Of a stretch of 64,000 nucleotides of DNA, positions 1 through 64,000 are shown piece after piece. Position numbers and translations under genes: made by a program. How positions within the stretch are numbered: position 1 is the first letter of the stretch; each line of letters begins with the position of its first letter. Origin of the DNA: a virus; IMG/VR virus record IMGVR_UViG_3300045988_126112, positions 128,001 through 192,000 of that record; one strand, written 5' to 3'. The notes below the pieces were generated by a model. That model saw nothing but the letters and a program-made list of their open reading frames with translations, was not told the origin of the DNA and did no database searches.

Positions 1-3000
1 CCAAGATTTTTAGCACCATTACCTATCCATTTACCAGTTTCACTAATTTTTCCACCTGCCCATTTAGCAGTATCTTTAGCTCTATCAAATAAACCTTTAT
101 GACCTTTTACTTCTTTATTATATTCTTCTAAACTAAAATTAGTTCCGTTCTTTTCATTGTATTCTTTTAATTCTTGTTGTGCTTGAGCTTGTTGTTGTTT
201 AATATTACCCATATCAACACCAATACCACTTAATACATTAATTAATATTGACATTATAGTTTTTGTAGGTAATAATGTAGCTATTATAGATAATCCTTGT
301 ATAGTTTTAACAACACCAGAAATTATTCTGTACCCAAATGGAACATTGTCTTCGGTAATTCCCATTATATTTCTTGCATCTTTAAAACCAGATATGAAAT
401 CATAAACAGCGAATCCTAAAGTTACTAATCCACCTGTTCCTATACCACCAACTACTCTAGCTAATGCAGTACCAGACATTTTTACAGCACCTTTAGATAT
501 TACTTCTAACATCTTAGGAACAGCTCTTTCTAATAAAGCTTTAGCAACTGGAATATTTTTAACTTTACCTAAAAGATTTACTACTGTTGAATTAGTAAAT
601 AATTTTGTAAATTGATTCTTAGCCCAGTTTAATAATTGACTTACTAAACCACTATTAGCAACATTAGTTAATATTTTGCCTTCCATTTTATTTGAAAGAC
701 CACCACGTTTAGCTATACGTTTAGCATCCATTTTTAAGAATTTATTTCCTAAAATTTTACCACCAGCATTAGTAACAGTTTTAGCTCCTTTTACAGCTCC
801 TTTTACAGAAGTCTTTACTGGATGTAATATAAAGTCTTTAGCTGTTTTAAATCCAGCTCTAGCTATATCTTTAGCTCCACCTTTAAATCCAGATTTTACA
901 GCTCCTTCAGTTATTTCTTCAACTCCTTCTTTAGATAAAGATTTAGTTAAAGTTTTAACTTCTCCTTCTTTAGCTATATTTTTAGCTACAGAAGTTTTAA
1001 CAGCACTAGCATATCTAGCACCTTTTCTAACTGTACTTCTTACAGCAGTATTACCTATAACAGCAGCTGCTGATGTAGTACCTTTTCCACCTTTATTTAC
1101 AGGATTACCATTTTCATCATAAGTAACTTCTTGGTCATCAGTTCCTATATCCCATCCCATACCTTTAAGTATTGATGGTATTAATTCTGAACCTATAAAT
1201 TTAACAGTTCCTTTTAATAATGATGGTATTTCTTGAACTAAAAGAACTAATCCATCTTTAAGTCTTGGTAATGCTTCTTCAGTTAACCATGGTTTTATAG
1301 TAGTATCCCAGTTTTCAGATATTGCTGGACCTATTTTAGTTTTAAATAAATCAATTATTTCTGGAAGATACATTAATCCACCTATAACTAAAGCACCTTT
1401 TCCTATAGTACCAAATATCCCTCTAGTGAATAATCCTCCTATAGCACCTCTACCTAATATACCACCTAATAATCCTTTAGCTCTTCCAAGTAAGCCTTTA
1501 CCTATACCTAAAGCCATAAGTAATTTACTTAACCAACCACCAGATTTCTTTTCTTCATCTTCTTCTTTTTCATTTTTCTTAAATAATCCAGAGAAACTAT
1601 CATAGAATGCTTCTTGTTTTTCTCTTAATCTTTGAGCTATTCTAATTGATTTTCTAGTTGATGAATCTGTTGAATCTGTTTCATATTGACCAGTTTTACT
1701 ATCACGTTTCATTACAACTTCATTACCTTCAGCATCTAATATAGATTTCTTCATGTCATCAGATAATCCGTCTTTAACTTCACTAGTATCTACTGATTTT
1801 TTAATTTTTTCAACTGCTGTTTCATCTTGTTGTTTCTTAGCTTCTTCTTCACCAGTTTTCTTTACTTCATCTTCTTTAGCCTTTTTAGCTTCAGCTTCTT
1901 CTCTATATTGTTTCATTATATCTTTATATGAAACTGTACGATATTTCTTAACATAAGTTTGTAAATCAGCTAAAGGCATTTTTCTAACAAAATCAGGTTG
2001 ATCATCTAAAGATTTAATACCAATTCTTCTTAATAGTATTTGACGTTTCTTTTGATCTAAAGATAATACTTGTTCATCTCTATGAACAGCATCATCTAAT
2101 TCTATTTTAGAATTAGCTCTTCTTTGTTGGAATTCATCTCCAGTTTTAAAATCTCTTATTTGTTCAAGTAACTTATTAGTTTCGTCTTGTTTATCAGTAA
2201 GAGATTTATTAAGATCTGTAATACCTTTGATTATTTCAGTTATCTTCTTATTTCTCTCATCATCTTTAATATCTTCTGGAGTTATAACTTTACCTTTAAG
2301 ATTTCTAAGTCTATCTTCAGATATCGCTAATTTACCAAAAGTTTCTAAAGATAATTCTTTTCCTAATTTTGTTGAATTTCTAGCTAATTCTTTTACTTTT
2401 CTTTCATAAGCATTTTTACCTTTTTCTTTATCAAGTCTTAAATCTTCAGTTATTTTAAATTCATTCATTAAGTCCATTATCTTATTAAAGTCAGCATTAT
2501 CATCTAATTTAATTCCTTGATCTTTAGCAAGTTTTCTTAAATAATTTATAGCCATTTCAGATTGACCATAATTTAATCCACCTAAGATTATATTTCTATC
2601 TTTAATCTTTAATTTACCATTTGCACCGATATTCATATTTTTAAGTAAAGCTGTTATTTCTTTTCCAGCTTTTATTTTATTCTTTTCATATTCTTTATCA
2701 GTAACACCAAAAGCTTTATATTGATTAACAAATTCTCCAAGTTGGTCATTTGTCATTGATGCTAATATTTTATCAGCTTCATCATTATTATAACCATTAT
2801 CTTTTACCTTCTTATTATATTTATCTCCATATATATTTTGAAGGTATTCTTCACGAGTTACTTTACTATTTGGATTAGCTTTCTTATAAGCTTCAAATTG
2901 TTCATCAACTTGATTTTTTACATTATCAGCAGCTTCTTTTCTTTCATAGTAAGTATCTCTTAATATCCTAGAACCATAATATTTTTTATAATTTGAAGTG

Positions 3001-6000
3001 TCTTTAAGCATATTTTGCATAACTTTCTTACTTTCTTCGTCTTTAACATCTCCAAATCTTTTCTTAATTAAATCTTGAGCTTGATCATGGAAACCAGTTC
3101 TCATTAAGAATCTTAATTTATTGGCATCTTTTTTACCAAATCTTTTTTCCATTTCTTCTGCAGCATTATTAAATGAATCTCTTTTAATCTTTTGAGATTG
3201 ATCATAGAAGAAATCCATTTCATTTTGATTATTCATATAATTAAGTCTTTCTTCTGCTGTCATATCATCAGCTGTACCAACTCTTATTTGATGTCTTTGA
3301 GTTGCACGTCCTATTCCACCTAGTATTCTAGCTGGAGTAGATATAATTCTACCAACTGTTCCTAATAAACGTTTACCTAAATTCTTAAATGGACTAAATA
3401 TAGTACTTAAGAATTTACCAACTTTTTCTTTTATTGGAACAACTAAAGTTTTATTGAAGAAATTAATTATACCTTTAGCTATACCACCAAATACTGTTTT
3501 AAACATTATACCAATTTGTTTTGTTATAGGTTTAAAAGCATCTTTTAATGGTTTTAATATATCACGTTTAGCCCAATTAATAAATGGACTAAATATTTTA
3601 TCTTTCATGAAACCTATTAATCCACCTTCTTGTTCTCCAGTTTGTGGATTATAAGTACCAAATATCATTTCTTTAAATTTATCTGTAGTTGATGCATATC
3701 CTAAAGCTGAACCTATTAAGATACTACCAAGTACACCAAATGGACCACTTAGATGTAACATGTTTAATCCAAATCCTACACCAGCACCTGCTAATATATT
3801 AGGAAGATTCTTCTTAAATTTATTCCATCTATCTTCTCCTATAATACCTGTTTCTCCGAATAATCTATTTTGTATAGTTGCATTATTTTTAGCTACACCT
3901 AATGCAGATCCTATTAATAATCCAGGAACTGGACCTAAAGGATTTAAAGCAGTAAAGCCAGAAAGTAAACCAACTATACCATATTTTTTCATATCTGGGA
4001 ATGTTTTAGCAACTGTATTGACAAAGTCTTTAGGTAATAATCCTCCTTTACGTCCGATATAATTACCATCTTTATCAAATTCTTTTTCACCAAATAACAT
4101 TGCTTGTACTTTTGCACTATTTTTAGTTAATGCTATACCAGAACCTACAGCTGCTCCTAATAATGGACCACCTATAAATCCTGTAAGTAATGATGCTCCA
4201 CCACCTAATAATGCTCCAGATACAACATCTGGTCCATATAGTTTAGCTTCACCCATTACTTCTTTCATTGCATTTGCTGATACTTTTTTATCTTTCTTAC
4301 CGTCTTTATCTCCAACAATAGCTTCCATAGTTTTATTAATAGCTCTTTTATAAACTTGGAATGTTTCAGAGAATATATTAGTATAATCTCCTGCTACACC
4401 TTTATCAGTTTGATTACCAGAATTATTAATAACTCCTTCATTACGTTGATTCAAGGCTTGTTGAGTTATTTTAGCTATTTTTACAAAGTGTTTTTGTTGG
4501 TCTTCATTATCTAAATTAGCAAAATCATTACCAACTTCTCCACTTCTTCCAAGCATAGATATTATAATATTAGGATCTACATTATCAGCTCCCATTACAG
4601 CAGCTATATTTTGATATAAATATTTAGCTTGGTCATGCACTTTATTATCTTTCCATTTACCTGATTGAACTTTAGCCATAGCTTCTCTTATTTGATTAGC
4701 TATTTGATTACGTTTATCACCTGTAAGTGAAGGAACAACAGTTTCACCTTTACCTACTATAGCTAATTGATCTTTATCTATTACTCCACCTTTAGCAAAT
4801 CCTGGTATACCAACTCTACCAAAATATCCTTTAACTGCATTTTGTATATCAGTAGTTAATCCATCCATAAAATCATTTAATACTGCTTGTTCATTTCCTG
4901 CTTCTATATTTCTTAAAGGATTTTGCATAAATGGTGTTATTCTAGGACCAGGTTTAAATTGGTTCTTATTACCATTTCCTTGTAAAAGATTTAATATTTG
5001 TTTCAAAGTACTATCTATACTTTCAGTAGTAGAAGTTTGAGTTTGCATAGATTCTTTTATAAATTTATTATCTGTAATAAATTTAGAACCACCTTCAGTA
5101 AGATTATCAGACCAAGGTCTATCTTTATCTAATTGATCTTCAGGTCTTTCTTTAGATTGATTATATTTCTTAATTCTATCAAAAGCATCTAAAGCTTCTA
5201 TATCTTCTACACCATTACCAGTATCTAAAGTTCCATCTTCTTTTAATCCTAATGCATCAGTAATAAATTCTGTAAGTTCATTAAATGTATCTTCAACATC
5301 TTCTATTTGTCTAGATAATTCTTTTATACGTTTATTAGCTGGAGCATTTTCAGACATTTTATAACCTGTACCTTTTTTATTATATATCTTTTGTTTAGCT
5401 CTTATAGCAACATCTTTCTTATCACTTATATCTTTTATAACACTATCTTTTTGACCTAATATATCTTTAATAGTTATACCTTCAAAATTATCAGCATAAT
5501 TTGAATCTCTATCTTTAAATAATTTATCTATAGATTTAGATACAAAATCATACATATCTCCATCTTCGCTGCCTAATATTCCTGCAAATGAATCAAGTAA
5601 TTTTTGTTTAGCAGTTTTATCATATTGTAAATCTAATCCAGCTATAGATCTTGGATCATTTTTATTAAGATTAGATTCACCAGTTTCAATCATCTTTTCT
5701 ATTTCAGCTATTTGTTTATTTAAATCTTCTGATTCTCCATTAAGAGAAACTTCACTTAATAAACCTTGATATCTATTATCTAATGTAGCTAAATATCTTA
5801 ATGCTGGTAAACTCATATCATTTGAACGAATTGATTGTTCAATTTGTTTAGTCAATTTATCTATTTTTTGTTTTTCTATCTTTTGTAATAATTCGGTATT
5901 GACTTTTCTCATACCATTCTTTTTACCATCTTTAGTAACTCCATTAAAGTTTCTAAATCTACCTATCTCAGTACCGTTTTGTTTTTCTAATTCTTTAAGT

Positions 6001-9000
6001 CTATCTTGAGATTTCTTTAATTGATCAACAACATTCTTATCTTTACCAGTTAACATTTCTTCAGCTAATCTACGTTGTTCTTCTATTGGAAGATTTTTAA
6101 ATTCAGAGCTTTGGAAATATTCATAAGCTTGTTCATTAAGAACATTTTGTCTTTGTCCTATATCATATTTATTAAAATTATTCTTATTAATAATATTCTC
6201 TCTAGCATTATCATAATCTAATAATTCTTGTTCGATATTTTGATTACTATCTCTCATTTCTTTTAATCTTTTCATTGCTTTATCTAATCTGTCATTAAGT
6301 TTAGCTATTGTATCTTTACATTTCTTTATTTCAGCTTTGACTTTTTTAGCTTTAATTTGTTGCTGTTTATTTCTACTTTTTCTTAAAGCTAAATATTGAG
6401 TATTGTAATCATTTAAATCTTTAGTAACTGATCTAATTTGTTGTCTTAAAGTCATTACTGACATATTAAGAGATCTATATTCTTTTATATCTTTTAAATT
6501 CTTAGTTTCTTCATCTAATTCTTTTAATTCAAGTTTAATATTATTTATATCAAACATATCATTTATATTATTAGATTCACCACTTTGAACTTTTCTAGCA
6601 TGCTCAATACTTCTCTTAGTTTTATCAAATTTTTGTTTTCCATTAAGATTATCATAATTATCAAAATCATAATTTCTTAATATCTTTGTAACTGTTGTAG
6701 TTATATCATCTTCATCAAATTCTTCTTGATTATTATCTTCTTTCTTTTTATCAAAAAAGTTTTTAGATTTGAATAAATTAGTTAATGGGCTAAATACATC
6801 TTTAACAGAATCAGTTATAGAAGTACCGATACCTTTAAGAGTATCACTCATTTTTTCTCTAACTTGTTTAAAGAAATCTTTAGCTCCTTGTTTCTTTTCT
6901 TCCAATCCAAACATTTCAGATATCTTACCATATATACCTTTTATAAGTCCTTTATCTTTATCTAATCCTAATCTATCTTTTAATGGATTAAGAATCTTTT
7001 CATCCATAAATTCATTGAAATGATTAAAAGATTTTTTCATTTCAAAAAGTAAATGATCTAATATGCCTTTAATAGATTTCTTACCATTTTCTCCTTCTTT
7101 ACCATATATTAATTCAAATAATCCTTGATCTACTTTTACAGCTAAATCAGTCATTATTGAAGAAGGACGTTTAATATATTTTTGAGCTTTTTCAGCAAAC
7201 TTATCAAATTTAGAACTAAATGATTTACCACTTAATCCCATTTCTTCTTTAAGTTTATCAAATTCAGTCTTTTCTTTTTCAGCTTCTTCTCTAAGTTTAT
7301 CTTTATTTTTATTAGTTTGAACGTTGCTTCTAACAGCTCCTCTAACAGTTTCATCATCTAAATCAGATATATTAACTAATAATTCTCCTTTTTCTAATCT
7401 TCTAGCTTGTTGTCTTAAAAATGTTTTATTAGCTCTATCTCTTTCAAGTGCTTTTTTAGTACTTTCACTCATCTTTTCATTTTCACTTCTTGTATCTTTT
7501 ATAGCTGTTTCAGATAGTGATCTAAAACCTCTATCATATCTTTGAGTATAAGTATTACCATCAGCATCAATTATATCGTAATTTTGTACTAAATCCAAAG
7601 GCATACCTTGGATATTTCCTCCACCACCAAATCCTTGAGCTGTTATACGTCTCATATAATTTAATTCTTTATACATACTTTGCATATAGAAGAATATATT
7701 CTTACCATAATTATCTTTAGTATCTAATAAAAGATTAGTATTAAAAGAAGTCTTTTCAGCTTTTTTATTTTTCTTACCATTTAATTCTTTAGCAAATTGA
7801 TTATGATTAGCATTATTAAATAAATATGCATATTGTCCACTTTTTTCTATATCTTTAAAACGTCTAGTTTGATTGCCATATTGATCTTGCATATCTGCAT
7901 TATATTGCATCATAATATTTCTTGGTAATTCTCTTAATATAGATTGTATAGCTAATAAATTCTTTTCACTAACACCATAATCTAAATATTTTTCATTAAA
8001 ATTATTCTTTTGATAATCAATTATTTCACCTTTGTTATATGAAGTTTCAAATAGTTTTTCTAAATCTTTAAAGAATTGATCATATTCTTCTTTACTACCA
8101 AAAGCTAAATTTTTATTAGCTATTTCTCTTACTTGTTGCATAGGTTCAGATGCAGCACTTTTCCAGAAAGAATTTTTCATATTATCAAATTCTTTTTTCA
8201 TTTCATCATAAGTAACAAATTTACCTGTTTCATAATTAAATGTAGTTTCTTGACTTCCTGTAAGAGCTGATAATATTTTGCTTAATTGTTGTGGTATAAC
8301 TTCAGTTAAAGCTTTTTGAGATTTACCATTCCAATCAACTTTACCTTTGTCATATTGAGAAACATCTACACTAGTTTTTGGTGAATTTTTTATACCAAAT
8401 ACTTTTCCAAGCATTTTTTCTAGCATACTATCTTCAGAATTAGACATAGTATTTAATTTTGTAACCATAGATGCAAAGAATCCACCTATAGTTTTATTCA
8501 TATTATTAAATGCTTTTTCTAAATCTTTAGGTGTCATTCTATTAATCATAGAAGATAATAAAGCACCATATGGGTTTGCAGCAAATAATGCAAGCATATT
8601 ACTATTTTCACCAGTACCTTGCATCATCATATTCCAAGCTCCACCTGTTAATTCATTAAGATAAGAATTTGAATTTTTCATTATTGTTTTACCATATGCA
8701 ACTAAATCAGGCATACCACCAGCATCAACAACATCATTATATCCAATTTTATTTTTCTTACCTTCTTCACTATTAGTAGTAGCTTCAATCTTTCTAGTAT
8801 TCTCAGCTATTTCTCTTAATAATGAAACTTGATCTTGTAAAGCTTTACTTGTATTTGTAAAGAACTCAGTTGAATTTGATAAATGAGGTGTCAAATTTTT
8901 ATCCAAGTATTGCATTACGCTACCAATATTACTATTCATAGCATCTAAATGACCATTCATAATACCAAAAGCTTTAGTATTTTGAGTATATAAAAGATTT

Positions 9001-9671
9001 GTATTTTTTATATTTACTTTAGATGAGTATTCAGCACTTCTAGCAACAGCCATAGATATAGCGTTAGCATTAGCTTGTGATGTATTTTCTATACTACTAA
9101 TAGTTGCTAATGTTTCTTGAGCAGTTCCACTAGTTTTACTACCACTAGATGATGAATCAGTAGCTTCATCATCCCAATTATCGTCAAAATCAGAAAAATC
9201 ATCGTCCCAATCATCTAGATTTAAATCTCCAAGATCAGCACTAAGATTATCATCAAATCCAGAGCCCATGTCATCACTAAGCCCCATTTGTTTCATTTCC
9301 ATTTTTTCAAGACGTTCTTTATTATAAAGATTACCTGTCATTATATCTTCTTTAAGTGCTCTTAATCCTACATCAGCAGCTTCATAGAATTTAGTTTTCA
9401 TGATAGCATCTAATCCACGTCTATAAGTAGTACGATAATCCATAGCAGATTTGTATATTGTTTTAAATAAATCATTATTAGTATCAGAGAAATCTGATAT
9501 AACTGGATTCATTTGTTTCATCTTTTCAACAGCAACATATGTTATAGATTTACCTACATTATAAAGATATCCTTGTCTTTTACCTAATTTTTGTTTATTA
9601 GTTTCAACTTTAGGTTTTCTACTAGCATTCTTCTTTAATTGCTTAACAGCACTAGGACTTTTATTTGCCAT
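1..9671 (-). CDS. tape measure protein, giant (N-terminus at 9671; C-terminus beyond the window; >=3223 codons here)
   Basis: ATG at 9671-9669 is preceded by GGAGG (9684-9680, 8-nt spacer). I translated this frame at three places and all agree: 9671 (MANKSPSAVKQLKK...), about 4830-4741 (GYFGRVGIPGFAKGGVIDKDQLAIVGKGET, typical of tape measure proteins) and positions 5-3 (..GKWIGNGAKNL). The track lists no complete minus ORF in 1-9671, as expected for an ORF open at the window edge. The + strand ORFs at 676-7545 are its low-complexity antisense shadows. The middle is K/E-rich coiled coil and the C-terminal third has Gly-rich hydrophobic segments. Confidence 0.8.
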   Translation of the reverse strand, partial: MANKSPSAVKQLKKNASRKPKVETNKQKLGKRQGYLYNVGKSITYVAVEKMKQMNPVISDFSDTNNDLFKTIYKSAMDYRTTYRRGLDAIMKTKFYEAADVGLRALKEDIMTGNLYNKERLEKMEMKQMGLSDDMGSGFDDNLSADLGDLNLDDWDDDFSDFDDNWDDEATDSSSSGSKTSGTAQETLATISSIENTSQANANAISMAVARSAEYSSKVNIKNTNLLYTQNTKAFGIMNGHLDAMNSNIGSVMQYLDKNLTPHLSNSTEFFTNTSKALQDQVSLLREIAENTRKIEATTNSEEGKKNKIGYNDVVDAGGMPDLVAYGKTIMKNSNSYLNELTGGAWNMMMQGTGENSNMLALFAANPYGALLSSMINRMTPKDLEKAFNNMNKTIGGFFASMVTKLNTMSNSEDSMLEKMLGKVFGIKNSPKTSVDVSQYDKGKVDWNGKSQKALTEVIPQQLSKILSALTGSQETTFNYETGKFVTYDEMKKEFDNMKNSFWKSAASEPMQQVREIANKNLAFGSKEEYDQFFKDLEKLFETSYNKGEIIDYQKNNFNEKYLDYGVSEKNLLAIQSILRELPRNIMMQYNADMQDQYGNQTRRFKDIEKSGQYAYLFNNANHNQFAKELNGKKNKKAEKTSFNTNLLLDTKDNYGKNIFFYMQSMYKELNYMRRITAQGFGGGGNIQGMPLDLVQNYDIIDADGNTYTQRYDRGFRSLSETAIKDTRSENEKMSESTKKALERDRANKTFLRQQARRLEKGELLVNISDLDDETVRGAVRSNVQTNKNKDKLREEAEKEKTEFDKLKEEMGLSGKSFSSKFDKFAEKAQKYIKRPSSIMTDLAVKVDQGLFELIYGKEGENGKKSIKGILDHLLFEMKKSFNHFNEFMDEKILNPLKDRLGLDKDKGLIKGIYGKISEMFGLEEKKQGAKDFFKQVREKMSDTLKGIGTSITDSVKDVFSPLTNLFKSKNFFDKKKEDNNQEEFDEDDITTTVTKILRNYDFDNYDNLNGKQKFDKTKRSIEHARKVQSGESNNINDMFDINNIKLELKELDEETKNLKDIKEYRSLNMSVMTLRQQIRSVTKDLNDYNTQYLALRKSRNKQQQIKAKKVKAEIKKCKDTIAKLNDRLDKAMKRLKEMRDSNQNIEQELLDYDNARENIINKNNFNKYDIGQRQNVLNEQAYEYFQSSEFKNLPIEEQRRLAEEMLTGKDKNVVDQLKKSQDRLKELEKQNGTEIGRFRNFNGVTKDGKKNGMRKVNTELLQKIEKQKIDKLTKQIEQSIRSNDMSLPALRYLATLDNRYQGLLSEVSLNGESEDLNKQIAEIEKMIETGESNLNKNDPRSIAGLDLQYDKTAKQKLLDSFAGILGSEDGDMYDFVSKSIDKLFKDRDSNYADNFEGITIKDILGQKDSVIKDISDKKDVAIRAKQKIYNKKGTGYKMSENAPANKRIKELSRQIEDVEDTFNELTEFITDALGLKEDGTLDTGNGVEDIEALDAFDRIKKYNQSKERPEDQLDKDRPWSDNLTEGGSKFITDNKFIKESMQTQTSTTESIDSTLKQILNLLQGNGNKNQFKPGPRITPFMQNPLRNIEAGNEQAVLNDFMDGLTTDIQNAVKGYFGRVGIPGFAKGGVIDKDQLAIVGKGETVVPSLTGDKRNQIANQIREAMAKVQSGKWKDNKVHDQAKYLYQNIAAVMGADNVDPNIIISMLGRSGEVGNDFANLDNEDQQKHFVKIAKITQQALNQRNEGVINNSGNQTDKGVAGDYTNIFSETFQVYKRAINKTMEAIVGDKDGKKDKKVSANAMKEVMGEAKLYGPDVVSGALLGGGASLLTGFIGGPLLGAAVGSGIALTKNSAKVQAMLFGEKEFDKDGNYIGRKGGLLPKDFVNTVAKTFPDMKKYGIVGLLSGFTALNPLGPVPGLLIGSALGVAKNNATIQNRLFGETGIIGEDRWNKFKKNLPNILAGAGVGFGLNMLHLSGPFGVLGSILIGSALGYASTTDKFKEMIFGTYNPQTGEQEGGLIGFMKDKIFSPFINWAKRDILKPLKDAFKPITKQIGIMFKTVFGGIAKGIINFFNKTLVVPIKEKVGKFLSTIFSPFKNLGKRLLGTVGRIISTPARILGGIGRATQRHQIRVGTADDMTAEERLNYMNNQNEMDFFYDQSQKIKRDSFNNAAEEMEKRFGKKDANKLRFLMRTGFHDQAQDLIKKRFGDVKDEESKKVMQNMLKDTSNYKKYYGSRILRDTYYERKEAADNVKNQVDEQFEAYKKANPNSKVTREEYLQNIYGDKYNKKVKDNGYNNDEADKILASMTNDQLGEFVNQYKAFGVTDKEYEKNKIKAGKEITALLKNMNIGANGKLKIKDRNIILGGLNYGQSEMAINYLRKLAKDQGIKLDDNADFNKIMDLMNEFKITEDLRLDKEKGKNAYERKVKELARNSTKLGKELSLETFGKLAISEDRLRNLKGKVITPEDIKDDERNKKITEIIKGITDLNKSLTDKQDETNKLLEQIRDFKTGDEFQQRRANSKIELDDAVHRDEQVLSLDQKKRQILLRRIGIKSLDDQPDFVRKMPLADLQTYVKKYRTVSYKDIMKQYREEAEAKKAKEDEVKKTGEEEAKKQQDETAVEKIKKSVDTSEVKDGLSDDMKKSILDAEGNEVVMKRDSKTGQYETDSTDSSTRKSIRIAQRLREKQEAFYDSFSGLFKKNEKEEDEEKKSGGWLSKLLMALGIGKGLLGRAKGLLGGILGRGAIGGLFTRGIFGTIGKGALVIGGLMYLPEIIDLFKTKIGPAISENWDTTIKPWLTEEALPRLKDGLVLLVQEIPSLLKGTVKFIGSELIPSILKGMGWDIGTDDQEVTYDENGNPVNKGGKGTTSAAAVIGNTAVRSTVRKGARYASAVKTSVAKNIAKEGEVKTLTKSLSKEGVEEITEGAVKSGFKGGAKDIARAGFKTAKDFILHPVKTSVKGAVKGAKTVTNAGGKILGNKFLKMDAKRIAKRGGLSNKMEGKILTNVANSGLVSQLLNWAKNQFTKLFTNSTVVNLLGKVKNIPVAKALLERAVPKMLEVISKGAVKMSGTALARVVGGIGTGGLVTLGFAVYDFISGFKDARNIMGITEDNVPFGYRIISGVVKTIQGLSIIATLLPTKTIMSILINVLSGIGVDMGNIKQQQAQAQQELKEYNEKNGTNFSLEEYNKEVKGHKGLFDRAKDTAKWAGGKISETGKWIGNGAKNL

Positions 9672-9729
9672 TTTGATTACCTCCTTTTACAAAAAATAAA
9701 TATTATCTTAATGTTAAAAAACAAATTTG

Positions 9730-9912
9730 AAGGAGATACAGCGTTAGCCGTATCTCCTTGTAGAGTGTAGAAATTATTCAATATGTTTGAATAACAATGT
9801 GGTACACTAAGTGTCGGGGAAAGTTGAACACTTAGTGATTCAAGAGTTAAAGCTTTAGTATATAGCTCATCATATAAAGTTTTTTGGGTCGGGAGTTTCT
9901 ATAAAAAACTTT
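9730..9912. other. cluster of four perfect stem-loops in the 275-nt gap upstream of the tape measure gene
   Basis: Stems read directly: AAGGAGATAC/GTATCTCCTT (9730-9759), TTATTCAA/TTGAATAA (9774-9794), CACTAAGTGT/ACACTTAGTG (9805-9837), AAAGTTTTTT/AAAAAACTTT (9876-9912). On the minus (gene) strand the 9759-9730 hairpin is followed by a T-run and so looks like a terminator. Confidence 0.6.
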
Positions 9913-9946
9913 TAAATATACTAGCCTACTTTTATGTTAGTTTAAT

Positions 9947-10471
9947 TTATTTTTTATTTTTCAAATGTTTTGGACAAGGAGAACTTGCTTTTACACCTTT
10001 ATGAGCTGGTGTTATAGATTCACCTTTGTCATAAGTTCCATCTTCATTTTTCTTAGGGAAATATGCAACTTTTTCTTCTGTTTCTTTAAGCATAAAGCTT
10101 ATATCAGAATCTGCTTTGCAGCCTAAAGATATTTTTCTTCCTGTATCTAAATATCCTAGCATGAATTCTTTAGATATATCTACTAAATTACTAGCATCTG
10201 CTTTTGTGAATTGCATGTTATTAGCTAATTCTTGAGCTTCTGCTGATGGTATTGAAGCACCTTTATTTATTATTGATGCTGCTAATTGTACTGCATTATC
10301 ATGTGGGCAACATTCTCTAACTACTTCACCTACATTATTATATTCTGCAGTCTTAAACTCTGGGTCATTTATCATTGCATGCATTACATCTCTTTCATCT
10401 TTTTTACTTTGTCCTTTTTGAGTTAATCCTTCATTAATTTCACTTATTAATTTTCTAGCGTTGAATTCCAT
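9947..10471 (-). CDS. hypothetical protein (possible tail assembly chaperone, by position only)
   Basis: ORF track, 174 aa. TAGGAGG lies upstream of ATG 10471. I recognised no motif. The gene sits directly upstream of the tape measure gene. Confidence 0.8.
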   Translation of the reverse strand: MEFNARKLISEINEGLTQKGQSKKDERDVMHAMINDPEFKTAEYNNVGEVVRECCPHDNAVQLAASIINKGASIPSAEAQELANNMQFTKADASNLVDISKEFMLGYLDTGRKISLGCKADSDISFMLKETEEKVAYFPKKNEDGTYDKGESITPAHKGVKASSPCPKHLKNKK

Positions 10472-10483
10472 AATTCTTACCTC

Positions 10484-10639
10484 CTAATTATCTTTTTTAT
10501 TATTGTTAATAGATTTTATTTTATAATGATACACTATTGGGTTAAATGGCTTTCTTTTTTTCCCATTCTCCCTAATAATGTCATTTAACTGTTCTTTAGT
10601 ACAATTTGAAATCGTACTAATAAAATTTTTTTTATCCAT
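10484..10639 (-). CDS. small hypothetical protein (51 aa, below the ORF-track cutoff)
   Basis: Hand-translated as MDKKNFISTISNCTKEQLNDIIRENGKKRKPFNPIVYHYKIKSINNNKKDN. It fills the gap between its neighbours. The RBS is a weak AAGGAA, and its TAG overlaps the SD of the next gene. Confidence 0.45.
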   Translation of the reverse strand: MDKKNFISTISNCTKEQLNDIIRENGKKRKPFNPIVYHYKIKSINNNKKDN

Positions 10640-10659
10640 ATTATTTCTTTTCCTTTCTT

Positions 10660-10917
10660 TTACATGTTTTTCTTTACACTTTTCTTTTTATCTATATTAT
10701 GTGTAATTGAACAATAATGCCAATTTTCACATCTATACATTCGACCTCCATTACTATCTACATCATATAGTATCCATTCTTTCCCACAATAAGGACATAT
10801 ACCTTTATTCCATTGTTTTTTCTCTTTTCTTATATCAGATATCATTGAACCTATAAGACATACAATTACAAATACTATTAACCATTGCATATACCTATAC
10901 CCCCTGTCTCTTATCAA
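10660..10917 (-). CDS. membrane-anchored zinc-ribbon-like protein
   Basis: 85 aa. An N-terminal TM helix (WLIVFVIVCLIGSMI) is followed by WNKGICPYCG...CENWHYC. It is a paralog of 10895-11161. AGGGGG RBS. Confidence 0.8.
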   Translation of the reverse strand: MIRDRGYRYMQWLIVFVIVCLIGSMISDIRKEKKQWNKGICPYCGKEWILYDVDSNGGRMYRCENWHYCSITHNIDKKKSVKKNM

Positions 10918-11161
10918 AGTTATAAGTCATTTCACACATATGTCCTTCTTTACATAAGTATATTCTTTTTTCTGTTAAATTATAATCTTCTTCAGATGTA
11001 TGATATATCCATGCATTTCCACATTTTCTACATATACCTTTATTCCATTCTCTTTTTTCTTTTAGTATAGTATATAGTATACCACCTACTATAAAAGATA
11101 CTAAACCTCCACAAAATATTAAAGCTACAATATCTACTATTTGATCTGTATTCATATACAT
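10895..11161 (-). CDS. membrane-anchored zinc-ribbon-like protein (tandem paralog)
   Basis: 88 aa. A TM helix (VALIFCGGLVSFIVGGILYTI) is followed by WNKGICRKCG...CKEGHMC. It overlaps the next gene by 23 nt. The start could instead be the ATG at 11155. Confidence 0.8.
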   Translation of the reverse strand: MYMNTDQIVDIVALIFCGGLVSFIVGGILYTILKEKREWNKGICRKCGNAWIYHTSEEDYNLTEKRIYLCKEGHMCEMTYNFDKRQGV

Positions 11162-11168
11162 ATACCTC

Positions 11169-11399
11169 CTATTTTCTTCTTTCTTCTAGATTGATTATTT
11201 TACATTCTTCTTTTATTCCCTTTCTTTTACTATCATATTTATTACATATACTAGCATGTATAATAGGATACTCTATAAGTTTCCTATTTATACTACACAT
11301 ACATGTTGCATTAAATATGTACGTATTAGAATGTTTACACTTCCTACAATCCTTTAAGTATTGATTACCTTTACACTTCTTAACTATTTTCTTTATCAT
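11169..11399 (-). CDS. small Cys/Lys-rich protein
   Basis: 76 aa with 7 Cys (KKCKG, DCRKCKH, TCMC, ...). GGAGG lies 9 nt upstream of ATG 11399. Confidence 0.75.
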   Translation of the reverse strand: MIKKIVKKCKGNQYLKDCRKCKHSNTYIFNATCMCSINRKLIEYPIIHASICNKYDSKRKGIKEECKIINLEERRK

Positions 11400-11449
11400 A
11401 AGCTATGTCCTCCTTTATTTATATAAAAGTACTTATTTTATTACATTAA

Positions 11450-11458
11450 TATAATATA
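11450..11458 (-). promoter_or_regulatory. phage promoter-like motif TATATTATA (minus strand)
   Basis: The plus strand reads TATAATATA, which is TATATTATA on the minus strand. It lies 50 nt upstream of ATG 11399, at the head of the leftward unit. Confidence 0.4.
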
Positions 11459-11510
11459 TAAAAGAAAATAATATTAAAAAATATTTTTTTACAATGTAAC
11501 TAACATTTCG

Positions 11511-11817
11511 ATAAGAAGGAGGACATAGGGGTGGGCGGTCGGGAAAGATTGTGAATGGGATAAATGATAGAGAAGAGTGAAGGATAAGAGTGAAGACAAG
11601 GGAACAGGAAGAAAAGACCCGACCCGAGAGGGGAGGGAGATAAGCAGTAACAAGATAGATACGATAGAAAAGAGAGATAGATAAGAGAGAAAGGGAATAG
11701 AACGTGAAAATGAAAGAAAAGAGAGATACAAGGAGTGAAAGGGAGTAATGGATCCTGGGAACTAGAGAACTTAGGAACAGGGAACTTGAAGTTAAGGAAT
11801 GGGTAGAGAAGAACAGG
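11511..11817. other. 307-bp polypurine (GA-rich) non-coding tract
   Basis: My hand count on the + strand is roughly A 136, G 109, T 38, C 24, which is about 80% purine and about 43% G+C. There are 17 GGA triplets. No credible ORF is present; only a low-complexity S/L/F antisense ORF at 11489-11731. Confidence 0.85.
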
Positions 11818-11873
11818 CTTTTATCAAATAGAAAAAATAAACATTAATATAAGTAAAAAAGGAGGTAAAGGAA

Positions 11874-12149
11874 ATGTTAGTAAACAATATAAAAGATATA
11901 GAATATAAAAAAGTATATGGAATAGTCGATGATAAAGGAATAAAAAGACTATATATACTAGCAGAAGAGAATGAATGTAATATGAAATTCTCAAGAGTAT
12001 TAGTAATACAAAATAATAATAAAAATAGATTAGCAATGGAAGATAGTAGACATAGACATGGATTAAAAATCTATACTAAAAAGAAATTAAAACAAATGGT
12101 TGAAAGTGGACAAATAGAAGAATTAGTAGAATTAAAAGTTCATGAATAA
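11874..12149 (+). CDS. hypothetical protein
   Basis: 91 aa. AAGGAGG RBS upstream of ATG 11874. Confidence 0.8.
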   Translation: MLVNNIKDIEYKKVYGIVDDKGIKRLYILAEENECNMKFSRVLVIQNNNKNRLAMEDSRHRHGLKIYTKKKLKQMVESGQIEELVELKVHE

Positions 12150-12155
12150 TATTAT

Positions 12156-12191
12156 AAAGGATATAGTAAATATATCCTTTATTTTTATTTT
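12156..12191 (+). terminator. intrinsic terminator
   Basis: Stem AAAGGATATA/TATATCCTTT followed by ATTTTTATTTT. Confidence 0.7.
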
Positions 12192-12211
12192 GTCAAGGAG
12201 GTGGTATACTA

Positions 12212-15200
12212 ATGATATTATTAGATGAAGTACAAAAAATGAAATTAATAAAGAAACCATTTTATTTACCTTTAAATAAAGATAAGAAACATGGTAAAGC
12301 AGTATTATTAATGACTCCAATGTATGATAGTACTATAAGATTATTAAATAATCCATTAATAATAAAGAAACATTATGAATCATATTATTTAGAAAGAGAT
12401 ATGATGTATGTAATTAATCATGAAGGACATATAGATTATGATGCTACAGATGGATTGATTAATGAATATAATGATATTCTAGATGATATTAATGAAGCTA
12501 CATTAGCTAATCCTTATATAGGAAACTATAGTAATAATCTTAAAGAAAAGAATAAAGTAAGAAAAAGAAAGATGAGAAAATCTATTCATAAAATGAATAG
12601 AATAGGAAATTATGAAAAAAATAATGTAGGAATAGAAGGAGATAAAAAAGCTATAGGTAAAGAAGTAGTTAAAGATGATCCAGATAAGATATCAGATGAT
12701 AAATCAGTAGAAGAAATTTATGTTGGATATTCTGGAGATATGTATGTAGAAGATAATAATTCTCTTATAAGATATAATATAGGAGATAATAAGAATCTAT
12801 TATATATATTAGAAGCAGATCAAATATATAATAATCAATTAAAGAAATTATTATATAATGATAGAATGAAACAAAAAGGAGAATTGTTTGATATCTATAA
12901 TATGATTAAACAAGATGTAGATTATATCAAATATTGCTATATAGATATTAATAAATATAAAGCAAGAAATATGTTTATTGATACATTCTATTATAATGAA
13001 ATATTCTTAAATAAGAATGTATGGAAAAGAGATAAAGCTATTAATTTATACTTTGATTTAATGGATAGATTCTTAGATAATCCTAAAATAGAAAAAGATT
13101 ATGGTAGAATAGAAACAGTATTAGTACCAGTATTAGAATGGGTAAGAGAAGATGATGATTTAGATTTTACAAAGAGTATAAATTTCGTATCTATGGTATT
13201 AAGATTATTAAAGAATAAAGCTCATAATTCTTTACTTAATAAATGGAGAGGAATAAACTTTGTATTTATGACTAGTAAAGGATATTTTACTTGTGATTTA
13301 GGTTCTTTAGAAGGAAAAAGAGATAAAGCTAAATTTAGAGTATTACTTAGTAAATTAATTAATGGTGATAGTATTCAAGATGAAGGTAAAGAAGATTCAC
13401 CAGGAGCTATTAAACAAGCTATTACAGATAAAATAGAAGATGATGCTAAGATAAAACTTTATAATGCAACTGGAGATGCTGATAAAAAAGAAGCTAGTAA
13501 GAAAGAATTAGAAGAAAAGATAGATAAAGCTGCTGAATTATCATCTTCAGTAGATGGAGCATTAGATAAATTAGATGATGATGAAAGAGTTAAACAAATC
13601 TTAATGGATTTAGCTGCAGAAGAAGAAAATAAAGTTAAACTTAATGCTGCTAGAACTTCAAGAATGTTAAAAGCACAAGACAAATCAATGGAAAAAGTTA
13701 TTAATGGTAGATCAATAAGAGATATATTATCAGCTCAAAAAGAAGAAGTTGAAATACCTGAAACATCAATAAATATAGATTCAGTAAATGATGAATGGAA
13801 ACATATGACATTTATGAATTTTGAAGATGCTTATAATATAGATGAAGACATAATGGCTATTATATATTCATTCTCAGAAAAATCAGATCCAATAGCTATA
13901 TTAGATGTTGATGTACAAGACACTTCAACTTCTGAAGATAAAAAAGAAACTTATACAGTTAAAATGGAAGATGCTCAAGGTAAAAGATTTACTATTAAAT
14001 TTGATATACCTAAATTTATAGATAATAAATTCATGTTACTTAGAGGTAATGAAAAGACTATGAATGGGCAATTAACTTTAATACCAATATGTAAAACAGA
14101 TGAAGATACAGTACAAATTGTTTCAAACTATAAGAAAATATTTGTTCATCCATATGGTTCATCAGTAGGAAAATCAATGCCATCAGCAGATGTATTATAT
14201 AAATACTTAAATAAATATGATGGCAAAGATATAAAAATAGTTCCAGGTGATAATACTAAAACATGTCATAAATATGATTTACCAATAGACTATATAGATT
14301 TAGCTAAAGTATATAATACTATAGAAACTGATAAATATATCATATATTTTAATCAAGATGCTATAAGAGAAAAATATAAAGTTGATGATAAAGAAGAAGG
14401 TATTCCATTAGCAGTAGAAAAAGCTACAGGTAAAGTAAGATATTATCGTGGAGCTGCTGATACAACATGTACAAGTGCTATAATAAGTTTATTATGCCAA
14501 TCTAAAAATGGTGATAAACATAGAGAAGGAATTAATAATCAAAAGATTGCTAATAAGTATATGTATAGTAAAGCTAATATACTTAATGTAAAAATACCAT
14601 TAATAGTTATAATGGCTCATTCAGAAGGATTAGAAGAATCAATGAAAAAAGGTAATATTAATTATAGTATACAAGAAAAGAGATATAAACCAAATATGTA
14701 TGAAGATGTAATTAAATTTAAAGATGCATATATTGTTTATAGAGTAGATTATAATTCATCTTTATTAATGAATGGTCTTAAAGAATGTCCAACTGAAGAA
14801 TATTCAATTAAAGAAATGAATAATAAATCAATGTATATAGATTTCTTAGAATTATATGGTGGTAGAATATTATCAGATGGTCTAGACAACTTCTATGACT
14901 TAATGATAGATCCAATAACTAAAGAAGTTCTTGAATATTATAAACTTCCAACTGATTATTGTGAATTATTAGCTTATGCTAACTTCTTATTAGCTGATAA
15001 TAAATATGTAAAACATACAGATATGCGTTCAAGAAGATATAGAACTAATGAATTAGTTGCTGGTTATGCTTATCAAGCTCTTTCAGAATCTTACGGAGCA
15101 TACAAAACTGAACTTAAAAAACGTGGTACAGCTACAATGACAATAAAACAAACTGCTATTATAGATAAAGTAATGCTTGACCCAACTTGTGCAGATTTAT

Positions 15201-16729
15201 CATCATTAAATGATTTACAAAATGCTGAAGCTATAAATTCTGCAACATATAAAGGATTAGCTGGAATGAACTATGATAGATCTTATGATTTGGATAAACG
15301 TTCTTATGACCCATCAATGCTAAATCTTATAGGAATGGCTACAGGATTTGCTGGTAATGTTGGTTTAACAAGACAAACTACTATGGATATGAATATAGAA
15401 GGTAAAAGAGGATATGTTAAAACTATAGATGGTGATACTAGTCAATTATCAGTAACCAAATCATTCTGTCCTACTGAAGGATTAACTCCATTTGGGGCTA
15501 CAAGAGATGACCCATTTAGATCTGCGATGAACTTTATTCAAACTAGTAAACATGGTATGAGAATAAAGAATGCTATGCCATTATTAATGAGTAATGGTAC
15601 TGATATGGCATTACCATATTTAACTTCAAATACATTCTCTTTCAATGCTAAAGCTAATGGCAAAGTTATTGAAATTACTAATGATTATATGATAGTAGAA
15701 TATAAACTTACTAAAGAAGAAAAAGAAAGAGGATTACCAGAAAAAGATTTTATAGATTTAAGAAATACAATCAAGAAAAACTCTAATGGTGGATTCTATC
15801 AAGCAATAAAATTAGATACAGATTTAAAAGTAGGAAATACTTTTAAGAAGAATGAAGTAATAGCATATGATAAATTATCATATTCATCTAAAGTAGGTAA
15901 TACAGGAGATTTATCATATAATTTAGGTGCATTATGTAAAGTTGCTATGCTTACAACAGATGAAGGATTTGAAGATAGTGCCATAATATCTGAATGGTTA
16001 TCAGATGCATTAGCATCTAGAGTTGTTGTTAAAAAAGAATATGTATTACCAAAGAATACTAATATATATTACATGGCTAAAAAAGGTCAAGAGATTCAAG
16101 AAGGAGAACCTTTAATGATTTTCCAAAATGCATTTGAAGATGATGATGTAAATTTATTATTAAAGAATCTTAGTGATGATGAAGAACTTATATCAGATTT
16201 AGGTCGTGTTCCAATTCGTTCTAAAGTTACAGGAAGAATAGAAGATATAAAAGTATATCGTACTGTAGAAAAAGATGAATTATCAGAATCTTTAAGAAAA
16301 GAAGTTAATAAAATAGAAAAACCTATAAATGATATTAAGAAAGCTATGAATAATACAGATACTTATGATGCTAGTAAACTTGAACCAACATATGTACTTG
16401 AAAAAAGTGGTAAATTAAAAAATGTTGATGAAGGTGTATTAGTTGAATTCTATTTATCTTATTATGATAAGATGTCTGTTGGAGATAAACTTATATATTA
16501 TTCAGCATGTAAAGGTGTTGTAAAAGATATATTCCCAGCAGGAAAAGAACCTTATTCATTATTTAGACCTGATGAAAAGATTCATACATTAGTTCCTTAT
16601 TTTGGTGTAGCAAATCGTATAGTTTGCTCAATAGTGAATACTATACCTATGAATAAAGTATTAATAGAATTAGATAGAGCAGTTAAAGATTTATGTGATA
16701 TTCCATATAAATATTTAGATGAAGAGTAA
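12212..16729 (+). CDS. multisubunit RNA polymerase beta-like subunit (long N-terminal extension; lacks the canonical beta C-terminal region)
   Basis: 1505 aa. [26 protein letters not shown] aligns with bacterial beta [34 protein letters not shown] aligns with [32 protein letters not shown] aligns with [26 protein letters not shown] aligns with [32 protein letters not shown] aligns with RDVH..HYGR.CPIETPEG.NIGL. Confidence 0.85.
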   Translation: [1505 protein letters not shown]

Positions 16730-16734
16730 CAATA

Positions 16735-16768
16735 ATACCCAAGAGTATACTCTTGGGTATATTTTTTT
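16735..16768 (+). terminator. intrinsic terminator
   Basis: Palindrome ATACCCAAGAGTA/TACTCTTGGGTAT followed by ATTTTTTT. Confidence 0.8.
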
Positions 16769-16810
16769 ATTATGCTCAAAACTATGAATTAAATAAAAGG
16801 AGGTATTTTA

Positions 16811-16891
16811 ATGGAGGTAATAGAATCAATTGGCATTTGTATAGTTGTATTATGTTTTATAATATTTGCTATATTCTTATTTAAAAATTAG
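16811..16891 (+). CDS. micro-ORF, single-TM hydrophobic peptide (26 aa)
   Basis: Hand-translated as MEVIESIGICIVVLCFIIFAIFLFKN. GGAGG lies 7 nt upstream. Confidence 0.5.
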   Translation: MEVIESIGICIVVLCFIIFAIFLFKN

Positions 16892-16903
16892 GAGGAAAAG
16901 AAA

Positions 16904-17377
16904 ATGGAAGAAAATAAAAGTATATTTGAAAGATTTCAAGAGTGCGTACAAAGAGATGATTTTAGTAGTGTAAGTGATGATGAATTAACTTGGATGATTG
17001 ATTATTTTACATCTTATTCATTAGGAAAAGATAAAGATGGTGATGAATTAGCTCTTCATTCATTAAGAAGACTTAGTAAAGAATATGCTAGAAGAACAGC
17101 TATGTTATTAACTATGAGTATGGAAAATTTAGAAGAATGTTTTAAAACAGCAATAGAAAATAATTCAAAATACATTGCTGTTAAAATAGAAACTAGAGGC
17201 TCAGAAGGAGCTGAAATAATAATAAATCCTAGATGTAATTTTGAATCTAAACTTGAATATTATAAGAAAGCTTATACTGATGACTTAGTACTTAAAACTT
17301 ATGATGGAATAAGAATCATAGGATTCTGTGATAGCGATACTTTTGATTTTATAGATTTCATGCTAGGGGATGATTAA
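16904..17377 (+). CDS. hypothetical protein
   Basis: 157 aa. TAGGAGG RBS. Confidence 0.85.
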   Translation: MEENKSIFERFQECVQRDDFSSVSDDELTWMIDYFTSYSLGKDKDGDELALHSLRRLSKEYARRTAMLLTMSMENLEECFKTAIENNSKYIAVKIETRGSEGAEIIINPRCNFESKLEYYKKAYTDDLVLKTYDGIRIIGFCDSDTFDFIDFMLGDD

Positions 17378-17378
17378 T

Positions 17379-17471
17379 ATGAATAAAAGAAAGAAAACTG
17401 AAAGAAATACTTGTATAGCTTGTATAGCAATATTCACAATATTGCTATTACTTTTATTAAAATATTATTAG
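17379..17471 (+). CDS. micro-ORF, basic N-terminus plus a single TM helix (30 aa)
   Basis: Hand-translated as MNKRKKTERNTCIACIAIFTILLLLLLKYY. AGGGGA lies 8 nt upstream. It starts 1 nt after the stop of the previous gene. Confidence 0.5.
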   Translation: MNKRKKTERNTCIACIAIFTILLLLLLKYY

Positions 17472-17483
17472 GAGGAATGTAAT

Positions 17484-18206
17484 ATGAATAATAATAGAGA
17501 GTATTTGAGTATGTATTTTAAAGATATTGAAAAAGTTCAAAATTATGCTATAAATAATGATGTTAAAGAAACTTTTGATAAATGTTTACTATTGTTAAGT
17601 AAATTTAAAGAAGAGTTTTGTAATTATGGTTCATTGTACGGTGCTGAATCTATCTGTGAATCATATTTTTATAGAATAGGATTTATAATCATTGAAAATG
17701 AATTGAAAGGTAAAGAAAGATATGTTATAGAAAAAGTACAAAGTTGTATCGAAAGAGTAAAATGGACTATTAATATCTTATATAAACTTGAAGAGCAAGA
17801 TAAAGATATTGATGATTATTTTGACGGTATATTAAGAACTACTTTTGATGAAGAAAATGGTACATTAAAACCACTTACTGAAAATTTAAATGGGTTATTA
17901 AAAGCATATAGAGATGAATATTCAGATAGAATAAATATAGTAAGAGAAGAGACTGATTTATATGGCTCAGTTTTAAGACGAAAAAAAATATATGACTATT
18001 ATATTGGTTTTTATCAAAATATGTTAAAGAATTATGTTCCTGGAGAATATATGAATACTGTAGCAACTAGATGTATGTATGCTGTTGAACATTTACGTGA
18101 AAATAAAGTATATGTAAATGCATTACTTGATGGAAGTTGCCCAACAATTTATAAACCATATTATGGTGATAAATTTCTTGAATGCTGTAGAGTAATAGAA
18201 ATATAG
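17484..18206 (+). CDS. hypothetical protein
   Basis: 240 aa. TAGGAGG RBS. It ends in TAG, which is followed by the next RBS. Confidence 0.85.
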   Translation: MNNNREYLSMYFKDIEKVQNYAINNDVKETFDKCLLLLSKFKEEFCNYGSLYGAESICESYFYRIGFIIIENELKGKERYVIEKVQSCIERVKWTINILYKLEEQDKDIDDYFDGILRTTFDEENGTLKPLTENLNGLLKAYRDEYSDRINIVREETDLYGSVLRRKKIYDYYIGFYQNMLKNYVPGEYMNTVATRCMYAVEHLRENKVYVNALLDGSCPTIYKPYYGDKFLECCRVIEI

Positions 18207-18216
18207 GAGTGATAAT

Positions 18217-18561
18217 ATGTATGTGGTTAAACGTAAAGAATTAATGGAATTAATAGAGAAGCAAAATAGAATTATATATTCATGCGTCTATGGTACTTCT
18301 ATAGAAGGATTATATATTGGATTCTATTTTAATTCATCTGATTTTGGTACAGTAGATTTGATTGATAATGTTGATTGTGATTCTGTTGATGATTTATATA
18401 TGATGAAAGAAACTAAACAACATTTTAAATTTGATTTAGATTGTGCTCAAAGAGAAGGAATATATGATGATAATAAAGAATATGTGGTATATGAGAAAAA
18501 TGATATAGAATCTCTTATACATGTATTAAATAATATATTGGGTGATTATGAATTTAAATAG
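18217..18561 (+). CDS. hypothetical protein
   Basis: 114 aa. TAGGAG RBS. Confidence 0.85.
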   Translation: MYVVKRKELMELIEKQNRIIYSCVYGTSIEGLYIGFYFNSSDFGTVDLIDNVDCDSVDDLYMMKETKQHFKFDLDCAQREGIYDDNKEYVVYEKNDIESLIHVLNNILGDYEFK

Positions 18562-18572
18562 GAGGTTGCAAT

Positions 18573-19235
18573 ATGAGAGGAAAAATTATAGACTTTGAAG
18601 GATTAGATGCAAGTTTCAAAGAAACTAATGTAAAAGCTCTACATACTTATCTTTTAGGAAATGGTATAAAAGCTAATTATGTTTCTTTTCCAAGACACAA
18701 TACAGCAGAAGGAACTTTTGTAGATAAATTTCTTCAAGGTAAATATGGGAATATAGATAGAAAGATAGTTGCAACTATGTTTGCATTAGATAGATTTGAC
18801 TATATTAAATGCGAAGATGTTGTAAAAAGAGTTGAAGAAGGTGAATGGTTCATATTTGATAGATATACACCTTCAAGTGTAATATATCAAACTGCTGAAG
18901 TTTCAAATTTAAAGAAAAGAAGAAATGAGCAAATGGATATACTTGAATATGAATATGTAAAACTTGAAATACCTGAACCTGATATTGTATTAGCTATGTA
19001 TTCTGATTATGATATGATGCTTAAAGCTATAAAAGATAGAGGTGAAGATAAAGATATATTTGAAAGTAATGCTGCTTATCTAAAGAAAGTTCATGATTGT
19101 TTTACTCAAGCTATAGAAGATTATGATTGGGTAAGAATTAATACCTATTCTGATCTTTCTGAACGTATATTTAAATCAAAGATAACTTTATTTGAAGAAA
19201 TAATTCAGACTCTTAAAGCTGAAAAGATATTATAA
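18573..19235 (+). CDS. tmk: thymidylate (dNMP) kinase-like protein with a degenerate P-loop
   Basis: 220 aa. IIDFEGLDASFKETN aligns with the Tmk P-loop ..EG.DG.GK(S/T)T. FDRYTPSSVIYQ aligns with Tmk DRY..S..AYQ. Confidence 0.6.
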   Translation: MRGKIIDFEGLDASFKETNVKALHTYLLGNGIKANYVSFPRHNTAEGTFVDKFLQGKYGNIDRKIVATMFALDRFDYIKCEDVVKRVEEGEWFIFDRYTPSSVIYQTAEVSNLKKRRNEQMDILEYEYVKLEIPEPDIVLAMYSDYDMMLKAIKDRGEDKDIFESNAAYLKKVHDCFTQAIEDYDWVRINTYSDLSERIFKSKITLFEEIIQTLKAEKIL

Positions 19236-19358
19236 AAAAATATCTTAATAACAATAAAGTATATAAATCATTAGTTTTCCTTTTTTGTAGAGAGGGAATG
19301 ACTAAGACAGTCATCGACAAAATAATAAATAATTTAAACGACCTTTCAATAGTTTCAA

Positions 19359-19395
19359 ACCCATCAAGTTGTAGAGACTTGATGGGTAATTTTTT
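19359..19395 (+). terminator. intrinsic terminator
   Basis: Stem ACCCATCAAGT/ACTTGATGGGT followed by AATTTTTT. Confidence 0.75.
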
Positions 19396-19412
19396 ATAGG
19401 AGGTATAAGGTT

Positions 19413-19895
19413 ATGGAAGATTTACATGTTAGAATTAAATATTTTGAAGGAGCTACACACTTAGAAGGAATATCAATAGGAGATTGGATTGATGTATATA
19501 GTAACGAAACAGTATATTTACATGAAGGACAATTTGCTTTAATCCCACTAGGATTTGCAATGGAATTACCAAAAGGATATGAAGCATATTTAATGCCTAG
19601 AAGTTCAACTTTTAAAAATTGGGGTGTAATACAAACTAATTCAGTTGGACTAATAGATGAAAGTTATTGTGGTGATGGTGATGAATGGAAACTGCCAGTA
19701 TATTGTTTAGAGCCTAGACATAGTATCAGAGGAAGTGAATATCCATGTACTATAATTAAAAAAGGTGATAAAATAGCACAATTTAGAATTCAAAAGAAAC
19801 AACCTAAATTAGCATTTGATGTAGTTGAAACTTTAGGTAATGAAGATAGAGGTGGATTTGGTTCTACTGGAACAACTAAATATGAAGAAAAATAG
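19413..19895 (+). CDS. dut: dUTP pyrophosphatase (trimeric dUTPase)
   Basis: 160 aa. Motifs IGDWIDV, MPRSS, GLIDESYCG, GDKIAQF and DRGGFGSTG are all present. Confidence 0.9.
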   Translation: MEDLHVRIKYFEGATHLEGISIGDWIDVYSNETVYLHEGQFALIPLGFAMELPKGYEAYLMPRSSTFKNWGVIQTNSVGLIDESYCGDGDEWKLPVYCLEPRHSIRGSEYPCTIIKKGDKIAQFRIQKKQPKLAFDVVETLGNEDRGGFGSTGTTKYEEK

Positions 19896-19912
19896 ACATA
19901 GTTATATTACTG

Positions 19913-19950
19913 GTCAAGGGTAGAAATATCCTTGACTAATTTTTATTTTT
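19913..19950 (+). terminator. intrinsic terminator
   Basis: Stem GTCAAGG/CCTTGAC followed by TAATTTTTATTTTT. Confidence 0.65.
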
Positions 19951-20023
19951 AATTTTAAGCAAACAATATAAATAAAATATAAGGTATACTGAAAGTTTTC
20001 AGTAAGATATGGAGGTATGTATT

Positions 20024-22066
20024 ATGAGTAAAAATTTTGTAGAATTTAGAAATGCTGTTATGGATAAATTTTATGAATTATCAGATGTATGTGGTAATGC
20101 AATATTTGAAATGGAAGTAGGAGATAAATCTCAACTATGGGATGCTTATATAAATAATTTCCCAGAAGGAACAAATCCAATATTTAGAACTAATAGAGTT
20201 CATGATTGTAATTGTTGTCGACATTTTATAAAAGCAGTAGGTGCATTAGTAGGTATAAAAAATGGAGACTTAATATCAATATGGGATGTTAATCTTCCAG
20301 ATGATTCTGAATTTAAGGAACCAGCAAAAGCTTTATCTGACTTTGTTAAATCACAAGTTAAGATAAAAGATATATTCTGTACTAAATTTGATAGTTATGG
20401 AATAGCTCATAATTATAAAGAAATTGATGGAGAATCAGTTAAATTTAATCATTTTTATTTAGAAATTCCAGAAATGTACAAATCTAATAATTGTGACACA
20501 TTTAGAGGTGAATTTAGAAGTTCAGTAGCTGTATTTAAACGTGGCTTAGATGAATTTACACTAGAAGCATTAGATAATGTATTAGATTTAATAAATGATA
20601 ATAATTTATATAGAGGTGAGCAATATTTAAGAGCTTTAAAATCATTTAGAGCTTATAAAATTTTGTATGATACTATAGAAGATAGTAGAAGTAAAGAATT
20701 TTTCGCTTGGGAAAGAGCTACACATGAAGGTTCATCTGTAGTAAGATTAAGAAATACATCAATAGGTACATTACTTACTGATATATCTACAGGAATGGAT
20801 ATAGAAGAAGCAGTAAGAAAATATGAAATTATAGTTGCACCTAGTAATTACAAAAGACCTAAAGCTATATTTACTAAAAAAATGCTAGATGAAGCAAAAG
20901 AAACTATAACTGAATTAGGATATATGGATTCAATAGGTAGAAAGTTTGCTACTATAGATGATATGAATGTAAATAATGTTTTATTTATAGACAGAAATAC
21001 TAAGAGTAAACTTGATACCACAGAAGATATATTTGAACAAATGTCAAAAGAATGCGTTGTAAAACGTAAATCTTTTGATAGAGCTCAAGAAATATCAATA
21101 GAAGACTTTATAAATTTAGCACCACAAGCTAAATCTATAGAAGCTTTATTTGTACCTAATTTAGAAAGAAACTTAGTATCTTTGATAGCACCAAAAGTTA
21201 AAGATTCAAAATCTATGTTTAAATGGAATAATAATTTCTCTTGGGCATATAAAGGAAATATAGCTGATTCAGCTATAAAAGAAAATGTTAAGAGTGCTGG
21301 AGGTAATGTAACTGGTGTTCTTAGATTTTCAATACAATGGAATGATATAGATAGAGATATGAATGATTTAGATGCACATTGTATAGAACCTAATAGATTC
21401 CATATAAGTTTCTCTGATAAGAAAAGTCCATATACAAAAGGAGCTTTAGATATAGATATAATGAATCCATATCCAAATAGACCAGCTGTAGAAAATATCA
21501 TATATCCAAATAAAGAAATTATGATGGAAGGTAGATACTTATTCTTTGTTCATAATTATGCTTTTAGAGGTGGTAGAAATGGATTTAGAGCAGAAATAGA
21601 ATGTGATGGAGAAATATATCAATTTGATTATAGAAAACCATTGCAAGAAAAAGAAATAGTAAATGTTGCTGCTGTAACATTTGATAAAGAAAAGGGATTT
21701 ACAGTTGAAACTTTATTACCTGCTGATGTTATTAATAGAGAAGTTTGGGGATTGAAAACAAACACATTTGTTCCTGTGAGAGCTATATGCTTATCTCCAA
21801 ACTATTGGGATAACAATCAAGTAGGAGCTAAACATTATATGTTTATGCTACAAGATTGTGTGAATGAAGAACAACCAAATGGATTCTTTAATGAATACTT
21901 AAATGAAGAACTTATGAAACACAAAAGAGTATTTGAAGCATTAGGACATAATGCTAAAGTAGATGATTGCCCAAATCAATTATCTGGTTTAGGATTTAGT
22001 GCTTCAAGAAGAAATGAAGTTATAGTAAAAATAGATGGTAAGAAAGTTTATAAAATTAAATTTTAA
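20024..22066 (+). CDS. large conserved-looking hypothetical protein (Cys cluster HDCNCCRHF; C-terminal DLDxH...LDIDI beta-sandwich-like segment)
   Basis: The track ORF starts at 20009 (MEVCIM...), but that ATGGAGGT is itself the SD. The true ATG is probably 20024. 680 aa. It is embedded in the nucleotide-metabolism cluster. Confidence 0.85.
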   Translation: MSKNFVEFRNAVMDKFYELSDVCGNAIFEMEVGDKSQLWDAYINNFPEGTNPIFRTNRVHDCNCCRHFIKAVGALVGIKNGDLISIWDVNLPDDSEFKEPAKALSDFVKSQVKIKDIFCTKFDSYGIAHNYKEIDGESVKFNHFYLEIPEMYKSNNCDTFRGEFRSSVAVFKRGLDEFTLEALDNVLDLINDNNLYRGEQYLRALKSFRAYKILYDTIEDSRSKEFFAWERATHEGSSVVRLRNTSIGTLLTDISTGMDIEEAVRKYEIIVAPSNYKRPKAIFTKKMLDEAKETITELGYMDSIGRKFATIDDMNVNNVLFIDRNTKSKLDTTEDIFEQMSKECVVKRKSFDRAQEISIEDFINLAPQAKSIEALFVPNLERNLVSLIAPKVKDSKSMFKWNNNFSWAYKGNIADSAIKENVKSAGGNVTGVLRFSIQWNDIDRDMNDLDAHCIEPNRFHISFSDKKSPYTKGALDIDIMNPYPNRPAVENIIYPNKEIMMEGRYLFFVHNYAFRGGRNGFRAEIECDGEIYQFDYRKPLQEKEIVNVAAVTFDKEKGFTVETLLPADVINREVWGLKTNTFVPVRAICLSPNYWDNNQVGAKHYMFMLQDCVNEEQPNGFFNEYLNEELMKHKRVFEALGHNAKVDDCPNQLSGLGFSASRRNEVIVKIDGKKVYKIKF

Positions 22067-22084
22067 TAAATGGAGGTAAATACA

Positions 22085-22480
22085 ATGGAAAAAGTTAATA
22101 ATTTATTCTTAAAAGCTACAAAGGAAAAATTTAGATTCCCATATATGGGACAAATATCAACAGAAGATTTATGGGATTTATCTATCGAAAATCTAGATTC
22201 CATATATGGAAAACTAGATGAAGATTTAACTAGACTAAGTACAAAGACTTTAATAAAAGATAAAAAGACTGATATAGAAAAAGAATTAGAAGATAAAATA
22301 GAAATAGTTAAATTTATAGTTGAATTCAAACAAGCAGAAATAGAAGCTGCAAAAGAAAACGCAATGAAATCAGTTAAGAAACAAAAAATACTTGCATTGA
22401 TACATGAAAAAGAAAATGAATCACTAAAAGAAAAATCTGTTGATGAATTGAAAGAAATGTATGACGCATTAAATGACTAA
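22085..22480 (+). CDS. hypothetical coiled-coil protein
   Basis: The track start at 22070 is ATGGAGGT (an SD), so the likely ATG is 22085. The sequence is K/E-rich. Confidence 0.8.
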   Translation: MEKVNNLFLKATKEKFRFPYMGQISTEDLWDLSIENLDSIYGKLDEDLTRLSTKTLIKDKKTDIEKELEDKIEIVKFIVEFKQAEIEAAKENAMKSVKKQKILALIHEKENESLKEKSVDELKEMYDALND

Positions 22481-22486
22481 TCAAAA

Positions 22487-22514
22487 AGCAATACGAGAGT
22501 AATCTCGTATTGCT
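22487..22514 (+). terminator. hairpin (terminator-like, weak T-run)
   Basis: Stem AGCAATACGAGA/TCTCGTATTGCT. Confidence 0.5.
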
Positions 22515-22553
22515 ATTATATAAATTTATTTTTTGTAAGGAGGAGTATGTAAA

Positions 22554-23735
22554 ATGTTATTTAAGAAGAAAAAGAAAAAACTAAAAGAAATTATAAGTAG
22601 TGCTGATATAGGGTTTACTCCTATATATCATAATGATGCTATAGCTATAGTACATGATGCTTGTATAGTTTGTGTAGATGGTAAAAAAGAAAGAACTTTA
22701 GATGAAAAAGTTAAGTTCATATCTGATAAAGTAAAAATAGGACATGAGTCTATATTAGAACATTCAAACTATATTGTTTTATTAAACTTTACTGGCAATC
22801 CAGATAATCTTGAAGCTTATATGGATATACTAGAATGCTTTAAATATCTTAATGTAAAAGCAAAAATATATCAATCTGATGGAGAACCTTATGGACAAGT
22901 AAAACTTCTTATAGGTGGTTCAGCAAGAGCATATAAACATTTAATAAGAACTTGCAATAATCATAATAATCCTATATATAAAACTTTATTGGAATATATT
23001 CAATATGCAATACCATCTTGTTTCTTTAGTGATTTAATCCAAGATAATGTATTAAAAGAACTAGATTTCTTAAATCTTTATTTCGATGATGATTATAAGA
23101 ATATAGATTATAAATGCAATACTAAAACTACAACTATAGATGATGGAATAATATTATATGTAGATAATATATATGATATTTATAAAAGACTAGATGGTGT
23201 ATTTGACTCTTATGAACTTATGGATTTCTGTATGGTAAATACTTTATTCCATAATGTATCAAGAGCTTGTTCACATCAAATAGTTAGACATAGAAATGGT
23301 GTTACACAATTATCTCAAAGATATGTAGATATGAAAAATGCTCCAATGATATTACCACCATTAGACATACCATCACAAGCTAAAAATGAAATGGTAATAT
23401 TATTAGACCAAATAGTTAATAAGTATACAGAATTAGTAGATAAATATGAAATGAAGAAAGAAGACGCTAGATATCTTTTACCTAATGCATGTGCTACTAC
23501 ATTATATATGACATTTACATTTAGAAACTTCTTAAAAGCATATCAACTTAGAACAGGTAAAGGAGCTCAAAGAGAAATCCATATAGTATTCGATAAACTA
23601 TATTCAGGATTAGAAAAATATTGGGAAACTCAATTTGATAAAGACTTAGAATCTTGTCATCCAATGTTATATTTAGAACCTAAATTAGTATTTGATGGAA
23701 TTGAAGCTGATAAAAATCTAGAATCAAAAAAATAA
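22554..23735 (+). CDS. thyX: flavin-dependent thymidylate synthase ThyX (longer than usual)
   Basis: 393 aa. GHESILEH, GSARAYKHLI and SRACSHQIVRHRNGVTQLSQRYV match the ThyX RHR..S....SQRY signature. Confidence 0.9.
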   Translation: MLFKKKKKKLKEIISSADIGFTPIYHNDAIAIVHDACIVCVDGKKERTLDEKVKFISDKVKIGHESILEHSNYIVLLNFTGNPDNLEAYMDILECFKYLNVKAKIYQSDGEPYGQVKLLIGGSARAYKHLIRTCNNHNNPIYKTLLEYIQYAIPSCFFSDLIQDNVLKELDFLNLYFDDDYKNIDYKCNTKTTTIDDGIILYVDNIYDIYKRLDGVFDSYELMDFCMVNTLFHNVSRACSHQIVRHRNGVTQLSQRYVDMKNAPMILPPLDIPSQAKNEMVILLDQIVNKYTELVDKYEMKKEDARYLLPNACATTLYMTFTFRNFLKAYQLRTGKGAQREIHIVFDKLYSGLEKYWETQFDKDLESCHPMLYLEPKLVFDGIEADKNLESKK

Positions 23736-23742
23736 AAATGTT

Positions 23743-23772
23743 ATGGGGATAAGCTTAATTGCTTATCCCCAT
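23743..23772 (+). terminator. 12-bp hairpin after thyX (no clear T-run)
   Basis: Stem ATGGGGATAAGC/GCTTATCCCCAT. Confidence 0.45.
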
Positions 23773-23911
23773 TGGAAACGTTTTAGGTTAAAATAATAAT
23801 ACGAAAGTTTGATGAGTAATATTTAGTATTGAAATCAAAATAATTAAAAGAGTTATATTTTTATATCGAAAAATAATATATTGGATTACTATATAGTTAG
23901 GAAAATTTTAA

Positions 23912-23935
23912 GCCCAATCATAATTATGATTGGGC
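23912..23935. repeat. perfect 24-nt palindrome
   Basis: GCCCAATCATAA|TTATGATTGGGC, inside the 424-nt non-coding region upstream of nrdJ. Confidence 0.9.
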
Positions 23936-24013
23936 AAATACTTAAATACATATTATTATATAAATTTGAAGGTACTTTGTTATGTGGTAATATAATAATT
24001 TCTACTATTATAT

Positions 24014-24022
24014 TATATTATA
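24014..24022 (+). promoter_or_regulatory. promoter-like motif TATATTATA
   Basis: Exact motif followed by G, 137 nt upstream of the nrdJ ATG. Confidence 0.35.
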
Positions 24023-24159
24023 GTTACTTAGAAATATTTTAAAATTAAAAATTTATGATTGTATTTTTTATGAGTATGATTTTTTTCTTTTTCAAATTTT
24101 ACAAAACAATTTAGTAATCAAAATTATATATAGAAATTTTTTTTTGGAGGGATAGAATT

Positions 24160-26238
24160 ATGAAAGATACTATAATAAAAAGAGATGGAACTAGAGAAGC
24201 TTATAATGAAGCTAAAATTTTAAATGCTGTTTTAAGAGCAGCTTATGATACAACTGGAGTAAATAATGGACCAGATTTAGCAATAGAAGTTACAAATAAT
24301 GTACGTAATGAAATGGAACAAAATCCAGATAAAGAGTACAATGTAGAAGAAATACAAGATTTAGTTGAAAAATATTTAATGTTATCAGGAAAAACTGATA
24401 TTGCTAAACAATATATTTTATATAGAGATAAAAGAACTAAAGCAAGAGAAAAAGGATGGGACTTAGATGAAGTAGGAAAGAAATCTTATGAAGAAAAATA
24501 TAGACATGCTGGAGAAAACTTTGACGAATTCATAGACAGAATATCTAATGGAAATAAAAAGATAGCTAAGCTATTAAGAGAAAAGAAATTTGTATTTGGA
24601 GGAAGAATACTTTCAAATAGAGGATTACAAAATGATGGATATAAAATTACTTATAGTAACTGCTATGTATTAAAAGGACCAGAAGATAATCTAGAATCTA
24701 TATTTGATGTAAATAGAGATATGGCTATTACTTTTAGTAGAGGTGGTGGAGTAGGTTTTGATTTATCAAGATTAAGACCTAAAGATGAACCAGTTCATAA
24801 TAATGCAAGAACTACATCAGGACCTTGTTCATTTATGGATATATATAATAAAACAACTCAAACTATTGGTCAAAAAGGAAGACGTGGAGCTTTAATGTTA
24901 GCAATGAGAGTATCTCATCCAGATATACAAGAATTTATAGATTTAAAAAGACAACTAGGAGAAATTGAATGTGCAAATCTTTCTGTAATGATTGATGATA
25001 AATTTATGGAAGCTGTTATAGGAGGAAAATCATATTTATGCAAATTTAAATATGATGATGGACGTGAAGTTCTTAAAATGGTTAATGCTAATGAATTATT
25101 TACAAGAATGTGTGAAAATTCTTGTGACTATGCAGAACCAGGATTATTATTCTGGGATACAGTAGATAGAGGAGGACTTTTAGCAAAAGACCCAGAATTT
25201 TCGTATGAGTGCGTAAACCCATGCGCTGAAGAGGTTTTACCAGCTGGAGGTTCTTGTTTACTTGGGCATATGAATCTATCTGAATTTGTAGTACATCCAT
25301 TTACAGAAGGAGCTTATTTTGATTATGATAAATATGAAGAAGCTGTAAAACAAGCTGTAATAGCTTTAAATGAAGTTTTAGATGAAGGTGAAACATTCCA
25401 CCCATTAGATTATCAAATAGAAGCTGTTAGAAAATATAGACAAATTGGATTAGGATATTTAGGAATAGCAGATATGCTTATAAAATTAGGAATTAAATAT
25501 GGTTCAATAGAATCATTACAAATTTGTGATAGAATAGGATTTAAAACTGCAGATATGGCTATAAGAACTTCAGCTGAAATAGCTAAAGACAAAGGAACTT
25601 ATGAAACTTATAATAAAGAATATGTATTTGCATCACCATTCTTTAAATCAAACACAACTGCATTAACAAGAGAAATGGTTAGAAAATATGGATTAAGAAA
25701 CTCTCAATTATTAACTTGTGCACCTACAGGAACTGTATCATTATTATATAGAACTTCTGGTGGTATAGAACCTATATTTGCATTAAAGACTGAAAGAAAA
25801 ACACTTAGCTTAAATAATGGTGAAGAAGTAAAATATGAAGTAAATGCTAAGATAGTACAAGACTTTATGGATATATATGGTGAAATGGATATAGAAGATT
25901 TACCAGATTATTTTGTAACTGCTGCTGATATAGATTATAAAGATAGAGTTAGATTCCAAGCTATATGGCAAAAACATATAGATGCTTCAATATCTTCTAC
26001 TGTTAATCTACCTCATGAAACTTCTATTGAAGATATAAAACAATTATTTATATTTGCTTGGGAATCAGGTCTTAAAGGAATAACTGTATATAGAGCTGGT
26101 TGTGCAAGAGAAGGAATATTAGTTAATAAAGATGGTGAAAAGGATGAAAGTAATATATGTCCAGAATGTGGAGCAGAATTACAACATGTAGAAGGATGTG
26201 TTACTTGTATGAATTGTGGATATAGTAAATGTAGTTAA
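24160..26238 (+). CDS. nrdJ: ribonucleotide reductase, class II (B12-dependent), with an N-terminal ATP-cone
   Basis: 692 aa. The ATP-cone-like N-terminus is IIKRDGTREAYNEAKI. The active-site loop is VNPCAEEVLPAGGSCLLGHMNL (class II NPC.E). The C-terminal Cys cluster is CPECG...CVTCMNCG..C. Confidence 0.85.
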   Translation: MKDTIIKRDGTREAYNEAKILNAVLRAAYDTTGVNNGPDLAIEVTNNVRNEMEQNPDKEYNVEEIQDLVEKYLMLSGKTDIAKQYILYRDKRTKAREKGWDLDEVGKKSYEEKYRHAGENFDEFIDRISNGNKKIAKLLREKKFVFGGRILSNRGLQNDGYKITYSNCYVLKGPEDNLESIFDVNRDMAITFSRGGGVGFDLSRLRPKDEPVHNNARTTSGPCSFMDIYNKTTQTIGQKGRRGALMLAMRVSHPDIQEFIDLKRQLGEIECANLSVMIDDKFMEAVIGGKSYLCKFKYDDGREVLKMVNANELFTRMCENSCDYAEPGLLFWDTVDRGGLLAKDPEFSYECVNPCAEEVLPAGGSCLLGHMNLSEFVVHPFTEGAYFDYDKYEEAVKQAVIALNEVLDEGETFHPLDYQIEAVRKYRQIGLGYLGIADMLIKLGIKYGSIESLQICDRIGFKTADMAIRTSAEIAKDKGTYETYNKEYVFASPFFKSNTTALTREMVRKYGLRNSQLLTCAPTGTVSLLYRTSGGIEPIFALKTERKTLSLNNGEEVKYEVNAKIVQDFMDIYGEMDIEDLPDYFVTAADIDYKDRVRFQAIWQKHIDASISSTVNLPHETSIEDIKQLFIFAWESGLKGITVYRAGCAREGILVNKDGEKDESNICPECGAELQHVEGCVTCMNCGYSKCS

Positions 26239-26359
26239 TAAAAAAATATTCACATCTAACTATATAATAGCACAATAATTTTCAGATTTTGTGTTAATTG
26301 TAAAATATTTCTCTGCCTTTGATTTTTATTGTTTATTTTTGAATTGATCTTTTTAACCC

Positions 26360-26395
26360 GCTGGAAGGAAAATTTTCCTTCCAGCAAAATTTTTG
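26360..26395 (+). terminator. intrinsic terminator
   Basis: Stem GCTGGAAGG/CCTTCCAGC followed by AAAATTTTT. Confidence 0.65.
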
Positions 26396-26456
26396 ATAAC
26401 TATAAAATAATCCTTTGATTTGTTTTTGATTTTTATATAATAACTTGCTGCAACTT

Positions 26457-26487
26457 AAACCAGATAGCTTAGTCGGCTATCTGGTTT
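26457..26487 (+). terminator. second hairpin (12-bp stem)
   Basis: Stem AAACCAGATAGC/GCTATCTGGTTT with loop TTAGTCG. Confidence 0.5.
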
Positions 26488-26526
26488 AAAATTTGCCTTA
26501 ACATTTTAATTAAGGGGGTGTTAAGA

Positions 26527-27324
26527 ATGAGAAATTCAGATATAATAACAGATAATTTTGATTCTGAACCAGAAGTGGTAAAAATTAATGATTTACCTGA
26601 ATGTAATCAATTCGAATATGATTTGATGGACGAAAAAGATTTTAAAAAATATATGAAAGATGTTGAGAGAATGGTACGTAATTCTATGGAATATAGACTT
26701 ATGGTTAAATTTCTAAGAGAGAATATGGATATGAATAAATGTAGTTTCTATGAAAATGTAAATAATATAGATACATTTAAGATTAAGATTCATTTACATC
26801 ATCATCCATTTACTCTTTATGATATATGCTATATAGTTTATAAGAAACGTTGTGCTTATGGAGAACCTGTTGATGTTGAAGATGTTGCTAAAGAAGTTAT
26901 GCATATTCATTATAATATGATGGTTGGATTAATACCATTAGCAGAAACTCCTCATGAGCTAGTACACAATAAATATTTGTTTGTTCCTTTGGATAGAGTA
27001 TATGGTGCTTGGAGTGCATTTTATGATATGTATTTTCCATTTATGGATTTAGATTATATAGAAAATATAAGAGAAAATGTAGAACGTACAAAAGCATATA
27101 AAGAATCTCAAGAAGAATTAGGTGTATTAGCTAAGAAATATGTATATGTCGATGTGGATAGTGGTATATATGATATTCCTGATTATGCTACTGTAATACA
27201 AGCTATGGAAAAAAGAATAGCTACTATTAATGAAGAAGAAAGACTTAATCATCAACCTATGAGAAAAGTTATACATTTTATAAAAGCTAATGGGGAAAAA
27301 GAAACAAACAATAGTATTTTTTAA
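26527..27324 (+). CDS. His-rich protein with a possible degenerate HNH (His-Me finger)-like signature; paralog of 39035-39682
   Basis: The track start is GTG 26518. ATG 26527 sits 9 nt after AAGGGGG. KIHLHHHPFTLYD and PLAETPHELVHN align with LEMHHCILTIFD and LSKTPHQLYHN of the paralog. Confidence 0.8.
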   Translation: MRNSDIITDNFDSEPEVVKINDLPECNQFEYDLMDEKDFKKYMKDVERMVRNSMEYRLMVKFLRENMDMNKCSFYENVNNIDTFKIKIHLHHHPFTLYDICYIVYKKRCAYGEPVDVEDVAKEVMHIHYNMMVGLIPLAETPHELVHNKYLFVPLDRVYGAWSAFYDMYFPFMDLDYIENIRENVERTKAYKESQEELGVLAKKYVYVDVDSGIYDIPDYATVIQAMEKRIATINEEERLNHQPMRKVIHFIKANGEKETNNSIF

Positions 27325-27327
27325 TCA

Positions 27328-27336
27328 TATATTATA
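27328..27336 (+). promoter_or_regulatory. promoter-like motif TATATTATA
   Basis: AATCATATATTATAG, 33 nt upstream of ATG 27370 and directly after the previous stop codon. Confidence 0.5.
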
Positions 27337-27369
27337 GTATTGAATAAAAATATTAGGGGGTTTGATATT

Positions 27370-28212
27370 ATGAATATTGGAGAAATGGGAATACCAACTA
27401 CACACAGAAATGTAACAACTAAAAACGATATAAAGTTTATGGAAAAATTTGAATTACTTAAAGAGTTTAAAAAGGAATTTAACAGATTTCCAAAAGCAAG
27501 AGAAACTTATAAAGGTGTCAAATTAGGTATGTGGTGTGCAGATTTAAGAGCTAAAAGATGGAGACATTCTAAAGATAGAATAGCTTTATTAGATTCAATT
27601 GGATTTGTTTGGGATGTGCATAAACACAGCTGGGATACTAATTTTAAACTAGTTAAAGAATTTAAAGAAGAATTTGGAAAAATGCCATCTAGTACTGAAG
27701 TATATAAAGGTGTTAAATTAGGTATGTGGTGTGATATCCAAAGACATTATTATAATAATAATATAGATTATATATCTAAAGAAAGAATAGATTTATTAGA
27801 TTCAATTGGATTTGTTTGGAGTATACAAGATGATAGATATAATAATAACTTTGAATTACTTAAAGAGTTTAAAGAAGAGTTTGGTAAAATGCCAACAACA
27901 ACAGATGAATATAAAGGTGTTAAATTAGGAGCTTGGTGTTCAAACGTAAGAGTCTTATATAAATGCAACAGCTTATCTGAAGACCTTTATAAGAAACTTA
28001 GAGACATTGGATTCATGTTTGACTACAATAAAGAAAAATGGGAATACAATTTCAATCTACTTAAAGAATTTAAAGAAGAGTTTAACAGATTACCTAAACA
28101 ATATGAAAAATATAAAAATATTGAATTAGGCTTTTGGGTGTATAATAATATGAGTAGATGTATAGATGACAGAAAGAAAGAATTACTTAGAAGTGTTGGA
28201 GTAAATATATAG
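27370..28212 (+). CDS. protein made of four helicase-associated (HA) domain-like repeats
   Basis: The track start is TTG 27340. ATG 27370 follows TAGGGGG. A unit of about 65 aa repeats: F.LLKEFKEEFG.MP...E.YKGVKLG.WC...R.........R..LLDSIGFVW. Confidence 0.8.
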   Translation: MNIGEMGIPTTHRNVTTKNDIKFMEKFELLKEFKKEFNRFPKARETYKGVKLGMWCADLRAKRWRHSKDRIALLDSIGFVWDVHKHSWDTNFKLVKEFKEEFGKMPSSTEVYKGVKLGMWCDIQRHYYNNNIDYISKERIDLLDSIGFVWSIQDDRYNNNFELLKEFKEEFGKMPTTTDEYKGVKLGAWCSNVRVLYKCNSLSEDLYKKLRDIGFMFDYNKEKWEYNFNLLKEFKEEFNRLPKQYEKYKNIELGFWVYNNMSRCIDDRKKELLRSVGVNI

Positions 28213-28224
28213 GGGGCAATATTT

Positions 28225-28383
28225 ATGGATTTTTATAATGAAGAATACGGAAAGTATATTGATCTTGTAGGATATTTATATCCAGAGTTAGATTTAAAAT
28301 TTACAGAAGAAGATGCTATTGAAGTAGATTTTAAAGTAGTTGATGATGAGGAAAATAATGAAGGGGGATTATTGAATGAATAA
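28225..28383 (+). CDS. small acidic protein (52 aa, below the track cutoff)
   Basis: Hand-translated as MDFYNEEYGKYIDLVGYLYPELDLKFTEEDAIEVDFKVVDDEENNEGGLLNE. AGGGGG RBS. It overlaps the next gene through ATGAATAA. Confidence 0.55.
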   Translation: MDFYNEEYGKYIDLVGYLYPELDLKFTEEDAIEVDFKVVDDEENNEGGLLNE

Positions 28384-28984
28384 TATATGGTTTAGTGCAG
28401 ATTGGCATTTTTCTAAATGGAGCAGAAGAAAAGAAGAGTTGCAATATGACATAAAGAAAGATAGAGATATATTAAGAAAGTATGCATCATCTGTAGATAA
28501 AGATGATATCTTTATATTTCTAGGTGACCTTACTGAAGTAAGAGATGACAATCCTAGATTAGTAAAGAGATGCATTGAACAAATAAAAGAATTACCTGGA
28601 AATAAAATATTTATTAGAGGAAATAATGACCAAGAAAGTGATGACTATTATATTAATCATTTGGGATTTCTAGCTTGTTACGACAAGCTAGAAGTTGATA
28701 ACTTTGTATTTACACATGAACCAGTTCAAATCAATGAGGGGCAAATAAACATCCATGGACATATCCATGGGTGTAGAACTTATTGGTATTGCGATGCAAA
28801 AAATCATGTGGACACATATATAAAACTATTCAACAACTATCCAATTAAAATTGGTCCTTTATTATATAAAGGAAATTGTATTGATAAAGACTTAATAGAA
28901 GATGGATTAATGGTTGAAAAACTTAAATCATCTTTATTTGGATATGTAAATAGATTAAAGGAGATAGAAAAGGGTAATTTATAA
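28376..28984 (+). CDS. calcineurin-like metallophosphoesterase
   Basis: 202 aa. Motifs SADWHF (DxH), FLGDL (GD), RGNND (a variant of GNH[DE]), THEP and HGHIHG (GHxH). Confidence 0.8.
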   Translation: MNNIWFSADWHFSKWSRRKEELQYDIKKDRDILRKYASSVDKDDIFIFLGDLTEVRDDNPRLVKRCIEQIKELPGNKIFIRGNNDQESDDYYINHLGFLACYDKLEVDNFVFTHEPVQINEGQINIHGHIHGCRTYWYCDAKNHVDTYIKLFNNYPIKIGPLLYKGNCIDKDLIEDGLMVEKLKSSLFGYVNRLKEIEKGNL

Positions 28985-29012
28985 AAATCTGAAATGTATT
29001 CAAATGTATTAA

Positions 29013-29051
29013 AATAGCTAGGTTCGCCTAGCTATTTATTTTTTATTTTTT
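29013..29051 (+). terminator. intrinsic terminator
   Basis: Stem AATAGCTAGG/CCTAGCTATT with loop TTCG, followed by a long T-run. Confidence 0.85.
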
Positions 29052-29087
29052 AACATGTATATAATAAATATAAAAGGAGGAAATAGA

Positions 29088-29651
29088 ATGATAAACGATA
29101 TTCTTATAAAAAACAAACTAGATATCTTAACTGAAGCTGCATCAACTGAAGATTTTGCAGTTAATAGTACTCAAGATGATATGAATGCATCTGATTTAGA
29201 ATTTGCATTAGAAGATGGTGTTGCAACATTAGCTTATGATTTAACATATCCAGTACAATCAATTCCAGTAATAGAACAAGAAAGTGCATATGACAATGGA
29301 AAAATATATGTTGTTGAATATGATATGTTAGATAAATTAATGGAATCATATGATGTTGATGAAGTTGAAGCAATGCATATGCTATGTGAAGCTAATCAAA
29401 TAGATTATGATGATTTATATTTAGCTATAGAATCAACAGAATATTTCTTAGAAAAAATGGAAGAAATAGGTGGTTCTCAACTTAAAGGAAGAAAGACAAG
29501 AAATTTAGTTAAATCTATATCTGATCTAAAAGATAAAGGTATTAAGATGACTAAGAAACCATCTGGAAAGAAGAAAAAGAAAAAAGGTAAAAGAGGTATA
29601 GAAATTACTATAAAGACTGAAGGTAAAAAGAAAAAAAAGAAAAACTGCTAG
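29088..29651 (+). CDS. acidic protein with a polybasic C-terminal tail
   Basis: The track start at 29055 precedes the SD. ATG 29088 follows AAGGAGG. The C-terminus reads ..SGKKKKKKGKRGIEITIKTEGKKKKKKNC. Confidence 0.8.
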   Translation: MINDILIKNKLDILTEAASTEDFAVNSTQDDMNASDLEFALEDGVATLAYDLTYPVQSIPVIEQESAYDNGKIYVVEYDMLDKLMESYDVDEVEAMHMLCEANQIDYDDLYLAIESTEYFLEKMEEIGGSQLKGRKTRNLVKSISDLKDKGIKMTKKPSGKKKKKKGKRGIEITIKTEGKKKKKKNC

Positions 29652-29699
29652 GGATGAAAGATTAACTAGAGATAAACATTGGAAACTATAATATAATCA

Positions 29700-29708
29700 T
29701 ATATTATA
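29700..29708 (+). promoter_or_regulatory. promoter-like motif TATATTATA
   Basis: AATCATATATTATAA. First of two copies upstream of the RNase H gene. Confidence 0.4.
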
Positions 29709-29739
29709 ATCATGATGTAAATAAATATTATAATATAAC

Positions 29740-29748
29740 TATATTATA
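29740..29748 (+). promoter_or_regulatory. promoter-like motif TATATTATA
   Basis: ACTATATTATAA, 106 nt upstream of ATG 29855. Confidence 0.4.
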
Positions 29749-29795
29749 ATTGTATATTCATAATAAACCTTTTTAATAATTAATAACTTATTACT

Positions 29796-29838
29796 TTGGA
29801 CTATGGGTGAGGATCCATAGTCCAATAAACTCTTTTTT
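29796..29838 (+). promoter_or_regulatory. 11-bp hairpin plus T-run in the RNase H leader (attenuator or terminator-like)
   Basis: Stem TTGGACTATGG/CCATAGTCCAA (29796-29825) followed by TAAACTCTTTTTT. It lies between the promoter-like motifs and the SD. Confidence 0.5.
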
Positions 29839-29854
29839 GAAAGGTGGGGAACTT

Positions 29855-30523
29855 ATGAGAAGTTTATTTAATATAGGTACATTAAATATATTTACAGATG
29901 CATCAGTAAAAAGTAAAGCTGATGGAAATTATATATCTTGTTATGGTGCAGTATGTGTCATAACAAATCAAGATGGAAGTACGACAGTAATAGAAGAACA
30001 ATATGAAGTAATGGATAATGCCACAAATAATAGAGGAGAATTATGTGGTATATATTTAGGATTATTATTAGCTATTAAATATAGAAACCAATTTAATAGA
30101 ATAAACATCCTATCTGACTCACAATTTAGTATATTCAGTTTAACTAAATGGATATATGGATGGGTTAGAAATATAAAAGACAATATGTATATATCTAGTA
30201 GTGATGCAGAAGTAGCTAATCAAGATATGATTAAACTTATAATCAATACTGTATTACTTAATAATATACATGTAAACTTTTATCATCAAAAAGGTCATGC
30301 AAATACTAATAAGATGATAAAGAAAGCAAGACAAGTTTTTTATAATTCAAATGGAATCTGGTTAGATGACTTTGAATTAAAAAGTGTATGTTACTACAAT
30401 GATAGAGTAGACATATATACTGGATATAAGTTAAATGAAATACCAGTAGATTATAAAGTAGCAATAAATTATAATGCACAATTCAATGTGCAAAAATATA
30501 AAAACTTGATTAATAATGGGTAG
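29855..30523 (+). CDS. RNase H (RNase HI-like)
   Basis: The track start is GTG 29807. ATG 29855 follows GGTGGGGA. Motifs IFTDAS (Asp), NNRGELCG (Glu), ILSDSQ (Asp) and HQKGH. Confidence 0.75.
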   Translation: MRSLFNIGTLNIFTDASVKSKADGNYISCYGAVCVITNQDGSTTVIEEQYEVMDNATNNRGELCGIYLGLLLAIKYRNQFNRINILSDSQFSIFSLTKWIYGWVRNIKDNMYISSSDAEVANQDMIKLIINTVLLNNIHVNFYHQKGHANTNKMIKKARQVFYNSNGIWLDDFELKSVCYYNDRVDIYTGYKLNEIPVDYKVAINYNAQFNVQKYKNLINNG

Positions 30524-30594
30524 AGGATAGTTTTTAACTATCCTCTTAACATTTTTAATAAATTTATAATATAATAAACGGAGGTAATAAGATT

Positions 30595-31554
30595 ATGAAA
30601 AATGAAGTAATGCAAGGAAGAGAAATAAGAGATTTAGATTTTAAAGATTTCAAAAATGTGATAACACCAATATATAGAGATGGTGTTAAAGAAGTTCAAT
30701 CTATGAGTGTTCCAACATATACTTGCTGTGATAAATGTTGGAATGTTAGCAATCCTTCTATAGATAGAATAGCAGAAGGGGTAGAAGAATATGCAGATAT
30801 AGCAAAGAAACAAATAGTAATGACAGAAGTATTTAAAACTAGATTTTATACACTAATGAAAACAAATGTTGAATCATTATTTGCTTCATATTCAAATATG
30901 ATGGTAAATGATAAAAGACTTTTAGATTTAAATAATGAAATTGGTAAAGTAGATTTCTATCCTGCATCAACTTTTTCTAGAAACTTAGATAAAGTATTAG
31001 AAGATGAAAGTGGTAAAAATGATTTCATTAAAGAATTACTTTATAATTTTAGACCAGCTAATATATGTAATATCTTTTATGATAAAAGAGATAGTACAGG
31101 TTTACATGATTATGAAGTGTATAGAAACGCATTTGAAATAACAACTTATTTTACAACTGATCGTTCAATTGTATTTGATTTTACTAATTTATTTGCTACA
31201 TTCTTTATGACAACTGTTTTAGAATCAATGAAATTAGTAATAAATGAAAAAGAATTATATGATATATTCAATTCATATATAGTAGACTTATCTTCAGATT
31301 TATTTGATATCTTATCAATGATATTTATAACAATGTATGAAACAGCTCAAGAATATTTAAAATACACATCATATCTATGCCATACAATTGATGATAGAGA
31401 GTTAATGATAGAAATGGATGAAGAATATTCAAAAGCTCAAGCTGAAGCTATGGAAGAAAAAGATGATACAGATAATAGTAAAATTGTTGATGGTTTAAAT
31501 TCTATAATTAATGCAGCTACAGCTAAATTAGAAGCTTTAAAAAATAATAAATAG
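30595..31554 (+). CDS. hypothetical protein
   Basis: 319 aa. ACGGAGG RBS. Confidence 0.85.
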   Translation: MKNEVMQGREIRDLDFKDFKNVITPIYRDGVKEVQSMSVPTYTCCDKCWNVSNPSIDRIAEGVEEYADIAKKQIVMTEVFKTRFYTLMKTNVESLFASYSNMMVNDKRLLDLNNEIGKVDFYPASTFSRNLDKVLEDESGKNDFIKELLYNFRPANICNIFYDKRDSTGLHDYEVYRNAFEITTYFTTDRSIVFDFTNLFATFFMTTVLESMKLVINEKELYDIFNSYIVDLSSDLFDILSMIFITMYETAQEYLKYTSYLCHTIDDRELMIEMDEEYSKAQAEAMEEKDDTDNSKIVDGLNSIINAATAKLEALKNNK

Positions 31555-31566
31555 GGGGTAATTAAT

Positions 31567-31860
31567 ATGGAAGATACTAACATGAAAGATTTTGATGTAA
31601 AAGAAATGGAAGAAGACATAAATAATTTTTCAGATGATGAAAAATACTTATTTGATTGTCTTCAAGACTCTAGAAAGTTTAGAGAAAGAATTTATAAAAA
31701 GAGAAAAGAATTAGGGTTTAGTGAAAGAGAGTTAGCTAATAAAGCTGATGTAAAAGCTTTTGAAGTTAAAGCTGTTGAAGGTGGAAAATCAATAGCTATA
31801 CTTTCATTAGTAAAAATATTAAAATCATTAGATTTAGATATCAATAAAATATTTGAATAA
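31567..31860 (+). CDS. XRE-family helix-turn-helix protein
   Basis: 97 aa. KRKELGFSERELANKADVKAFEVKAVEGGKSIAILSLVKILKSLDL fits the HTH_XRE pattern. Confidence 0.7.
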   Translation: MEDTNMKDFDVKEMEEDINNFSDDEKYLFDCLQDSRKFRERIYKKRKELGFSERELANKADVKAFEVKAVEGGKSIAILSLVKILKSLDLDINKIFE

Positions 31861-31871
31861 TCATTAGAGAT

Positions 31872-31903
31872 AAACATGCGTTCATTCGCATGTTTATTTT
31901 TTT
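31872..31903 (+). terminator. intrinsic terminator
   Basis: Stem AAACATGCG/CGCATGTTT followed by ATTTTTTT. Confidence 0.8.
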
Positions 31904-31912
31904 ATATAATCA

Positions 31913-31921
31913 TATATTATA
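31913..31921 (+). promoter_or_regulatory. promoter-like motif TATATTATA
   Basis: AATCATATATTATAG, 35 nt upstream of ATG 31957 and immediately after a terminator. Confidence 0.5.
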
Positions 31922-31956
31922 GAAGTGAATGAATATACAAGGAGGTAGATATTATT

Positions 31957-32736
31957 ATGTATGAATATAATAATATGTGGGACCCTAATGTGGTAAATGC
32001 ATTAGGTTTGCAACAACAGCAACAACAATATTATCAACAACCACAATATTATCCCCAACAACAACAAGGGGGGATGATTAATACTGGATATGGATATAAT
32101 ATGTTTAACAATATGCCATATTATTCTGGTAATTATAATGTAAACAATCCATATTTAGTAGAACAACAAAGAAGACAACAATATGAAACACAACAACAAG
32201 AGATTAAAAAGAAAGACGAATTTATCTATAAATTAGATAATATTGCAAGACGTGCTTTAAATCAACCAGAGTATTTTGTTCCAACTGAAGAAGAGCAACG
32301 AGAAAGATTAACTCCAGAACAACAAATGGAACAATATGAAGAATATAGAATGAATGCAGATATAGCATATATTCAAGCAATAGACAATGAAAGACATAGA
32401 AGTGTAGACAAGTATGTGTTACATGCAAATTCAATAGCAAAAAATTTGGAGCAAGCAAAACAGGCACTTCCAGAAAACCCATCAGCATCTGATTGTCTTA
32501 AGAGAATGTCTGATCAATATATTCAAATGAAAGAACAAGAACAAAGAAGGAATGCATTTGCTAAGAATTATAATAGTAAAGGATATGGTCAACTTCTTCA
32601 AAGAGATGGAAGAAGTGGAAGTTATTTTGATGGTGTATTTGGTGGATTAGATAATACAATTAATTTCACTACACCAGATTCAGAGTTCTTAGAACATAAA
32701 AAGATGTTCTTAGAATTAATATCTAGACAATTATAA
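31957..32736 (+). CDS. protein with an N-terminal Q/N/Y-rich low-complexity (prion-like) region
   Basis: 259 aa. The N-terminus reads LGLQQQQQQYYQQPQYYPQQQQGGMINTGYGYNMFNNMPYYSGNYNVNNPY. Confidence 0.85.
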   Translation: MYEYNNMWDPNVVNALGLQQQQQQYYQQPQYYPQQQQGGMINTGYGYNMFNNMPYYSGNYNVNNPYLVEQQRRQQYETQQQEIKKKDEFIYKLDNIARRALNQPEYFVPTEEEQRERLTPEQQMEQYEEYRMNADIAYIQAIDNERHRSVDKYVLHANSIAKNLEQAKQALPENPSASDCLKRMSDQYIQMKEQEQRRNAFAKNYNSKGYGQLLQRDGRSGSYFDGVFGGLDNTINFTTPDSEFLEHKKMFLELISRQL

Positions 32737-32749
32737 GGGGTGTGATATC

Positions 32750-33604
32750 ATGAGTGCAATTTCTGATATATTATATACAAAGGAGCAAACTCCATTAGAA
32801 TTTCAATTTGATAATCTAATGGGTCCTCCTGTGTACTCTTTATTAACTAGAGAGGATGTATATCAATTAAATAAAATAGCAACAAGTTTAAAATATGCCT
32901 CAAATGTTAAGCTTAAATACAAAATGATGGATAGTATTATGGCTCAAAGAGGCTTTAGACATTTTGCTTGTGGAACTAATAGAAGAATTTATCGTCATTA
33001 TATGTATGATACTTTCTTATTTAAAGTAGCAATAGACAGAGTTGGATTAGAAGATAATCCAAATGAATTCAATAATCAAGAATTGTTAAAACCTTTTGTT
33101 GCTAAAATGTTTGATACTACACCATGTGGTACAGTATCTTCAGTAGAAAGGGTTATTCCAATATCAACTAGACAAGAGTTCATATCTGTAGCTTCTGATG
33201 TATTTGATATGGTTTGGAAGAAAATCATAGGTAAATATGTATTAGAAGATATAGGAGAAAAATGTTTTATGAATTATGGATTAAGAAGAGGATTTGGTCC
33301 TTGTCTTATAGATTATCCATATCTATTTGAAGTAGATTATGATAAGTTAGTTTGTCATAATGAAATAAATGGATATCCTTGTAATGGTCTTATAGATTAT
33401 GATATAGGATTTAATGTATTAAGATGTGAAAAATGTGGAAAAGAATATCCAGCTAGAAAACTTCAAAAAGCTATAAAAGAAAAGGAAGTGTTTATAGATG
33501 ATGAAGAATCATATATAACAGATAAATTAAGATTTAAGATAACAAATCAAAATGGTGATTTGATATTAGATAGGACTCAAGCTGAGTCTGAAATAATTCA
33601 ATAG
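32750..33604 (+). CDS. hypothetical protein; possible kinase-like fold plus a C-terminal zinc ribbon
   Basis: 284 aa. ACGTNRRIY..FLFKVAID, VLEDIGEKCFMNYG and CLIDYPY loosely resemble G-loop/Lys, catalytic-loop and (I/D)D(F/Y) motifs of APH/choline-kinase-type kinases. The zinc-ribbon-like part is CHNEINGYPC...CEKCG. Confidence 0.8.
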   Translation: MSAISDILYTKEQTPLEFQFDNLMGPPVYSLLTREDVYQLNKIATSLKYASNVKLKYKMMDSIMAQRGFRHFACGTNRRIYRHYMYDTFLFKVAIDRVGLEDNPNEFNNQELLKPFVAKMFDTTPCGTVSSVERVIPISTRQEFISVASDVFDMVWKKIIGKYVLEDIGEKCFMNYGLRRGFGPCLIDYPYLFEVDYDKLVCHNEINGYPCNGLIDYDIGFNVLRCEKCGKEYPARKLQKAIKEKEVFIDDEESYITDKLRFKITNQNGDLILDRTQAESEIIQ

Positions 33605-33615
33605 GAGGTTTTATT

Positions 33616-34353
33616 ATGAGAAAAATAAATAGAAATAAAGGAAATGTAATGAAGATAACTATAAGAAATGAATATGGATTACCAGTATATGAAAATAGTG
33701 GCACATTTATAGACAAAACAGAAAAACGTAAAGGTGGCACTTATAAGGAAATAAGTGGTAATATGAAAGTTATAGTTAAAGATAGTATGGGAAATGAAAT
33801 ATATCATAGTAAAGATAAACCTAAAAGAAAAAATAACAAAAAGAACGATTATAATCAATATAAAGAAGGTAATAAACGTAAAGAACAAGAAGCTGCAAAA
33901 TCTATAAAAGAAAATGCTAAAAGAGCTGAACAAGAGAAAATAGATAGAGAAGCTCAAGCTAGTAAACAAGCTGAAGAATTTTTCAAGAAAAAAGAACAAG
34001 AAGCTAAGAAAGTTCATCAACAAACTATAGAGCAAGTACAAACAATGCTAGATACTCAAGATAAAAAAGAAGAAAAACCAAAGAAAAAGAAAGTTAGAAA
34101 GTATACACCATATGCTGAAATGAAAAAGCTTCAAAAAGCTAAAGAAGAATTAAATATCGAATCAACATCTAGTAATAGGCTACCAGATGATGTAAATGAT
34201 ATTATAAAATCAGCAATAGGTAGTGAGCCACCTAAACCATTAATTGACGACGATAATTCAAAATATGAAGCAATGGCTGCTGAATATGGTTATGATGAAG
34301 ATGAAGGTGGTCGTCAAAAAATAAGAAAAACAAATAAAGGAGGAGAATATTAA
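33616..34353 (+). CDS. highly charged Lys/Glu-rich protein
   Basis: 245 aa. TAGGAGG RBS. Long K/E/Q-rich helical stretch. Confidence 0.85.
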   Translation: MRKINRNKGNVMKITIRNEYGLPVYENSGTFIDKTEKRKGGTYKEISGNMKVIVKDSMGNEIYHSKDKPKRKNNKKNDYNQYKEGNKRKEQEAAKSIKENAKRAEQEKIDREAQASKQAEEFFKKKEQEAKKVHQQTIEQVQTMLDTQDKKEEKPKKKKVRKYTPYAEMKKLQKAKEELNIESTSSNRLPDDVNDIIKSAIGSEPPKPLIDDDNSKYEAMAAEYGYDEDEGGRQKIRKTNKGGEY

Positions 34354-35111
34354 TGTTTGTAGATTTAAATTTAGTTGTAAATGAACAAGATTTATTCAAG
34401 TATCCTGATTCTATGGTTATATTCATAGGAGATTGTAGAAGTGCTGAATCTCAAAAACTTTTAAATATAACTAGAGGATTAGAAGGAATGGCATTTAATC
34501 CATCTATAGAAGCTAGTCAAGCATATATAGAAGGAGATGTAAATGATTTCATTAGATTGTATAGTGAATATCTAAAGCATGAACAAAATGTGAATAGTTA
34601 TCTATTAAGTATTGTTCAAGCAACAACAATACTTAAGAAATCAGTTGTTTTATATATAGACCAATCTTCTTATAATATGTATTATCAAATATTAGCAAAT
34701 TATATGAGATCATCATATGGTATAACTGTAGGTGATAGATTAAGAAATATTCCAGGTCAAGTAGATGACAATTATCTACCACAATTATATTATAATATGT
34801 ATCATGCTGGTGATTTATCAATTCAAGATTTTCTTCAAGTAAATAGAATGCCAGTAAATGATATGAGATTACAAGATGTACTTTTATATGCATATTTCAA
34901 TAATATAATAACAGCTGAAAGTTATTTAGTAAATATGTGTCTTCCAACATATCCAGATACTTTAGTCAACAAACTATTAAATGATTTAGGTCTTAATAAT
35001 ATTTTCACCAATGAACAAGGCTATATTCGTTTATTGAATATAGTAAAACAAGACATTATAAATAATGGTGGTCAATTCGTAAGAAGACCACATTATGATT
35101 TATCTTGTTAG
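34353..35111 (+). CDS. hypothetical protein
   Basis: 252 aa. Its ATG overlaps the previous TAA (TAATG). AAGGAGG RBS. Confidence 0.85.
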   Translation: MFVDLNLVVNEQDLFKYPDSMVIFIGDCRSAESQKLLNITRGLEGMAFNPSIEASQAYIEGDVNDFIRLYSEYLKHEQNVNSYLLSIVQATTILKKSVVLYIDQSSYNMYYQILANYMRSSYGITVGDRLRNIPGQVDDNYLPQLYYNMYHAGDLSIQDFLQVNRMPVNDMRLQDVLLYAYFNNIITAESYLVNMCLPTYPDTLVNKLLNDLGLNNIFTNEQGYIRLLNIVKQDIINNGGQFVRRPHYDLSC

Positions 35112-35140
35112 CATTTAGTAGAGTTTTACCAATAAGAGAA

Positions 35141-35551
35141 ATGGAGGTATATAATTTAACTTCATTATATGAAGGATTTCCATTAGTTAGATTAGTACCT
35201 CCATTTGATATTATTGATAATGGTGGAAATAATTTTGATATAAATTATTTAATGTGGTTAATGAACGATCCAGTAGCATCTAAAGATTTCTTTAATATTA
35301 TATTTAAAGTATCTATAGGTGTAGATGTTTGTATACTAATAGTTGATGATGAAAGATTCGATATGATACATGAATCAATACAAAAATTAATATCTCAAAG
35401 ATATGGTATTGTATCGAATGTAATAAATGATATGGAAGATTGGGATGAAGTAACTGAAATAGGTCCAAGAACTCCAGCTCATGTTTATAATCTTGATTAT
35501 GATATGAATATGAATTGGGGTAAATTGGATAAATCAATGAATACATTATAA
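35141..35551 (+). CDS. hypothetical protein (start uncertain: ATG 35141 or TTG 35105)
   Basis: The track ORF is 35105-35551. The first ATG is at 35141. There is no strong SD before either candidate start. Confidence 0.7.
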   Translation: MEVYNLTSLYEGFPLVRLVPPFDIIDNGGNNFDINYLMWLMNDPVASKDFFNIIFKVSIGVDVCILIVDDERFDMIHESIQKLISQRYGIVSNVINDMEDWDEVTEIGPRTPAHVYNLDYDMNMNWGKLDKSMNTL

Positions 35552-35579
35552 AGAGGTCTAATGACCTCTTTATTTTTTT
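35550..35579 (+). terminator. intrinsic terminator
   Basis: Stem AAAGAGGTC/GACCTCTTT followed by ATTTTTTT. Confidence 0.8.
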
Positions 35580-35590
35580 AGGAGGTTATT

Positions 35591-36370
35591 ATGATACAAA
35601 AAACAAACTTTACAAAAGATATATCATTTCTAATAAATAGAAATATATATGAATACGATATTAGTAAAGCTAATATCAATATTCTATTACATGCAAATGT
35701 GATAGATAATAAAACGTATACTAGATTATATAATGCTAGTAGAGAAGAAAGGCAAAAAGAAGTTGGTATAATGATATTGAAAGATAGTAATATCTATAAT
35801 ATCATAAATACTAATATAAAGAATATGAGAAATAAATTGATGGAAGTTAATAATATATATGATGATGATATATTGTCAGCTAAGAATGATGCATTATTTA
35901 TAATAGATAAGAAACCAAAGATAACTAAATTCGATAATATAGAATTTGTATTAAAGAATGTATATACATCTTTTTATAAAATTGATTCTTTAGAGTTGTA
36001 TTATTTCTGTGATACTGCGAATGGAATTGAAAAATTAGATGTAAAAGGAATAGCAGATAATGCATTAGTAAAACATAATGAATACTTGTTAGATTTCTTT
36101 AAAGCACTATTTGAAACTATACAATATAATATTAATGATGCTGTAATAATGCTTAGACAGTTTTATACAGATTATATTAATAATAGATTAGATGTAGGAT
36201 ATTATAGAAATTTTGACAGTAGTTCAATGTATACTTTAAATGTATATAATAATATATACAATTCAATATCTCCACCATCAAGTATTGAATATATAAATAA
36301 AGATTACAATTTAAATATACTTAGAGATATGTGGCAAATTGTTTCTCATATAGTTTTAAATAAAAAGTAG
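35591..36370 (+). CDS. hypothetical protein
   Basis: 259 aa. TAGGAGG RBS. Confidence 0.85.
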   Translation: MIQKTNFTKDISFLINRNIYEYDISKANINILLHANVIDNKTYTRLYNASREERQKEVGIMILKDSNIYNIINTNIKNMRNKLMEVNNIYDDDILSAKNDALFIIDKKPKITKFDNIEFVLKNVYTSFYKIDSLELYYFCDTANGIEKLDVKGIADNALVKHNEYLLDFFKALFETIQYNINDAVIMLRQFYTDYINNRLDVGYYRNFDSSSMYTLNVYNNIYNSISPPSSIEYINKDYNLNILRDMWQIVSHIVLNKK

Positions 36371-36403
36371 TAAGGGTTATTTCACCTTACTACTTTATTT
36401 TTT
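36367..36403. terminator. bidirectional terminator between convergent genes
   Basis: Stem GTAGTAAGG/CCTTACTAC plus a T-run. It overlaps the stop codons of both flanking genes. Confidence 0.65.
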
Positions 36404-36822
36404 GGAAAATCATCTCTAATTCTATTATTCTCTGCAACATACAAAGATACTAGTAGATATACTTTTTCAGCTATAATATCACTTATGGAATCTGGGTCAT
36501 AATATAAAGCAATATTATTCATAATAGATATAGATATCCTATCGGATATTTTATCAATTACTTCATGTAATATTTTCTTTTCATATTCTCTATTTATATA
36601 ATCTTGTTTATGTTCAAGATACATTATTCTATAACTTTCAAATTCTGAAGTTATAAGAGTATCCATTAAATTATTCACGCTTTCTAAAGATTTAACTTCT
36701 GGTAGTCTTATTAAATCTTGTCTTATCTTTCTTTTTATATCCATCAAAATAGTTATTATAAAAAATACTAATACTATTAAAGATATTAAAAATAATATTT
36801 CAACACAGTTTTTAACAATCAT
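36382..36822 (-). CDS. membrane protein (N-terminal TM), lone antisense gene
   Basis: 146 aa. TM helix EILFLISLIVLVFFIITILM. GGAGG lies 9 nt upstream. Confidence 0.8.
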   Translation of the reverse strand: MIVKNCVEILFLISLIVLVFFIITILMDIKRKIRQDLIRLPEVKSLESVNNLMDTLITSEFESYRIMYLEHKQDYINREYEKKILHEVIDKISDRISISIMNNIALYYDPDSISDIIAEKVYLLVSLYVAENNRIRDDFPKNKVVR

Positions 36823-36855
36823 TGTTAGTTCCTCCTTTAATAATTATTATAGTTA

Positions 36856-36864
36856 TATATTATA
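36856..36864 (+). promoter_or_regulatory. promoter-like motif TATATTATA
   Basis: GTTATATATTATAG, 62 nt upstream of ATG 36927. Confidence 0.45.
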
Positions 36865-36926
36865 GTAATGTGAAAGAAATATAATTTAAATATTTCTTAA
36901 ACATATAAAAATAAGGAGGTAGAGTT

Positions 36927-37247
36927 ATGTTAAAAGACAACAAAAAGAAAAGATATCTTGTAAGTTTTGTAGGAGTATTTACAAGTGAACAATTTCAAAC
37001 TCCTATAATAAAAGAGTATCTTGATGTTGTAGAAGCAACAGGAAAGAAGAAAGCTGAAAAGATAATAAGAAAAAGACAACCTGAATATGAAAGATGGTCA
37101 GAAGGAGATAATAGATTAAAACGTCTATTAAATCTAGAACACGATGAAAGATTATTGACTAAGGTAATTAAAGAATTAAAACCTGGTGAATCTTTAGAAG
37201 ATTACGAAGGTAAAAATTATGTAAATCAAATATTAGGAGGTATGTAA
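36927..37247 (+). CDS. hypothetical protein
   Basis: 106 aa. AAGGAGG RBS. Confidence 0.85.
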   Translation: MLKDNKKKRYLVSFVGVFTSEQFQTPIIKEYLDVVEATGKKKAEKIIRKRQPEYERWSEGDNRLKRLLNLEHDERLLTKVIKELKPGESLEDYEGKNYVNQILGGM

Positions 37248-37250
37248 TAT

Positions 37251-38129
37251 ATGTTATATAGAATATATAATCAAACAGAAATGAGAGCTATGGATACTGC
37301 ATTTAAATTATTTCAAGAAGGAAGAATTAATTTAGGTGAATACAATCAATTTATAGAATTAATAAATAATGGTACTTATATGAATTTAATAGGAGGTATG
37401 GAATTAATGAAAGATAAATTTATATTTGATGGAATAAAAATGACAGATGAAAAGAAAAGCTATGGAAAAGTAAGTGAATTTGATAAAGAAGACAAAGAAA
37501 AAATAATGTCAGATTTTAAAGGTTATCTATTTGAATTATCTGAAAGAAATAATGTTTGTAACTTAAAAGCTATGAAAAATCCATTTATGGATGCTTTAAT
37601 AGATGGATTAGAAAAAGCAACTAAACAAAAACAACAAACTCCTACAGTAGATTTATCAAAAAGTAGATTAGATTTACCATTATGCCCAAGAAGAAATAAT
37701 GGTGATTTTAATTACGATTACTCTGAATGGTTAAATAATAGAAAAGAAGTGTGTACAAAATGTACTGCACTTTGTCCAGAAAGAGAGAATTATATAAAAG
37801 ATGATGAAGTAGTATATAATAAAATTAATCCAATACTAGCAGATGAAAGTTCTGCAAATGATTATAGTGACTTTGATAGTTTACCTATTGAAGATGATTA
37901 TACAGTAGAACCTCAAGATTGTTTATATAGTTATGCAGATGTGATGAGAATGCTTTTGAATCTGTCTGACATACAAATACCAAGACAAACATTAATGACA
38001 ATGGATGATTTAGAATTAGAAAATTATGCTCATCAAATATCTAAAAACAATGATAGCTTTAAATTTAAATATGACAAAATTAAAGAGATAATGAATGATA
38101 TAGCTCAAAAACGTTCAGAAGAAATATAA
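37251..38129 (+). CDS. hypothetical protein
   Basis: 292 aa. The SD lies within the end of the previous gene. Confidence 0.85.
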   Translation: MLYRIYNQTEMRAMDTAFKLFQEGRINLGEYNQFIELINNGTYMNLIGGMELMKDKFIFDGIKMTDEKKSYGKVSEFDKEDKEKIMSDFKGYLFELSERNNVCNLKAMKNPFMDALIDGLEKATKQKQQTPTVDLSKSRLDLPLCPRRNNGDFNYDYSEWLNNRKEVCTKCTALCPERENYIKDDEVVYNKINPILADESSANDYSDFDSLPIEDDYTVEPQDCLYSYADVMRMLLNLSDIQIPRQTLMTMDDLELENYAHQISKNNDSFKFKYDKIKEIMNDIAQKRSEEI

Positions 38130-38139
38130 GCTATACAAA

Positions 38140-38171
38140 GTAAAGAGGACGAATCCTCTTTACTTTTTTTT
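38140..38171 (+). terminator. intrinsic terminator (core GGACGAATCC)
   Basis: Stem GTAAAGAGGA/TCCTCTTTAC with loop CGAA, followed by T8. Confidence 0.85.
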
Positions 38172-38202
38172 ATAAAAATAATATATATTGGAGGTATGTA
38201 AT

Positions 38203-38991
38203 ATGAAAGATATGGGATTTAATAGTTATTGTTTAATAGCTGAAGATAGCAATTATGAAATTTATAGACAAACTGATATACAATATGGGAATGCAGATTA
38301 TTTTGTTATAAATAAAAATGATGTATCTGATGATATTGATTCATATACAGTAGATTCTAGACAAGCAACTAAAAGAAGAAGAGGAACTAAAATGACACAT
38401 CATGTTAATAGATTCTTAAGAGATAATTGTACTGAAGATGCTAGAATGTATTATGATAAATATAATAGTGTTTTTGAATATGCTGAATCAATGGCATTAT
38501 TTCAAACATATTATGATAGAGTAATAAAAATTGTAGATAAAGAATATATAATGCATGTATTAGGTCTTTGTGGTCCTGATGTAGCATTAGCAGTATTATG
38601 TACTATGTTTAAAAATGGTGATTCAGTAATTAAGAAATTTATTAAAATAAAACAATCTGATAAAATATATATAGATACATCAATAAGAGCAAAAGCTAGT
38701 GAAGTAGATGAAGTTTATAATGGTATAATAAAAGAAGGATACAAATATAATAAACAAAAACTAAAAGATTTAATTGATGCTATACCTGATGAAGAATTAA
38801 AGAAATGTATTAATAATGATATAATAGAATCTTGCTCTATTAATATTGCTAGAAAACTATTTTTAGATATTGTAGAGCATAACGATATTGTATTAAAAAC
38901 ATTATTATGCTATACACACAATCTATTAGGTGAAGAGAAATTCTATGAAATTATAGAATATAAGAAAAAGAGAGCAAGAAAAAATAAATAG
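38203..38991 (+). CDS. hypothetical protein
   Basis: The track start TTG 38188 is part of TTGGAGGT (an SD). The likely start is ATG 38203. Confidence 0.85.
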   Translation: MKDMGFNSYCLIAEDSNYEIYRQTDIQYGNADYFVINKNDVSDDIDSYTVDSRQATKRRRGTKMTHHVNRFLRDNCTEDARMYYDKYNSVFEYAESMALFQTYYDRVIKIVDKEYIMHVLGLCGPDVALAVLCTMFKNGDSVIKKFIKIKQSDKIYIDTSIRAKASEVDEVYNGIIKEGYKYNKQKLKDLIDAIPDEELKKCINNDIIESCSINIARKLFLDIVEHNDIVLKTLLCYTHNLLGEEKFYEIIEYKKKRARKNK

Positions 38992-38999
38992 CAAAAGAA

Positions 39000-39032
39000 A
39001 TAAAGATAGGACGAATCCTATCTTTATTTTTT
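39000..39032. terminator. bidirectional terminator (core GGACGAATCC, homologous to 38140-38171)
   Basis: Stem ATAAAGATAGGA/TCCTATCTTTAT with loop CGAA, followed by a T-run. It lies between convergent genes. Confidence 0.85.
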
Positions 39033-39034
39033 GA

Positions 39035-39682
39035 TTAATCTAAATATTGTGACCAATTCATTACATTTTTTCTAAGTTCTAAGATGCCACCATCATCAGC
39101 TGCATCACCTTTAGATATTACATCATCAAGATAATGAATTACTTTATAAGCAATTTCTTTAGTGATACCATAATTATATTTGTTTAAAAGATTATACCAA
39201 TTACCGAATATCATTTTAGGTGATAAATATAAACTATCGGTATTATGATATAATTGATGTGGAGTTTTAGATAGCATAGTCAACGGTATATTATGAAGTC
39301 TATGTTCCTGTTTAAGTTTCTTTATTAAATCAAAAGTACTTATATAACCTGTAGTATTTATAGTATGCTCAGTTATCATTAAAGCTACATCAAATATAGT
39401 TAATATACAATGATGCATTTCTAATGTAGCCATATCATCAGTTATATTACCATGTACTTGACAATGGTCTAATCCATAAGACATAAGTTCAGATTTGATA
39501 GCTTTATAAGCTCTACTACCTCTGAATTGTCTTATAGCATTACTAAGAAAATTCTTATAAGCTTCAGTATCTTGAAGTGTTTCTCTTGATTGATAAAACG
39601 GTAAAATGAATTCAGAATTAGGTGAATGAATTATAGGATTAAATGTACTATTTATTACATTTATATCTGGAAGATTACTCAT
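39035..39682 (-). CDS. His-rich protein, paralog of 26527-27324 (possible degenerate HNH-like), lone antisense gene
   Basis: 215 aa. LEMHHCILTIFD...LSKTPHQLYHN. AAGGAGG RBS. Confidence 0.8.
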   Translation of the reverse strand: MSNLPDINVINSTFNPIIHSPNSEFILPFYQSRETLQDTEAYKNFLSNAIRQFRGSRAYKAIKSELMSYGLDHCQVHGNITDDMATLEMHHCILTIFDVALMITEHTINTTGYISTFDLIKKLKQEHRLHNIPLTMLSKTPHQLYHNTDSLYLSPKMIFGNWYNLLNKYNYGITKEIAYKVIHYLDDVISKGDAADDGGILELRKNVMNWSQYLD

Positions 39683-39737
39683 TCTAATTACCTCCTTTAT
39701 AGTATATTTATTGTATTGTTAAAATAAGTAATGGTTA

Positions 39738-39746
39738 TATATTATA
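39738..39746 (+). promoter_or_regulatory. promoter-like motif TATATTATA
   Basis: GGTTATATATTATAA, 40 nt upstream of ATG 39787. Confidence 0.5.
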
Positions 39747-39786
39747 AAGGTGTAATAAAAATATAATTTATTAGGAGGAATTAATT

Positions 39787-40569
39787 ATGGATAATAAAAC
39801 TAAAATATCATTATTCTTTGACTTACAAATAATAACAAATAAAGACGGTGAACCAATTTATATGGATTTCGTCAAACAATCAGAAGAAGGCGATACTATG
39901 ATATCAGAAGAATTATACCCAGAAATATTTGGTGCTTTATTAAAAACTAAAAATGAAGGTAGAAGATATGTGTGTCCAGTAATGCAATACTATTCATATT
40001 TAGAAAATTCTATGCGTTCATTAAATAAACAATATGAAAATGATGTTTATAATAGAATAATAAAAGATAATATGTCTACAATAGTATCTAAAGCAGTAGC
40101 TGATTTAGATGTATTAGATAAACATATTGTAAATATTCCAAAAGAAATTTATACAATTAGTATAGAAATAGAATTAGAAGGTACAGGTATATCATCATTA
40201 AAATGTAGTTTATTCTCACCAACTGGAAAAAAAGAATGTGATATACTGGAAAAAGCATTATTCTTCTTATATATGTATTATAAAGAAATAAATTCAGATA
40301 ACATAGCTAAATCTATCACTTATCTATTATGCTTCTCTGTAGATAATAATGATATTAATACAGCAAATATATTTAATATATTTACAGGAGATTTAGGTTT
40401 TATATTTGATTATAAGAAGACTGAGGACGACGAAGATGATTCATATCTAGAAGACCTTAGTGAAAATTATATAGACAATTTTTTAGATGTAATTATAGGT
40501 GGATTAAATAAATTATATTATGGAGATTTTATAGACGAAACTTATAGAGTAAGTAAACTTTTAAACTAG
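39787..40569 (+). CDS. hypothetical protein
   Basis: 260 aa. TAGGAGG RBS. Confidence 0.85.
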   Translation: MDNKTKISLFFDLQIITNKDGEPIYMDFVKQSEEGDTMISEELYPEIFGALLKTKNEGRRYVCPVMQYYSYLENSMRSLNKQYENDVYNRIIKDNMSTIVSKAVADLDVLDKHIVNIPKEIYTISIEIELEGTGISSLKCSLFSPTGKKECDILEKALFFLYMYYKEINSDNIAKSITYLLCFSVDNNDINTANIFNIFTGDLGFIFDYKKTEDDEDDSYLEDLSENYIDNFLDVIIGGLNKLYYGDFIDETYRVSKLLN

Positions 40570-40580
40570 GAGGAATAATT

Positions 40581-40922
40581 ATGATATCTAAGAAAAGAGT
40601 GCAATTTAATGTAATAACAACAGAAGACAATAATGAAAAGAATGTCATTATATCTGATTTCTATGTATCTGACTTAACAGAAAGAACTTTCACTACGTTG
40701 GATGCAGAAGAAATGGAAGTTATAAAAAATGAATTTAATAGAGAAAGCAATAAACTACTAGAAGTACTTACTAATTCTAATGGAGATATAAGTTGTACAT
40801 TAGGTGAAACATTAGTTAGTATTTTAAGAAATGAAAATATTAATGAAATTGCTAAAGTCAATACAATTAATACTATCATTGACTTAGTAAGAGAAACATT
40901 AAATAATAAAGACATATTATAA
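40581..40922 (+). CDS. hypothetical protein
   Basis: 113 aa. TAGGAGG RBS. Confidence 0.85.
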   Translation: MISKKRVQFNVITTEDNNEKNVIISDFYVSDLTERTFTTLDAEEMEVIKNEFNRESNKLLEVLTNSNGDISCTLGETLVSILRNENINEIAKVNTINTIIDLVRETLNNKDIL

Positions 40923-40928
40923 AGAGAT

Positions 40929-40955
40929 AAACTGGGGAAACCCAGTTTATTTTTT
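40929..40955 (+). terminator. intrinsic terminator
   Basis: Stem AAACTGGG/CCCAGTTT followed by ATTTTTT. Confidence 0.75.
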
Positions 40956-40986
40956 GCACATATTTATAATAAAAGGAGGGATATAA

Positions 40987-43389
40987 ATGGCTGATAAGAT
41001 TATTAAAACTTCTAATATACCTTTATTGGATAATGTAATTCACTATTTAAAAAAATTAGCATTAGAAACTGTAGTCAAAGATCAAGTATTAGCTGATTCG
41101 TATGAAACTACTGAATCAAGAAAAAACTTTGATGTATATAAAATGTGTAAATTGAATACAGTAAGATATGAATATTTTGATTATGAATATGAAGATTTAT
41201 TAGAAACTTCAGTACATCCAAGAGAAATATATGATATATTAGTTGATAAATTTAATGCTCCAGATAATATAAGAAAAGAATTATTGGAAGTTAAAAAGAA
41301 ACAAGTTATAGAAGACTATGAAGAATTAAATAATTATTATAGAATGCTATGTGGCTTACCCGATATAGGTGATACTTATAATATATATGTAAGTGAAGAT
41401 TATCTTACAGAAGATGATTATGTATTTGTAGATACATCTGTTCCAATACAATATATGTCTGAGAATGAACAAGATTTCTTATATTCTATAGGAGTTATAG
41501 ATGAATATATTAAAACTTATCCAAATAAAAAGTATTTAAACTTCTTAGGTTCTAGAAAGATAGAACCATTAACAGCTAGAATGACAAAACCTTTTGGAAT
41601 GTTATATATGCCTACAGATGGTATTCCTATGGAAGTATATAGTAGATGGATGAATAAGTTTAATGTAAATAGAGTATTTGTTTTAAAGACAATATATAAT
41701 AGTCACGCATTTATAGATGAGAATCCATATTATGAAAAGTTTATAGCAATGTTTATAATAATTCAAACTATGTTAGATATAATATCTGAGTTACCAGATT
41801 TTATAATCAAAAGAGATATATTTGATTTGGAAATGATTAAGTTGATATTTAAGTCTTATGATGTTGAATATTTCTCAAATATACCATTAAACTATCAACA
41901 AGCTATAGTAAGAAATATTAATAAGCTTATAGAGTTTAAATCCACATCTACAAGTATAATCAATATCTGTTCTTTATTTGGTTGTGATAATGTTACAGTA
42001 TTCAAGTATTATCTATTTAAAGATAGAGTAAAGAATGAAGATGGTACATTTGCTTTCAATGAAAATGAATTTGATAATTATAAATTTAAATTCATTAAAT
42101 GTCCTATAGATGAAAACATTGATGACTATATAAAGAGTAATAATAATTATTTGATATACAATGATGTTACTTTAGGAGATAAATGGTGGGATGGAGGTCT
42201 TGATCATAAATACGTAGAGAAAATGATAAAAGAACATGAATTCAATTATCTTCAATCTAAATATTTATCAGTAGACTGTGTATTTTCAATGACTGAAATA
42301 CTATTCCAATTAGTATATTTTTATAATATGATGTTTGATAATGTACGTTCAGAGGAATTACTTAGAGTTAGATTATTCAATCTAAGTAATAGATATTCAT
42401 TTAGACTTACAGATGTATTTTGTTTTTTATTTGCTCTTGGATATATTTATTATGGTTTATCCGATGATTTACTATTTGATCAGTCTAAAGTATTATATGT
42501 AAAAGGTTTTAATTTTTCTACAGATATGGAAGAATTAGCTAATTATGTAAATAGTAAATATTATACATTAGAAGACTTAGGAGTAGCTGATTTTGTTACA
42601 TTTGAAAAGAAAGATAGAATTTTTACTTATAAGCAATTAAGTGATGTGTTTATAAATAATAAGAATATATATAATCATATAGTTCATGAAATGAGACATG
42701 CTAGCAATAAAAGAATATATGATATATATAAGAAATTATTTGATTCTATGATGATAGTAGAATTGACTAGTGATTTCTTTGTTAAAAGTAATGGAGAATT
42801 AGCTAAAACATTTACAGACTACCTTGAAGATAGAGATAAAATATTATATGAAAATCTTATTGATATAAAATCTATGGAAACACAAGAAGAAAGACAACAA
42901 GCTGCTAGTACTTTAATAGATGATATTATATATGTATTAGAACATCAATATCTTACTGATGTAGCTTTTAATAAAATATATAGATGCTTTCCTACAGCAG
43001 ATGCTAATAGTATAATTGTATATATAAGAGAATTAGTAGAATTCTTTAAATCATATAAAGTACAAATAGACCAAATGAATATTATATATTTATTAGATGA
43101 TGAATATGAAAACTGGTGTGGAGCTATAGATGATGTATTAATAAAAGTTAATATGAGTCCAAGTTCTTGTCAAAATGGAAAAGAATATGCTAAAATACAT
43201 GATTCTATGATTCCTAAACAAGAAAACAATGTTGTTGAAGAATTATTTATCAAGTCTGATTGGATGAAAAATAGACCTATATATGATAATGGTTCACCTA
43301 AAGAAGTTAAAACTACAAAAACTATATTTAGACCTATTGATGGTCATATTCCACAAGAGTTGGTAAGTATAATAGAAACATATAATTAA
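40987..43389 (+). CDS. large hypothetical protein (possibly virion structural)
   Basis: 800 aa. AAGGAGGG RBS. I recognised no motif. The structural assignment rests only on size and on the tightly coupled, strongly terminated downstream gene. Confidence 0.85.
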   Translation: MADKIIKTSNIPLLDNVIHYLKKLALETVVKDQVLADSYETTESRKNFDVYKMCKLNTVRYEYFDYEYEDLLETSVHPREIYDILVDKFNAPDNIRKELLEVKKKQVIEDYEELNNYYRMLCGLPDIGDTYNIYVSEDYLTEDDYVFVDTSVPIQYMSENEQDFLYSIGVIDEYIKTYPNKKYLNFLGSRKIEPLTARMTKPFGMLYMPTDGIPMEVYSRWMNKFNVNRVFVLKTIYNSHAFIDENPYYEKFIAMFIIIQTMLDIISELPDFIIKRDIFDLEMIKLIFKSYDVEYFSNIPLNYQQAIVRNINKLIEFKSTSTSIINICSLFGCDNVTVFKYYLFKDRVKNEDGTFAFNENEFDNYKFKFIKCPIDENIDDYIKSNNNYLIYNDVTLGDKWWDGGLDHKYVEKMIKEHEFNYLQSKYLSVDCVFSMTEILFQLVYFYNMMFDNVRSEELLRVRLFNLSNRYSFRLTDVFCFLFALGYIYYGLSDDLLFDQSKVLYVKGFNFSTDMEELANYVNSKYYTLEDLGVADFVTFEKKDRIFTYKQLSDVFINNKNIYNHIVHEMRHASNKRIYDIYKKLFDSMMIVELTSDFFVKSNGELAKTFTDYLEDRDKILYENLIDIKSMETQEERQQAASTLIDDIIYVLEHQYLTDVAFNKIYRCFPTADANSIIVYIRELVEFFKSYKVQIDQMNIIYLLDDEYENWCGAIDDVLIKVNMSPSSCQNGKEYAKIHDSMIPKQENNVVEELFIKSDWMKNRPIYDNGSPKEVKTTKTIFRPIDGHIPQELVSIIETYN

Positions 43390-43406
43390 AAAAGGGAGGT
43401 ATAGGA

Positions 43407-44234
43407 ATGAATAAACAAAGAATAGTATACGATAGAACTGCATTAAAAGGAGAAGAAGAAGTTCAAATTAAAAAGAAAAAAGGTGGTTATGTAACTGCTA
43501 TAAATCATGAAACTGGTGAAGTTATATTTAAACAACTTCCAAATATGATAACTACAGCTGGTTCGGCTTTCGCTGCAGCTAAAATATGGAATATTACTCC
43601 AGATATATGGACTCCAACTTATAATAACTATTTAGGATTAGACCATACAGTTAACGAACCATATCCAAATCCAGGAGTAAGAGCAGAAGAAAAAGTATTT
43701 TTATTTGCTGTTGGTATAGACGGATGTGGTGCTGAAGCAAGTCAAGTATTTAAAGTAGACCCAACTAAATGGATAAATAGAGATAACTTAATTCCATTTA
43801 GATATGTAAATACTAATAACGATTTAGGAGATGAAATGAGAGAAAAATATTTCGGTAAGAAAACATTAGCTAACGGTAAAACAGCATATTACTTTAAAGC
43901 TTTTGATACCGAACCAATATTTGTTCAACAATATTCAGATGGAACTCCAATAGGAACAGACATATATGACAATACAAGAAAAGATGAAGTAGAAAACTAT
44001 ATAGAATTAAGAATGTCTATAACTAAAGAAGATTGTAGAGATTTCTTTATATCTACTGTAGGTATACAATCAGCTAAAATTAATTCTATATCATTACTTA
44101 CTGCATGGAAAAAAGTAATAGATGGATATGTATATTATCAAGATATAAGACCATATACTAAATATAATTTTAGTAATGAACATCTTATAGAAATATCTAA
44201 AGGTATAGACTTTATATATCAATTATATTATTAA
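43407..44234 (+). CDS. hypothetical protein (possibly an abundant structural protein)
   Basis: 275 aa. AGGGAGG RBS. It is followed by a 14-bp perfect hairpin. Confidence 0.85.
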   Translation: MNKQRIVYDRTALKGEEEVQIKKKKGGYVTAINHETGEVIFKQLPNMITTAGSAFAAAKIWNITPDIWTPTYNNYLGLDHTVNEPYPNPGVRAEEKVFLFAVGIDGCGAEASQVFKVDPTKWINRDNLIPFRYVNTNNDLGDEMREKYFGKKTLANGKTAYYFKAFDTEPIFVQQYSDGTPIGTDIYDNTRKDEVENYIELRMSITKEDCRDFFISTVGIQSAKINSISLLTAWKKVIDGYVYYQDIRPYTKYNFSNEHLIEISKGIDFIYQLYY

Positions 44235-44243
44235 ATATATCTT

Positions 44244-44330
44244 AATAGGAGTGATGTCGGATATGCATACTATGCATATCCGACATTTAACCTCTTTAGT
44301 ATTAATTAGAAATAGTTGATAATTAGTAAT
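44244..44330 (+). repeat. intergenic repeat, copy A (AATAGGAGTG, then a hairpin, then ATTAACC..TTAGTATTAATTAGAAAT..TTGATAATTA)
   Basis: The hairpin is GTCGGATATGCATA-C-TATGCATATCCGAC (44256-44284). The flanks are shared with copies B and C. Confidence 0.8.
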
Positions 44331-44358
44331 TATTAATTCAATTATATACTATATTTAT

Positions 44359-44380
44359 GATATCAAATAGATATCAAAAA
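44359..44380 (+). promoter_or_regulatory. tandem 11-nt direct repeat GATATCAAATA|GATATCAAAAA (operator-like)
   Basis: It lies between a degenerate promoter-like motif and the SD of the BRO-N pseudogene. The same arrangement occurs at 45377-45398. Confidence 0.45.
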
Positions 44381-44406
44381 ATAATTAATATTAGGAGGAA
44401 TGAATT

Positions 44407-45053
44407 ATGAACGAATTAATATTTAATTTTGAAGGACATGGAGTAGAGGTAATTAATTTTAATGGGCAAACTTTATTTAATCCATATGATGTGGGTAGAT
44501 GTTTAGATTTATCAGGAAGTACAGTAAGAATGCATATATAAGGTATGAATCAAAATCAAGTTATTAAACTAAAAAATTCAAATATAGTTTGCACAAACAT
44601 TAGAAAATTAAATAACACAGGTGAAAATTTCTTAACTGAAGCTGGAGTATACACTATGATAACCAATTGTCATTGCTGCCAAGAGAAAAAACAAAAAGTT
44701 TTATTAGCTTTAGGATTTGAAGGTAAAATCATATTAACTTCAAGAAAAGAACCAGAATTTATAAACCAACTAGAACAAGCATTAGAGCCTTTTAATATAA
44801 AGGGTATACAACAATATCAAGTATTAAATTATAGAATAGACTATTACATTCCAAGTCTCAATATTGCTATAGAATATGATGAGAATGGACATGACCATTA
44901 TACCTATGAAAACCATGAACTTAGACAATTGGAAATAGAAGAAAACTAGGGTGTAAGTTTATAAGGGTAACAGATAAAAATGAAGATTCTTACAATATTG
45001 GATTAGTATTAAAACAATTATTTGATAAAAATTGGATAAATATTATAATGTAG
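44407..45053 (+). pseudogene. disrupted BRO-N antirepressor-like domain fused to a DUF559/Vsr-like PD-(D/E)xK nuclease domain
   Basis: MNELIFNFEGHGVEVINFNGQTLFNP... matches the intact paralog at 45423. An in-frame TAA at 44539-44541 sits where the paralog has Glu. Reading resumes in the same frame (track ORF 44545-44949, YRIDYYIP..NIAIEYDENGH). A 1-nt frameshift near 44946 creates a TAG, after which ..CKFIRVTDKNEDSYNIGLVLKQLF continues in another frame to 45053. Confidence 0.75.
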
Positions 45054-45094
45054 ATTTTGTAAATCGAGTATTTCTAATGTTGTGATTCTATCTA

Positions 45095-45180
45095 AATAGG
45101 AGTGTTGTTAAAAGTGCATACTATGCAGTTTTAACGATTAACCACTTTAGCATTAATTAGAGATTTTTGATAAAAGTAAT
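45095..45180 (+). repeat. intergenic repeat, copy B
   Basis: AATAGGAGTG, then hairpin GTTAAAAGTGCATA-C-TATGCAGTTTTAAC (45107-45135), then GATTAACCACTTTAGCATTAATTAGAGATTTTTGATAA. Confidence 0.8.
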
Positions 45181-45247
45181 AAAAATAGTAAATTTTATAA
45201 TACACATATTTGCAAATTGGATATTTTTGATATTCTAATTATATGTA

Positions 45248-45333
45248 GATAGAAGTACTGTCGCAGGGAATAAGTTTCCCATCCGACGATTAACCATTTT
45301 AGCATTAATTAGAAATATTTTGATAATTAATAA
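45248..45333 (+). repeat. intergenic repeat, copy C
   Basis: GATAGAAGTA, then hairpin GTCG..GGGAA-TAAGT-TTCCC..CGAC (45260-45287), then GATTAACCATTTTAGCATTAATTAGAAATATTTTGATAATTAATAAT. Confidence 0.75.
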
Positions 45334-45362
45334 TTTTTCATTTTTAAAAATTAGTTCAACCA

Positions 45363-45371
45363 TATATTATA
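45363..45371 (+). promoter_or_regulatory. promoter-like motif TATATTATA
   Basis: CCATATATTATAC, 51 nt upstream of ATG 45423. Confidence 0.45.
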
Positions 45372-45376
45372 CCTAT

Positions 45377-45398
45377 GATATCAAATAGGTATCAAAAT
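45377..45398 (+). promoter_or_regulatory. tandem direct repeat GATATCAAATA|GGTATCAAAAT (operator-like)
   Basis: Same position relative to the promoter-like motif and the SD as 44359-44380. Confidence 0.45.
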
Positions 45399-45422
45399 AA
45401 TTATATTAGGAGGAATAAGAAT

Positions 45423-46187
45423 ATGAACATACTATTTAATTTCGAAGGGCATGAAGTAGAAATAATTAATTTTAATGGAGAAGGATTATTTAATCCAAGA
45501 CATATTGGTGAATGTTTAGAATTAACAGAAAGTGCAGTTAGAAAAGCAATGGAAAAAATGACTCAAAATCAAGCTATAAAACTAACAAATTCAGATATTA
45601 ATGGTACTAATATTAGAAAATTAAATAACGCAGGTGAAAATTTCTTAAAGGAAGCTGGTGTTTATAAACTTATATTTAAATCAAATAAACCAGCAGCAGA
45701 AAGATTCCAAAACTGGCTAGCAGAAGAAGTATTACCTAGAATAAGACAATATGGAGCTTATATTCCAGGTAATACACCAGAACAAATTATTGGAAATGGT
45801 ATATCTGCTATGAGTGGAATGATACCATTACATGACCATTATGATAGAATAAATTATTATTTAGAAAGAGATAAAAAATTTGTAGAAAGAGATAATAGAT
45901 TTTATTTAGATAGATTTAAAGGATTGAAAAAAGATATTATTTATGACGGAGGAGCTATATTTAATTATGTTGTAGATAAAGATATGTTGCTTTCTGTATT
46001 TAAGAATGATGAAGAACTCAATAAATTTTTAATAAATTTAGGATTTATAGTTAGAGGTAATGGTGGTAAATATTTACTAGATATAGAAAGAATTAGAAGT
46101 TTAAAACCACTTTCACTAACATATAAAGGTTTAGTAGAATTATGCTACGCTATAGATAATCCTGGAGAAATAAATTTCCATTTTTAA
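45423..46187 (+). CDS. BRO-N domain antirepressor-like protein
   Basis: The track start at 45375 precedes the SD. ATG 45423 follows TAGGAGG. LFNFEGHEVEIINFNGEGLFNPRHIGECL...ENFLKEAGVYKLIFKSNKPAAERFQNWLAEEVLPRIRQYGAY fits the BRO-N pattern. Confidence 0.85.
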   Translation: MNILFNFEGHEVEIINFNGEGLFNPRHIGECLELTESAVRKAMEKMTQNQAIKLTNSDINGTNIRKLNNAGENFLKEAGVYKLIFKSNKPAAERFQNWLAEEVLPRIRQYGAYIPGNTPEQIIGNGISAMSGMIPLHDHYDRINYYLERDKKFVERDNRFYLDRFKGLKKDIIYDGGAIFNYVVDKDMLLSVFKNDEELNKFLINLGFIVRGNGGKYLLDIERIRSLKPLSLTYKGLVELCYAIDNPGEINFHF

Positions 46188-46203
46188 AATAAAATTGATT
46201 CTG

Positions 46204-46212
46204 TATATTATA
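46204..46212 (+). promoter_or_regulatory. promoter-like motif TATATTATA
   Basis: CTGTATATTATATC, 46 nt upstream of ATG 46259. Confidence 0.45.
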
Positions 46213-46258
46213 TCTATGATATTCAAAATATTTTAATAAAAACTAGGAGGTATATATT

Positions 46259-46762
46259 ATGAATAACTTATATAACAATAAAGAGGATAAAGCAGAAAGA
46301 TTTTTAGATTGGATAGCAGAAGTAGTGTTACCTACTATAAAAAATGGAGGTTCAACTCCAGAAGAAATTACTGGAAATGGTATATCTGCTATGAGTGGAA
46401 TGATACCATTACAAGAATATTATGATGAAGTAAATTATCATTTAAAAAAAATTAATGAATCAATGGAGTTTTATAATAAAGTATACTTTGATAGATTTAG
46501 AGATTTAGAAAGAGATGGTATATATACAATAGATGATGTGTATAATTTTGTTTTAGATAAAAATAAATATAATTTTATGAGCGATGAAGAATTAAATAAG
46601 CTTTTAATAAATTTAGGATTTTTATGTATTGATCAAGCTGGTCATTATCATACAAATGCAGAAAAGGTTATAAGTTTAAAACCATTGACATTAACATTAA
46701 GAGGTTTAATAGAATTAAGCTATGCTATAGACAATCCTGGTGATATATACTTCCATTTTTAA
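46259..46762 (+). CDS. N-terminally truncated paralog of 45423-46187 (lacks most of the BRO-N domain)
   Basis: 167 aa. AERFLDWIAEVVLPTI..GNGISAMSGMIPL...LINLGF...SLKPLTLTLRGLIELSYAIDNPGDIYFHF is collinear with the C-terminal two thirds of the upstream gene. Confidence 0.85.
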   Translation: MNNLYNNKEDKAERFLDWIAEVVLPTIKNGGSTPEEITGNGISAMSGMIPLQEYYDEVNYHLKKINESMEFYNKVYFDRFRDLERDGIYTIDDVYNFVLDKNKYNFMSDEELNKLLINLGFLCIDQAGHYHTNAEKVISLKPLTLTLRGLIELSYAIDNPGDIYFHF

Positions 46763-46782
46763 AGTAAAGTTTTAGCTATAGT

Positions 46783-46810
46783 TTCGGATGTCCGTTAACG
46801 GACATCCGAA
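46783..46810 (+). terminator. perfect 28-nt palindrome or hairpin closing the BRO array
   Basis: TTCGGATGTCCGTT|AACGGACATCCGAA followed by TTTG. It shares TCGGAT..ATCCGA ends with the hairpin at 44256-44284. Confidence 0.6.
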
Positions 46811-46887
46811 TTTGTTACTTATATTTATTTTTTGTTTTTAAGCGTTTATAACTAAATAATAAATTTATATATGAAAGGAAGGTTAAT

Positions 46888-47265
46888 ATGGAAGATAAAG
46901 TACTAGATAAAGCTTGGGAAAAAAATTTTAATAAGGCTAAAAAGCATTATCAACAATATGGAAATTTGGATATAGAGGATAAGAATATTCAAATATGGTT
47001 AAAGAAACAGAGATTTTTATATAAGAATGGTAAATTAGATTTTAATAAGGCTGTTCTTTTAACTTCATTAGATATAGATTGGTTTCCAGAAAAGAAAGAA
47101 TATGCTAAAATGCTAGATACTTTAGAGGATATGACAGCAGATGAAATACAAGAAAGTATTGAATATCAACAACTCTACAATGTATCTAATAATGAAAATT
47201 ATTTAGATATAAGAGAAAGATTAATGTCGATACTTAATAGAAAGTTGGCGTTAAATAATGGTTAA
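46888..47265 (+). CDS. helicase-associated (HA) domain-like protein
   Basis: 125 aa. WEKNFNKAKKHYQQYGNLDI...IQIWLKKQRFLYKNGKL...LLTSLDIDW fits the HA-domain pattern. Confidence 0.75.
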   Translation: MEDKVLDKAWEKNFNKAKKHYQQYGNLDIEDKNIQIWLKKQRFLYKNGKLDFNKAVLLTSLDIDWFPEKKEYAKMLDTLEDMTADEIQESIEYQQLYNVSNNENYLDIRERLMSILNRKLALNNG

Positions 47266-47563
47266 AAAGAAGAGAGTTACAGTAAGAGTATCATTAGATA
47301 ATAATATAGATATCATTTATTTTGAAAGAGATGGCAAAGGTGATATTATAGAAAAAAAAGATAACTTCGTAGCAGAAGATATAGTATCTTGTATTACAGA
47401 ATTATATGTTTTACATGTATTAAAGCAACAAGATTTTATAGAAGATATGATATTAGTTTTCTCAGAAGCAGATTTCTATGTTAATGAAATATTTAAATTA
47501 GGTATAGTGATAGGATCCTTATCTTGTAACTTAGGTGAAGACATAAAGATAGAATTAATATAA
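47258..47563 (+). CDS. hypothetical protein
   Basis: 101 aa. Overlaps the previous gene through ATGGTTAA (translational coupling). Confidence 0.8.
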   Translation: MVKKKRVTVRVSLDNNIDIIYFERDGKGDIIEKKDNFVAEDIVSCITELYVLHVLKQQDFIEDMILVFSEADFYVNEIFKLGIVIGSLSCNLGEDIKIELI

Positions 47564-47569
47564 TAATAT

Positions 47570-47605
47570 GCCTGATGTAGTTAAGTCTGCATCAGGCTAA
47601 TTTTT
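47570..47605 (+). terminator. intrinsic terminator
   Basis: Stem GCCTGATGTAG/CTGCATCAGGC (one G-T pair) followed by TAATTTTT. Confidence 0.75.
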
Positions 47606-47619
47606 AAGGAGATGATATA

Positions 47620-48849
47620 ATGGCTACAACTACTAAAAAGATAAACAGAATTACTAATGAAAAAGATGTTGATATGTTTCTTAATCTTAAAGAAGAAGAT
47701 ATTACATCATCATTTATAATGGAAAATTTTGCACAGTTTAATGGTAATCCACCAAAATTTAATGTGTATGATGAAATAGTTATTCCTAAAGGAGCTTATG
47801 GCTTAGGAGATATTAAAAATACACAATCATTTACAACTACATTAGGTGCTTGGGTATTTAATAAATTCTTTATAGAAAAGGATTTGATTCATATATTTGG
47901 ATATGAAACTAATGCTATAAGCGATAAATATTATGGTAAAATGAATAAGAAACTATCTTATGCTTTATTAGAAGATGATATTACTTTAGACCAATTAAAA
48001 CATTTCTTAATGAAAACACAACAATTTATGCCTTACGTTTCTATACTATCTCCAAGTGTAACTATGAAACTTTTACTATGTGATAAAGTTATAGCTAAAG
48101 AAAAGGAAAGATTAGTTAGACTTCATAAAGCTGAAATAGATGCAGGAAATGAAATTGTTACTGAACAAATTGAAAAAGAATTATTAAAATTTGCTCAAGA
48201 ATATCTTGAAGGTGATGATTCAATGGAATGTTATGATTCTGGGGCACGTATGAAATTAGGTAACCACTTTAAAAATATGAATGTTATGAGGGGTGCTGCT
48301 AAAGATCCAGACCCAGATAAAGGATATAATATAATGCTTTCAAATTATATGAGTGGTATAACAGCTGAAGACTATGCTAAATTATGTAATACAATGGCTG
48401 CTGGTCCATATTCTAGAGGTAAGAAAACAGCTATAGGTGGATATTGGGAAAAGCTATTCGTATCTGCATTCCAACATCTTAGATTAGATCCTCCTGGTTC
48501 AGATTGTGGAACTAAAGATACATTAACTATAAAACTTAATAATCCAGAAGACTATATTTATTCTTATATAGTAGAGAATGGTAAATTAGTTGAATTAACT
48601 TCAAAAAATATGGATAAGTATAAAGGTAAAACTGTTAAAATGAGATTCTCATCTTTATGTAAATCTAAAACAGGTTTCTGTAATCATTGTGCAGGAAATC
48701 TATTCTATAGAATAGGTGGCTTTGAAAATATAGGTGTAGCATTAGCACTTATCCCATCTATATTAAAGAATACTTCAATGAAAGCTTTCCATGATAGTAC
48801 TGTAAAAATGGTAGAAATAGATATTGAACATGCTTTTGGTCAAGATTAA
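47620..48849 (+). CDS. multisubunit RNA polymerase beta' fragment (bridge-helix to trigger-loop region)
   Basis: 409 aa. MRGAAKDP..YNIMLSNYMSGITAEDYAKLCNTMAAGPYSRGKKTAIGGYWEKLFVSAFQ aligns with beta' GMRGLM..P.I.SNFREGL...EYF.S.HGARKGL.DTALKTA.SGYLTRRLVDV. CKSKTGFCNHCAGNLFYRIG..IGVALALIPSILKNTSMKAFH aligns with C...G.C..CYG.DL...GEAVG.IAAQSIGEPGTQLTMRTFH. Confidence 0.75.
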   Translation: MATTTKKINRITNEKDVDMFLNLKEEDITSSFIMENFAQFNGNPPKFNVYDEIVIPKGAYGLGDIKNTQSFTTTLGAWVFNKFFIEKDLIHIFGYETNAISDKYYGKMNKKLSYALLEDDITLDQLKHFLMKTQQFMPYVSILSPSVTMKLLLCDKVIAKEKERLVRLHKAEIDAGNEIVTEQIEKELLKFAQEYLEGDDSMECYDSGARMKLGNHFKNMNVMRGAAKDPDPDKGYNIMLSNYMSGITAEDYAKLCNTMAAGPYSRGKKTAIGGYWEKLFVSAFQHLRLDPPGSDCGTKDTLTIKLNNPEDYIYSYIVENGKLVELTSKNMDKYKGKTVKMRFSSLCKSKTGFCNHCAGNLFYRIGGFENIGVALALIPSILKNTSMKAFHDSTVKMVEIDIEHAFGQD

Positions 48850-48923
48850 CATATATTAAAGGGATTAAAAGATGGAGTTGAGTAAATATCTCAGCTCCAA
48901 AAAATTTACAAGGAGTGAGTGTT

Positions 48924-49877
48924 ATGATTAAAAAACTATTTTTAGTGCTTAAATCTCTTAATACCATGATATTTAAGAAGAAAAAAGATATTGCATCAGA
49001 TAATAATCCTCCAGAAACAAATGATGATGCAATAATAGACGGTGATAAGATTTTAGAAGAAAAGAAAAAAGAAGAAGCAGCTAAGGAAGAAGAAGCTAAA
49101 GAAACAGAAGAAACAATAGAAGATGAACCAGATTTAGAAGACATGAATAAAACTGGAATTGTTACTGCTACAGCTTTATATGTTAGAGATGGTCCATCTA
49201 AAGATTATAGCATCTTAGGTTGTGTATTGGAAAATGATAAGGTAAATATTATTGGAAGAAATAAAGCAACTGGATGGTATAAAATTGAGTTTAAAGAAAC
49301 ATTTGGATATGTATCAAGCAAATATGTATTTACAGCAACTATATCTACTGTAAATAATTTAAAGTATGGTAAAGGCTGTGAAGAAATAGATGAAGTTGTA
49401 GGATCACACAAATGTTGTTTTAAATTTAATCAAGCTGTATTAACTCAATATGCTGGAGATGAAGTTGGTTCATATGGTAAATTAATATATGATCATCATT
49501 GTGCTGCACATAATTTACCTTATGGAACTTTAGTATATATTCCTATGCTTAAAGGAGTAGTAAATAATACAGGATTATTTACTGTAATGGATACTGGAGG
49601 GCATGGCATGGATTTTGATATCTATACTAAAAAAGACATAGGCAAAATAAATGGTGATGTATATGTAGTATCTTGGGGAACTGGACCAATAGCATGGTCT
49701 TTTACTCAAGCTATAGAATATTATATTAGAACTAAGAAAGTTGAGAGATTTAATTCAGCTTGGAATCTATATAATAGAATGAATGGATGTACTATAAACT
49801 TCTGGAAATATAAAACTGACGACCGTAATATTACTTCAAAATCATGGTATAGTAAAACTAATATTAAACAACCATAG
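48924..49877 (+). CDS. cell-wall hydrolase candidate: SH3b domain plus 3D (MltA/YuiC-like) domain
   Basis: The track start is GTG 48915. ATG 48924 sits 8 nt after AAGGAG. SH3b: ALYVRDGPSKDYSILGCVLENDKVNIIGRNKATGWYKIEF..GYVSSKYV. 3D domain: AAHNLPYGTLVYIP...FTVMDTGGHGMDFDIYT. Confidence 0.75.
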   Translation: MIKKLFLVLKSLNTMIFKKKKDIASDNNPPETNDDAIIDGDKILEEKKKEEAAKEEEAKETEETIEDEPDLEDMNKTGIVTATALYVRDGPSKDYSILGCVLENDKVNIIGRNKATGWYKIEFKETFGYVSSKYVFTATISTVNNLKYGKGCEEIDEVVGSHKCCFKFNQAVLTQYAGDEVGSYGKLIYDHHCAAHNLPYGTLVYIPMLKGVVNNTGLFTVMDTGGHGMDFDIYTKKDIGKINGDVYVVSWGTGPIAWSFTQAIEYYIRTKKVERFNSAWNLYNRMNGCTINFWKYKTDDRNITSKSWYSKTNIKQP

Positions 49878-49897
49878 AGAAATCTATGGTTGTTTTT
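49870..49897 (+). terminator. intrinsic terminator
   Basis: Stem AACCATAGA/TCTATGGTT followed by GTTTTT. Confidence 0.7.
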
Positions 49898-49924
49898 ATT
49901 TGTAATTGTAAAATAAAATAATCA

Positions 49925-49933
49925 TATATTATA
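49925..49933 (+). promoter_or_regulatory. promoter-like motif TATATTATA
   Basis: AATCATATATTATAA, 38 nt upstream of ATG 49972. Confidence 0.5.
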
Positions 49934-49971
49934 AACATGTACTATAATAAAATAAAAAGGGGGATGTATTT

Positions 49972-50946
49972 ATGAATACATTAGAAAAATCTTTAATAAT
50001 TGGAACAGCTACAGTAGCATCAGTAGCTGTAATAAATAAAGTTGATGCTGCTAGTTATGGTAGTTATATAACTACAAATAACTTAAACTTGAGAGCTAGT
50101 ATGAGTACTAGCTCACAAAAATTAGTTACAATACCAAAAGGAGGTAAAGTTACTTTAGTGATGAAATACTCTAATGGATGGTCAAAAGTAACTTATAATG
50201 GTAGAACAGGATATGTGTCTACACAATACATTAAAGCAGCAGGTAGTAGTAATAACACAACACCTACACCATCTCCATCACCAAGTTATGGTAAGACTGC
50301 TAGAACAACAGCAGTTTTAAATCTTAGAAGAGGAGCTGGTACTAGCTACACTAGCATTATGAAAATACCATCTAATGCTACTGTGACTATAATAGCTAGA
50401 TATAATAATGGGTGGAGTAAAGTAAACTACTCTGGTAAAGTTGGTTTTGTCTCTAGTCAATATTTAACAACTGGAGCTCAATCAAATAACAACAATAATA
50501 ACTCTTCAAGATGTACTAGTGGTTATGCCACTAATACATTAATTATAGTTGATAAAAATTCAAGAAGAGTCAATTTCTATAGAAATTGTAGATTGGTTAG
50601 AAGCATGCCTTGTGCTATAGGCAAAGCTTCAACTCAGACACCATCAGGCAAATATAGAGTTTTGGAAAAAATCCAAAACCGTCCTTATTATAAGGACCAT
50701 ATAGCTGGTGGAGATCCTAGAAATCCACTAGGAAAATATTGGCTTGGTATAGGTAATGGATATGCATTACATGGAACAAATAATGAAGGTTCCATAGGAG
50801 GTGCAGTAAGCCATGGATGTATGAGAATGTACAATTCAGACATCCAATGGTTGTACAGTCAAGCAAAAGTAGGAACTACAGTTCTAATAGATAATGGTAG
50901 TACTGCTTCAATAGCTACAAAATATAGATTTAAAATCTATTATTAA
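49972..50946 (+). CDS. secreted L,D-transpeptidase (YkuD) with two SH3b domains
   Basis: 324 aa. Signal-peptide-like N-terminus LIIGTATVASVAVINKVDA|AS. Two SH3b repeats (LNLRASMSTSS..GWSKVTYNGRTGYVSTQYI and LNLRRGAGTSY..GWSKVNYSGKVGFVSSQYL). YkuD core TPSGKY...YALHGTN...GGAVSHGCMRMYNSDIQWLY. Confidence 0.85.
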   Translation: MNTLEKSLIIGTATVASVAVINKVDAASYGSYITTNNLNLRASMSTSSQKLVTIPKGGKVTLVMKYSNGWSKVTYNGRTGYVSTQYIKAAGSSNNTTPTPSPSPSYGKTARTTAVLNLRRGAGTSYTSIMKIPSNATVTIIARYNNGWSKVNYSGKVGFVSSQYLTTGAQSNNNNNNSSRCTSGYATNTLIIVDKNSRRVNFYRNCRLVRSMPCAIGKASTQTPSGKYRVLEKIQNRPYYKDHIAGGDPRNPLGKYWLGIGNGYALHGTNNEGSIGGAVSHGCMRMYNSDIQWLYSQAKVGTTVLIDNGSTASIATKYRFKIYY

Positions 50947-50952
50947 ATATCT

Positions 50953-50979
50953 TATCACTTATATATTATATAAGTGATA
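50953..50979. repeat. 27-nt perfect palindrome containing the promoter-like motif
   Basis: TATCACTTATATA-T-TATATAAGTGATA. TATATTATA occupies 50962-50970. Confidence 0.85.
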
Positions 50980-51016
50980 GAAACCACTAGCTTAAATGCT
51001 AGTGGTTTCTTTTTTT
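50980..51016 (+). terminator. intrinsic terminator
   Basis: Stem GAAACCACTAGC/GCTAGTGGTTTC followed by T7. Confidence 0.85.
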
Positions 51017-51036
51017 ATTTTTAGGAGGTAGAGATT

Positions 51037-51606
51037 ATGATAACACTAATTGAGTACAATGAAAAAAATTTTAAATCAGAGGGGGAATTGTTTAATATTA
51101 TAACTGATGCAATGCATCAAAATGGTATAAAATATATACCAATAGTGAAAGGATATAATTTAAATGGTAATGAAAAAACTATATTAGACTTAGCATCAGA
51201 AATGATAGAAGGTGATATTACTGAACCTATTATAATAAAATTACCAAACAAATATCTAGATGAATTAGATATAAACAAATTGCATAAGTTTTATAAGAAA
51301 GCAAATAAAAGTGATAAAATGTTTATTATACTAAAACCATTAGCTAAAGATGTAAGTATTAGAGTTTTATCTTCATTTATTTGGAATGCAATGATTATAG
51401 ATAGCAATAATATAATATTTGCAAATGTGAAAAGCAAAATACCAGAATTAGCTAAAACTTGTTTGGTATTAACAATAGGCGAAGATAATATAAAAGTTAC
51501 ATCACCAGTATTAGATGATATTAAAAAGTATATCATAGATAACGAAATAAGTAATGAAAAGGATTGTGTTCCTTTGAAAATAGTTATAAATGGTGAAGAA
51601 ATATAA
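51037..51606 (+). CDS. hypothetical protein
   Basis: 189 aa. TAGGAGG RBS. Confidence 0.85.
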   Translation: MITLIEYNEKNFKSEGELFNIITDAMHQNGIKYIPIVKGYNLNGNEKTILDLASEMIEGDITEPIIIKLPNKYLDELDINKLHKFYKKANKSDKMFIILKPLAKDVSIRVLSSFIWNAMIIDSNNIIFANVKSKIPELAKTCLVLTIGEDNIKVTSPVLDDIKKYIIDNEISNEKDCVPLKIVINGEEI

Positions 51607-51618
51607 GGAGGTAATGTT

Positions 51619-51771
51619 ATGAGTTCAAGTATTTATAAATGGATGGTTATATATGAAGATTACTCAACACAAGTAATTACAGCAAATAGTGTAATGGATG
51701 TGATAATGAGTAGTGATTTAGAGCAAAGTGACAGTAATATAATTAGTGTAATAAGATTAGATTACTGCTAG
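51619..51771 (+). CDS. small hypothetical protein (50 aa, below the track cutoff)
   Basis: Hand-translated as MSSSIYKWMVIYEDYSTQVITANSVMDVIMSSDLEQSDSNIISVIRLDYC. AAGGAGG RBS. Confidence 0.6.
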   Translation: MSSSIYKWMVIYEDYSTQVITANSVMDVIMSSDLEQSDSNIISVIRLDYC

Positions 51772-51791
51772 ATTAAATTTATATTTGATTA

Positions 51792-51800
51792 TATATTATA
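51792..51800 (+). promoter_or_regulatory. promoter-like motif TATATTATA
   Basis: GATTATATATTATAG, 65 nt upstream of ATG 51866. Confidence 0.45.
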
Positions 51801-51808
51801 GATGTGTA

Positions 51809-51834
51809 AAGAGATAGTTAATCAACTATCTCTT
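51809..51834 (+). terminator. hairpin AAGAGATAGTT/AACTATCTCTT followed by AAATATTATATTTA
   Basis: 11-bp stem with loop AATC. Homologous to the hairpin at 52671-52700. Confidence 0.5.
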
Positions 51835-51865
51835 TTAAATATTATATTTATTAGGAGGTACTAAT

Positions 51866-52633
51866 ATGAGATTAGTAGATGTTAAAAATTTAAAAGTTAT
51901 GGTAAATGGAGAAGAATTAGCAATGAGAGAGTTAAAAGAAAATGAAAACTATTACTTAATGCAATTCTATAAAGAAAACATTAGAAAAGGATACAATAAA
52001 GAATTTGACTACTATACAATGGGAGAAACAAAAGAAGAAATATTATCAGAATTAGATACAAATGCTAGAGATAAAAAAGCTGCTAGAGATAATTTTAGAT
52101 ATACTTCAGATGAAATTGTAAACAGTAGTGCACTTCTATTTAATGAAGAATTTGTAAAAGGCAAAATTAAATTAGAAGACTTAGCAGAAGTAGAAAGAAA
52201 TAAAGATGGAAAGATATTACATTATAAAGTAAAACCAGAATATTGTGTATCAGAAGAAGCAGAATTTAAATATGATGAAAAAGGTAATCCAATTCATGTA
52301 AATTTTAATAATAAAGAATACGAAATACAAAAAATCTATGATACTAAAGGTAGAATAGCACAAATAGTTTATTATATAGATGGAGAATTTGTATATAAAG
52401 AATCTACTTCATATTATGAAAATTATGAAGAAACATTATGCCATACAGGTGCTTATCAAAATATTAATAGACGATATTATGATGATAAGAAAAGACCATT
52501 AGTTGAATTTATATCTGATGGTATCGAATTTAACAAAGATGATATTTCAGCTATTTCAACTTATGAATATCTTGACAATGGAGATGTAATAGAAGAAAGT
52601 CTTATTATAAGTGATGGAGTATACAATTTATAA
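51866..52633 (+). CDS. YD/RHS-repeat-like small protein
   Basis: 255 aa. Repeats AEFKYDEKGNPIHV, QKIYDTKGRIAQIVY, RRYYDDKKRPLVEF and STYEYLDNGDVIEE. Confidence 0.8.
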   Translation: MRLVDVKNLKVMVNGEELAMRELKENENYYLMQFYKENIRKGYNKEFDYYTMGETKEEILSELDTNARDKKAARDNFRYTSDEIVNSSALLFNEEFVKGKIKLEDLAEVERNKDGKILHYKVKPEYCVSEEAEFKYDEKGNPIHVNFNNKEYEIQKIYDTKGRIAQIVYYIDGEFVYKESTSYYENYEETLCHTGAYQNINRRYYDDKKRPLVEFISDGIEFNKDDISAISTYEYLDNGDVIEESLIISDGVYNL

Positions 52634-52670
52634 AAATATAGATGTAAAAACTAAATAATAAGTAAGTCTA

Positions 52671-52700
52671 AAAGAGAGATAGTCATGACTATCTCTCTTT
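52671..52700 (+). terminator. perfect 30-nt palindrome or hairpin followed by AAAATATTATATAATTTT
   Basis: AAAGAGAGATAGTCA|TGACTATCTCTCTTT. This is the 51809 hairpin with a compensated 2-nt insertion in each arm. Confidence 0.55.
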
Positions 52701-52732
52701 AAAATATTATATAATTTTAGGAGGAATGTTAT

Positions 52733-53323
52733 ATGTTAACAAGAGAACAAGTTATAAGTAGAAGAGATGTACAAGAAGCTATAAAAAGCTGTGGAAGTGT
52801 ATTTAGTAAAGTTGATTTTGATGAATTAGTTTTCTCAAATCGTCATGATGGAAAAGACTATTTCATAATAGAAAACAATCTTTTTAGAGATGAAAATCAA
52901 AGATATCTATATGAATTAAGAATAGGACATGATGAAGTTTATTATGATACAGCATTAATATTATTAGATAAAGATGCAAATATAATAGAAGGAACTGAAG
53001 CAGAACTAAATGATGTATGGTCTTGTGGAGACTGGAAAATAGTAAGAGGATGCCAATTCTGCTGTGAAACTAATGGAGTCTTATTAACTTCAATGGAAAA
53101 TGGAGAAGACACAATATATTCAACTATAAGAATGGATATGGAAGCTTTACAAATAGACAATGAATTAGCATATCAACAAAAAGATGATACAAAACATTGT
53201 TATGGTAAATGGTCAGACACAGGTATCAATATAAACTTCTGTCCAGTTTGTGGTAGAAGATTAAGAAGTAGAGATGATGAGTTAATACCTTATAAAGGAA
53301 TTAACTTAGATTTAAATCATTAA
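52733..53323 (+). CDS. hypothetical protein with a C-terminal CxxC motif
   Basis: 196 aa. GCQFCCE...HCYGKW...FCPVCGRRL. Confidence 0.85.
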   Translation: MLTREQVISRRDVQEAIKSCGSVFSKVDFDELVFSNRHDGKDYFIIENNLFRDENQRYLYELRIGHDEVYYDTALILLDKDANIIEGTEAELNDVWSCGDWKIVRGCQFCCETNGVLLTSMENGEDTIYSTIRMDMEALQIDNELAYQQKDDTKHCYGKWSDTGININFCPVCGRRLRSRDDELIPYKGINLDLNH

Positions 53324-53382
53324 TACAACTAGTCAAGGGAGATTTCTATCTTCCTTGGTTATTTTTTTAAGGAGAGATTGAC

Positions 53383-53547
53383 ATGAAAAAAGAAAAAACT
53401 AATTGTTGTGATTGTAAAAATTTTGATCAAGTGAAAACTTACTTAAGTGGAAAAAATTCTTATTTCTGCAAATATAAATTTAAATGGGTAAGTTCAGTAT
53501 TTAGTAAATTGAGATCAAAATACTGTAAAGGATTTAAAAGAAAATAA
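53383..53547 (+). CDS. small Cys/Lys-rich protein (54 aa, below the track cutoff)
   Basis: Hand-translated as MKKEKTNCCDCKNFDQVKTYLSGKNSYFCKYKFKWVSSVFSKLRSKYCKGFKRK. AAGGAGAG RBS. Confidence 0.6.
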   Translation: MKKEKTNCCDCKNFDQVKTYLSGKNSYFCKYKFKWVSSVFSKLRSKYCKGFKRK

Positions 53548-53566
53548 TTATTGGAGGTAAGTTATT

Positions 53567-54340
53567 ATGATAAAAACATTATTAAACGAAAAGGAATATG
53601 AAGAATATTTAAATTTAAGAAAAGCTGTTGATGCTTTAGTAAAGACAGTAAATAGTTATTCAGTAAGTAGACATACCAATTATTCAATGTTAACAGGTAT
53701 GGGTACTAATTTTATTATAACACATCAAGAACTTAATTCAAAATTTTCAAATAAAGAAGAATCTTTAGTTGAACAACATTTTGTAAATTGTTTGAATACT
53801 AAGAATATGGAAAAATGTGATGTTTTATATAGCAATTCTATATTTAATATAAGAGTAAAAAGAAATCATGGAAACTTAGTTAGATATAGTAAATATTTAA
53901 TTAGAAGTGGAAATATAGCTAGTGACTTAAAACAGAAATTTGATGAGAATGATAGACTTATTGAATCTATAAAACATGATTATGATAATAGTATAGATGA
54001 ATTTAGTACAATAACTTGTAAATATAGTTATAATACTAAAGGAGAATTGTTTAAATATATAAAAACAAAAACAAGAACTGAAAATGGAAAAACTGAGCAT
54101 CTGTATACAGATGAAAGAGTTAGAGTATTTGAAACAATAAATGGTATAGAATTTAATAAATTTAAAAATAATATTTCAGATGAAACTATGTACACATATA
54201 TATTAGATAAAGATAAACATGTGTGTTCAGAAAAACCAAATCAAATAATACTTAAATATAAGACTGATAGAGGAATTTCAATTGATGAAAGATACAATCT
54301 TAATATAGATGTATTTAATATTTGTAATCAAAATATGTAA
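53567..54340 (+). CDS. YD/RHS-repeat-like small protein
   Basis: 257 aa. FDENDRLIESIKHDYDN, CKYSYNTKGELFKYIK. Confidence 0.8.
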   Translation: MIKTLLNEKEYEEYLNLRKAVDALVKTVNSYSVSRHTNYSMLTGMGTNFIITHQELNSKFSNKEESLVEQHFVNCLNTKNMEKCDVLYSNSIFNIRVKRNHGNLVRYSKYLIRSGNIASDLKQKFDENDRLIESIKHDYDNSIDEFSTITCKYSYNTKGELFKYIKTKTRTENGKTEHLYTDERVRVFETINGIEFNKFKNNISDETMYTYILDKDKHVCSEKPNQIILKYKTDRGISIDERYNLNIDVFNICNQNM

Positions 54341-54360
54341 ATAAAGGGAGGAATAATAAT

Positions 54361-55182
54361 ATGAAACTAGATTATATTTATAACCAATTACAAGGAAATG
54401 AAGAAATAGAAGGATATAAATCTTTATTATGTATAGTAGAAAACTTAATGGATAAAGTATTTATTGATAAACCATATGCTAAATTTTCTCATATAAGACA
54501 TATGGGTGATTATAAAATATATACTCCATTTGGAAGCATAAACAGAAGTCTTTTAAGAAGTATAACAAATAAAGGTGAGTTTAAGGATGCATCTATAAAT
54601 GATAAATACGTTAAAAATGATATTAAATTTAATAATAATCAATATAAAGATGGTACTGAAGTTACTCAATCTGGAAATAATAGTATAACTATAAAAGATT
54701 ATGAGAATTATCTTTTAGTAAGAGAAAGAAGATATTATAAAGGTGAATTATCTGTAGATAAAGCTTATAAATATAATACTAATGGAAATCTTACATTTGA
54801 AAGATATGATGATTATAATAATTTAGGAGAACTAAATTATACAAATATTACGTCTATAAGTTATGACGATAAAAATATTTATAAAGAAATGAAAACTTCT
54901 ACTATATTTGGATATCCTTATGAAAACACATTATGTGAATATATAAAAGTAGGAGATGGGTTATTTAAGGATTTCTATGAATGTAGAAAATATTCTAAAG
55001 AAGATGGTCAATCTGAATATGTAAAAGAAAGCTACAGAAATAGATCATATTTATATTTCTTAGATAATGATGTTAATAATTATATCGAAGTAGTGTGTTT
55101 TAGAAATAAAATAGAAGTGATTAAAATCCACTATGTTGATACTTCAATAGAAATAGATGAAGTATTTGATATAGTAAGTTAA
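54361..55182 (+). CDS. YD/RHS-repeat-like small protein
   Basis: 273 aa. YYKGELSVDKAYKYNTNGNLTFERYDDYNNLGELNY. Confidence 0.8.
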   Translation: MKLDYIYNQLQGNEEIEGYKSLLCIVENLMDKVFIDKPYAKFSHIRHMGDYKIYTPFGSINRSLLRSITNKGEFKDASINDKYVKNDIKFNNNQYKDGTEVTQSGNNSITIKDYENYLLVRERRYYKGELSVDKAYKYNTNGNLTFERYDDYNNLGELNYTNITSISYDDKNIYKEMKTSTIFGYPYENTLCEYIKVGDGLFKDFYECRKYSKEDGQSEYVKESYRNRSYLYFLDNDVNNYIEVVCFRNKIEVIKIHYVDTSIEIDEVFDIVS

Positions 55183-55192
55183 TATCAAATAG

Positions 55193-55228
55193 CCAGCAAG
55201 GAGAAATCCTTGCTGGTTTTATTTTTTT
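55193..55228 (+). terminator. intrinsic terminator
   Basis: Stem CCAGCAAGGA/TCCTTGCTGG followed by TTTTATTTTTTT. Confidence 0.85.
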
Positions 55229-55266
55229 AAAAAATTCTTAACAATGATTAAACGCCCATATAAACA

Positions 55267-55275
55267 TATATTATA
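55267..55275 (+). promoter_or_regulatory. promoter-like motif TATATTATA
   Basis: AAACATATATTATAT, 35 nt upstream of ATG 55311. Confidence 0.5.
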
Positions 55276-55310
55276 TTATTGAAATAAAATAATGATTGGA
55301 GGTAGAGATA

Positions 55311-56804
55311 ATGTATCCAGATTTTAAAGATTTTGAATGCACAACTAAATTAGAGATTGTTAACTTAGATGCATTCAGAATAGAGAGCATTAGAACAGGA
55401 AGAGGGTTTAGAGTTAAGTCGAATTACAAAAATATAAAGAAAGAGCTAAAGAATCCAGATGGAATTTATTCAAATAAATTTGGTAGAACTTTAGCAGACG
55501 TAGATGAGTATGGTAACAGATATAAATGTGATTGTGGTAAAACAATCTCAAGAATTAATGAAGGAACCACTTGCCCATATTGTCATACTAAAGTAAAATA
55601 TGTAGATGATGATTTTGGTTATAATGGTTTCTTAGTGCTTGATGATTATTATATAATTCATCCAAAGATGTTTGAAACTTTAAAGAGATTCTTTGGAGCT
55701 GAAACATTAAATAATATCATCAAATATAATGATGATAAAGATATTAATGGTTATAGTAATCTTATCAATCCAAATAGAACTAAAGATGAACCATTCTTTG
55801 GTATAGGAATGATAGCATTTAAAGAAAGATTTATGGAGATAATTAATTATTATCGAAATAAGAATAAAAACAAAATCAAATATTATGATGATATTATAAA
55901 TAATATTGATAAAGTATTTACACAAACAATAGTAGTTTTTACTACGTTACTGAGAGCTACTAAGAATGATCCAAATATATTAAAATATGAACCATCAAAT
56001 GAATTATATATGATAATGTCTAGTTTAGTATATAATATAAATCAGACTGGTTCAAAAGTGTATAAAGCAATTAAACCTAAAGCAGAATTACTTTATGATT
56101 TACAATGTAAACAAGAAGAAATGTATGATATGATTCTTGTTTTATTATCTGGTAAAAGAGGAAAACTTAGAGGAGTATTTGGTGGTAGATATAACTTTAC
56201 AGCAAGGGTAGTTATAGTACCAGAACCAAAATTAAGAGTTGACCAAGTAATAATGCCATATCAGTCAATGATTGAATTAGAAAAGCAAAGAATATTAAAT
56301 GTACTTGAAAAAGTTCATGGTTCAGCTGCATTAGCAAATTCAATATATGAGGATTCTATAAGAGTTAAGAATCCTGAAATAATAGCTATAATAAGACAGT
56401 TGATAAAAGATGATTCAACAGGACAAGGGATTCCAGTATTAGTTAATAGAAACCCAACATTATCTTATGGGTCTATACAACAAATGTTTGTAGTTGATGT
56501 TTGTGAATCATATACTTTAAAAATGCCATTACAAATCTTACCATATTTCAATGCAGATTTCGATGGTGACGTTCTTAATGTACACAGAATCCAATCTAAA
56601 GTATTCTATGAACATGCTTATCAAGTATTTAATCCTAGAAATGCAATGTATATTAATATGAATGATGGATTAGTATCAACAAGTATATTACCATATAAAG
56701 ATATTCTTATAAATTCTAATACATTATTATATGAATATAGACAAGGATATAGTGAAGAACAATTAGCTGATATAAGAAGATTTAAAGAAAGACATTCTGC
56801 TTAA
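55311..56804 (+). CDS. multisubunit RNA polymerase beta' N-terminal fragment (zinc ribbon plus catalytic NADFDGD)
   Basis: The track start TTG 55296 is part of TTGGAGGT (an SD). The likely start is ATG 55311. Zinc ribbon CDCGKTISRINEGTTCPYCH. YFNADFDGDVLNVH (nt 56550-56570 encode NADFDGD) matches the universal beta' Mg-binding motif. Confidence 0.9.
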   Translation: MYPDFKDFECTTKLEIVNLDAFRIESIRTGRGFRVKSNYKNIKKELKNPDGIYSNKFGRTLADVDEYGNRYKCDCGKTISRINEGTTCPYCHTKVKYVDDDFGYNGFLVLDDYYIIHPKMFETLKRFFGAETLNNIIKYNDDKDINGYSNLINPNRTKDEPFFGIGMIAFKERFMEIINYYRNKNKNKIKYYDDIINNIDKVFTQTIVVFTTLLRATKNDPNILKYEPSNELYMIMSSLVYNINQTGSKVYKAIKPKAELLYDLQCKQEEMYDMILVLLSGKRGKLRGVFGGRYNFTARVVIVPEPKLRVDQVIMPYQSMIELEKQRILNVLEKVHGSAALANSIYEDSIRVKNPEIIAIIRQLIKDDSTGQGIPVLVNRNPTLSYGSIQQMFVVDVCESYTLKMPLQILPYFNADFDGDVLNVHRIQSKVFYEHAYQVFNPRNAMYINMNDGLVSTSILPYKDILINSNTLLYEYRQGYSEEQLADIRRFKERHSA

Positions 56805-56811
56805 TAAAAGA

Positions 56812-56848
56812 AGGCAAAGGACTATGTTCCTTTGTCTTTTTATTTTTT
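56812..56848 (+). terminator. intrinsic terminator
   Basis: Stem AGGCAAAGGA/TCCTTTGTCT followed by TTTTTATTTTTT. Confidence 0.75.
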
Positions 56849-56878
56849 GTAAACACTATAGAAACGGAGGTGGTTACA

Positions 56879-58168
56879 TTGAGGAATGATGGAAATTATG
56901 ATACTAGTAAACCTGATGAGTTGTATCAGACTATAACTACACCATCAGTTATCAATTCATATTCTATAGCTATGCAATATATAAAAGATTGGTTTTTTAG
57001 TAAATTTGACGAAAACTATTTTAAAGCTAAATATATTGAACAACGTCATCCATTAGATGATTTTAGGAAACTTTCTACAATAAATAAAGGATTGAAAAAA
57101 TTAAAACCTTCAGTATCTATAGGATCTCAAATATCATTAGATTATACTAGAGATACAATAGATTTATATCAAGCATCACCAAATGATTTTCTTAGAAGAA
57201 CTAAGTTTAATAATGCCTTCTTTATGGATAAACAAAGAAATTTAAACTTAAGTGTAATGTTTGAAGTCTTGGAAATAAATTTTAATTTTAAAATACGTGT
57301 TGGTACTAGAGCTCAACAAATAGACTTATACAAATATCTAATTATTGCATTTAGATTCGGAGCAACACAAGGAGAAGAACTAACAATGGATTGTCATATT
57401 CCTTATCCAATTATGATACAAATAGCATCAGATGCTGGATTTGAAGTTAAAGATGACAAAGTAGTAGATATAATTGGATTTATGAGATATATGAATAAAC
57501 ATTCAGTAGTTCCAATATTATATAAGTATAGAACTATAAATGGTAAAGATGAATACTTTATGAGAGTAAGTAATTTATATACACATATATCTTGTTTAGA
57601 TTTTCCAACAGTAGATGATGGAGAACAAAATAATCAAATATATACAAATTATATGATTGAATTTAATATCATATTAAAAATACCTTCACCACAATTTTAT
57701 GCATATCATTCTAATAAAATTCATGATAAAATTGAAGGAGTTACAAAACGTATTAAAGGAGATAGTGTTGGTTTATGTAATATAAAGATTCCTACTATAC
57801 CAGAAGTAGATCAACATGGATGGAATCAATATCTATTAACTGAATATTATTCTGATGAGATAGAAAAATGTATTGATATAGATATGAAAGAGCTATTTGA
57901 AAATAGTGATATATTTTCAGCTGTAAAACAAAGTAGAGATATGTATATTTCTCCAGCTGTATTTATTAATCTTATATTCTTTAATAATGGTGATGTAGTT
58001 CCATATAAAATAGACTGGGAAACATTTAAAGTTACATTACTTGAACCAATATATGGACACGTTGTACAAATATCAATGTATGCTGATATAGATTATTTAA
58101 AGACTACAATTTATAATCAAGAAAAATTTAAAGAAAGATATTCAAAATCTATAGATGATAAAAAATAG
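56879..58168 (+). CDS. hypothetical protein (immediately downstream of the beta' fragment)
   Basis: The track start GTG 56870 abuts the SD. TTG 56879 sits 8 nt after GGAGG. There is no in-frame ATG until about codon 35. I recognised no RNAP motif. Confidence 0.8.
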   Translation: MRNDGNYDTSKPDELYQTITTPSVINSYSIAMQYIKDWFFSKFDENYFKAKYIEQRHPLDDFRKLSTINKGLKKLKPSVSIGSQISLDYTRDTIDLYQASPNDFLRRTKFNNAFFMDKQRNLNLSVMFEVLEINFNFKIRVGTRAQQIDLYKYLIIAFRFGATQGEELTMDCHIPYPIMIQIASDAGFEVKDDKVVDIIGFMRYMNKHSVVPILYKYRTINGKDEYFMRVSNLYTHISCLDFPTVDDGEQNNQIYTNYMIEFNIILKIPSPQFYAYHSNKIHDKIEGVTKRIKGDSVGLCNIKIPTIPEVDQHGWNQYLLTEYYSDEIEKCIDIDMKELFENSDIFSAVKQSRDMYISPAVFINLIFFNNGDVVPYKIDWETFKVTLLEPIYGHVVQISMYADIDYLKTTIYNQEKFKERYSKSIDDKK

Positions 58169-58192
58169 ACCATTGGTTTACCCAATGGTCTA
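58166..58192. terminator. bidirectional terminator between convergent genes
   Basis: Stem TAGACCATTGG/CCAATGGTCTA. Confidence 0.7.
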
Positions 58193-58198
58193 TTATTA

Positions 58199-58657
58199 TT
58201 ACTTCATGAAGTTGATTAAATCATTTGTAATGTCAGTCTTTTTTATTATATTATCAGCTACATCATCAAATTCTTCAATGTCTATATTTGATTGACGTGA
58301 TTGATTGTATTTAGTTTCTATCTGTTGATTTAGTTCTTCATCTTCATCAAATATTCTTTCAATTTCATTAAATATTAAATATTTATTATCTAGCAAATAT
58401 TTAAATTCATTGTCTAATTCAATTTCTTGAATTACCTTTATATAAATCATTATTTTTATATATTCTTTATAGTCATAATAATCTGTAATGTTGCATTTTA
58501 TGTCTTTGATTGAGGATAAAGTAATATAATATATAAAACCTTCCACGCCTTCATTTTCTATTTCTTCAGTATGTGGTTTAAATACACACATATATAATGA
58601 AGATATAAATAAAACACAGTTAAGAATACATATAATAAGTAATATTGTATTTTGCAT
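58199..58657 (-). CDS. membrane protein (N-terminal TM)
   Basis: The track start at 58666 abuts AAGGAG. ATG 58657 has a 9-nt spacing. TM helix NTILLIICILNCVLFISSLYMCVF. Confidence 0.8.
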   Translation of the reverse strand: MQNTILLIICILNCVLFISSLYMCVFKPHTEEIENEGVEGFIYYITLSSIKDIKCNITDYYDYKEYIKIMIYIKVIQEIELDNEFKYLLDNKYLIFNEIERIFDEDEELNQQIETKYNQSRQSNIDIEEFDDVADNIIKKTDITNDLINFMK

Positions 58658-58678
58658 ATTTAGCATCTCCTTTTTAAA

Positions 58679-59038
58679 TTATTGTTTTTTGTCATCATTT
58701 TTCACAAAATAATCTCTCATATAATTTAAAAACTTAACGACACCTTCAACCGAAGTTAGCTTACCTAATATATCAAAACCAACTAAGCCAGATATAAAAT
58801 AAATACTAACTAATGTTTTATTAGTTATTGCAGACATAGCTAATAAATTATCCGTCAAAGAATACATTAATACGGATGATGTAATTGCAGATACTGTAAT
58901 TCTAGTTAAATTAACGTGGTTATCTGTATCTGATAAAGTATTGAATATATCTCTTACAATTGAACCTGTAAGAGTAAATATTACAATCATTAAAATTTGA
59001 TAATGAGCAGATATAAAATACATTATATTGTTTGACAA
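58679..59038 (-). CDS. small protein with 3 TM helices (holin candidate)
   Basis: 119 aa with a TTG start. Three hydrophobic segments (YQILMIVIFTLTGSIV, ITVSAITSSVLMYSL, LVSIYFISGLVGFDILG) and a charged C-terminus. Confidence 0.7.
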   Translation of the reverse strand: MSNNIMYFISAHYQILMIVIFTLTGSIVRDIFNTLSDTDNHVNLTRITVSAITSSVLMYSLTDNLLAMSAITNKTLVSIYFISGLVGFDILGKLTSVEGVVKFLNYMRDYFVKNDDKKQ

Positions 59039-59057
59039 TTTATATCACCCATTTCTT

Positions 59058-60005
59058 TTATTTGTATTTTTTATTTTGTAAATAAGCAGAACCAAATAAA
59101 ACTAATGCTAAAATACATACATTCATTATCAAGCTTCTACTTTTATCTATTACATTTGCATTTGCTTTATCGTGTATTCTACCTATTGCAGCTGTGTAAT
59201 AAGATAATTCGTTAGAATATTCTTTTAATAGATCATAAATATTAATTCGTTGTACTATAACCATCTTATAATTATCTACTTTGTGACCAAGTCCATCAGT
59301 ATCTTTAATACCAAAAATATCACCATCTTTAGTTATATAAACTGGAACTAGTAATTCATAATTTTTCATAGAATTTAATCCATCTTCTGAATATATATCT
59401 ATAAGCTTATCAATATCCATTACTTTTAAATTTCCATTATTTTTATTTTCCCAGAATATATACTTGGTATTATCGTTTCTTAATATTGTTTCAATAGCTT
59501 CTTTATTTAGTTTACTATTTCCTTGTAATCTTAGAAGAGTTTCTATTGATAAAACTTCATCTGGAGCTTTATCATAAGAAAGTGAATTTCCCCACAATAA
59601 ACATTTCATAGATAAAACTATAGGTCTATTTACTGTGGTATCTTGATTTATATAAAAATTACCTAAAGTTTCATTAAATACTCTAGTCAGTCTACTATTT
59701 GGTGTGGGGTTATCTATATCTGTATCAAGACCTTCCAAATCCTTTCCATAATATAAATTTAATTTATGTTGTATATTTTCTAGAACTAAATTTAATGACT
59801 TTTCAGTTAATTTATCTTCTTCATTCAATAGCGTTTTAATATAAACCCTTTCTTCTCTTTTTATAAAATCGGCTATCTCATTGTAATTAGATATATTATT
59901 TCTATAATCATCAAATTGTAAATATGAAAATAGCAATACTATTATTGTTATAATCAAGCATATTATGGAAATTTGTTTATGCTTTCCCAGCTTATGACCA
60001 TTCAT
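59058..60005 (-). CDS. bitopic membrane protein (TM helices at the N- and C-termini)
   Basis: 315 aa. ISIICLIITIIVLLFSYL and LIMNVCILALVLFGSAYL. GGAGG RBS. Confidence 0.85.
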   Translation of the reverse strand: MNGHKLGKHKQISIICLIITIIVLLFSYLQFDDYRNNISNYNEIADFIKREERVYIKTLLNEEDKLTEKSLNLVLENIQHKLNLYYGKDLEGLDTDIDNPTPNSRLTRVFNETLGNFYINQDTTVNRPIVLSMKCLLWGNSLSYDKAPDEVLSIETLLRLQGNSKLNKEAIETILRNDNTKYIFWENKNNGNLKVMDIDKLIDIYSEDGLNSMKNYELLVPVYITKDGDIFGIKDTDGLGHKVDNYKMVIVQRINIYDLLKEYSNELSYYTAAIGRIHDKANANVIDKSRSLIMNVCILALVLFGSAYLQNKKYK

Positions 60006-60045
60006 TTTTCTTTTACCTCCTTTACTATAGATTTATTAATATGTT

Positions 60046-60081
60046 AAAAAATATAGGGATAGGAGAAACCCCCTATCCCTA
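60046..60081 (-). terminator. intrinsic terminator (minus strand)
   Basis: Stem TAGGGATAGG/CCTATCCCTA. The A-run on the plus strand is a T-run on the minus strand. Confidence 0.75.
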
Positions 60082-60087
60082 ACCCTT

Positions 60088-60660
60088 CTATACTGGAGGT
60101 CTACTAATCAATGATGGACCACAGTTTTTATATATTTTATAAGTTATATCAGATTCTGTTGTATATTTATCTGTATTTAAATTATAAAAACTTATTTTCA
60201 TACCAATATCATCATCATAGTTAACTAAACTAAAATCAGTAAGTATTCCATTTAGAAAAATTTCTAAATAATCTAATTGTGGATCGTAATTAAGAAACTC
60301 TGTTAATACATCAGGAATATCCATTCCATAATCATTTGTTACTTTTGATAATACTATTTTATCTGTAAAAGTTCTTATAGTTGGTTTAGAAAAAGTTAAC
60401 TGATTCCAATTAGTTCCATCATATCTCCATATATAATTAGTAGCTTTAACTAAATATAATTTATTAGATAATGGTTTAGCTAAAGAAGTTCTAGCTTTAT
60501 CATCATCTACTATTATTAAATCAGCTATTGATTGTCTACCATTTTTAATGGTATCAAAATATAATTCGCCAGTATCTGAACAAGAAATCATTTGTCCAGC
60601 AGTTACTTTTATCTTCCCAATATTAGCTTTTGTAGTTTCTATTGGTTTAAATAATCCCAT
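60088..60660 (-). CDS. hypothetical tail/baseplate-module protein
   Basis: The track start is GTG 60693. ATG 60660 sits 8 nt after AGGGAGG. Confidence 0.8.
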   Translation of the reverse strand: MGLFKPIETTKANIGKIKVTAGQMISCSDTGELYFDTIKNGRQSIADLIIVDDDKARTSLAKPLSNKLYLVKATNYIWRYDGTNWNQLTFSKPTIRTFTDKIVLSKVTNDYGMDIPDVLTEFLNYDPQLDYLEIFLNGILTDFSLVNYDDDIGMKISFYNLNTDKYTTESDITYKIYKNCGPSLISRPPV

Positions 60661-60673
60661 TATAATTTCCTCC

Positions 60674-61672
60674 CTATTGTAAATATTTGTCACCTAATGT
60701 GTTTGATACTATATTTCTATATGCTGTATTAGTTAAATCTAAATCTTTCCATTCAACACCAGCATCAGTTTTATATAATACTTGACCTTCTTCACCATCA
60801 AATGGTATTCCTTCAGGAATTTTAACTGATTCTAACGATTGAGCACTTATTTCACATGCTTCGGCTAATGAAGTTAAACTTACTGTGTATTTTGTTCCTA
60901 TAGTATTGTCAATTATATCGTCGTATTGTTCTTCAGTTATGTCAACATCAGCCCATACAATACCATCAGCAGTTCTAACTAATGCTTGACCAGTTATACC
61001 ATTTTGAGGAAAAGAACTAGGAACTCTTACAGATCTAGTTGCATGATTATTAGTACTTTCACCTACTAAATAATCAGCACCTATAGTATTTTGAACTATA
61101 CTTCTATATTGTTCATCAGTTATGTCAACATCAGCCCAAGCCATTCCACTAACAGTTTTTATTAGTATTTGACCATTTTCTCCATTTTGTGGTAGAATAA
61201 CATCATCATCATCTCCAGGATCTACAGTTCCTCCACCTCCAGAAGAATCTTGTTTTTTAAATAGAGTGAATGTAAATATTATCTCTTCTAAATCGCCATT
61301 CCATACACCTTTTATTTTAACTATTTGACCATTTTCAATATTATAATTTACACCTTCATTAATAGTAATACCATTTTGTTTTACTTCTAAAGTATCACCT
61401 TTTGCTATTACTAAACCTATATTTACAGTATTAGTATTTGCAGTTATAGATTGAGTTCTTCTAATTATTTTAACTCCATCAGCATTACCTACTATTGGTA
61501 TAAGCTTATAATTATCAGTAACAGCATATAATTTAGCTTTTTTAATATCTAATACTAATTCATCTGGTACACCTTTATAAGATTGCTCATACTTTAAAGG
61601 TATCATTGGTTTTCTAGAATTGACTTTATTTACTTCACCATAATTATCTTGATATGGTTCTCTATGCTTCAT
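60674..61672 (-). CDS. tail-fibre-like protein with three ~45-aa C-terminal repeats
   Basis: ATG 61672 (9 nt from GGAGG) or 61678. The repeats are PQNGENGQILIKTVSGMAWADVDITDEQYRSIVQNTIGADY, PQNGITGQALVRTADGIVWADVDITEEQYDDIIDNTIGTKY and PFDGEEGQVLYKTDAGVEWKDLDLTNTAYRNIVSNTLGDKY. There is also a Gly/Asp linker SSGGGGTVDPGDDDD. Confidence 0.8.
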   Translation of the reverse strand: MKHREPYQDNYGEVNKVNSRKPMIPLKYEQSYKGVPDELVLDIKKAKLYAVTDNYKLIPIVGNADGVKIIRRTQSITANTNTVNIGLVIAKGDTLEVKQNGITINEGVNYNIENGQIVKIKGVWNGDLEEIIFTFTLFKKQDSSGGGGTVDPGDDDDVILPQNGENGQILIKTVSGMAWADVDITDEQYRSIVQNTIGADYLVGESTNNHATRSVRVPSSFPQNGITGQALVRTADGIVWADVDITEEQYDDIIDNTIGTKYTVSLTSLAEACEISAQSLESVKIPEGIPFDGEEGQVLYKTDAGVEWKDLDLTNTAYRNIVSNTLGDKYLQ

Positions 61673-63932
61673 ATTCATTATCCTCCTTTCCTAATTTGTT
61701 AGTTTTATTAGAATCATAATCTATTAATACACTTCCTGATTTATCTTTATCTTCAAATCTATCTTCAGTAGCGAATAAGAAATCTTCACCCTTATTAATG
61801 AAAGGTCTTTCATAATAATCTGAAGCAATTTTTTCTAATATATATTTCATATTAATTTCTGCTGCAGTAATATCAGTTTCTTTATTGCTAACATTAATAT
61901 CTTGAATAATTTTCTTATATTCAGGTATAGTTAATTTATCAATTATTTGAGTCATTAAATCAGTAGTATTTTCAAACATTTCAGCAAGTAATTCATCTTC
62001 TTTGATGTGTTGTATAATAGAAAGATTGTAAACTGAACCTGGGTCAGTAGTTAATTTCAATCTATTTTGATCAACATCATAAATCCAATCTCTAGGTATT
62101 TTCTTTCCGTTAACAAATATAAAGTTTAAATCTTTACTTATATTATGCTTAAATTTACTCTTGTCTACAATTATATCTCCAGTAGTATCAAGATTTGGAC
62201 TGAACTCTATTTCTTTCATTTCGTCAGGCAGATAGAAAATTTCAACTATATCATTTTCTTTTAATAGCATATTTATATATACAGAATTATCATCAAATGG
62301 AGTTGAAGGAGATGGTACAATAATTCTATAATTATTACTACCTATTCTTCTTCCATTTACACAAATCATATATTGATCTTTATTATCACAGAATTTAAAT
62401 TCTTCAGGTAATATAAAATCTACTCTATCATATTCACATTTTACATATAAATATCTGAATTGTCTTTCTGATACTAAAAATAATCTTTTATCATAATAGA
62501 AAGGATTATCAGGATAGATTGTATAAGTACCATTATCCATTCTTTCATAATTAAATCCAATTTGATATTGTTTATCTGGTTGAATTTCTATATTATAATC
62601 TAAATGCTCTGGCTGCATTGTATACAATCTCATATAATTCATATTTATAGAATCGTCTAGATAATATAAATCATCTAATTTAGAACCAAATTTAATTCTT
62701 ATAGGTCTATTATCTACTTCTAAGAAATATAATATCTCCATAGTATCATCATTTTTAACATCTTTTAATGGAAAAGTAAAATTCTTACCATTATAAGATA
62801 ATTCATGATAGTATTTATACAGTTCTCCATTATGGAAAAGTACTACATAGCTATGTATATTACCATTTATTCTTCTAGACATAGTAACCATTCCAGATTT
62901 AGCCATTTGTTTTAATTCTAAACCAGTATATATAAAAGATTTAGTTTTATCCATCTTCTCATAAGCCCTATTCATTAGTCCTGAATTATATTCCATTACA
63001 TAATTTAAAGCTCTAAGAATATTATCTCTATAAGTATCCGTAATATTAAATTCAAAATTGAATTTTTTATTGAATCTATTTAAATACCCAGGAATTCTGT
63101 TATTATTAAGAAGAACATCGTTAGATATTTTTCGTTTATCCATGAATACTTTACTATTATTACGTCTTAAATTAGCTTTACTATAGAAGAATCCTTTAGC
63201 AATATATATAGTATCAAGTTTATTACCATCTACTGAAAACATATTTAATCCATGATTAACAAAATTTTCTTTATATAATTTATTATCTTTAAAGATAAAT
63301 ATATTATTATCAGCCATTTCTCTATTAGGATTCATTTCAAAATGTTGAATAGTATTAGTTTCAAGCATTTTTTCTTCATAGTAGAAATCACAACTATCAT
63401 TAGTATCAATAGTTACGCATCTATCTATACCAGAATAATAATATCCATTTTTAAAACTAAATAGAGTCTTATCATTACATAAGCCTGCTTCATTATATAT
63501 AACTGTTTTAGGTAGCATTATCATTGTATAATCAGCATACATTTCTGTAACACCTGGAAGTAATATATAAGAATATCTACAATCTTTTATTATATAAATT
63601 TCACTCCATTTAATAAATAAACCATTTACAAAGAATAGGAATGGATATACTTTATTTCCTTTTATTAAATTGTCTAATGTATCCATATATGCAGGTTTAT
63701 ATTGATAAGTATTAAATGGTATACAATCAGTTAATAGTAAAGATACATCTTGTATACTAAATTTTCCATTTAATATTCTATGAGTATCTTTAAAATCTCC
63801 CTTTCTTATATATTTAAAATTAATCTTTGTTGGTACATTTACTCTTAAATTATTATCTATTAAATTATTAGATAGAGGACGTAATTCCTCTATCGTTTCA
63901 ACAATATATTTATTAATCTTAGTAGGTTCCAT
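61662..63932 (-). CDS. large tail/baseplate-module protein
   Basis: 756 aa. Its start overlaps the upstream stop (TAATG). I recognised no motif, so the module assignment is by context only. Confidence 0.85.
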   Translation of the reverse strand: MEPTKINKYIVETIEELRPLSNNLIDNNLRVNVPTKINFKYIRKGDFKDTHRILNGKFSIQDVSLLLTDCIPFNTYQYKPAYMDTLDNLIKGNKVYPFLFFVNGLFIKWSEIYIIKDCRYSYILLPGVTEMYADYTMIMLPKTVIYNEAGLCNDKTLFSFKNGYYYSGIDRCVTIDTNDSCDFYYEEKMLETNTIQHFEMNPNREMADNNIFIFKDNKLYKENFVNHGLNMFSVDGNKLDTIYIAKGFFYSKANLRRNNSKVFMDKRKISNDVLLNNNRIPGYLNRFNKKFNFEFNITDTYRDNILRALNYVMEYNSGLMNRAYEKMDKTKSFIYTGLELKQMAKSGMVTMSRRINGNIHSYVVLFHNGELYKYYHELSYNGKNFTFPLKDVKNDDTMEILYFLEVDNRPIRIKFGSKLDDLYYLDDSINMNYMRLYTMQPEHLDYNIEIQPDKQYQIGFNYERMDNGTYTIYPDNPFYYDKRLFLVSERQFRYLYVKCEYDRVDFILPEEFKFCDNKDQYMICVNGRRIGSNNYRIIVPSPSTPFDDNSVYINMLLKENDIVEIFYLPDEMKEIEFSPNLDTTGDIIVDKSKFKHNISKDLNFIFVNGKKIPRDWIYDVDQNRLKLTTDPGSVYNLSIIQHIKEDELLAEMFENTTDLMTQIIDKLTIPEYKKIIQDINVSNKETDITAAEINMKYILEKIASDYYERPFINKGEDFLFATEDRFEDKDKSGSVLIDYDSNKTNKLGKEDNEYEA

Positions 63933-64000
63933 TATACAGCTTCACTACCAATTCTTAGCATTCCTTTAGTAAAATCTACCATGTTTCTTCCTGTTATCTT
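63932..64000 (-). CDS. C-terminal 22 codons of an upstream gene (partial)
   Basis: Reads ..KITGRNMVDFTKGMLRIGSEAV followed by TAA, which overlaps the next ATG. Confidence 0.6.
   Translation of the reverse strand, partial: KITGRNMVDFTKGMLRIGSEAV

Follow-up and report, generated by a model that had tools for sequence, protein, structure and literature searches.

A G- and A-rich non-coding tract upstream of the RNA polymerase gene of an uncultivated human-gut jumbo phage is probably transcribed and prone to RNA:DNA hybrids

We analyzed a 64,000-nucleotide stretch (hereafter, the window) of the genome of an uncultivated human-gut jumbo phage and focused on a G- and A-rich, non-coding tract at 11511-11817 on the + strand, just upstream of a phage RNA polymerase gene. 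The tract is probably transcribed and prone to RNA:DNA hybrid formation. Our preferred reading, which we put forward tentatively, is that it is a clade-specific non-coding unit placed upstream of the ancestral promoter of the polymerase operon (hereafter, P2), acting in cis through its composition and, by way of an R-loop, on replication.

The tract contains 136 A, 109 G, 39 T and 23 C on the + strand, in agreement with the original prediction of about 80% purine and 43% G+C, whose manual tally missed T and C by one each. Purines make up 79.8% of the tract versus 53.6% of the 64-kb window, G+C 43.0% versus 26.4%, and cytosine 7.5%; the A+T content of about 70% first given for the rest of the window was too low, the whole-window value being about 74%. 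In 300-nt sliding windows, the maxima of purine content (0.80; mean 0.537, sd 0.088) and of G+C content (0.437; mean 0.264, sd 0.033) are both unique to the tract, and in more distant relatives (1.6 Mb of loci) no 200-nt window surpasses a purine content of 0.76. At 11440-11500 the flank is strongly A+T-rich, with 5-10% G+C. The longest unbroken purine run in the tract is 15 nt, and R/Y runs reach 23 nt elsewhere in the window, thus the tract is purine-rich but not a true polypurine tract, as it had been called.

All three stop codons interrupt the frames of the tract, and two indels (1 nt and 7 nt) between two strains break every frame, including the antisense S/L/F open reading frame that had been regarded as an artefact. 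The tract is therefore almost certainly non-coding, as had been proposed. It is also not an assembly artefact, a possibility raised earlier, because an ENA contig (L001) carries an identical copy and an independent Logan assembly (L006) carries it at about 93% identity. Database searches, named as a check when the tract was first described, gave no Rfam match for the whole window at gathering thresholds or for 11300-12000 at E <= 10, and blastn of 11400-11900 matched no deposited phage. No tRNA or tmRNA was found by ARAGORN, and a search for antisense targets of the tract RNA within the window returned nothing better than 13 nt (E = 0.24).

The tract lies exactly between two divergent transcription units, as originally described, and both the leftward motif (11450-11459) and the first rightward gene (from 11874) were confirmed. 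The leftward motif is part of an early-type promoter, ATATATTAT-N6-G, at 11444-11459 on the - strand, with a predicted start at 11444 and a block of small minus-strand genes behind it. It fits the AR9 early consensus, AAATATATATTAT-(6N)-G (PMC5312081). The window holds 11 perfect sites of this type, all of them co-oriented with and just upstream of genes, and the core ATATATTATA occurs 14 times versus 6.1 expected. This sole leftward promoter lies upstream of the tract and points away from it; with no leftward promoter for the tract and no folding signal on its antisense strand (z about 0), the earlier suggestion of leftward transcription into a CU-rich RNA is not supported. Stop-codon recoding of the left-hand block was considered and rejected, since the giant minus-strand gene is an ordinary open reading frame that the ORF tool did not list because it runs past the window end.

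The rightward promoter P1, TTTTTTTACA-N7-TAACA-N6-TA, occupies 11484-11513 on the + strand. The AR9 late consensus, AACA-N6-T A/G, is experimentally defined, with AACA at -11 to -8 of the non-template strand, T at -1 and A or G at +1 (PMC7598289, PMC5312081). P1 matches it exactly, with AACA (11502-11505), TTTCGA, T and a predicted start at A11513, and the tract sets in no more than 4 nt from this start. Unlike AR9 promoters, P1 has an additional conserved T-run/ACA block at about -30 to -18. Promoters of the AR9 late type require deoxyuridine in the template strand at -11/-10. The bare motif AACA-N6-TR is over-represented neither in the window (68 versus 92 expected) nor in its intergenic DNA (10 of 105 matches in 8.9% of the bases). 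The composite P1 motif occurs exactly once in each locus (L001-L008 and the window), always at the orthologous site, and only four times in the 1.6 Mb of distant loci. Its position and core are invariant in the window and seven of seven relatives whose RNA polymerase beta-like proteins are 56-98% identical, and the spacing is the same in all eight loci; the surrounding spacer diverges. A sigma-70-type promoter at this site was rejected for want of an acceptable -10 element.

A second promoter of the same class, P2 (AACATTAATATA; AACA-N6-TA), lies at 11840-11851 on the + strand; its predicted start is at 11851, and it precedes the first rightward gene by 23 nt. The downstream operon (11874-16729, + strand) comprises a gene for a 91-aa protein (11874-12149) and a 1505-aa RNA polymerase beta-like gene (12212-16729). 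The latter is 31-32% identical by tblastn to the msRNAP beta genes of PBS1 and Staphylococcus jumbo phages, and homologues of its product carry PF00562. AACA-N6-T[AG] was found within 90 nt upstream of the homologous RNA polymerase gene in 30 of 42 distinct distant relatives, versus 4.6% of background windows, with the start typically 23-28 nt before the ATG. Judged from these sequences, P2 is the operon's ancestral promoter, and the tract is accordingly an added, clade-specific unit. With exact consensus matches at P1 and P2, the AR9 early consensus nearby and the related polymerase, the locus resembles the late units of AR9/PBS1-type phages; the AR9 promoter papers (PMC7598289, PMC5312081) make no mention of a purine-rich non-coding unit.

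No intrinsic + strand terminator was detected between P1 and P2 or the operon in the window, L002, L003, L005 and L008, so a P1 transcript would continue into P2 and the operon. Rightward transcription of the tract from P1 is likely, given the conserved promoter with its predicted start at the tract onset. A perfect 13-nt inverted repeat, 11403-11415 (CTATGTCCTCCTT) and 11516-11528 (AAGGAGGACATAG), brackets the divergent promoter block and was seen only in the window and L006; both divergent RNAs would share AAGGAGGACAUAG from it.

Relatives (L001-L008) were obtained via protein database and contig look-ups. The phage is common in human-gut metagenomes, ERR912112 and ERR4330083 being among the samples that carry it, and is represented by the 244-kb contig ERZ918339 k127_120508. 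A peptide-pattern search of IMG/VR for the RNA polymerase or the 91-aa protein gave no close relatives, and a search of IMG/VR and JGI metagenomes for GGACATAGG-N0-3-GGTGGG returned 176 loci, all of them chance matches on higher-G+C contigs and none with the promoter. Compared with L006, 11400-11610 has a single change in 211 nt, P1 is invariant, and the first 98 transcribed nucleotides (11513-11610) show no difference, in a genome where the RNA polymerase gene is 97.7% and the neighboring genes 90-95% identical. The remainder (11611-11817) is 85% identical with 10 gap positions (the 1- and 7-nt indels noted above), its purine content is unchanged, and 13 of the 22 substitutions are A<->G. In L002 and L007 (82% amino acid identity in the RNA polymerase), the promoter and the first ~27 transcribed nucleotides are held in common and the rest is barely alignable. 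Purine content (0.63-0.79), G-skew (+0.28 to +0.65) and raised G+C (0.31-0.43 versus 0.24-0.26 background) are nevertheless kept in seven of eight loci. The tract is shrunk to about 50 nt in L004 and missing from relatives with 38-53% RNA polymerase identity, and the contigs of three relatives break at or beside the region. On balance, this pattern suggests a tract constrained by composition rather than by sequence or fold. As P2 already serves the operon and the wider relatives do without the tract, P1 and the tract appear to be an add-on with a job of their own.

The strain-invariant 5' segment of the predicted transcript (11513-11610, + strand) has a perfect SD-like AAGGAGG at +4 to +10 (11516-11522) and a G-cluster, GGGGTGGGCGGTCGGG, at 11528-11543, consisting of three G3+ runs at +16 to +31. 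The + strand of the 64-kb window has no other cluster of three G3+ runs and, apart from one terminator hairpin, no other site in the window reaches a G4Hunter score of 1.5. Three clustered G3+ runs occur at the same place in L006, L003, L002, L007 and L005 and not in L008 and L004; L003, L002 and L007 have no further cluster in the locus, L006 carries another inside its tract, and the only one in L005 lies at about +34. Some G-cluster is kept in all eight loci including L004, though as three clustered G3+ runs in only six, and the G4Hunter maximum over +1 to +80 is 1.16-1.68 across the eight. A leader peptide was considered and rejected: a mini-ORF (GTG GGC GGT ...) follows the SD-like string in the window, L002, L003, L004 and L007, but it varies in both length and sequence and is missing from L005 and L008, so the conservation was taken to be at the nucleotide level. 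GTCGGG (11538) and CCCGAC (11618), pointed out earlier, are present and extend to a 7-bp complement on the + strand (GGTCGGG, 11537-11543; CCCGACC, 11618-11624), the second arm being the only C-rich patch of the tract and complementary to the G-cluster. The complement forms a stem in the antisense-strand fold, + strand MFE folds pair otherwise, and L003 has a shorter equivalent (GGTCG/CGACC); as we estimate that ~0.15 perfect 7-bp stems would arise by chance, this is weak evidence.

The hypervariable purine-rich body (11611-11765, + strand) is marked by short direct repeats (for example 11566-11594 and 11663-11691), three copies of GATAGAAAAGAGAGATA, and an excess of GATA[AG] in the tract (8 versus 3.1 expected). 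The 3' end (11757-11830, + strand) carries GGGAAC(T) repeats and is near-identical in L006; GGGAAC occurs three times in the tract versus 0.2 expected, and, as comparable motifs, the L005 tract has GGGAACAGGGA(A)CT near its 3' end and L002 has GAACTTAGG. Every relative has lineage-specific direct repeats, of 17-29 nt in the window, 21 nt twice in L002 (100% identity), 15 nt five times in L005 and 51 nt twice in L008. RAAC-T(W)AG is found in all tracts (17 copies versus about 7 for the summed shuffles), a motif that was chosen post hoc and is individually significant only in L002. The + strand fold z-scores were -1.0 to -3.3 in six of the seven tracts folded, with L003 alone reaching -5.8 via local hairpins. 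No conserved RNA fold was found among the tracts, whose sequences are too diverged for a covariation test.

The arrangement of a G-cluster followed by a purine-rich non-template strand favors co-transcriptional R-loops, which makes the tract a candidate transcription-activated origin. In the mechanism that we propose, the late-class promoter would fire rightward at ~11513, read by the phage non-virion multisubunit RNA polymerase, and the RNA would begin with the conserved G-cluster and run on through ~300 nt rich in G/A and poor in C/U, in which composition is preserved and sequence is not. The nascent RNA may stay annealed to the pyrimidine-rich template, giving an R-loop where the transcription directions diverge, and this could open the duplex and prime or activate phage DNA replication. 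Nearest-neighbor tables predict a hybrid-minus-duplex energy of -63.6 kcal/mol over 300 nt of the tract (z = -4.5), against a window mean of +18.7 (sd 18.3), next best values in the window of about -21 to -23, and a best value of -47 in the 1.6 Mb of distant loci. The locus-wide minimum over 300 nt starts -15 to +22 nt from the predicted start in seven of eight loci, and the per-nucleotide energy is negative in seven of eight relatives.

In the RIZ/REZ model, G-clusters initiate R-loops and G density alone suffices afterwards (PMC6125637), and the conservation of the tract, with the 5' end kept in sequence and the body kept by composition, matches this rule. Like Ig switch regions and the sites modeled by QmRLFS, the tract has G3+ clusters on the non-template strand just after the start, then a long G-dense and C-poor stretch, with an orientation set by the promoter. 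The mammalian QmRLFS rule defines a RIZ as three or more G3+ runs, or two G4+ runs, spaced 1-10 nt apart on the non-template strand, and GGGGTGGGCGGTCGGG (11528-11543) qualifies. For the REZ it asks for 40% G or more over a stretch of 100 nt or longer that lies no further than 50 nt from the RIZ. The tract stays below this threshold, with a best 100-nt G fraction of 0.37 in the window and 0.36-0.37 in L006, L003, L002 and L007, in a 26% G+C genome and with adenine dominating the body. The R-loop-prone score largely restates composition. Further hybrids initiated at G-clusters are those of ColE1 RNA II, mitochondrial CSBII and herpesvirus oriLyt. That the tract forms R-loops is a serious possibility, at somewhat less than even odds.

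The closest phage precedent is T4, where a promoter specific to the phage program fires into a non-coding stretch at oriF and oriG and the transcript stays hybridized, function depends on properties rather than on a specific sequence, and origins sit where transcription switches strand and compositional bias shifts (PMC3016281). The locus shares with oriF/oriG a phage-specific promoter (by sequence), a non-coding stretch and a strand-switch location, oriE being a positional analogue. The T4 R-loop origins use an A+T-rich unwinding element of ~50 bp and host RNAP with MotA (PMC3016281); our tract, in contrast, is G/purine-rich, spans ~300 nt and would use an AR9-type phage RNA polymerase. The 43% G+C downstream of P1 offers no A+T-rich unwinding element, the A+T-rich stretch (11440-11500) lying upstream, which argues against an origin. 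P1 is moreover late-class, whereas origin firing would be expected early or in mid-infection. Given the absence from wider relatives and the reduction in L004, such an origin would be neither universal nor sole. Cumulative GC skew has its minimum at 10-12 kb, but skew tracks the coding strand throughout, even in genes that run against their neighbors, and is thus unusable as origin evidence. That the tract is a replication origin is rather unlikely on its own terms. Equally speculative is the reading in which P1 and the tract together form a transcription-activated R-loop origin, or a site for restarting replication, that is transcribed by the phage's multisubunit RNA polymerase; it would be analogous to herpesvirus oriLyt or mitochondrial LSP-CSBII.

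As the main rival to our reading, P1 could instead make a long, cis-acting 5' untranslated leader of late RNA polymerase operon transcripts, which we consider possible but doubtful. The conserved 5' end (AAGGAGG, the G-cluster, a possible RNA quadruplex) would guard against 5'-end-dependent decay, and the body, rich in G/A and poor in C/U, would leave the untranslated RNA open and ill-suited to both Rho and AU-preferring endonucleases. STAB-SD of cryIIIA is such a 5' mRNA stabilizer of Firmicutes, and the tract resembles it in placing a perfect SD-like AAGGAGG right at the 5' end of a long leader, well away from the ribosome-binding site of the gene itself. The missing terminator between P1 and the operon, the purine/SD-like strings near the 5' end of every relative, the concentration of conservation in the first 30-100 nt, the scarcity of C and a folding signal as weak as an open leader would show all fit. 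However, the same-class, ancestral P2 already lies 23 nt from the gene, so that a second promoter with a 340-nt leader brings no obvious benefit; the SD-like string is not kept as a proper SD in L002, L007 and L005; SD-like motifs are not enriched over composition; and ~300 nt of raised G content, without counterpart in STAB-SD leaders, are left unexplained. The tract could also lack any dedicated function, being a fast-evolving low-complexity spacer that arose behind an extra promoter copy as purine-rich seeds slipped or were duplicated. This is unlikely: the indels and short tandem or dispersed repeats of the body, the near loss in L004 and the absence from the wider family are what it would predict, but conservation of the promoter and the initial 98 nt exceeds that of the coding genes on either side, G+C stands 1.2-1.8-fold above background in seven of eight lineages although mutation drives a 26% G+C genome toward A+T, and none of the eight loci has lost its G-cluster (six have it as three clustered G3+ runs).

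Lower still we place a trans-acting RNA sponge, the idea in the original prediction that followed from rightward transcription. The premise holds, a conserved AR9-type late promoter having its predicted start at the tract onset, but titration of CsrA (through GGA), 30S subunits or, additionally, Hfq (through A-R-N or AG repeats) by an unstructured purine-rich RNA is improbable. The RNA is predicted to be mostly single-stranded, the short internal repeats are particular to each relative, and binding-type motifs are many (17 GGA, as had been counted; AGAGAGA three times), as in the non-coding, GGA-rich CsrB/RsmZ-type sponges. These motifs nevertheless follow from composition and carry no extra signal: dinucleotide shuffles give 19.4 +/- 2.4 GGA and 2.5 GGAGG (two copies present), and AGGA and ARN-triplet runs are likewise at or below expectation. 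Unlike in CsrB/RsmZ, the GGA sites are not displayed in hairpin loops, of which there are few, there is no conserved repeat unit, and Rfam matches none even at E <= 10; no defined 3' end was detected in the terminator search of the window and four relatives, and a body unalignable between phages with 82% identical RNA polymerase argues against a conserved protein-binding motif. We hold an equally low opinion of a transcription-independent, DNA-level protein-binding array at the divergence point (initiator iterons, a pac site or a partition-type site). The lineage-specific direct repeats, the enriched GATA[AG] and GGGAAC, the A+T-rich flank, the three contig breaks and the iterons of T4 oriE, which have no assigned role (PMC3016281), are in its favor, but the repeats are few, imperfect and irregularly spaced, strain heterogeneity and low-complexity sequence would produce contig breaks just as readily, no candidate for a binding protein emerged, and neither the onset at the promoter start site nor the strand asymmetry is explained. 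An H-DNA or triplex-forming polypurine-polypyrimidine insulator, also proposed at first and in line with the 80% purine strand, is scarcely credible with purine runs of at most 15 nt, longer R/Y runs elsewhere in the window and a best mirror repeat of 9-nt arms with a 6-nt spacer. Overall, the interpretation first given to the tract is partly supported.

To our knowledge, a replication origin has yet to be mapped in any jumbo phage with multisubunit RNA polymerases of its own. If our preferred reading of an R-loop acting on replication is true, P1 and the tract would be, as far as we know, the first predicted origin for the AR9/PBS1-like jumbo phage lineage, and a compact, sequence-defined candidate in which a promoter, a G-cluster and a purine-rich tract meet at a transcription divergence point. 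Should the origin idea prove wrong, the CsrA/30S and H-DNA ideas still find no support in the sequence statistics, a non-coding unit in a 26% G+C genome would be under composition-level selection, and the early and late promoter codes of AR9 also apply to gut phages that have not been cultivated.

The 244-kb contig from which the window derives was recovered from a human-gut metagenome. Downstream of the purine-rich tract (11511-11817), a gene at 12212-16729 (+) encodes a 1505-aa protein identified by homology as the beta-like subunit of a phage multisubunit RNA polymerase (RNAP). The protein shares 31-32% identity with its counterparts in PBS1, Listeria LPJP1 and the Staphylococcus jumbo phages, and its homologues carry PF00562. 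In more distant relatives (proteins P0011-P0023) it measures 1700-2200 aa, and precomputed extra Pfam matches (NUDIX PF00293, metallophosphatase PF00149, HAD PF00702/PF13419, GNAT PF00583/PF13508) suggest that enzyme domains are fused to the polymerase subunit.

Two promoter classes have been defined in AR9, a PBS1 relative: an early promoter, AAATATATATTAT-(6N)-G(+1), which the virion polymerase uses, and a late promoter, A(-11)ACA-(6N)-T-A/G(+1), used by the non-virion polymerase (PMC7598289, PMC5312081). Motif matches indicate that both codes are present in the phage of the window. ATATATTAT-N6-G had 11 perfect sites, all co-oriented with a gene and lying 15-93 nt upstream of its start or overlapping it (27327-55281 (+), 11444-11459 (-)), and the core decamer occurred 14 times against 6.1 expected. 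The match of this uncultivated gut phage to the AR9 early code is almost letter for letter. The site at 11444-11459 (-; predicted start 11444) is the leftward motif of the original prediction. Two predicted starts, at 27342 and 45377, coincide with or adjoin the annotated start codon, suggesting leaderless mRNAs or mis-called starts.

The bare late motif, AACA-N6-T[AG], is too short for genome-wide enrichment. Nevertheless, of 42 distinct relatives (38-53% identity), 30 have it in the 90 nt preceding the RNAP gene, versus 4.6% of background windows, with the start typically 23-28 nt before the ATG (loci L010-L089), and from this the late code seems to be conserved across a large, mostly gut-derived jumbo phage family. 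The beta-like subunit is probably a late (virion-polymerase) gene. In the window, the putative ancestral late-type promoter of the operon, P2, is AACATTAATATA (11840-11851, +).

A further late-type promoter, P1, was predicted at 11484-11513 (+), with its start at A11513, two bases into the tract as originally drawn. Its composite motif, T-run-A[CT]-N5-9-TAACA-N6-T[AG], occurred once in the same divergent gap in all seven relatives compared (L002-L008, RNAP 56-98% identical; L001, the window's own contig, stands apart), nowhere else in their loci, and just four times in 1.6 Mb of distant loci. In the alignment, invariant columns (T-run, TAACA and TA) stand in a spacer that has diverged. Both P1 and the tract were absent from L009 (48% RNAP identity).

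The compositional anomaly is locked to the predicted P1 start. Hybrids are at their most stable when the RNA is rich in purines and the DNA strand in pyrimidines, as reflected in the Sugimoto nearest-neighbour parameters. With these, the 300-nt window most favourable to the RNA:DNA hybrid relative to the DNA duplex began at 11517, for the predicted start at 11513; the corresponding positions were 2298 and 2297 in the near-identical strain L006, 5335 and 5330 in L003, 3423 and 3419 in L002, 2247 and 2244 in L008, 69 and 84 in L007, and 5628 and 5606 in L005. The predicted RNA starts with AAGAAGGAGGACAUAGGGGUGGGCGGUCGGGAA. Nowhere else does the + strand of the 64-kb window have three successive G3+ blocks like those of its G-cluster (11528-11543), which is also the sole site with G4Hunter >=1.5 besides a terminator hairpin at 60.07 kb. 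The cluster is recognisable in L002 and L007 (GGGTGGGTGGG) and in L003 (GGGGTGGGTGGTCGGG). The hairpin (60064-60093, -), GGGATAGGGGG...CTCCTATCCC, is G-rich, with a T-run behind it on the minus strand; the simplest reading is a terminator immediately ahead of an AACA-N6-TA promoter (60034-60045). A perfect 13-nt inverted repeat, AAGGAGGACATAG (11403-11415 and 11516-11528), brackets a 100-bp block with both divergent promoters, so that both RNAs would share one SD-containing string. Found only in the window and L006, the repeat may mark the ends of an invertible segment or be a trace of gene conversion.

On the + strand, the tract comprises 136 A, 109 G, 39 T and 23 C, i.e., 79.8% purine and 43.0% G+C versus 53.6% and 26.4% in the whole window, which confirms the observation of the original prediction. 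In 300-nt sliding windows it forms the single maximum of purine fraction (0.80; mean 0.537, sd 0.088) and of G+C (0.437; mean 0.264, sd 0.033). The landmarks were also placed correctly (GTCGGG at 11538, CCCGAC at 11618, the leftward motif at 11450-11459 and the first rightward gene at 11874). Across 1.6 Mb from 80 more distant relatives, the purine fraction of 200-nt windows stayed at or below 0.76. The label "polypurine" does not hold, as the longest unbroken purine run is 15 nt; the tract is purine-rich, and its best mirror repeat has 9-nt arms. The GGA triplets and SD-like strings are present but are what composition predicts, with 17 GGA versus 19.4 +/- 2.4 and 2 GGAGG versus 2.5 in dinucleotide shuffles, and are thus no special signal. 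The region is non-coding, since every frame holds all three stop codons and 1-nt and 7-nt indels separate the window from L006. Nor is it an assembly artefact, because it recurs identically in the ENA contig L001 and nearly identically in the independent Logan assembly L006.

Between the window and L006 (RNAP 98% aa identity), the region with both promoters (11400-11512) had 1 change in 113 nt and the first 98 transcribed nt (11513-11610) had none, whereas the remainder of the tract (11611-11817) was 85% identical with indels, versus 97.7% for the RNAP gene and 90-95% for neighbouring genes. Of the tract substitutions, 13/22 were A<->G, and the purine fraction was unchanged (0.79). L002 and L007 (RNAP 82% aa identity) have in common the promoter and an identical early 25-nt block, GTTGGACATAGGAAGGGTGGGTGGG, beyond which the transcript is barely alignable. 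Across lineages the tract spans 357-671 nt, each with its own set of short direct repeats, and apart from L004 it has a purine fraction of 0.63-0.79, a G-skew of +0.28 to +0.65 and a G+C of 0.31-0.43 versus a background of 0.24-0.26. In L004 only the promoter and ~50 G-rich nt with a G-cluster are left, followed by A+T-rich DNA, which looks like a natural minimal form of the element; there, an inserted 212-aa gene (4896-5534) separates P1 from the leftward genes. At 38-53% RNAP identity, the gap of the relatives is short, holds P2 alone and shows no compositional peak, indicating that P1 and the tract are a clade-specific addition upstream of a promoter already serving the operon.

AGCG-containing strings (GAGCGA, AAGCGG) pack the tracts of L003 (5330-5720), L007 (84-400), L002 (3419-3840) and L005 (5606-5935, with one GCGAAGC) at 6-19 per kb versus 0.1-0.3 per kb elsewhere in each locus; none occurs in the tract of the window. 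They may resemble AddAB Chi sites (AGCGG) or stable mini-hairpins.

The tract had no Rfam match, even at E <= 10, no tRNA or tmRNA was found, and no deposited phage sharing its DNA was matched; the element lies outside every described RNA family. Fold z-scores of the + strand were weak (-3.3 in the window, then -1.5, -1.0, -2.6, -1.8 and -1.3), and the L003 tract alone reached -5.8, via local GC hairpins. The sole notable pairing in the window, GGTCGGG/CCCGACC, pairs the G-cluster with the one C-rich patch of the tract in a 7-bp stem of marginal significance. No antisense target of the tract RNA was found within the window. No + strand intrinsic terminator was detected between P1 and P2 in the window or four relatives, so the transcript has no defined 3' end and by default would continue into the operon. 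GC skew was rejected as an origin call, as it goes with the coding strand throughout, even in two oppositely embedded genes.

Leftward of the gap, adjacent paralogous small early genes (10660-10917 and 10895-11161, both -) encode 85 and 88 aa; both proteins start with a hydrophobic segment and have a CxxC...C...HxC motif resembling a zinc ribbon, and no Pfam match was obtained for either. Beyond them a giant ORF (1-9686, -) runs past the window end (>3228 codons up to that end, 5708 aa when read on the full contig), with peptidase C39/M23, NlpC/P60, lysozyme and GDSL-lipase domains in its homologues. It is preceded by CTAACATAAAAGTA (9927-9940, -), the only CTAACA-N6-TA site in the window besides P1. 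All 56 tabulated ORFs end in TAA (35) or TAG (21) and none in TGA (chance ~0.003 at a typical 10% TGA usage), which may reflect a host where TGA is an unreliable stop.

Four features have to be explained jointly: the strand-specific anomaly begins at the promoter's start site, a conserved G-cluster is the transcript's first feature, further downstream only the G/A-rich, C/U-poor composition is kept, and the unit is extra to the gene's own promoter at the transcription divergence point. A co-transcriptional R-loop accounts for them together, and we favour it tentatively. P1 would fire rightward, yielding a transcript that opens with the G-cluster and continues into a G/A-rich stretch; P1 and the tract would form an R-loop-prone unit opening the DNA at the divergence point, where the R-loop may prime or activate replication. 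All of this, from the use of P1 onward, we infer. In the RIZ/REZ model, a few non-template G-clusters initiate the hybrid, which is then stabilised by G density irrespective of sequence (PMC6125637). In T4, oriF and oriG consist of a phage-specific promoter and a downstream persistent R-loop region whose exact sequence is irrelevant, and oriE, oriF and oriG sit at transcriptional divergence points (PMC3016281). The element would work most like a promoter-coupled R-loop-forming sequence or a transcription-activated origin. R-loop formation at the tract is a serious possibility, if short of an even chance; a replication origin is rather less likely, and the explanation as a whole falls between the two. 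Four points weigh against it: the best G fraction (0.37) narrowly misses the mammalian-tuned REZ threshold (0.40), T4 relies on an unwinding element rich in A+T rather than G, P1 belongs to the late class, and the element is dispensable in L004 and missing from the wider family.

The closest rival, itself not probable, is a stabilised leader acting as RNA, in which a 5' SD-like/G-rich stabiliser precedes an unfolded, Rho- and RNase-resistant untranslated stretch. Conservation weighted to the 5' end and the lack of a terminator between P1 and P2 fit it, but it gives no account of why a second same-class promoter and 300 nt of G-enriched RNA are needed. That the tract has no dedicated function is unlikely, given that its promoter-proximal 98 nt are better conserved than coding genes and its G+C enrichment runs against the genome's A+T drift. 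Lineage-specific repeats would suit a transcription-independent DNA array, e.g., iterons or pac, as would contig breaks near the region, yet start-site alignment and strand asymmetry would be left unexplained; this reading is improbable. Three independent relatives' assemblies break at or beside the intergenic region (L007, L090 and L091, each at position 1), two of them almost to the base alike, ~40 nt before the RNAP ATG (L090, L091); this is compatible with within-sample hypervariability or low complexity of the tract, poorly sequenced G-rich DNA, or a physical genome end.

Among the functions originally proposed, rightward transcription is backed by the conserved P1 and its start at the tract onset, and an origin stays plausible. 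Titration of CsrA or 30S fares poorly: a trans-acting sponge for these or Hfq has little probability with motif counts at compositional expectation and a tract body unalignable between relatives. H-DNA is very improbable with such short purine runs and mirror arms, and a leftward RNA is disfavoured by an antisense fold z of ~0. For this uncultivated phage, P1 and its tract, with functions proposed from sequence, offer a well-defined candidate, inexpensive to test, for a step of jumbo-phage biology that awaits description.
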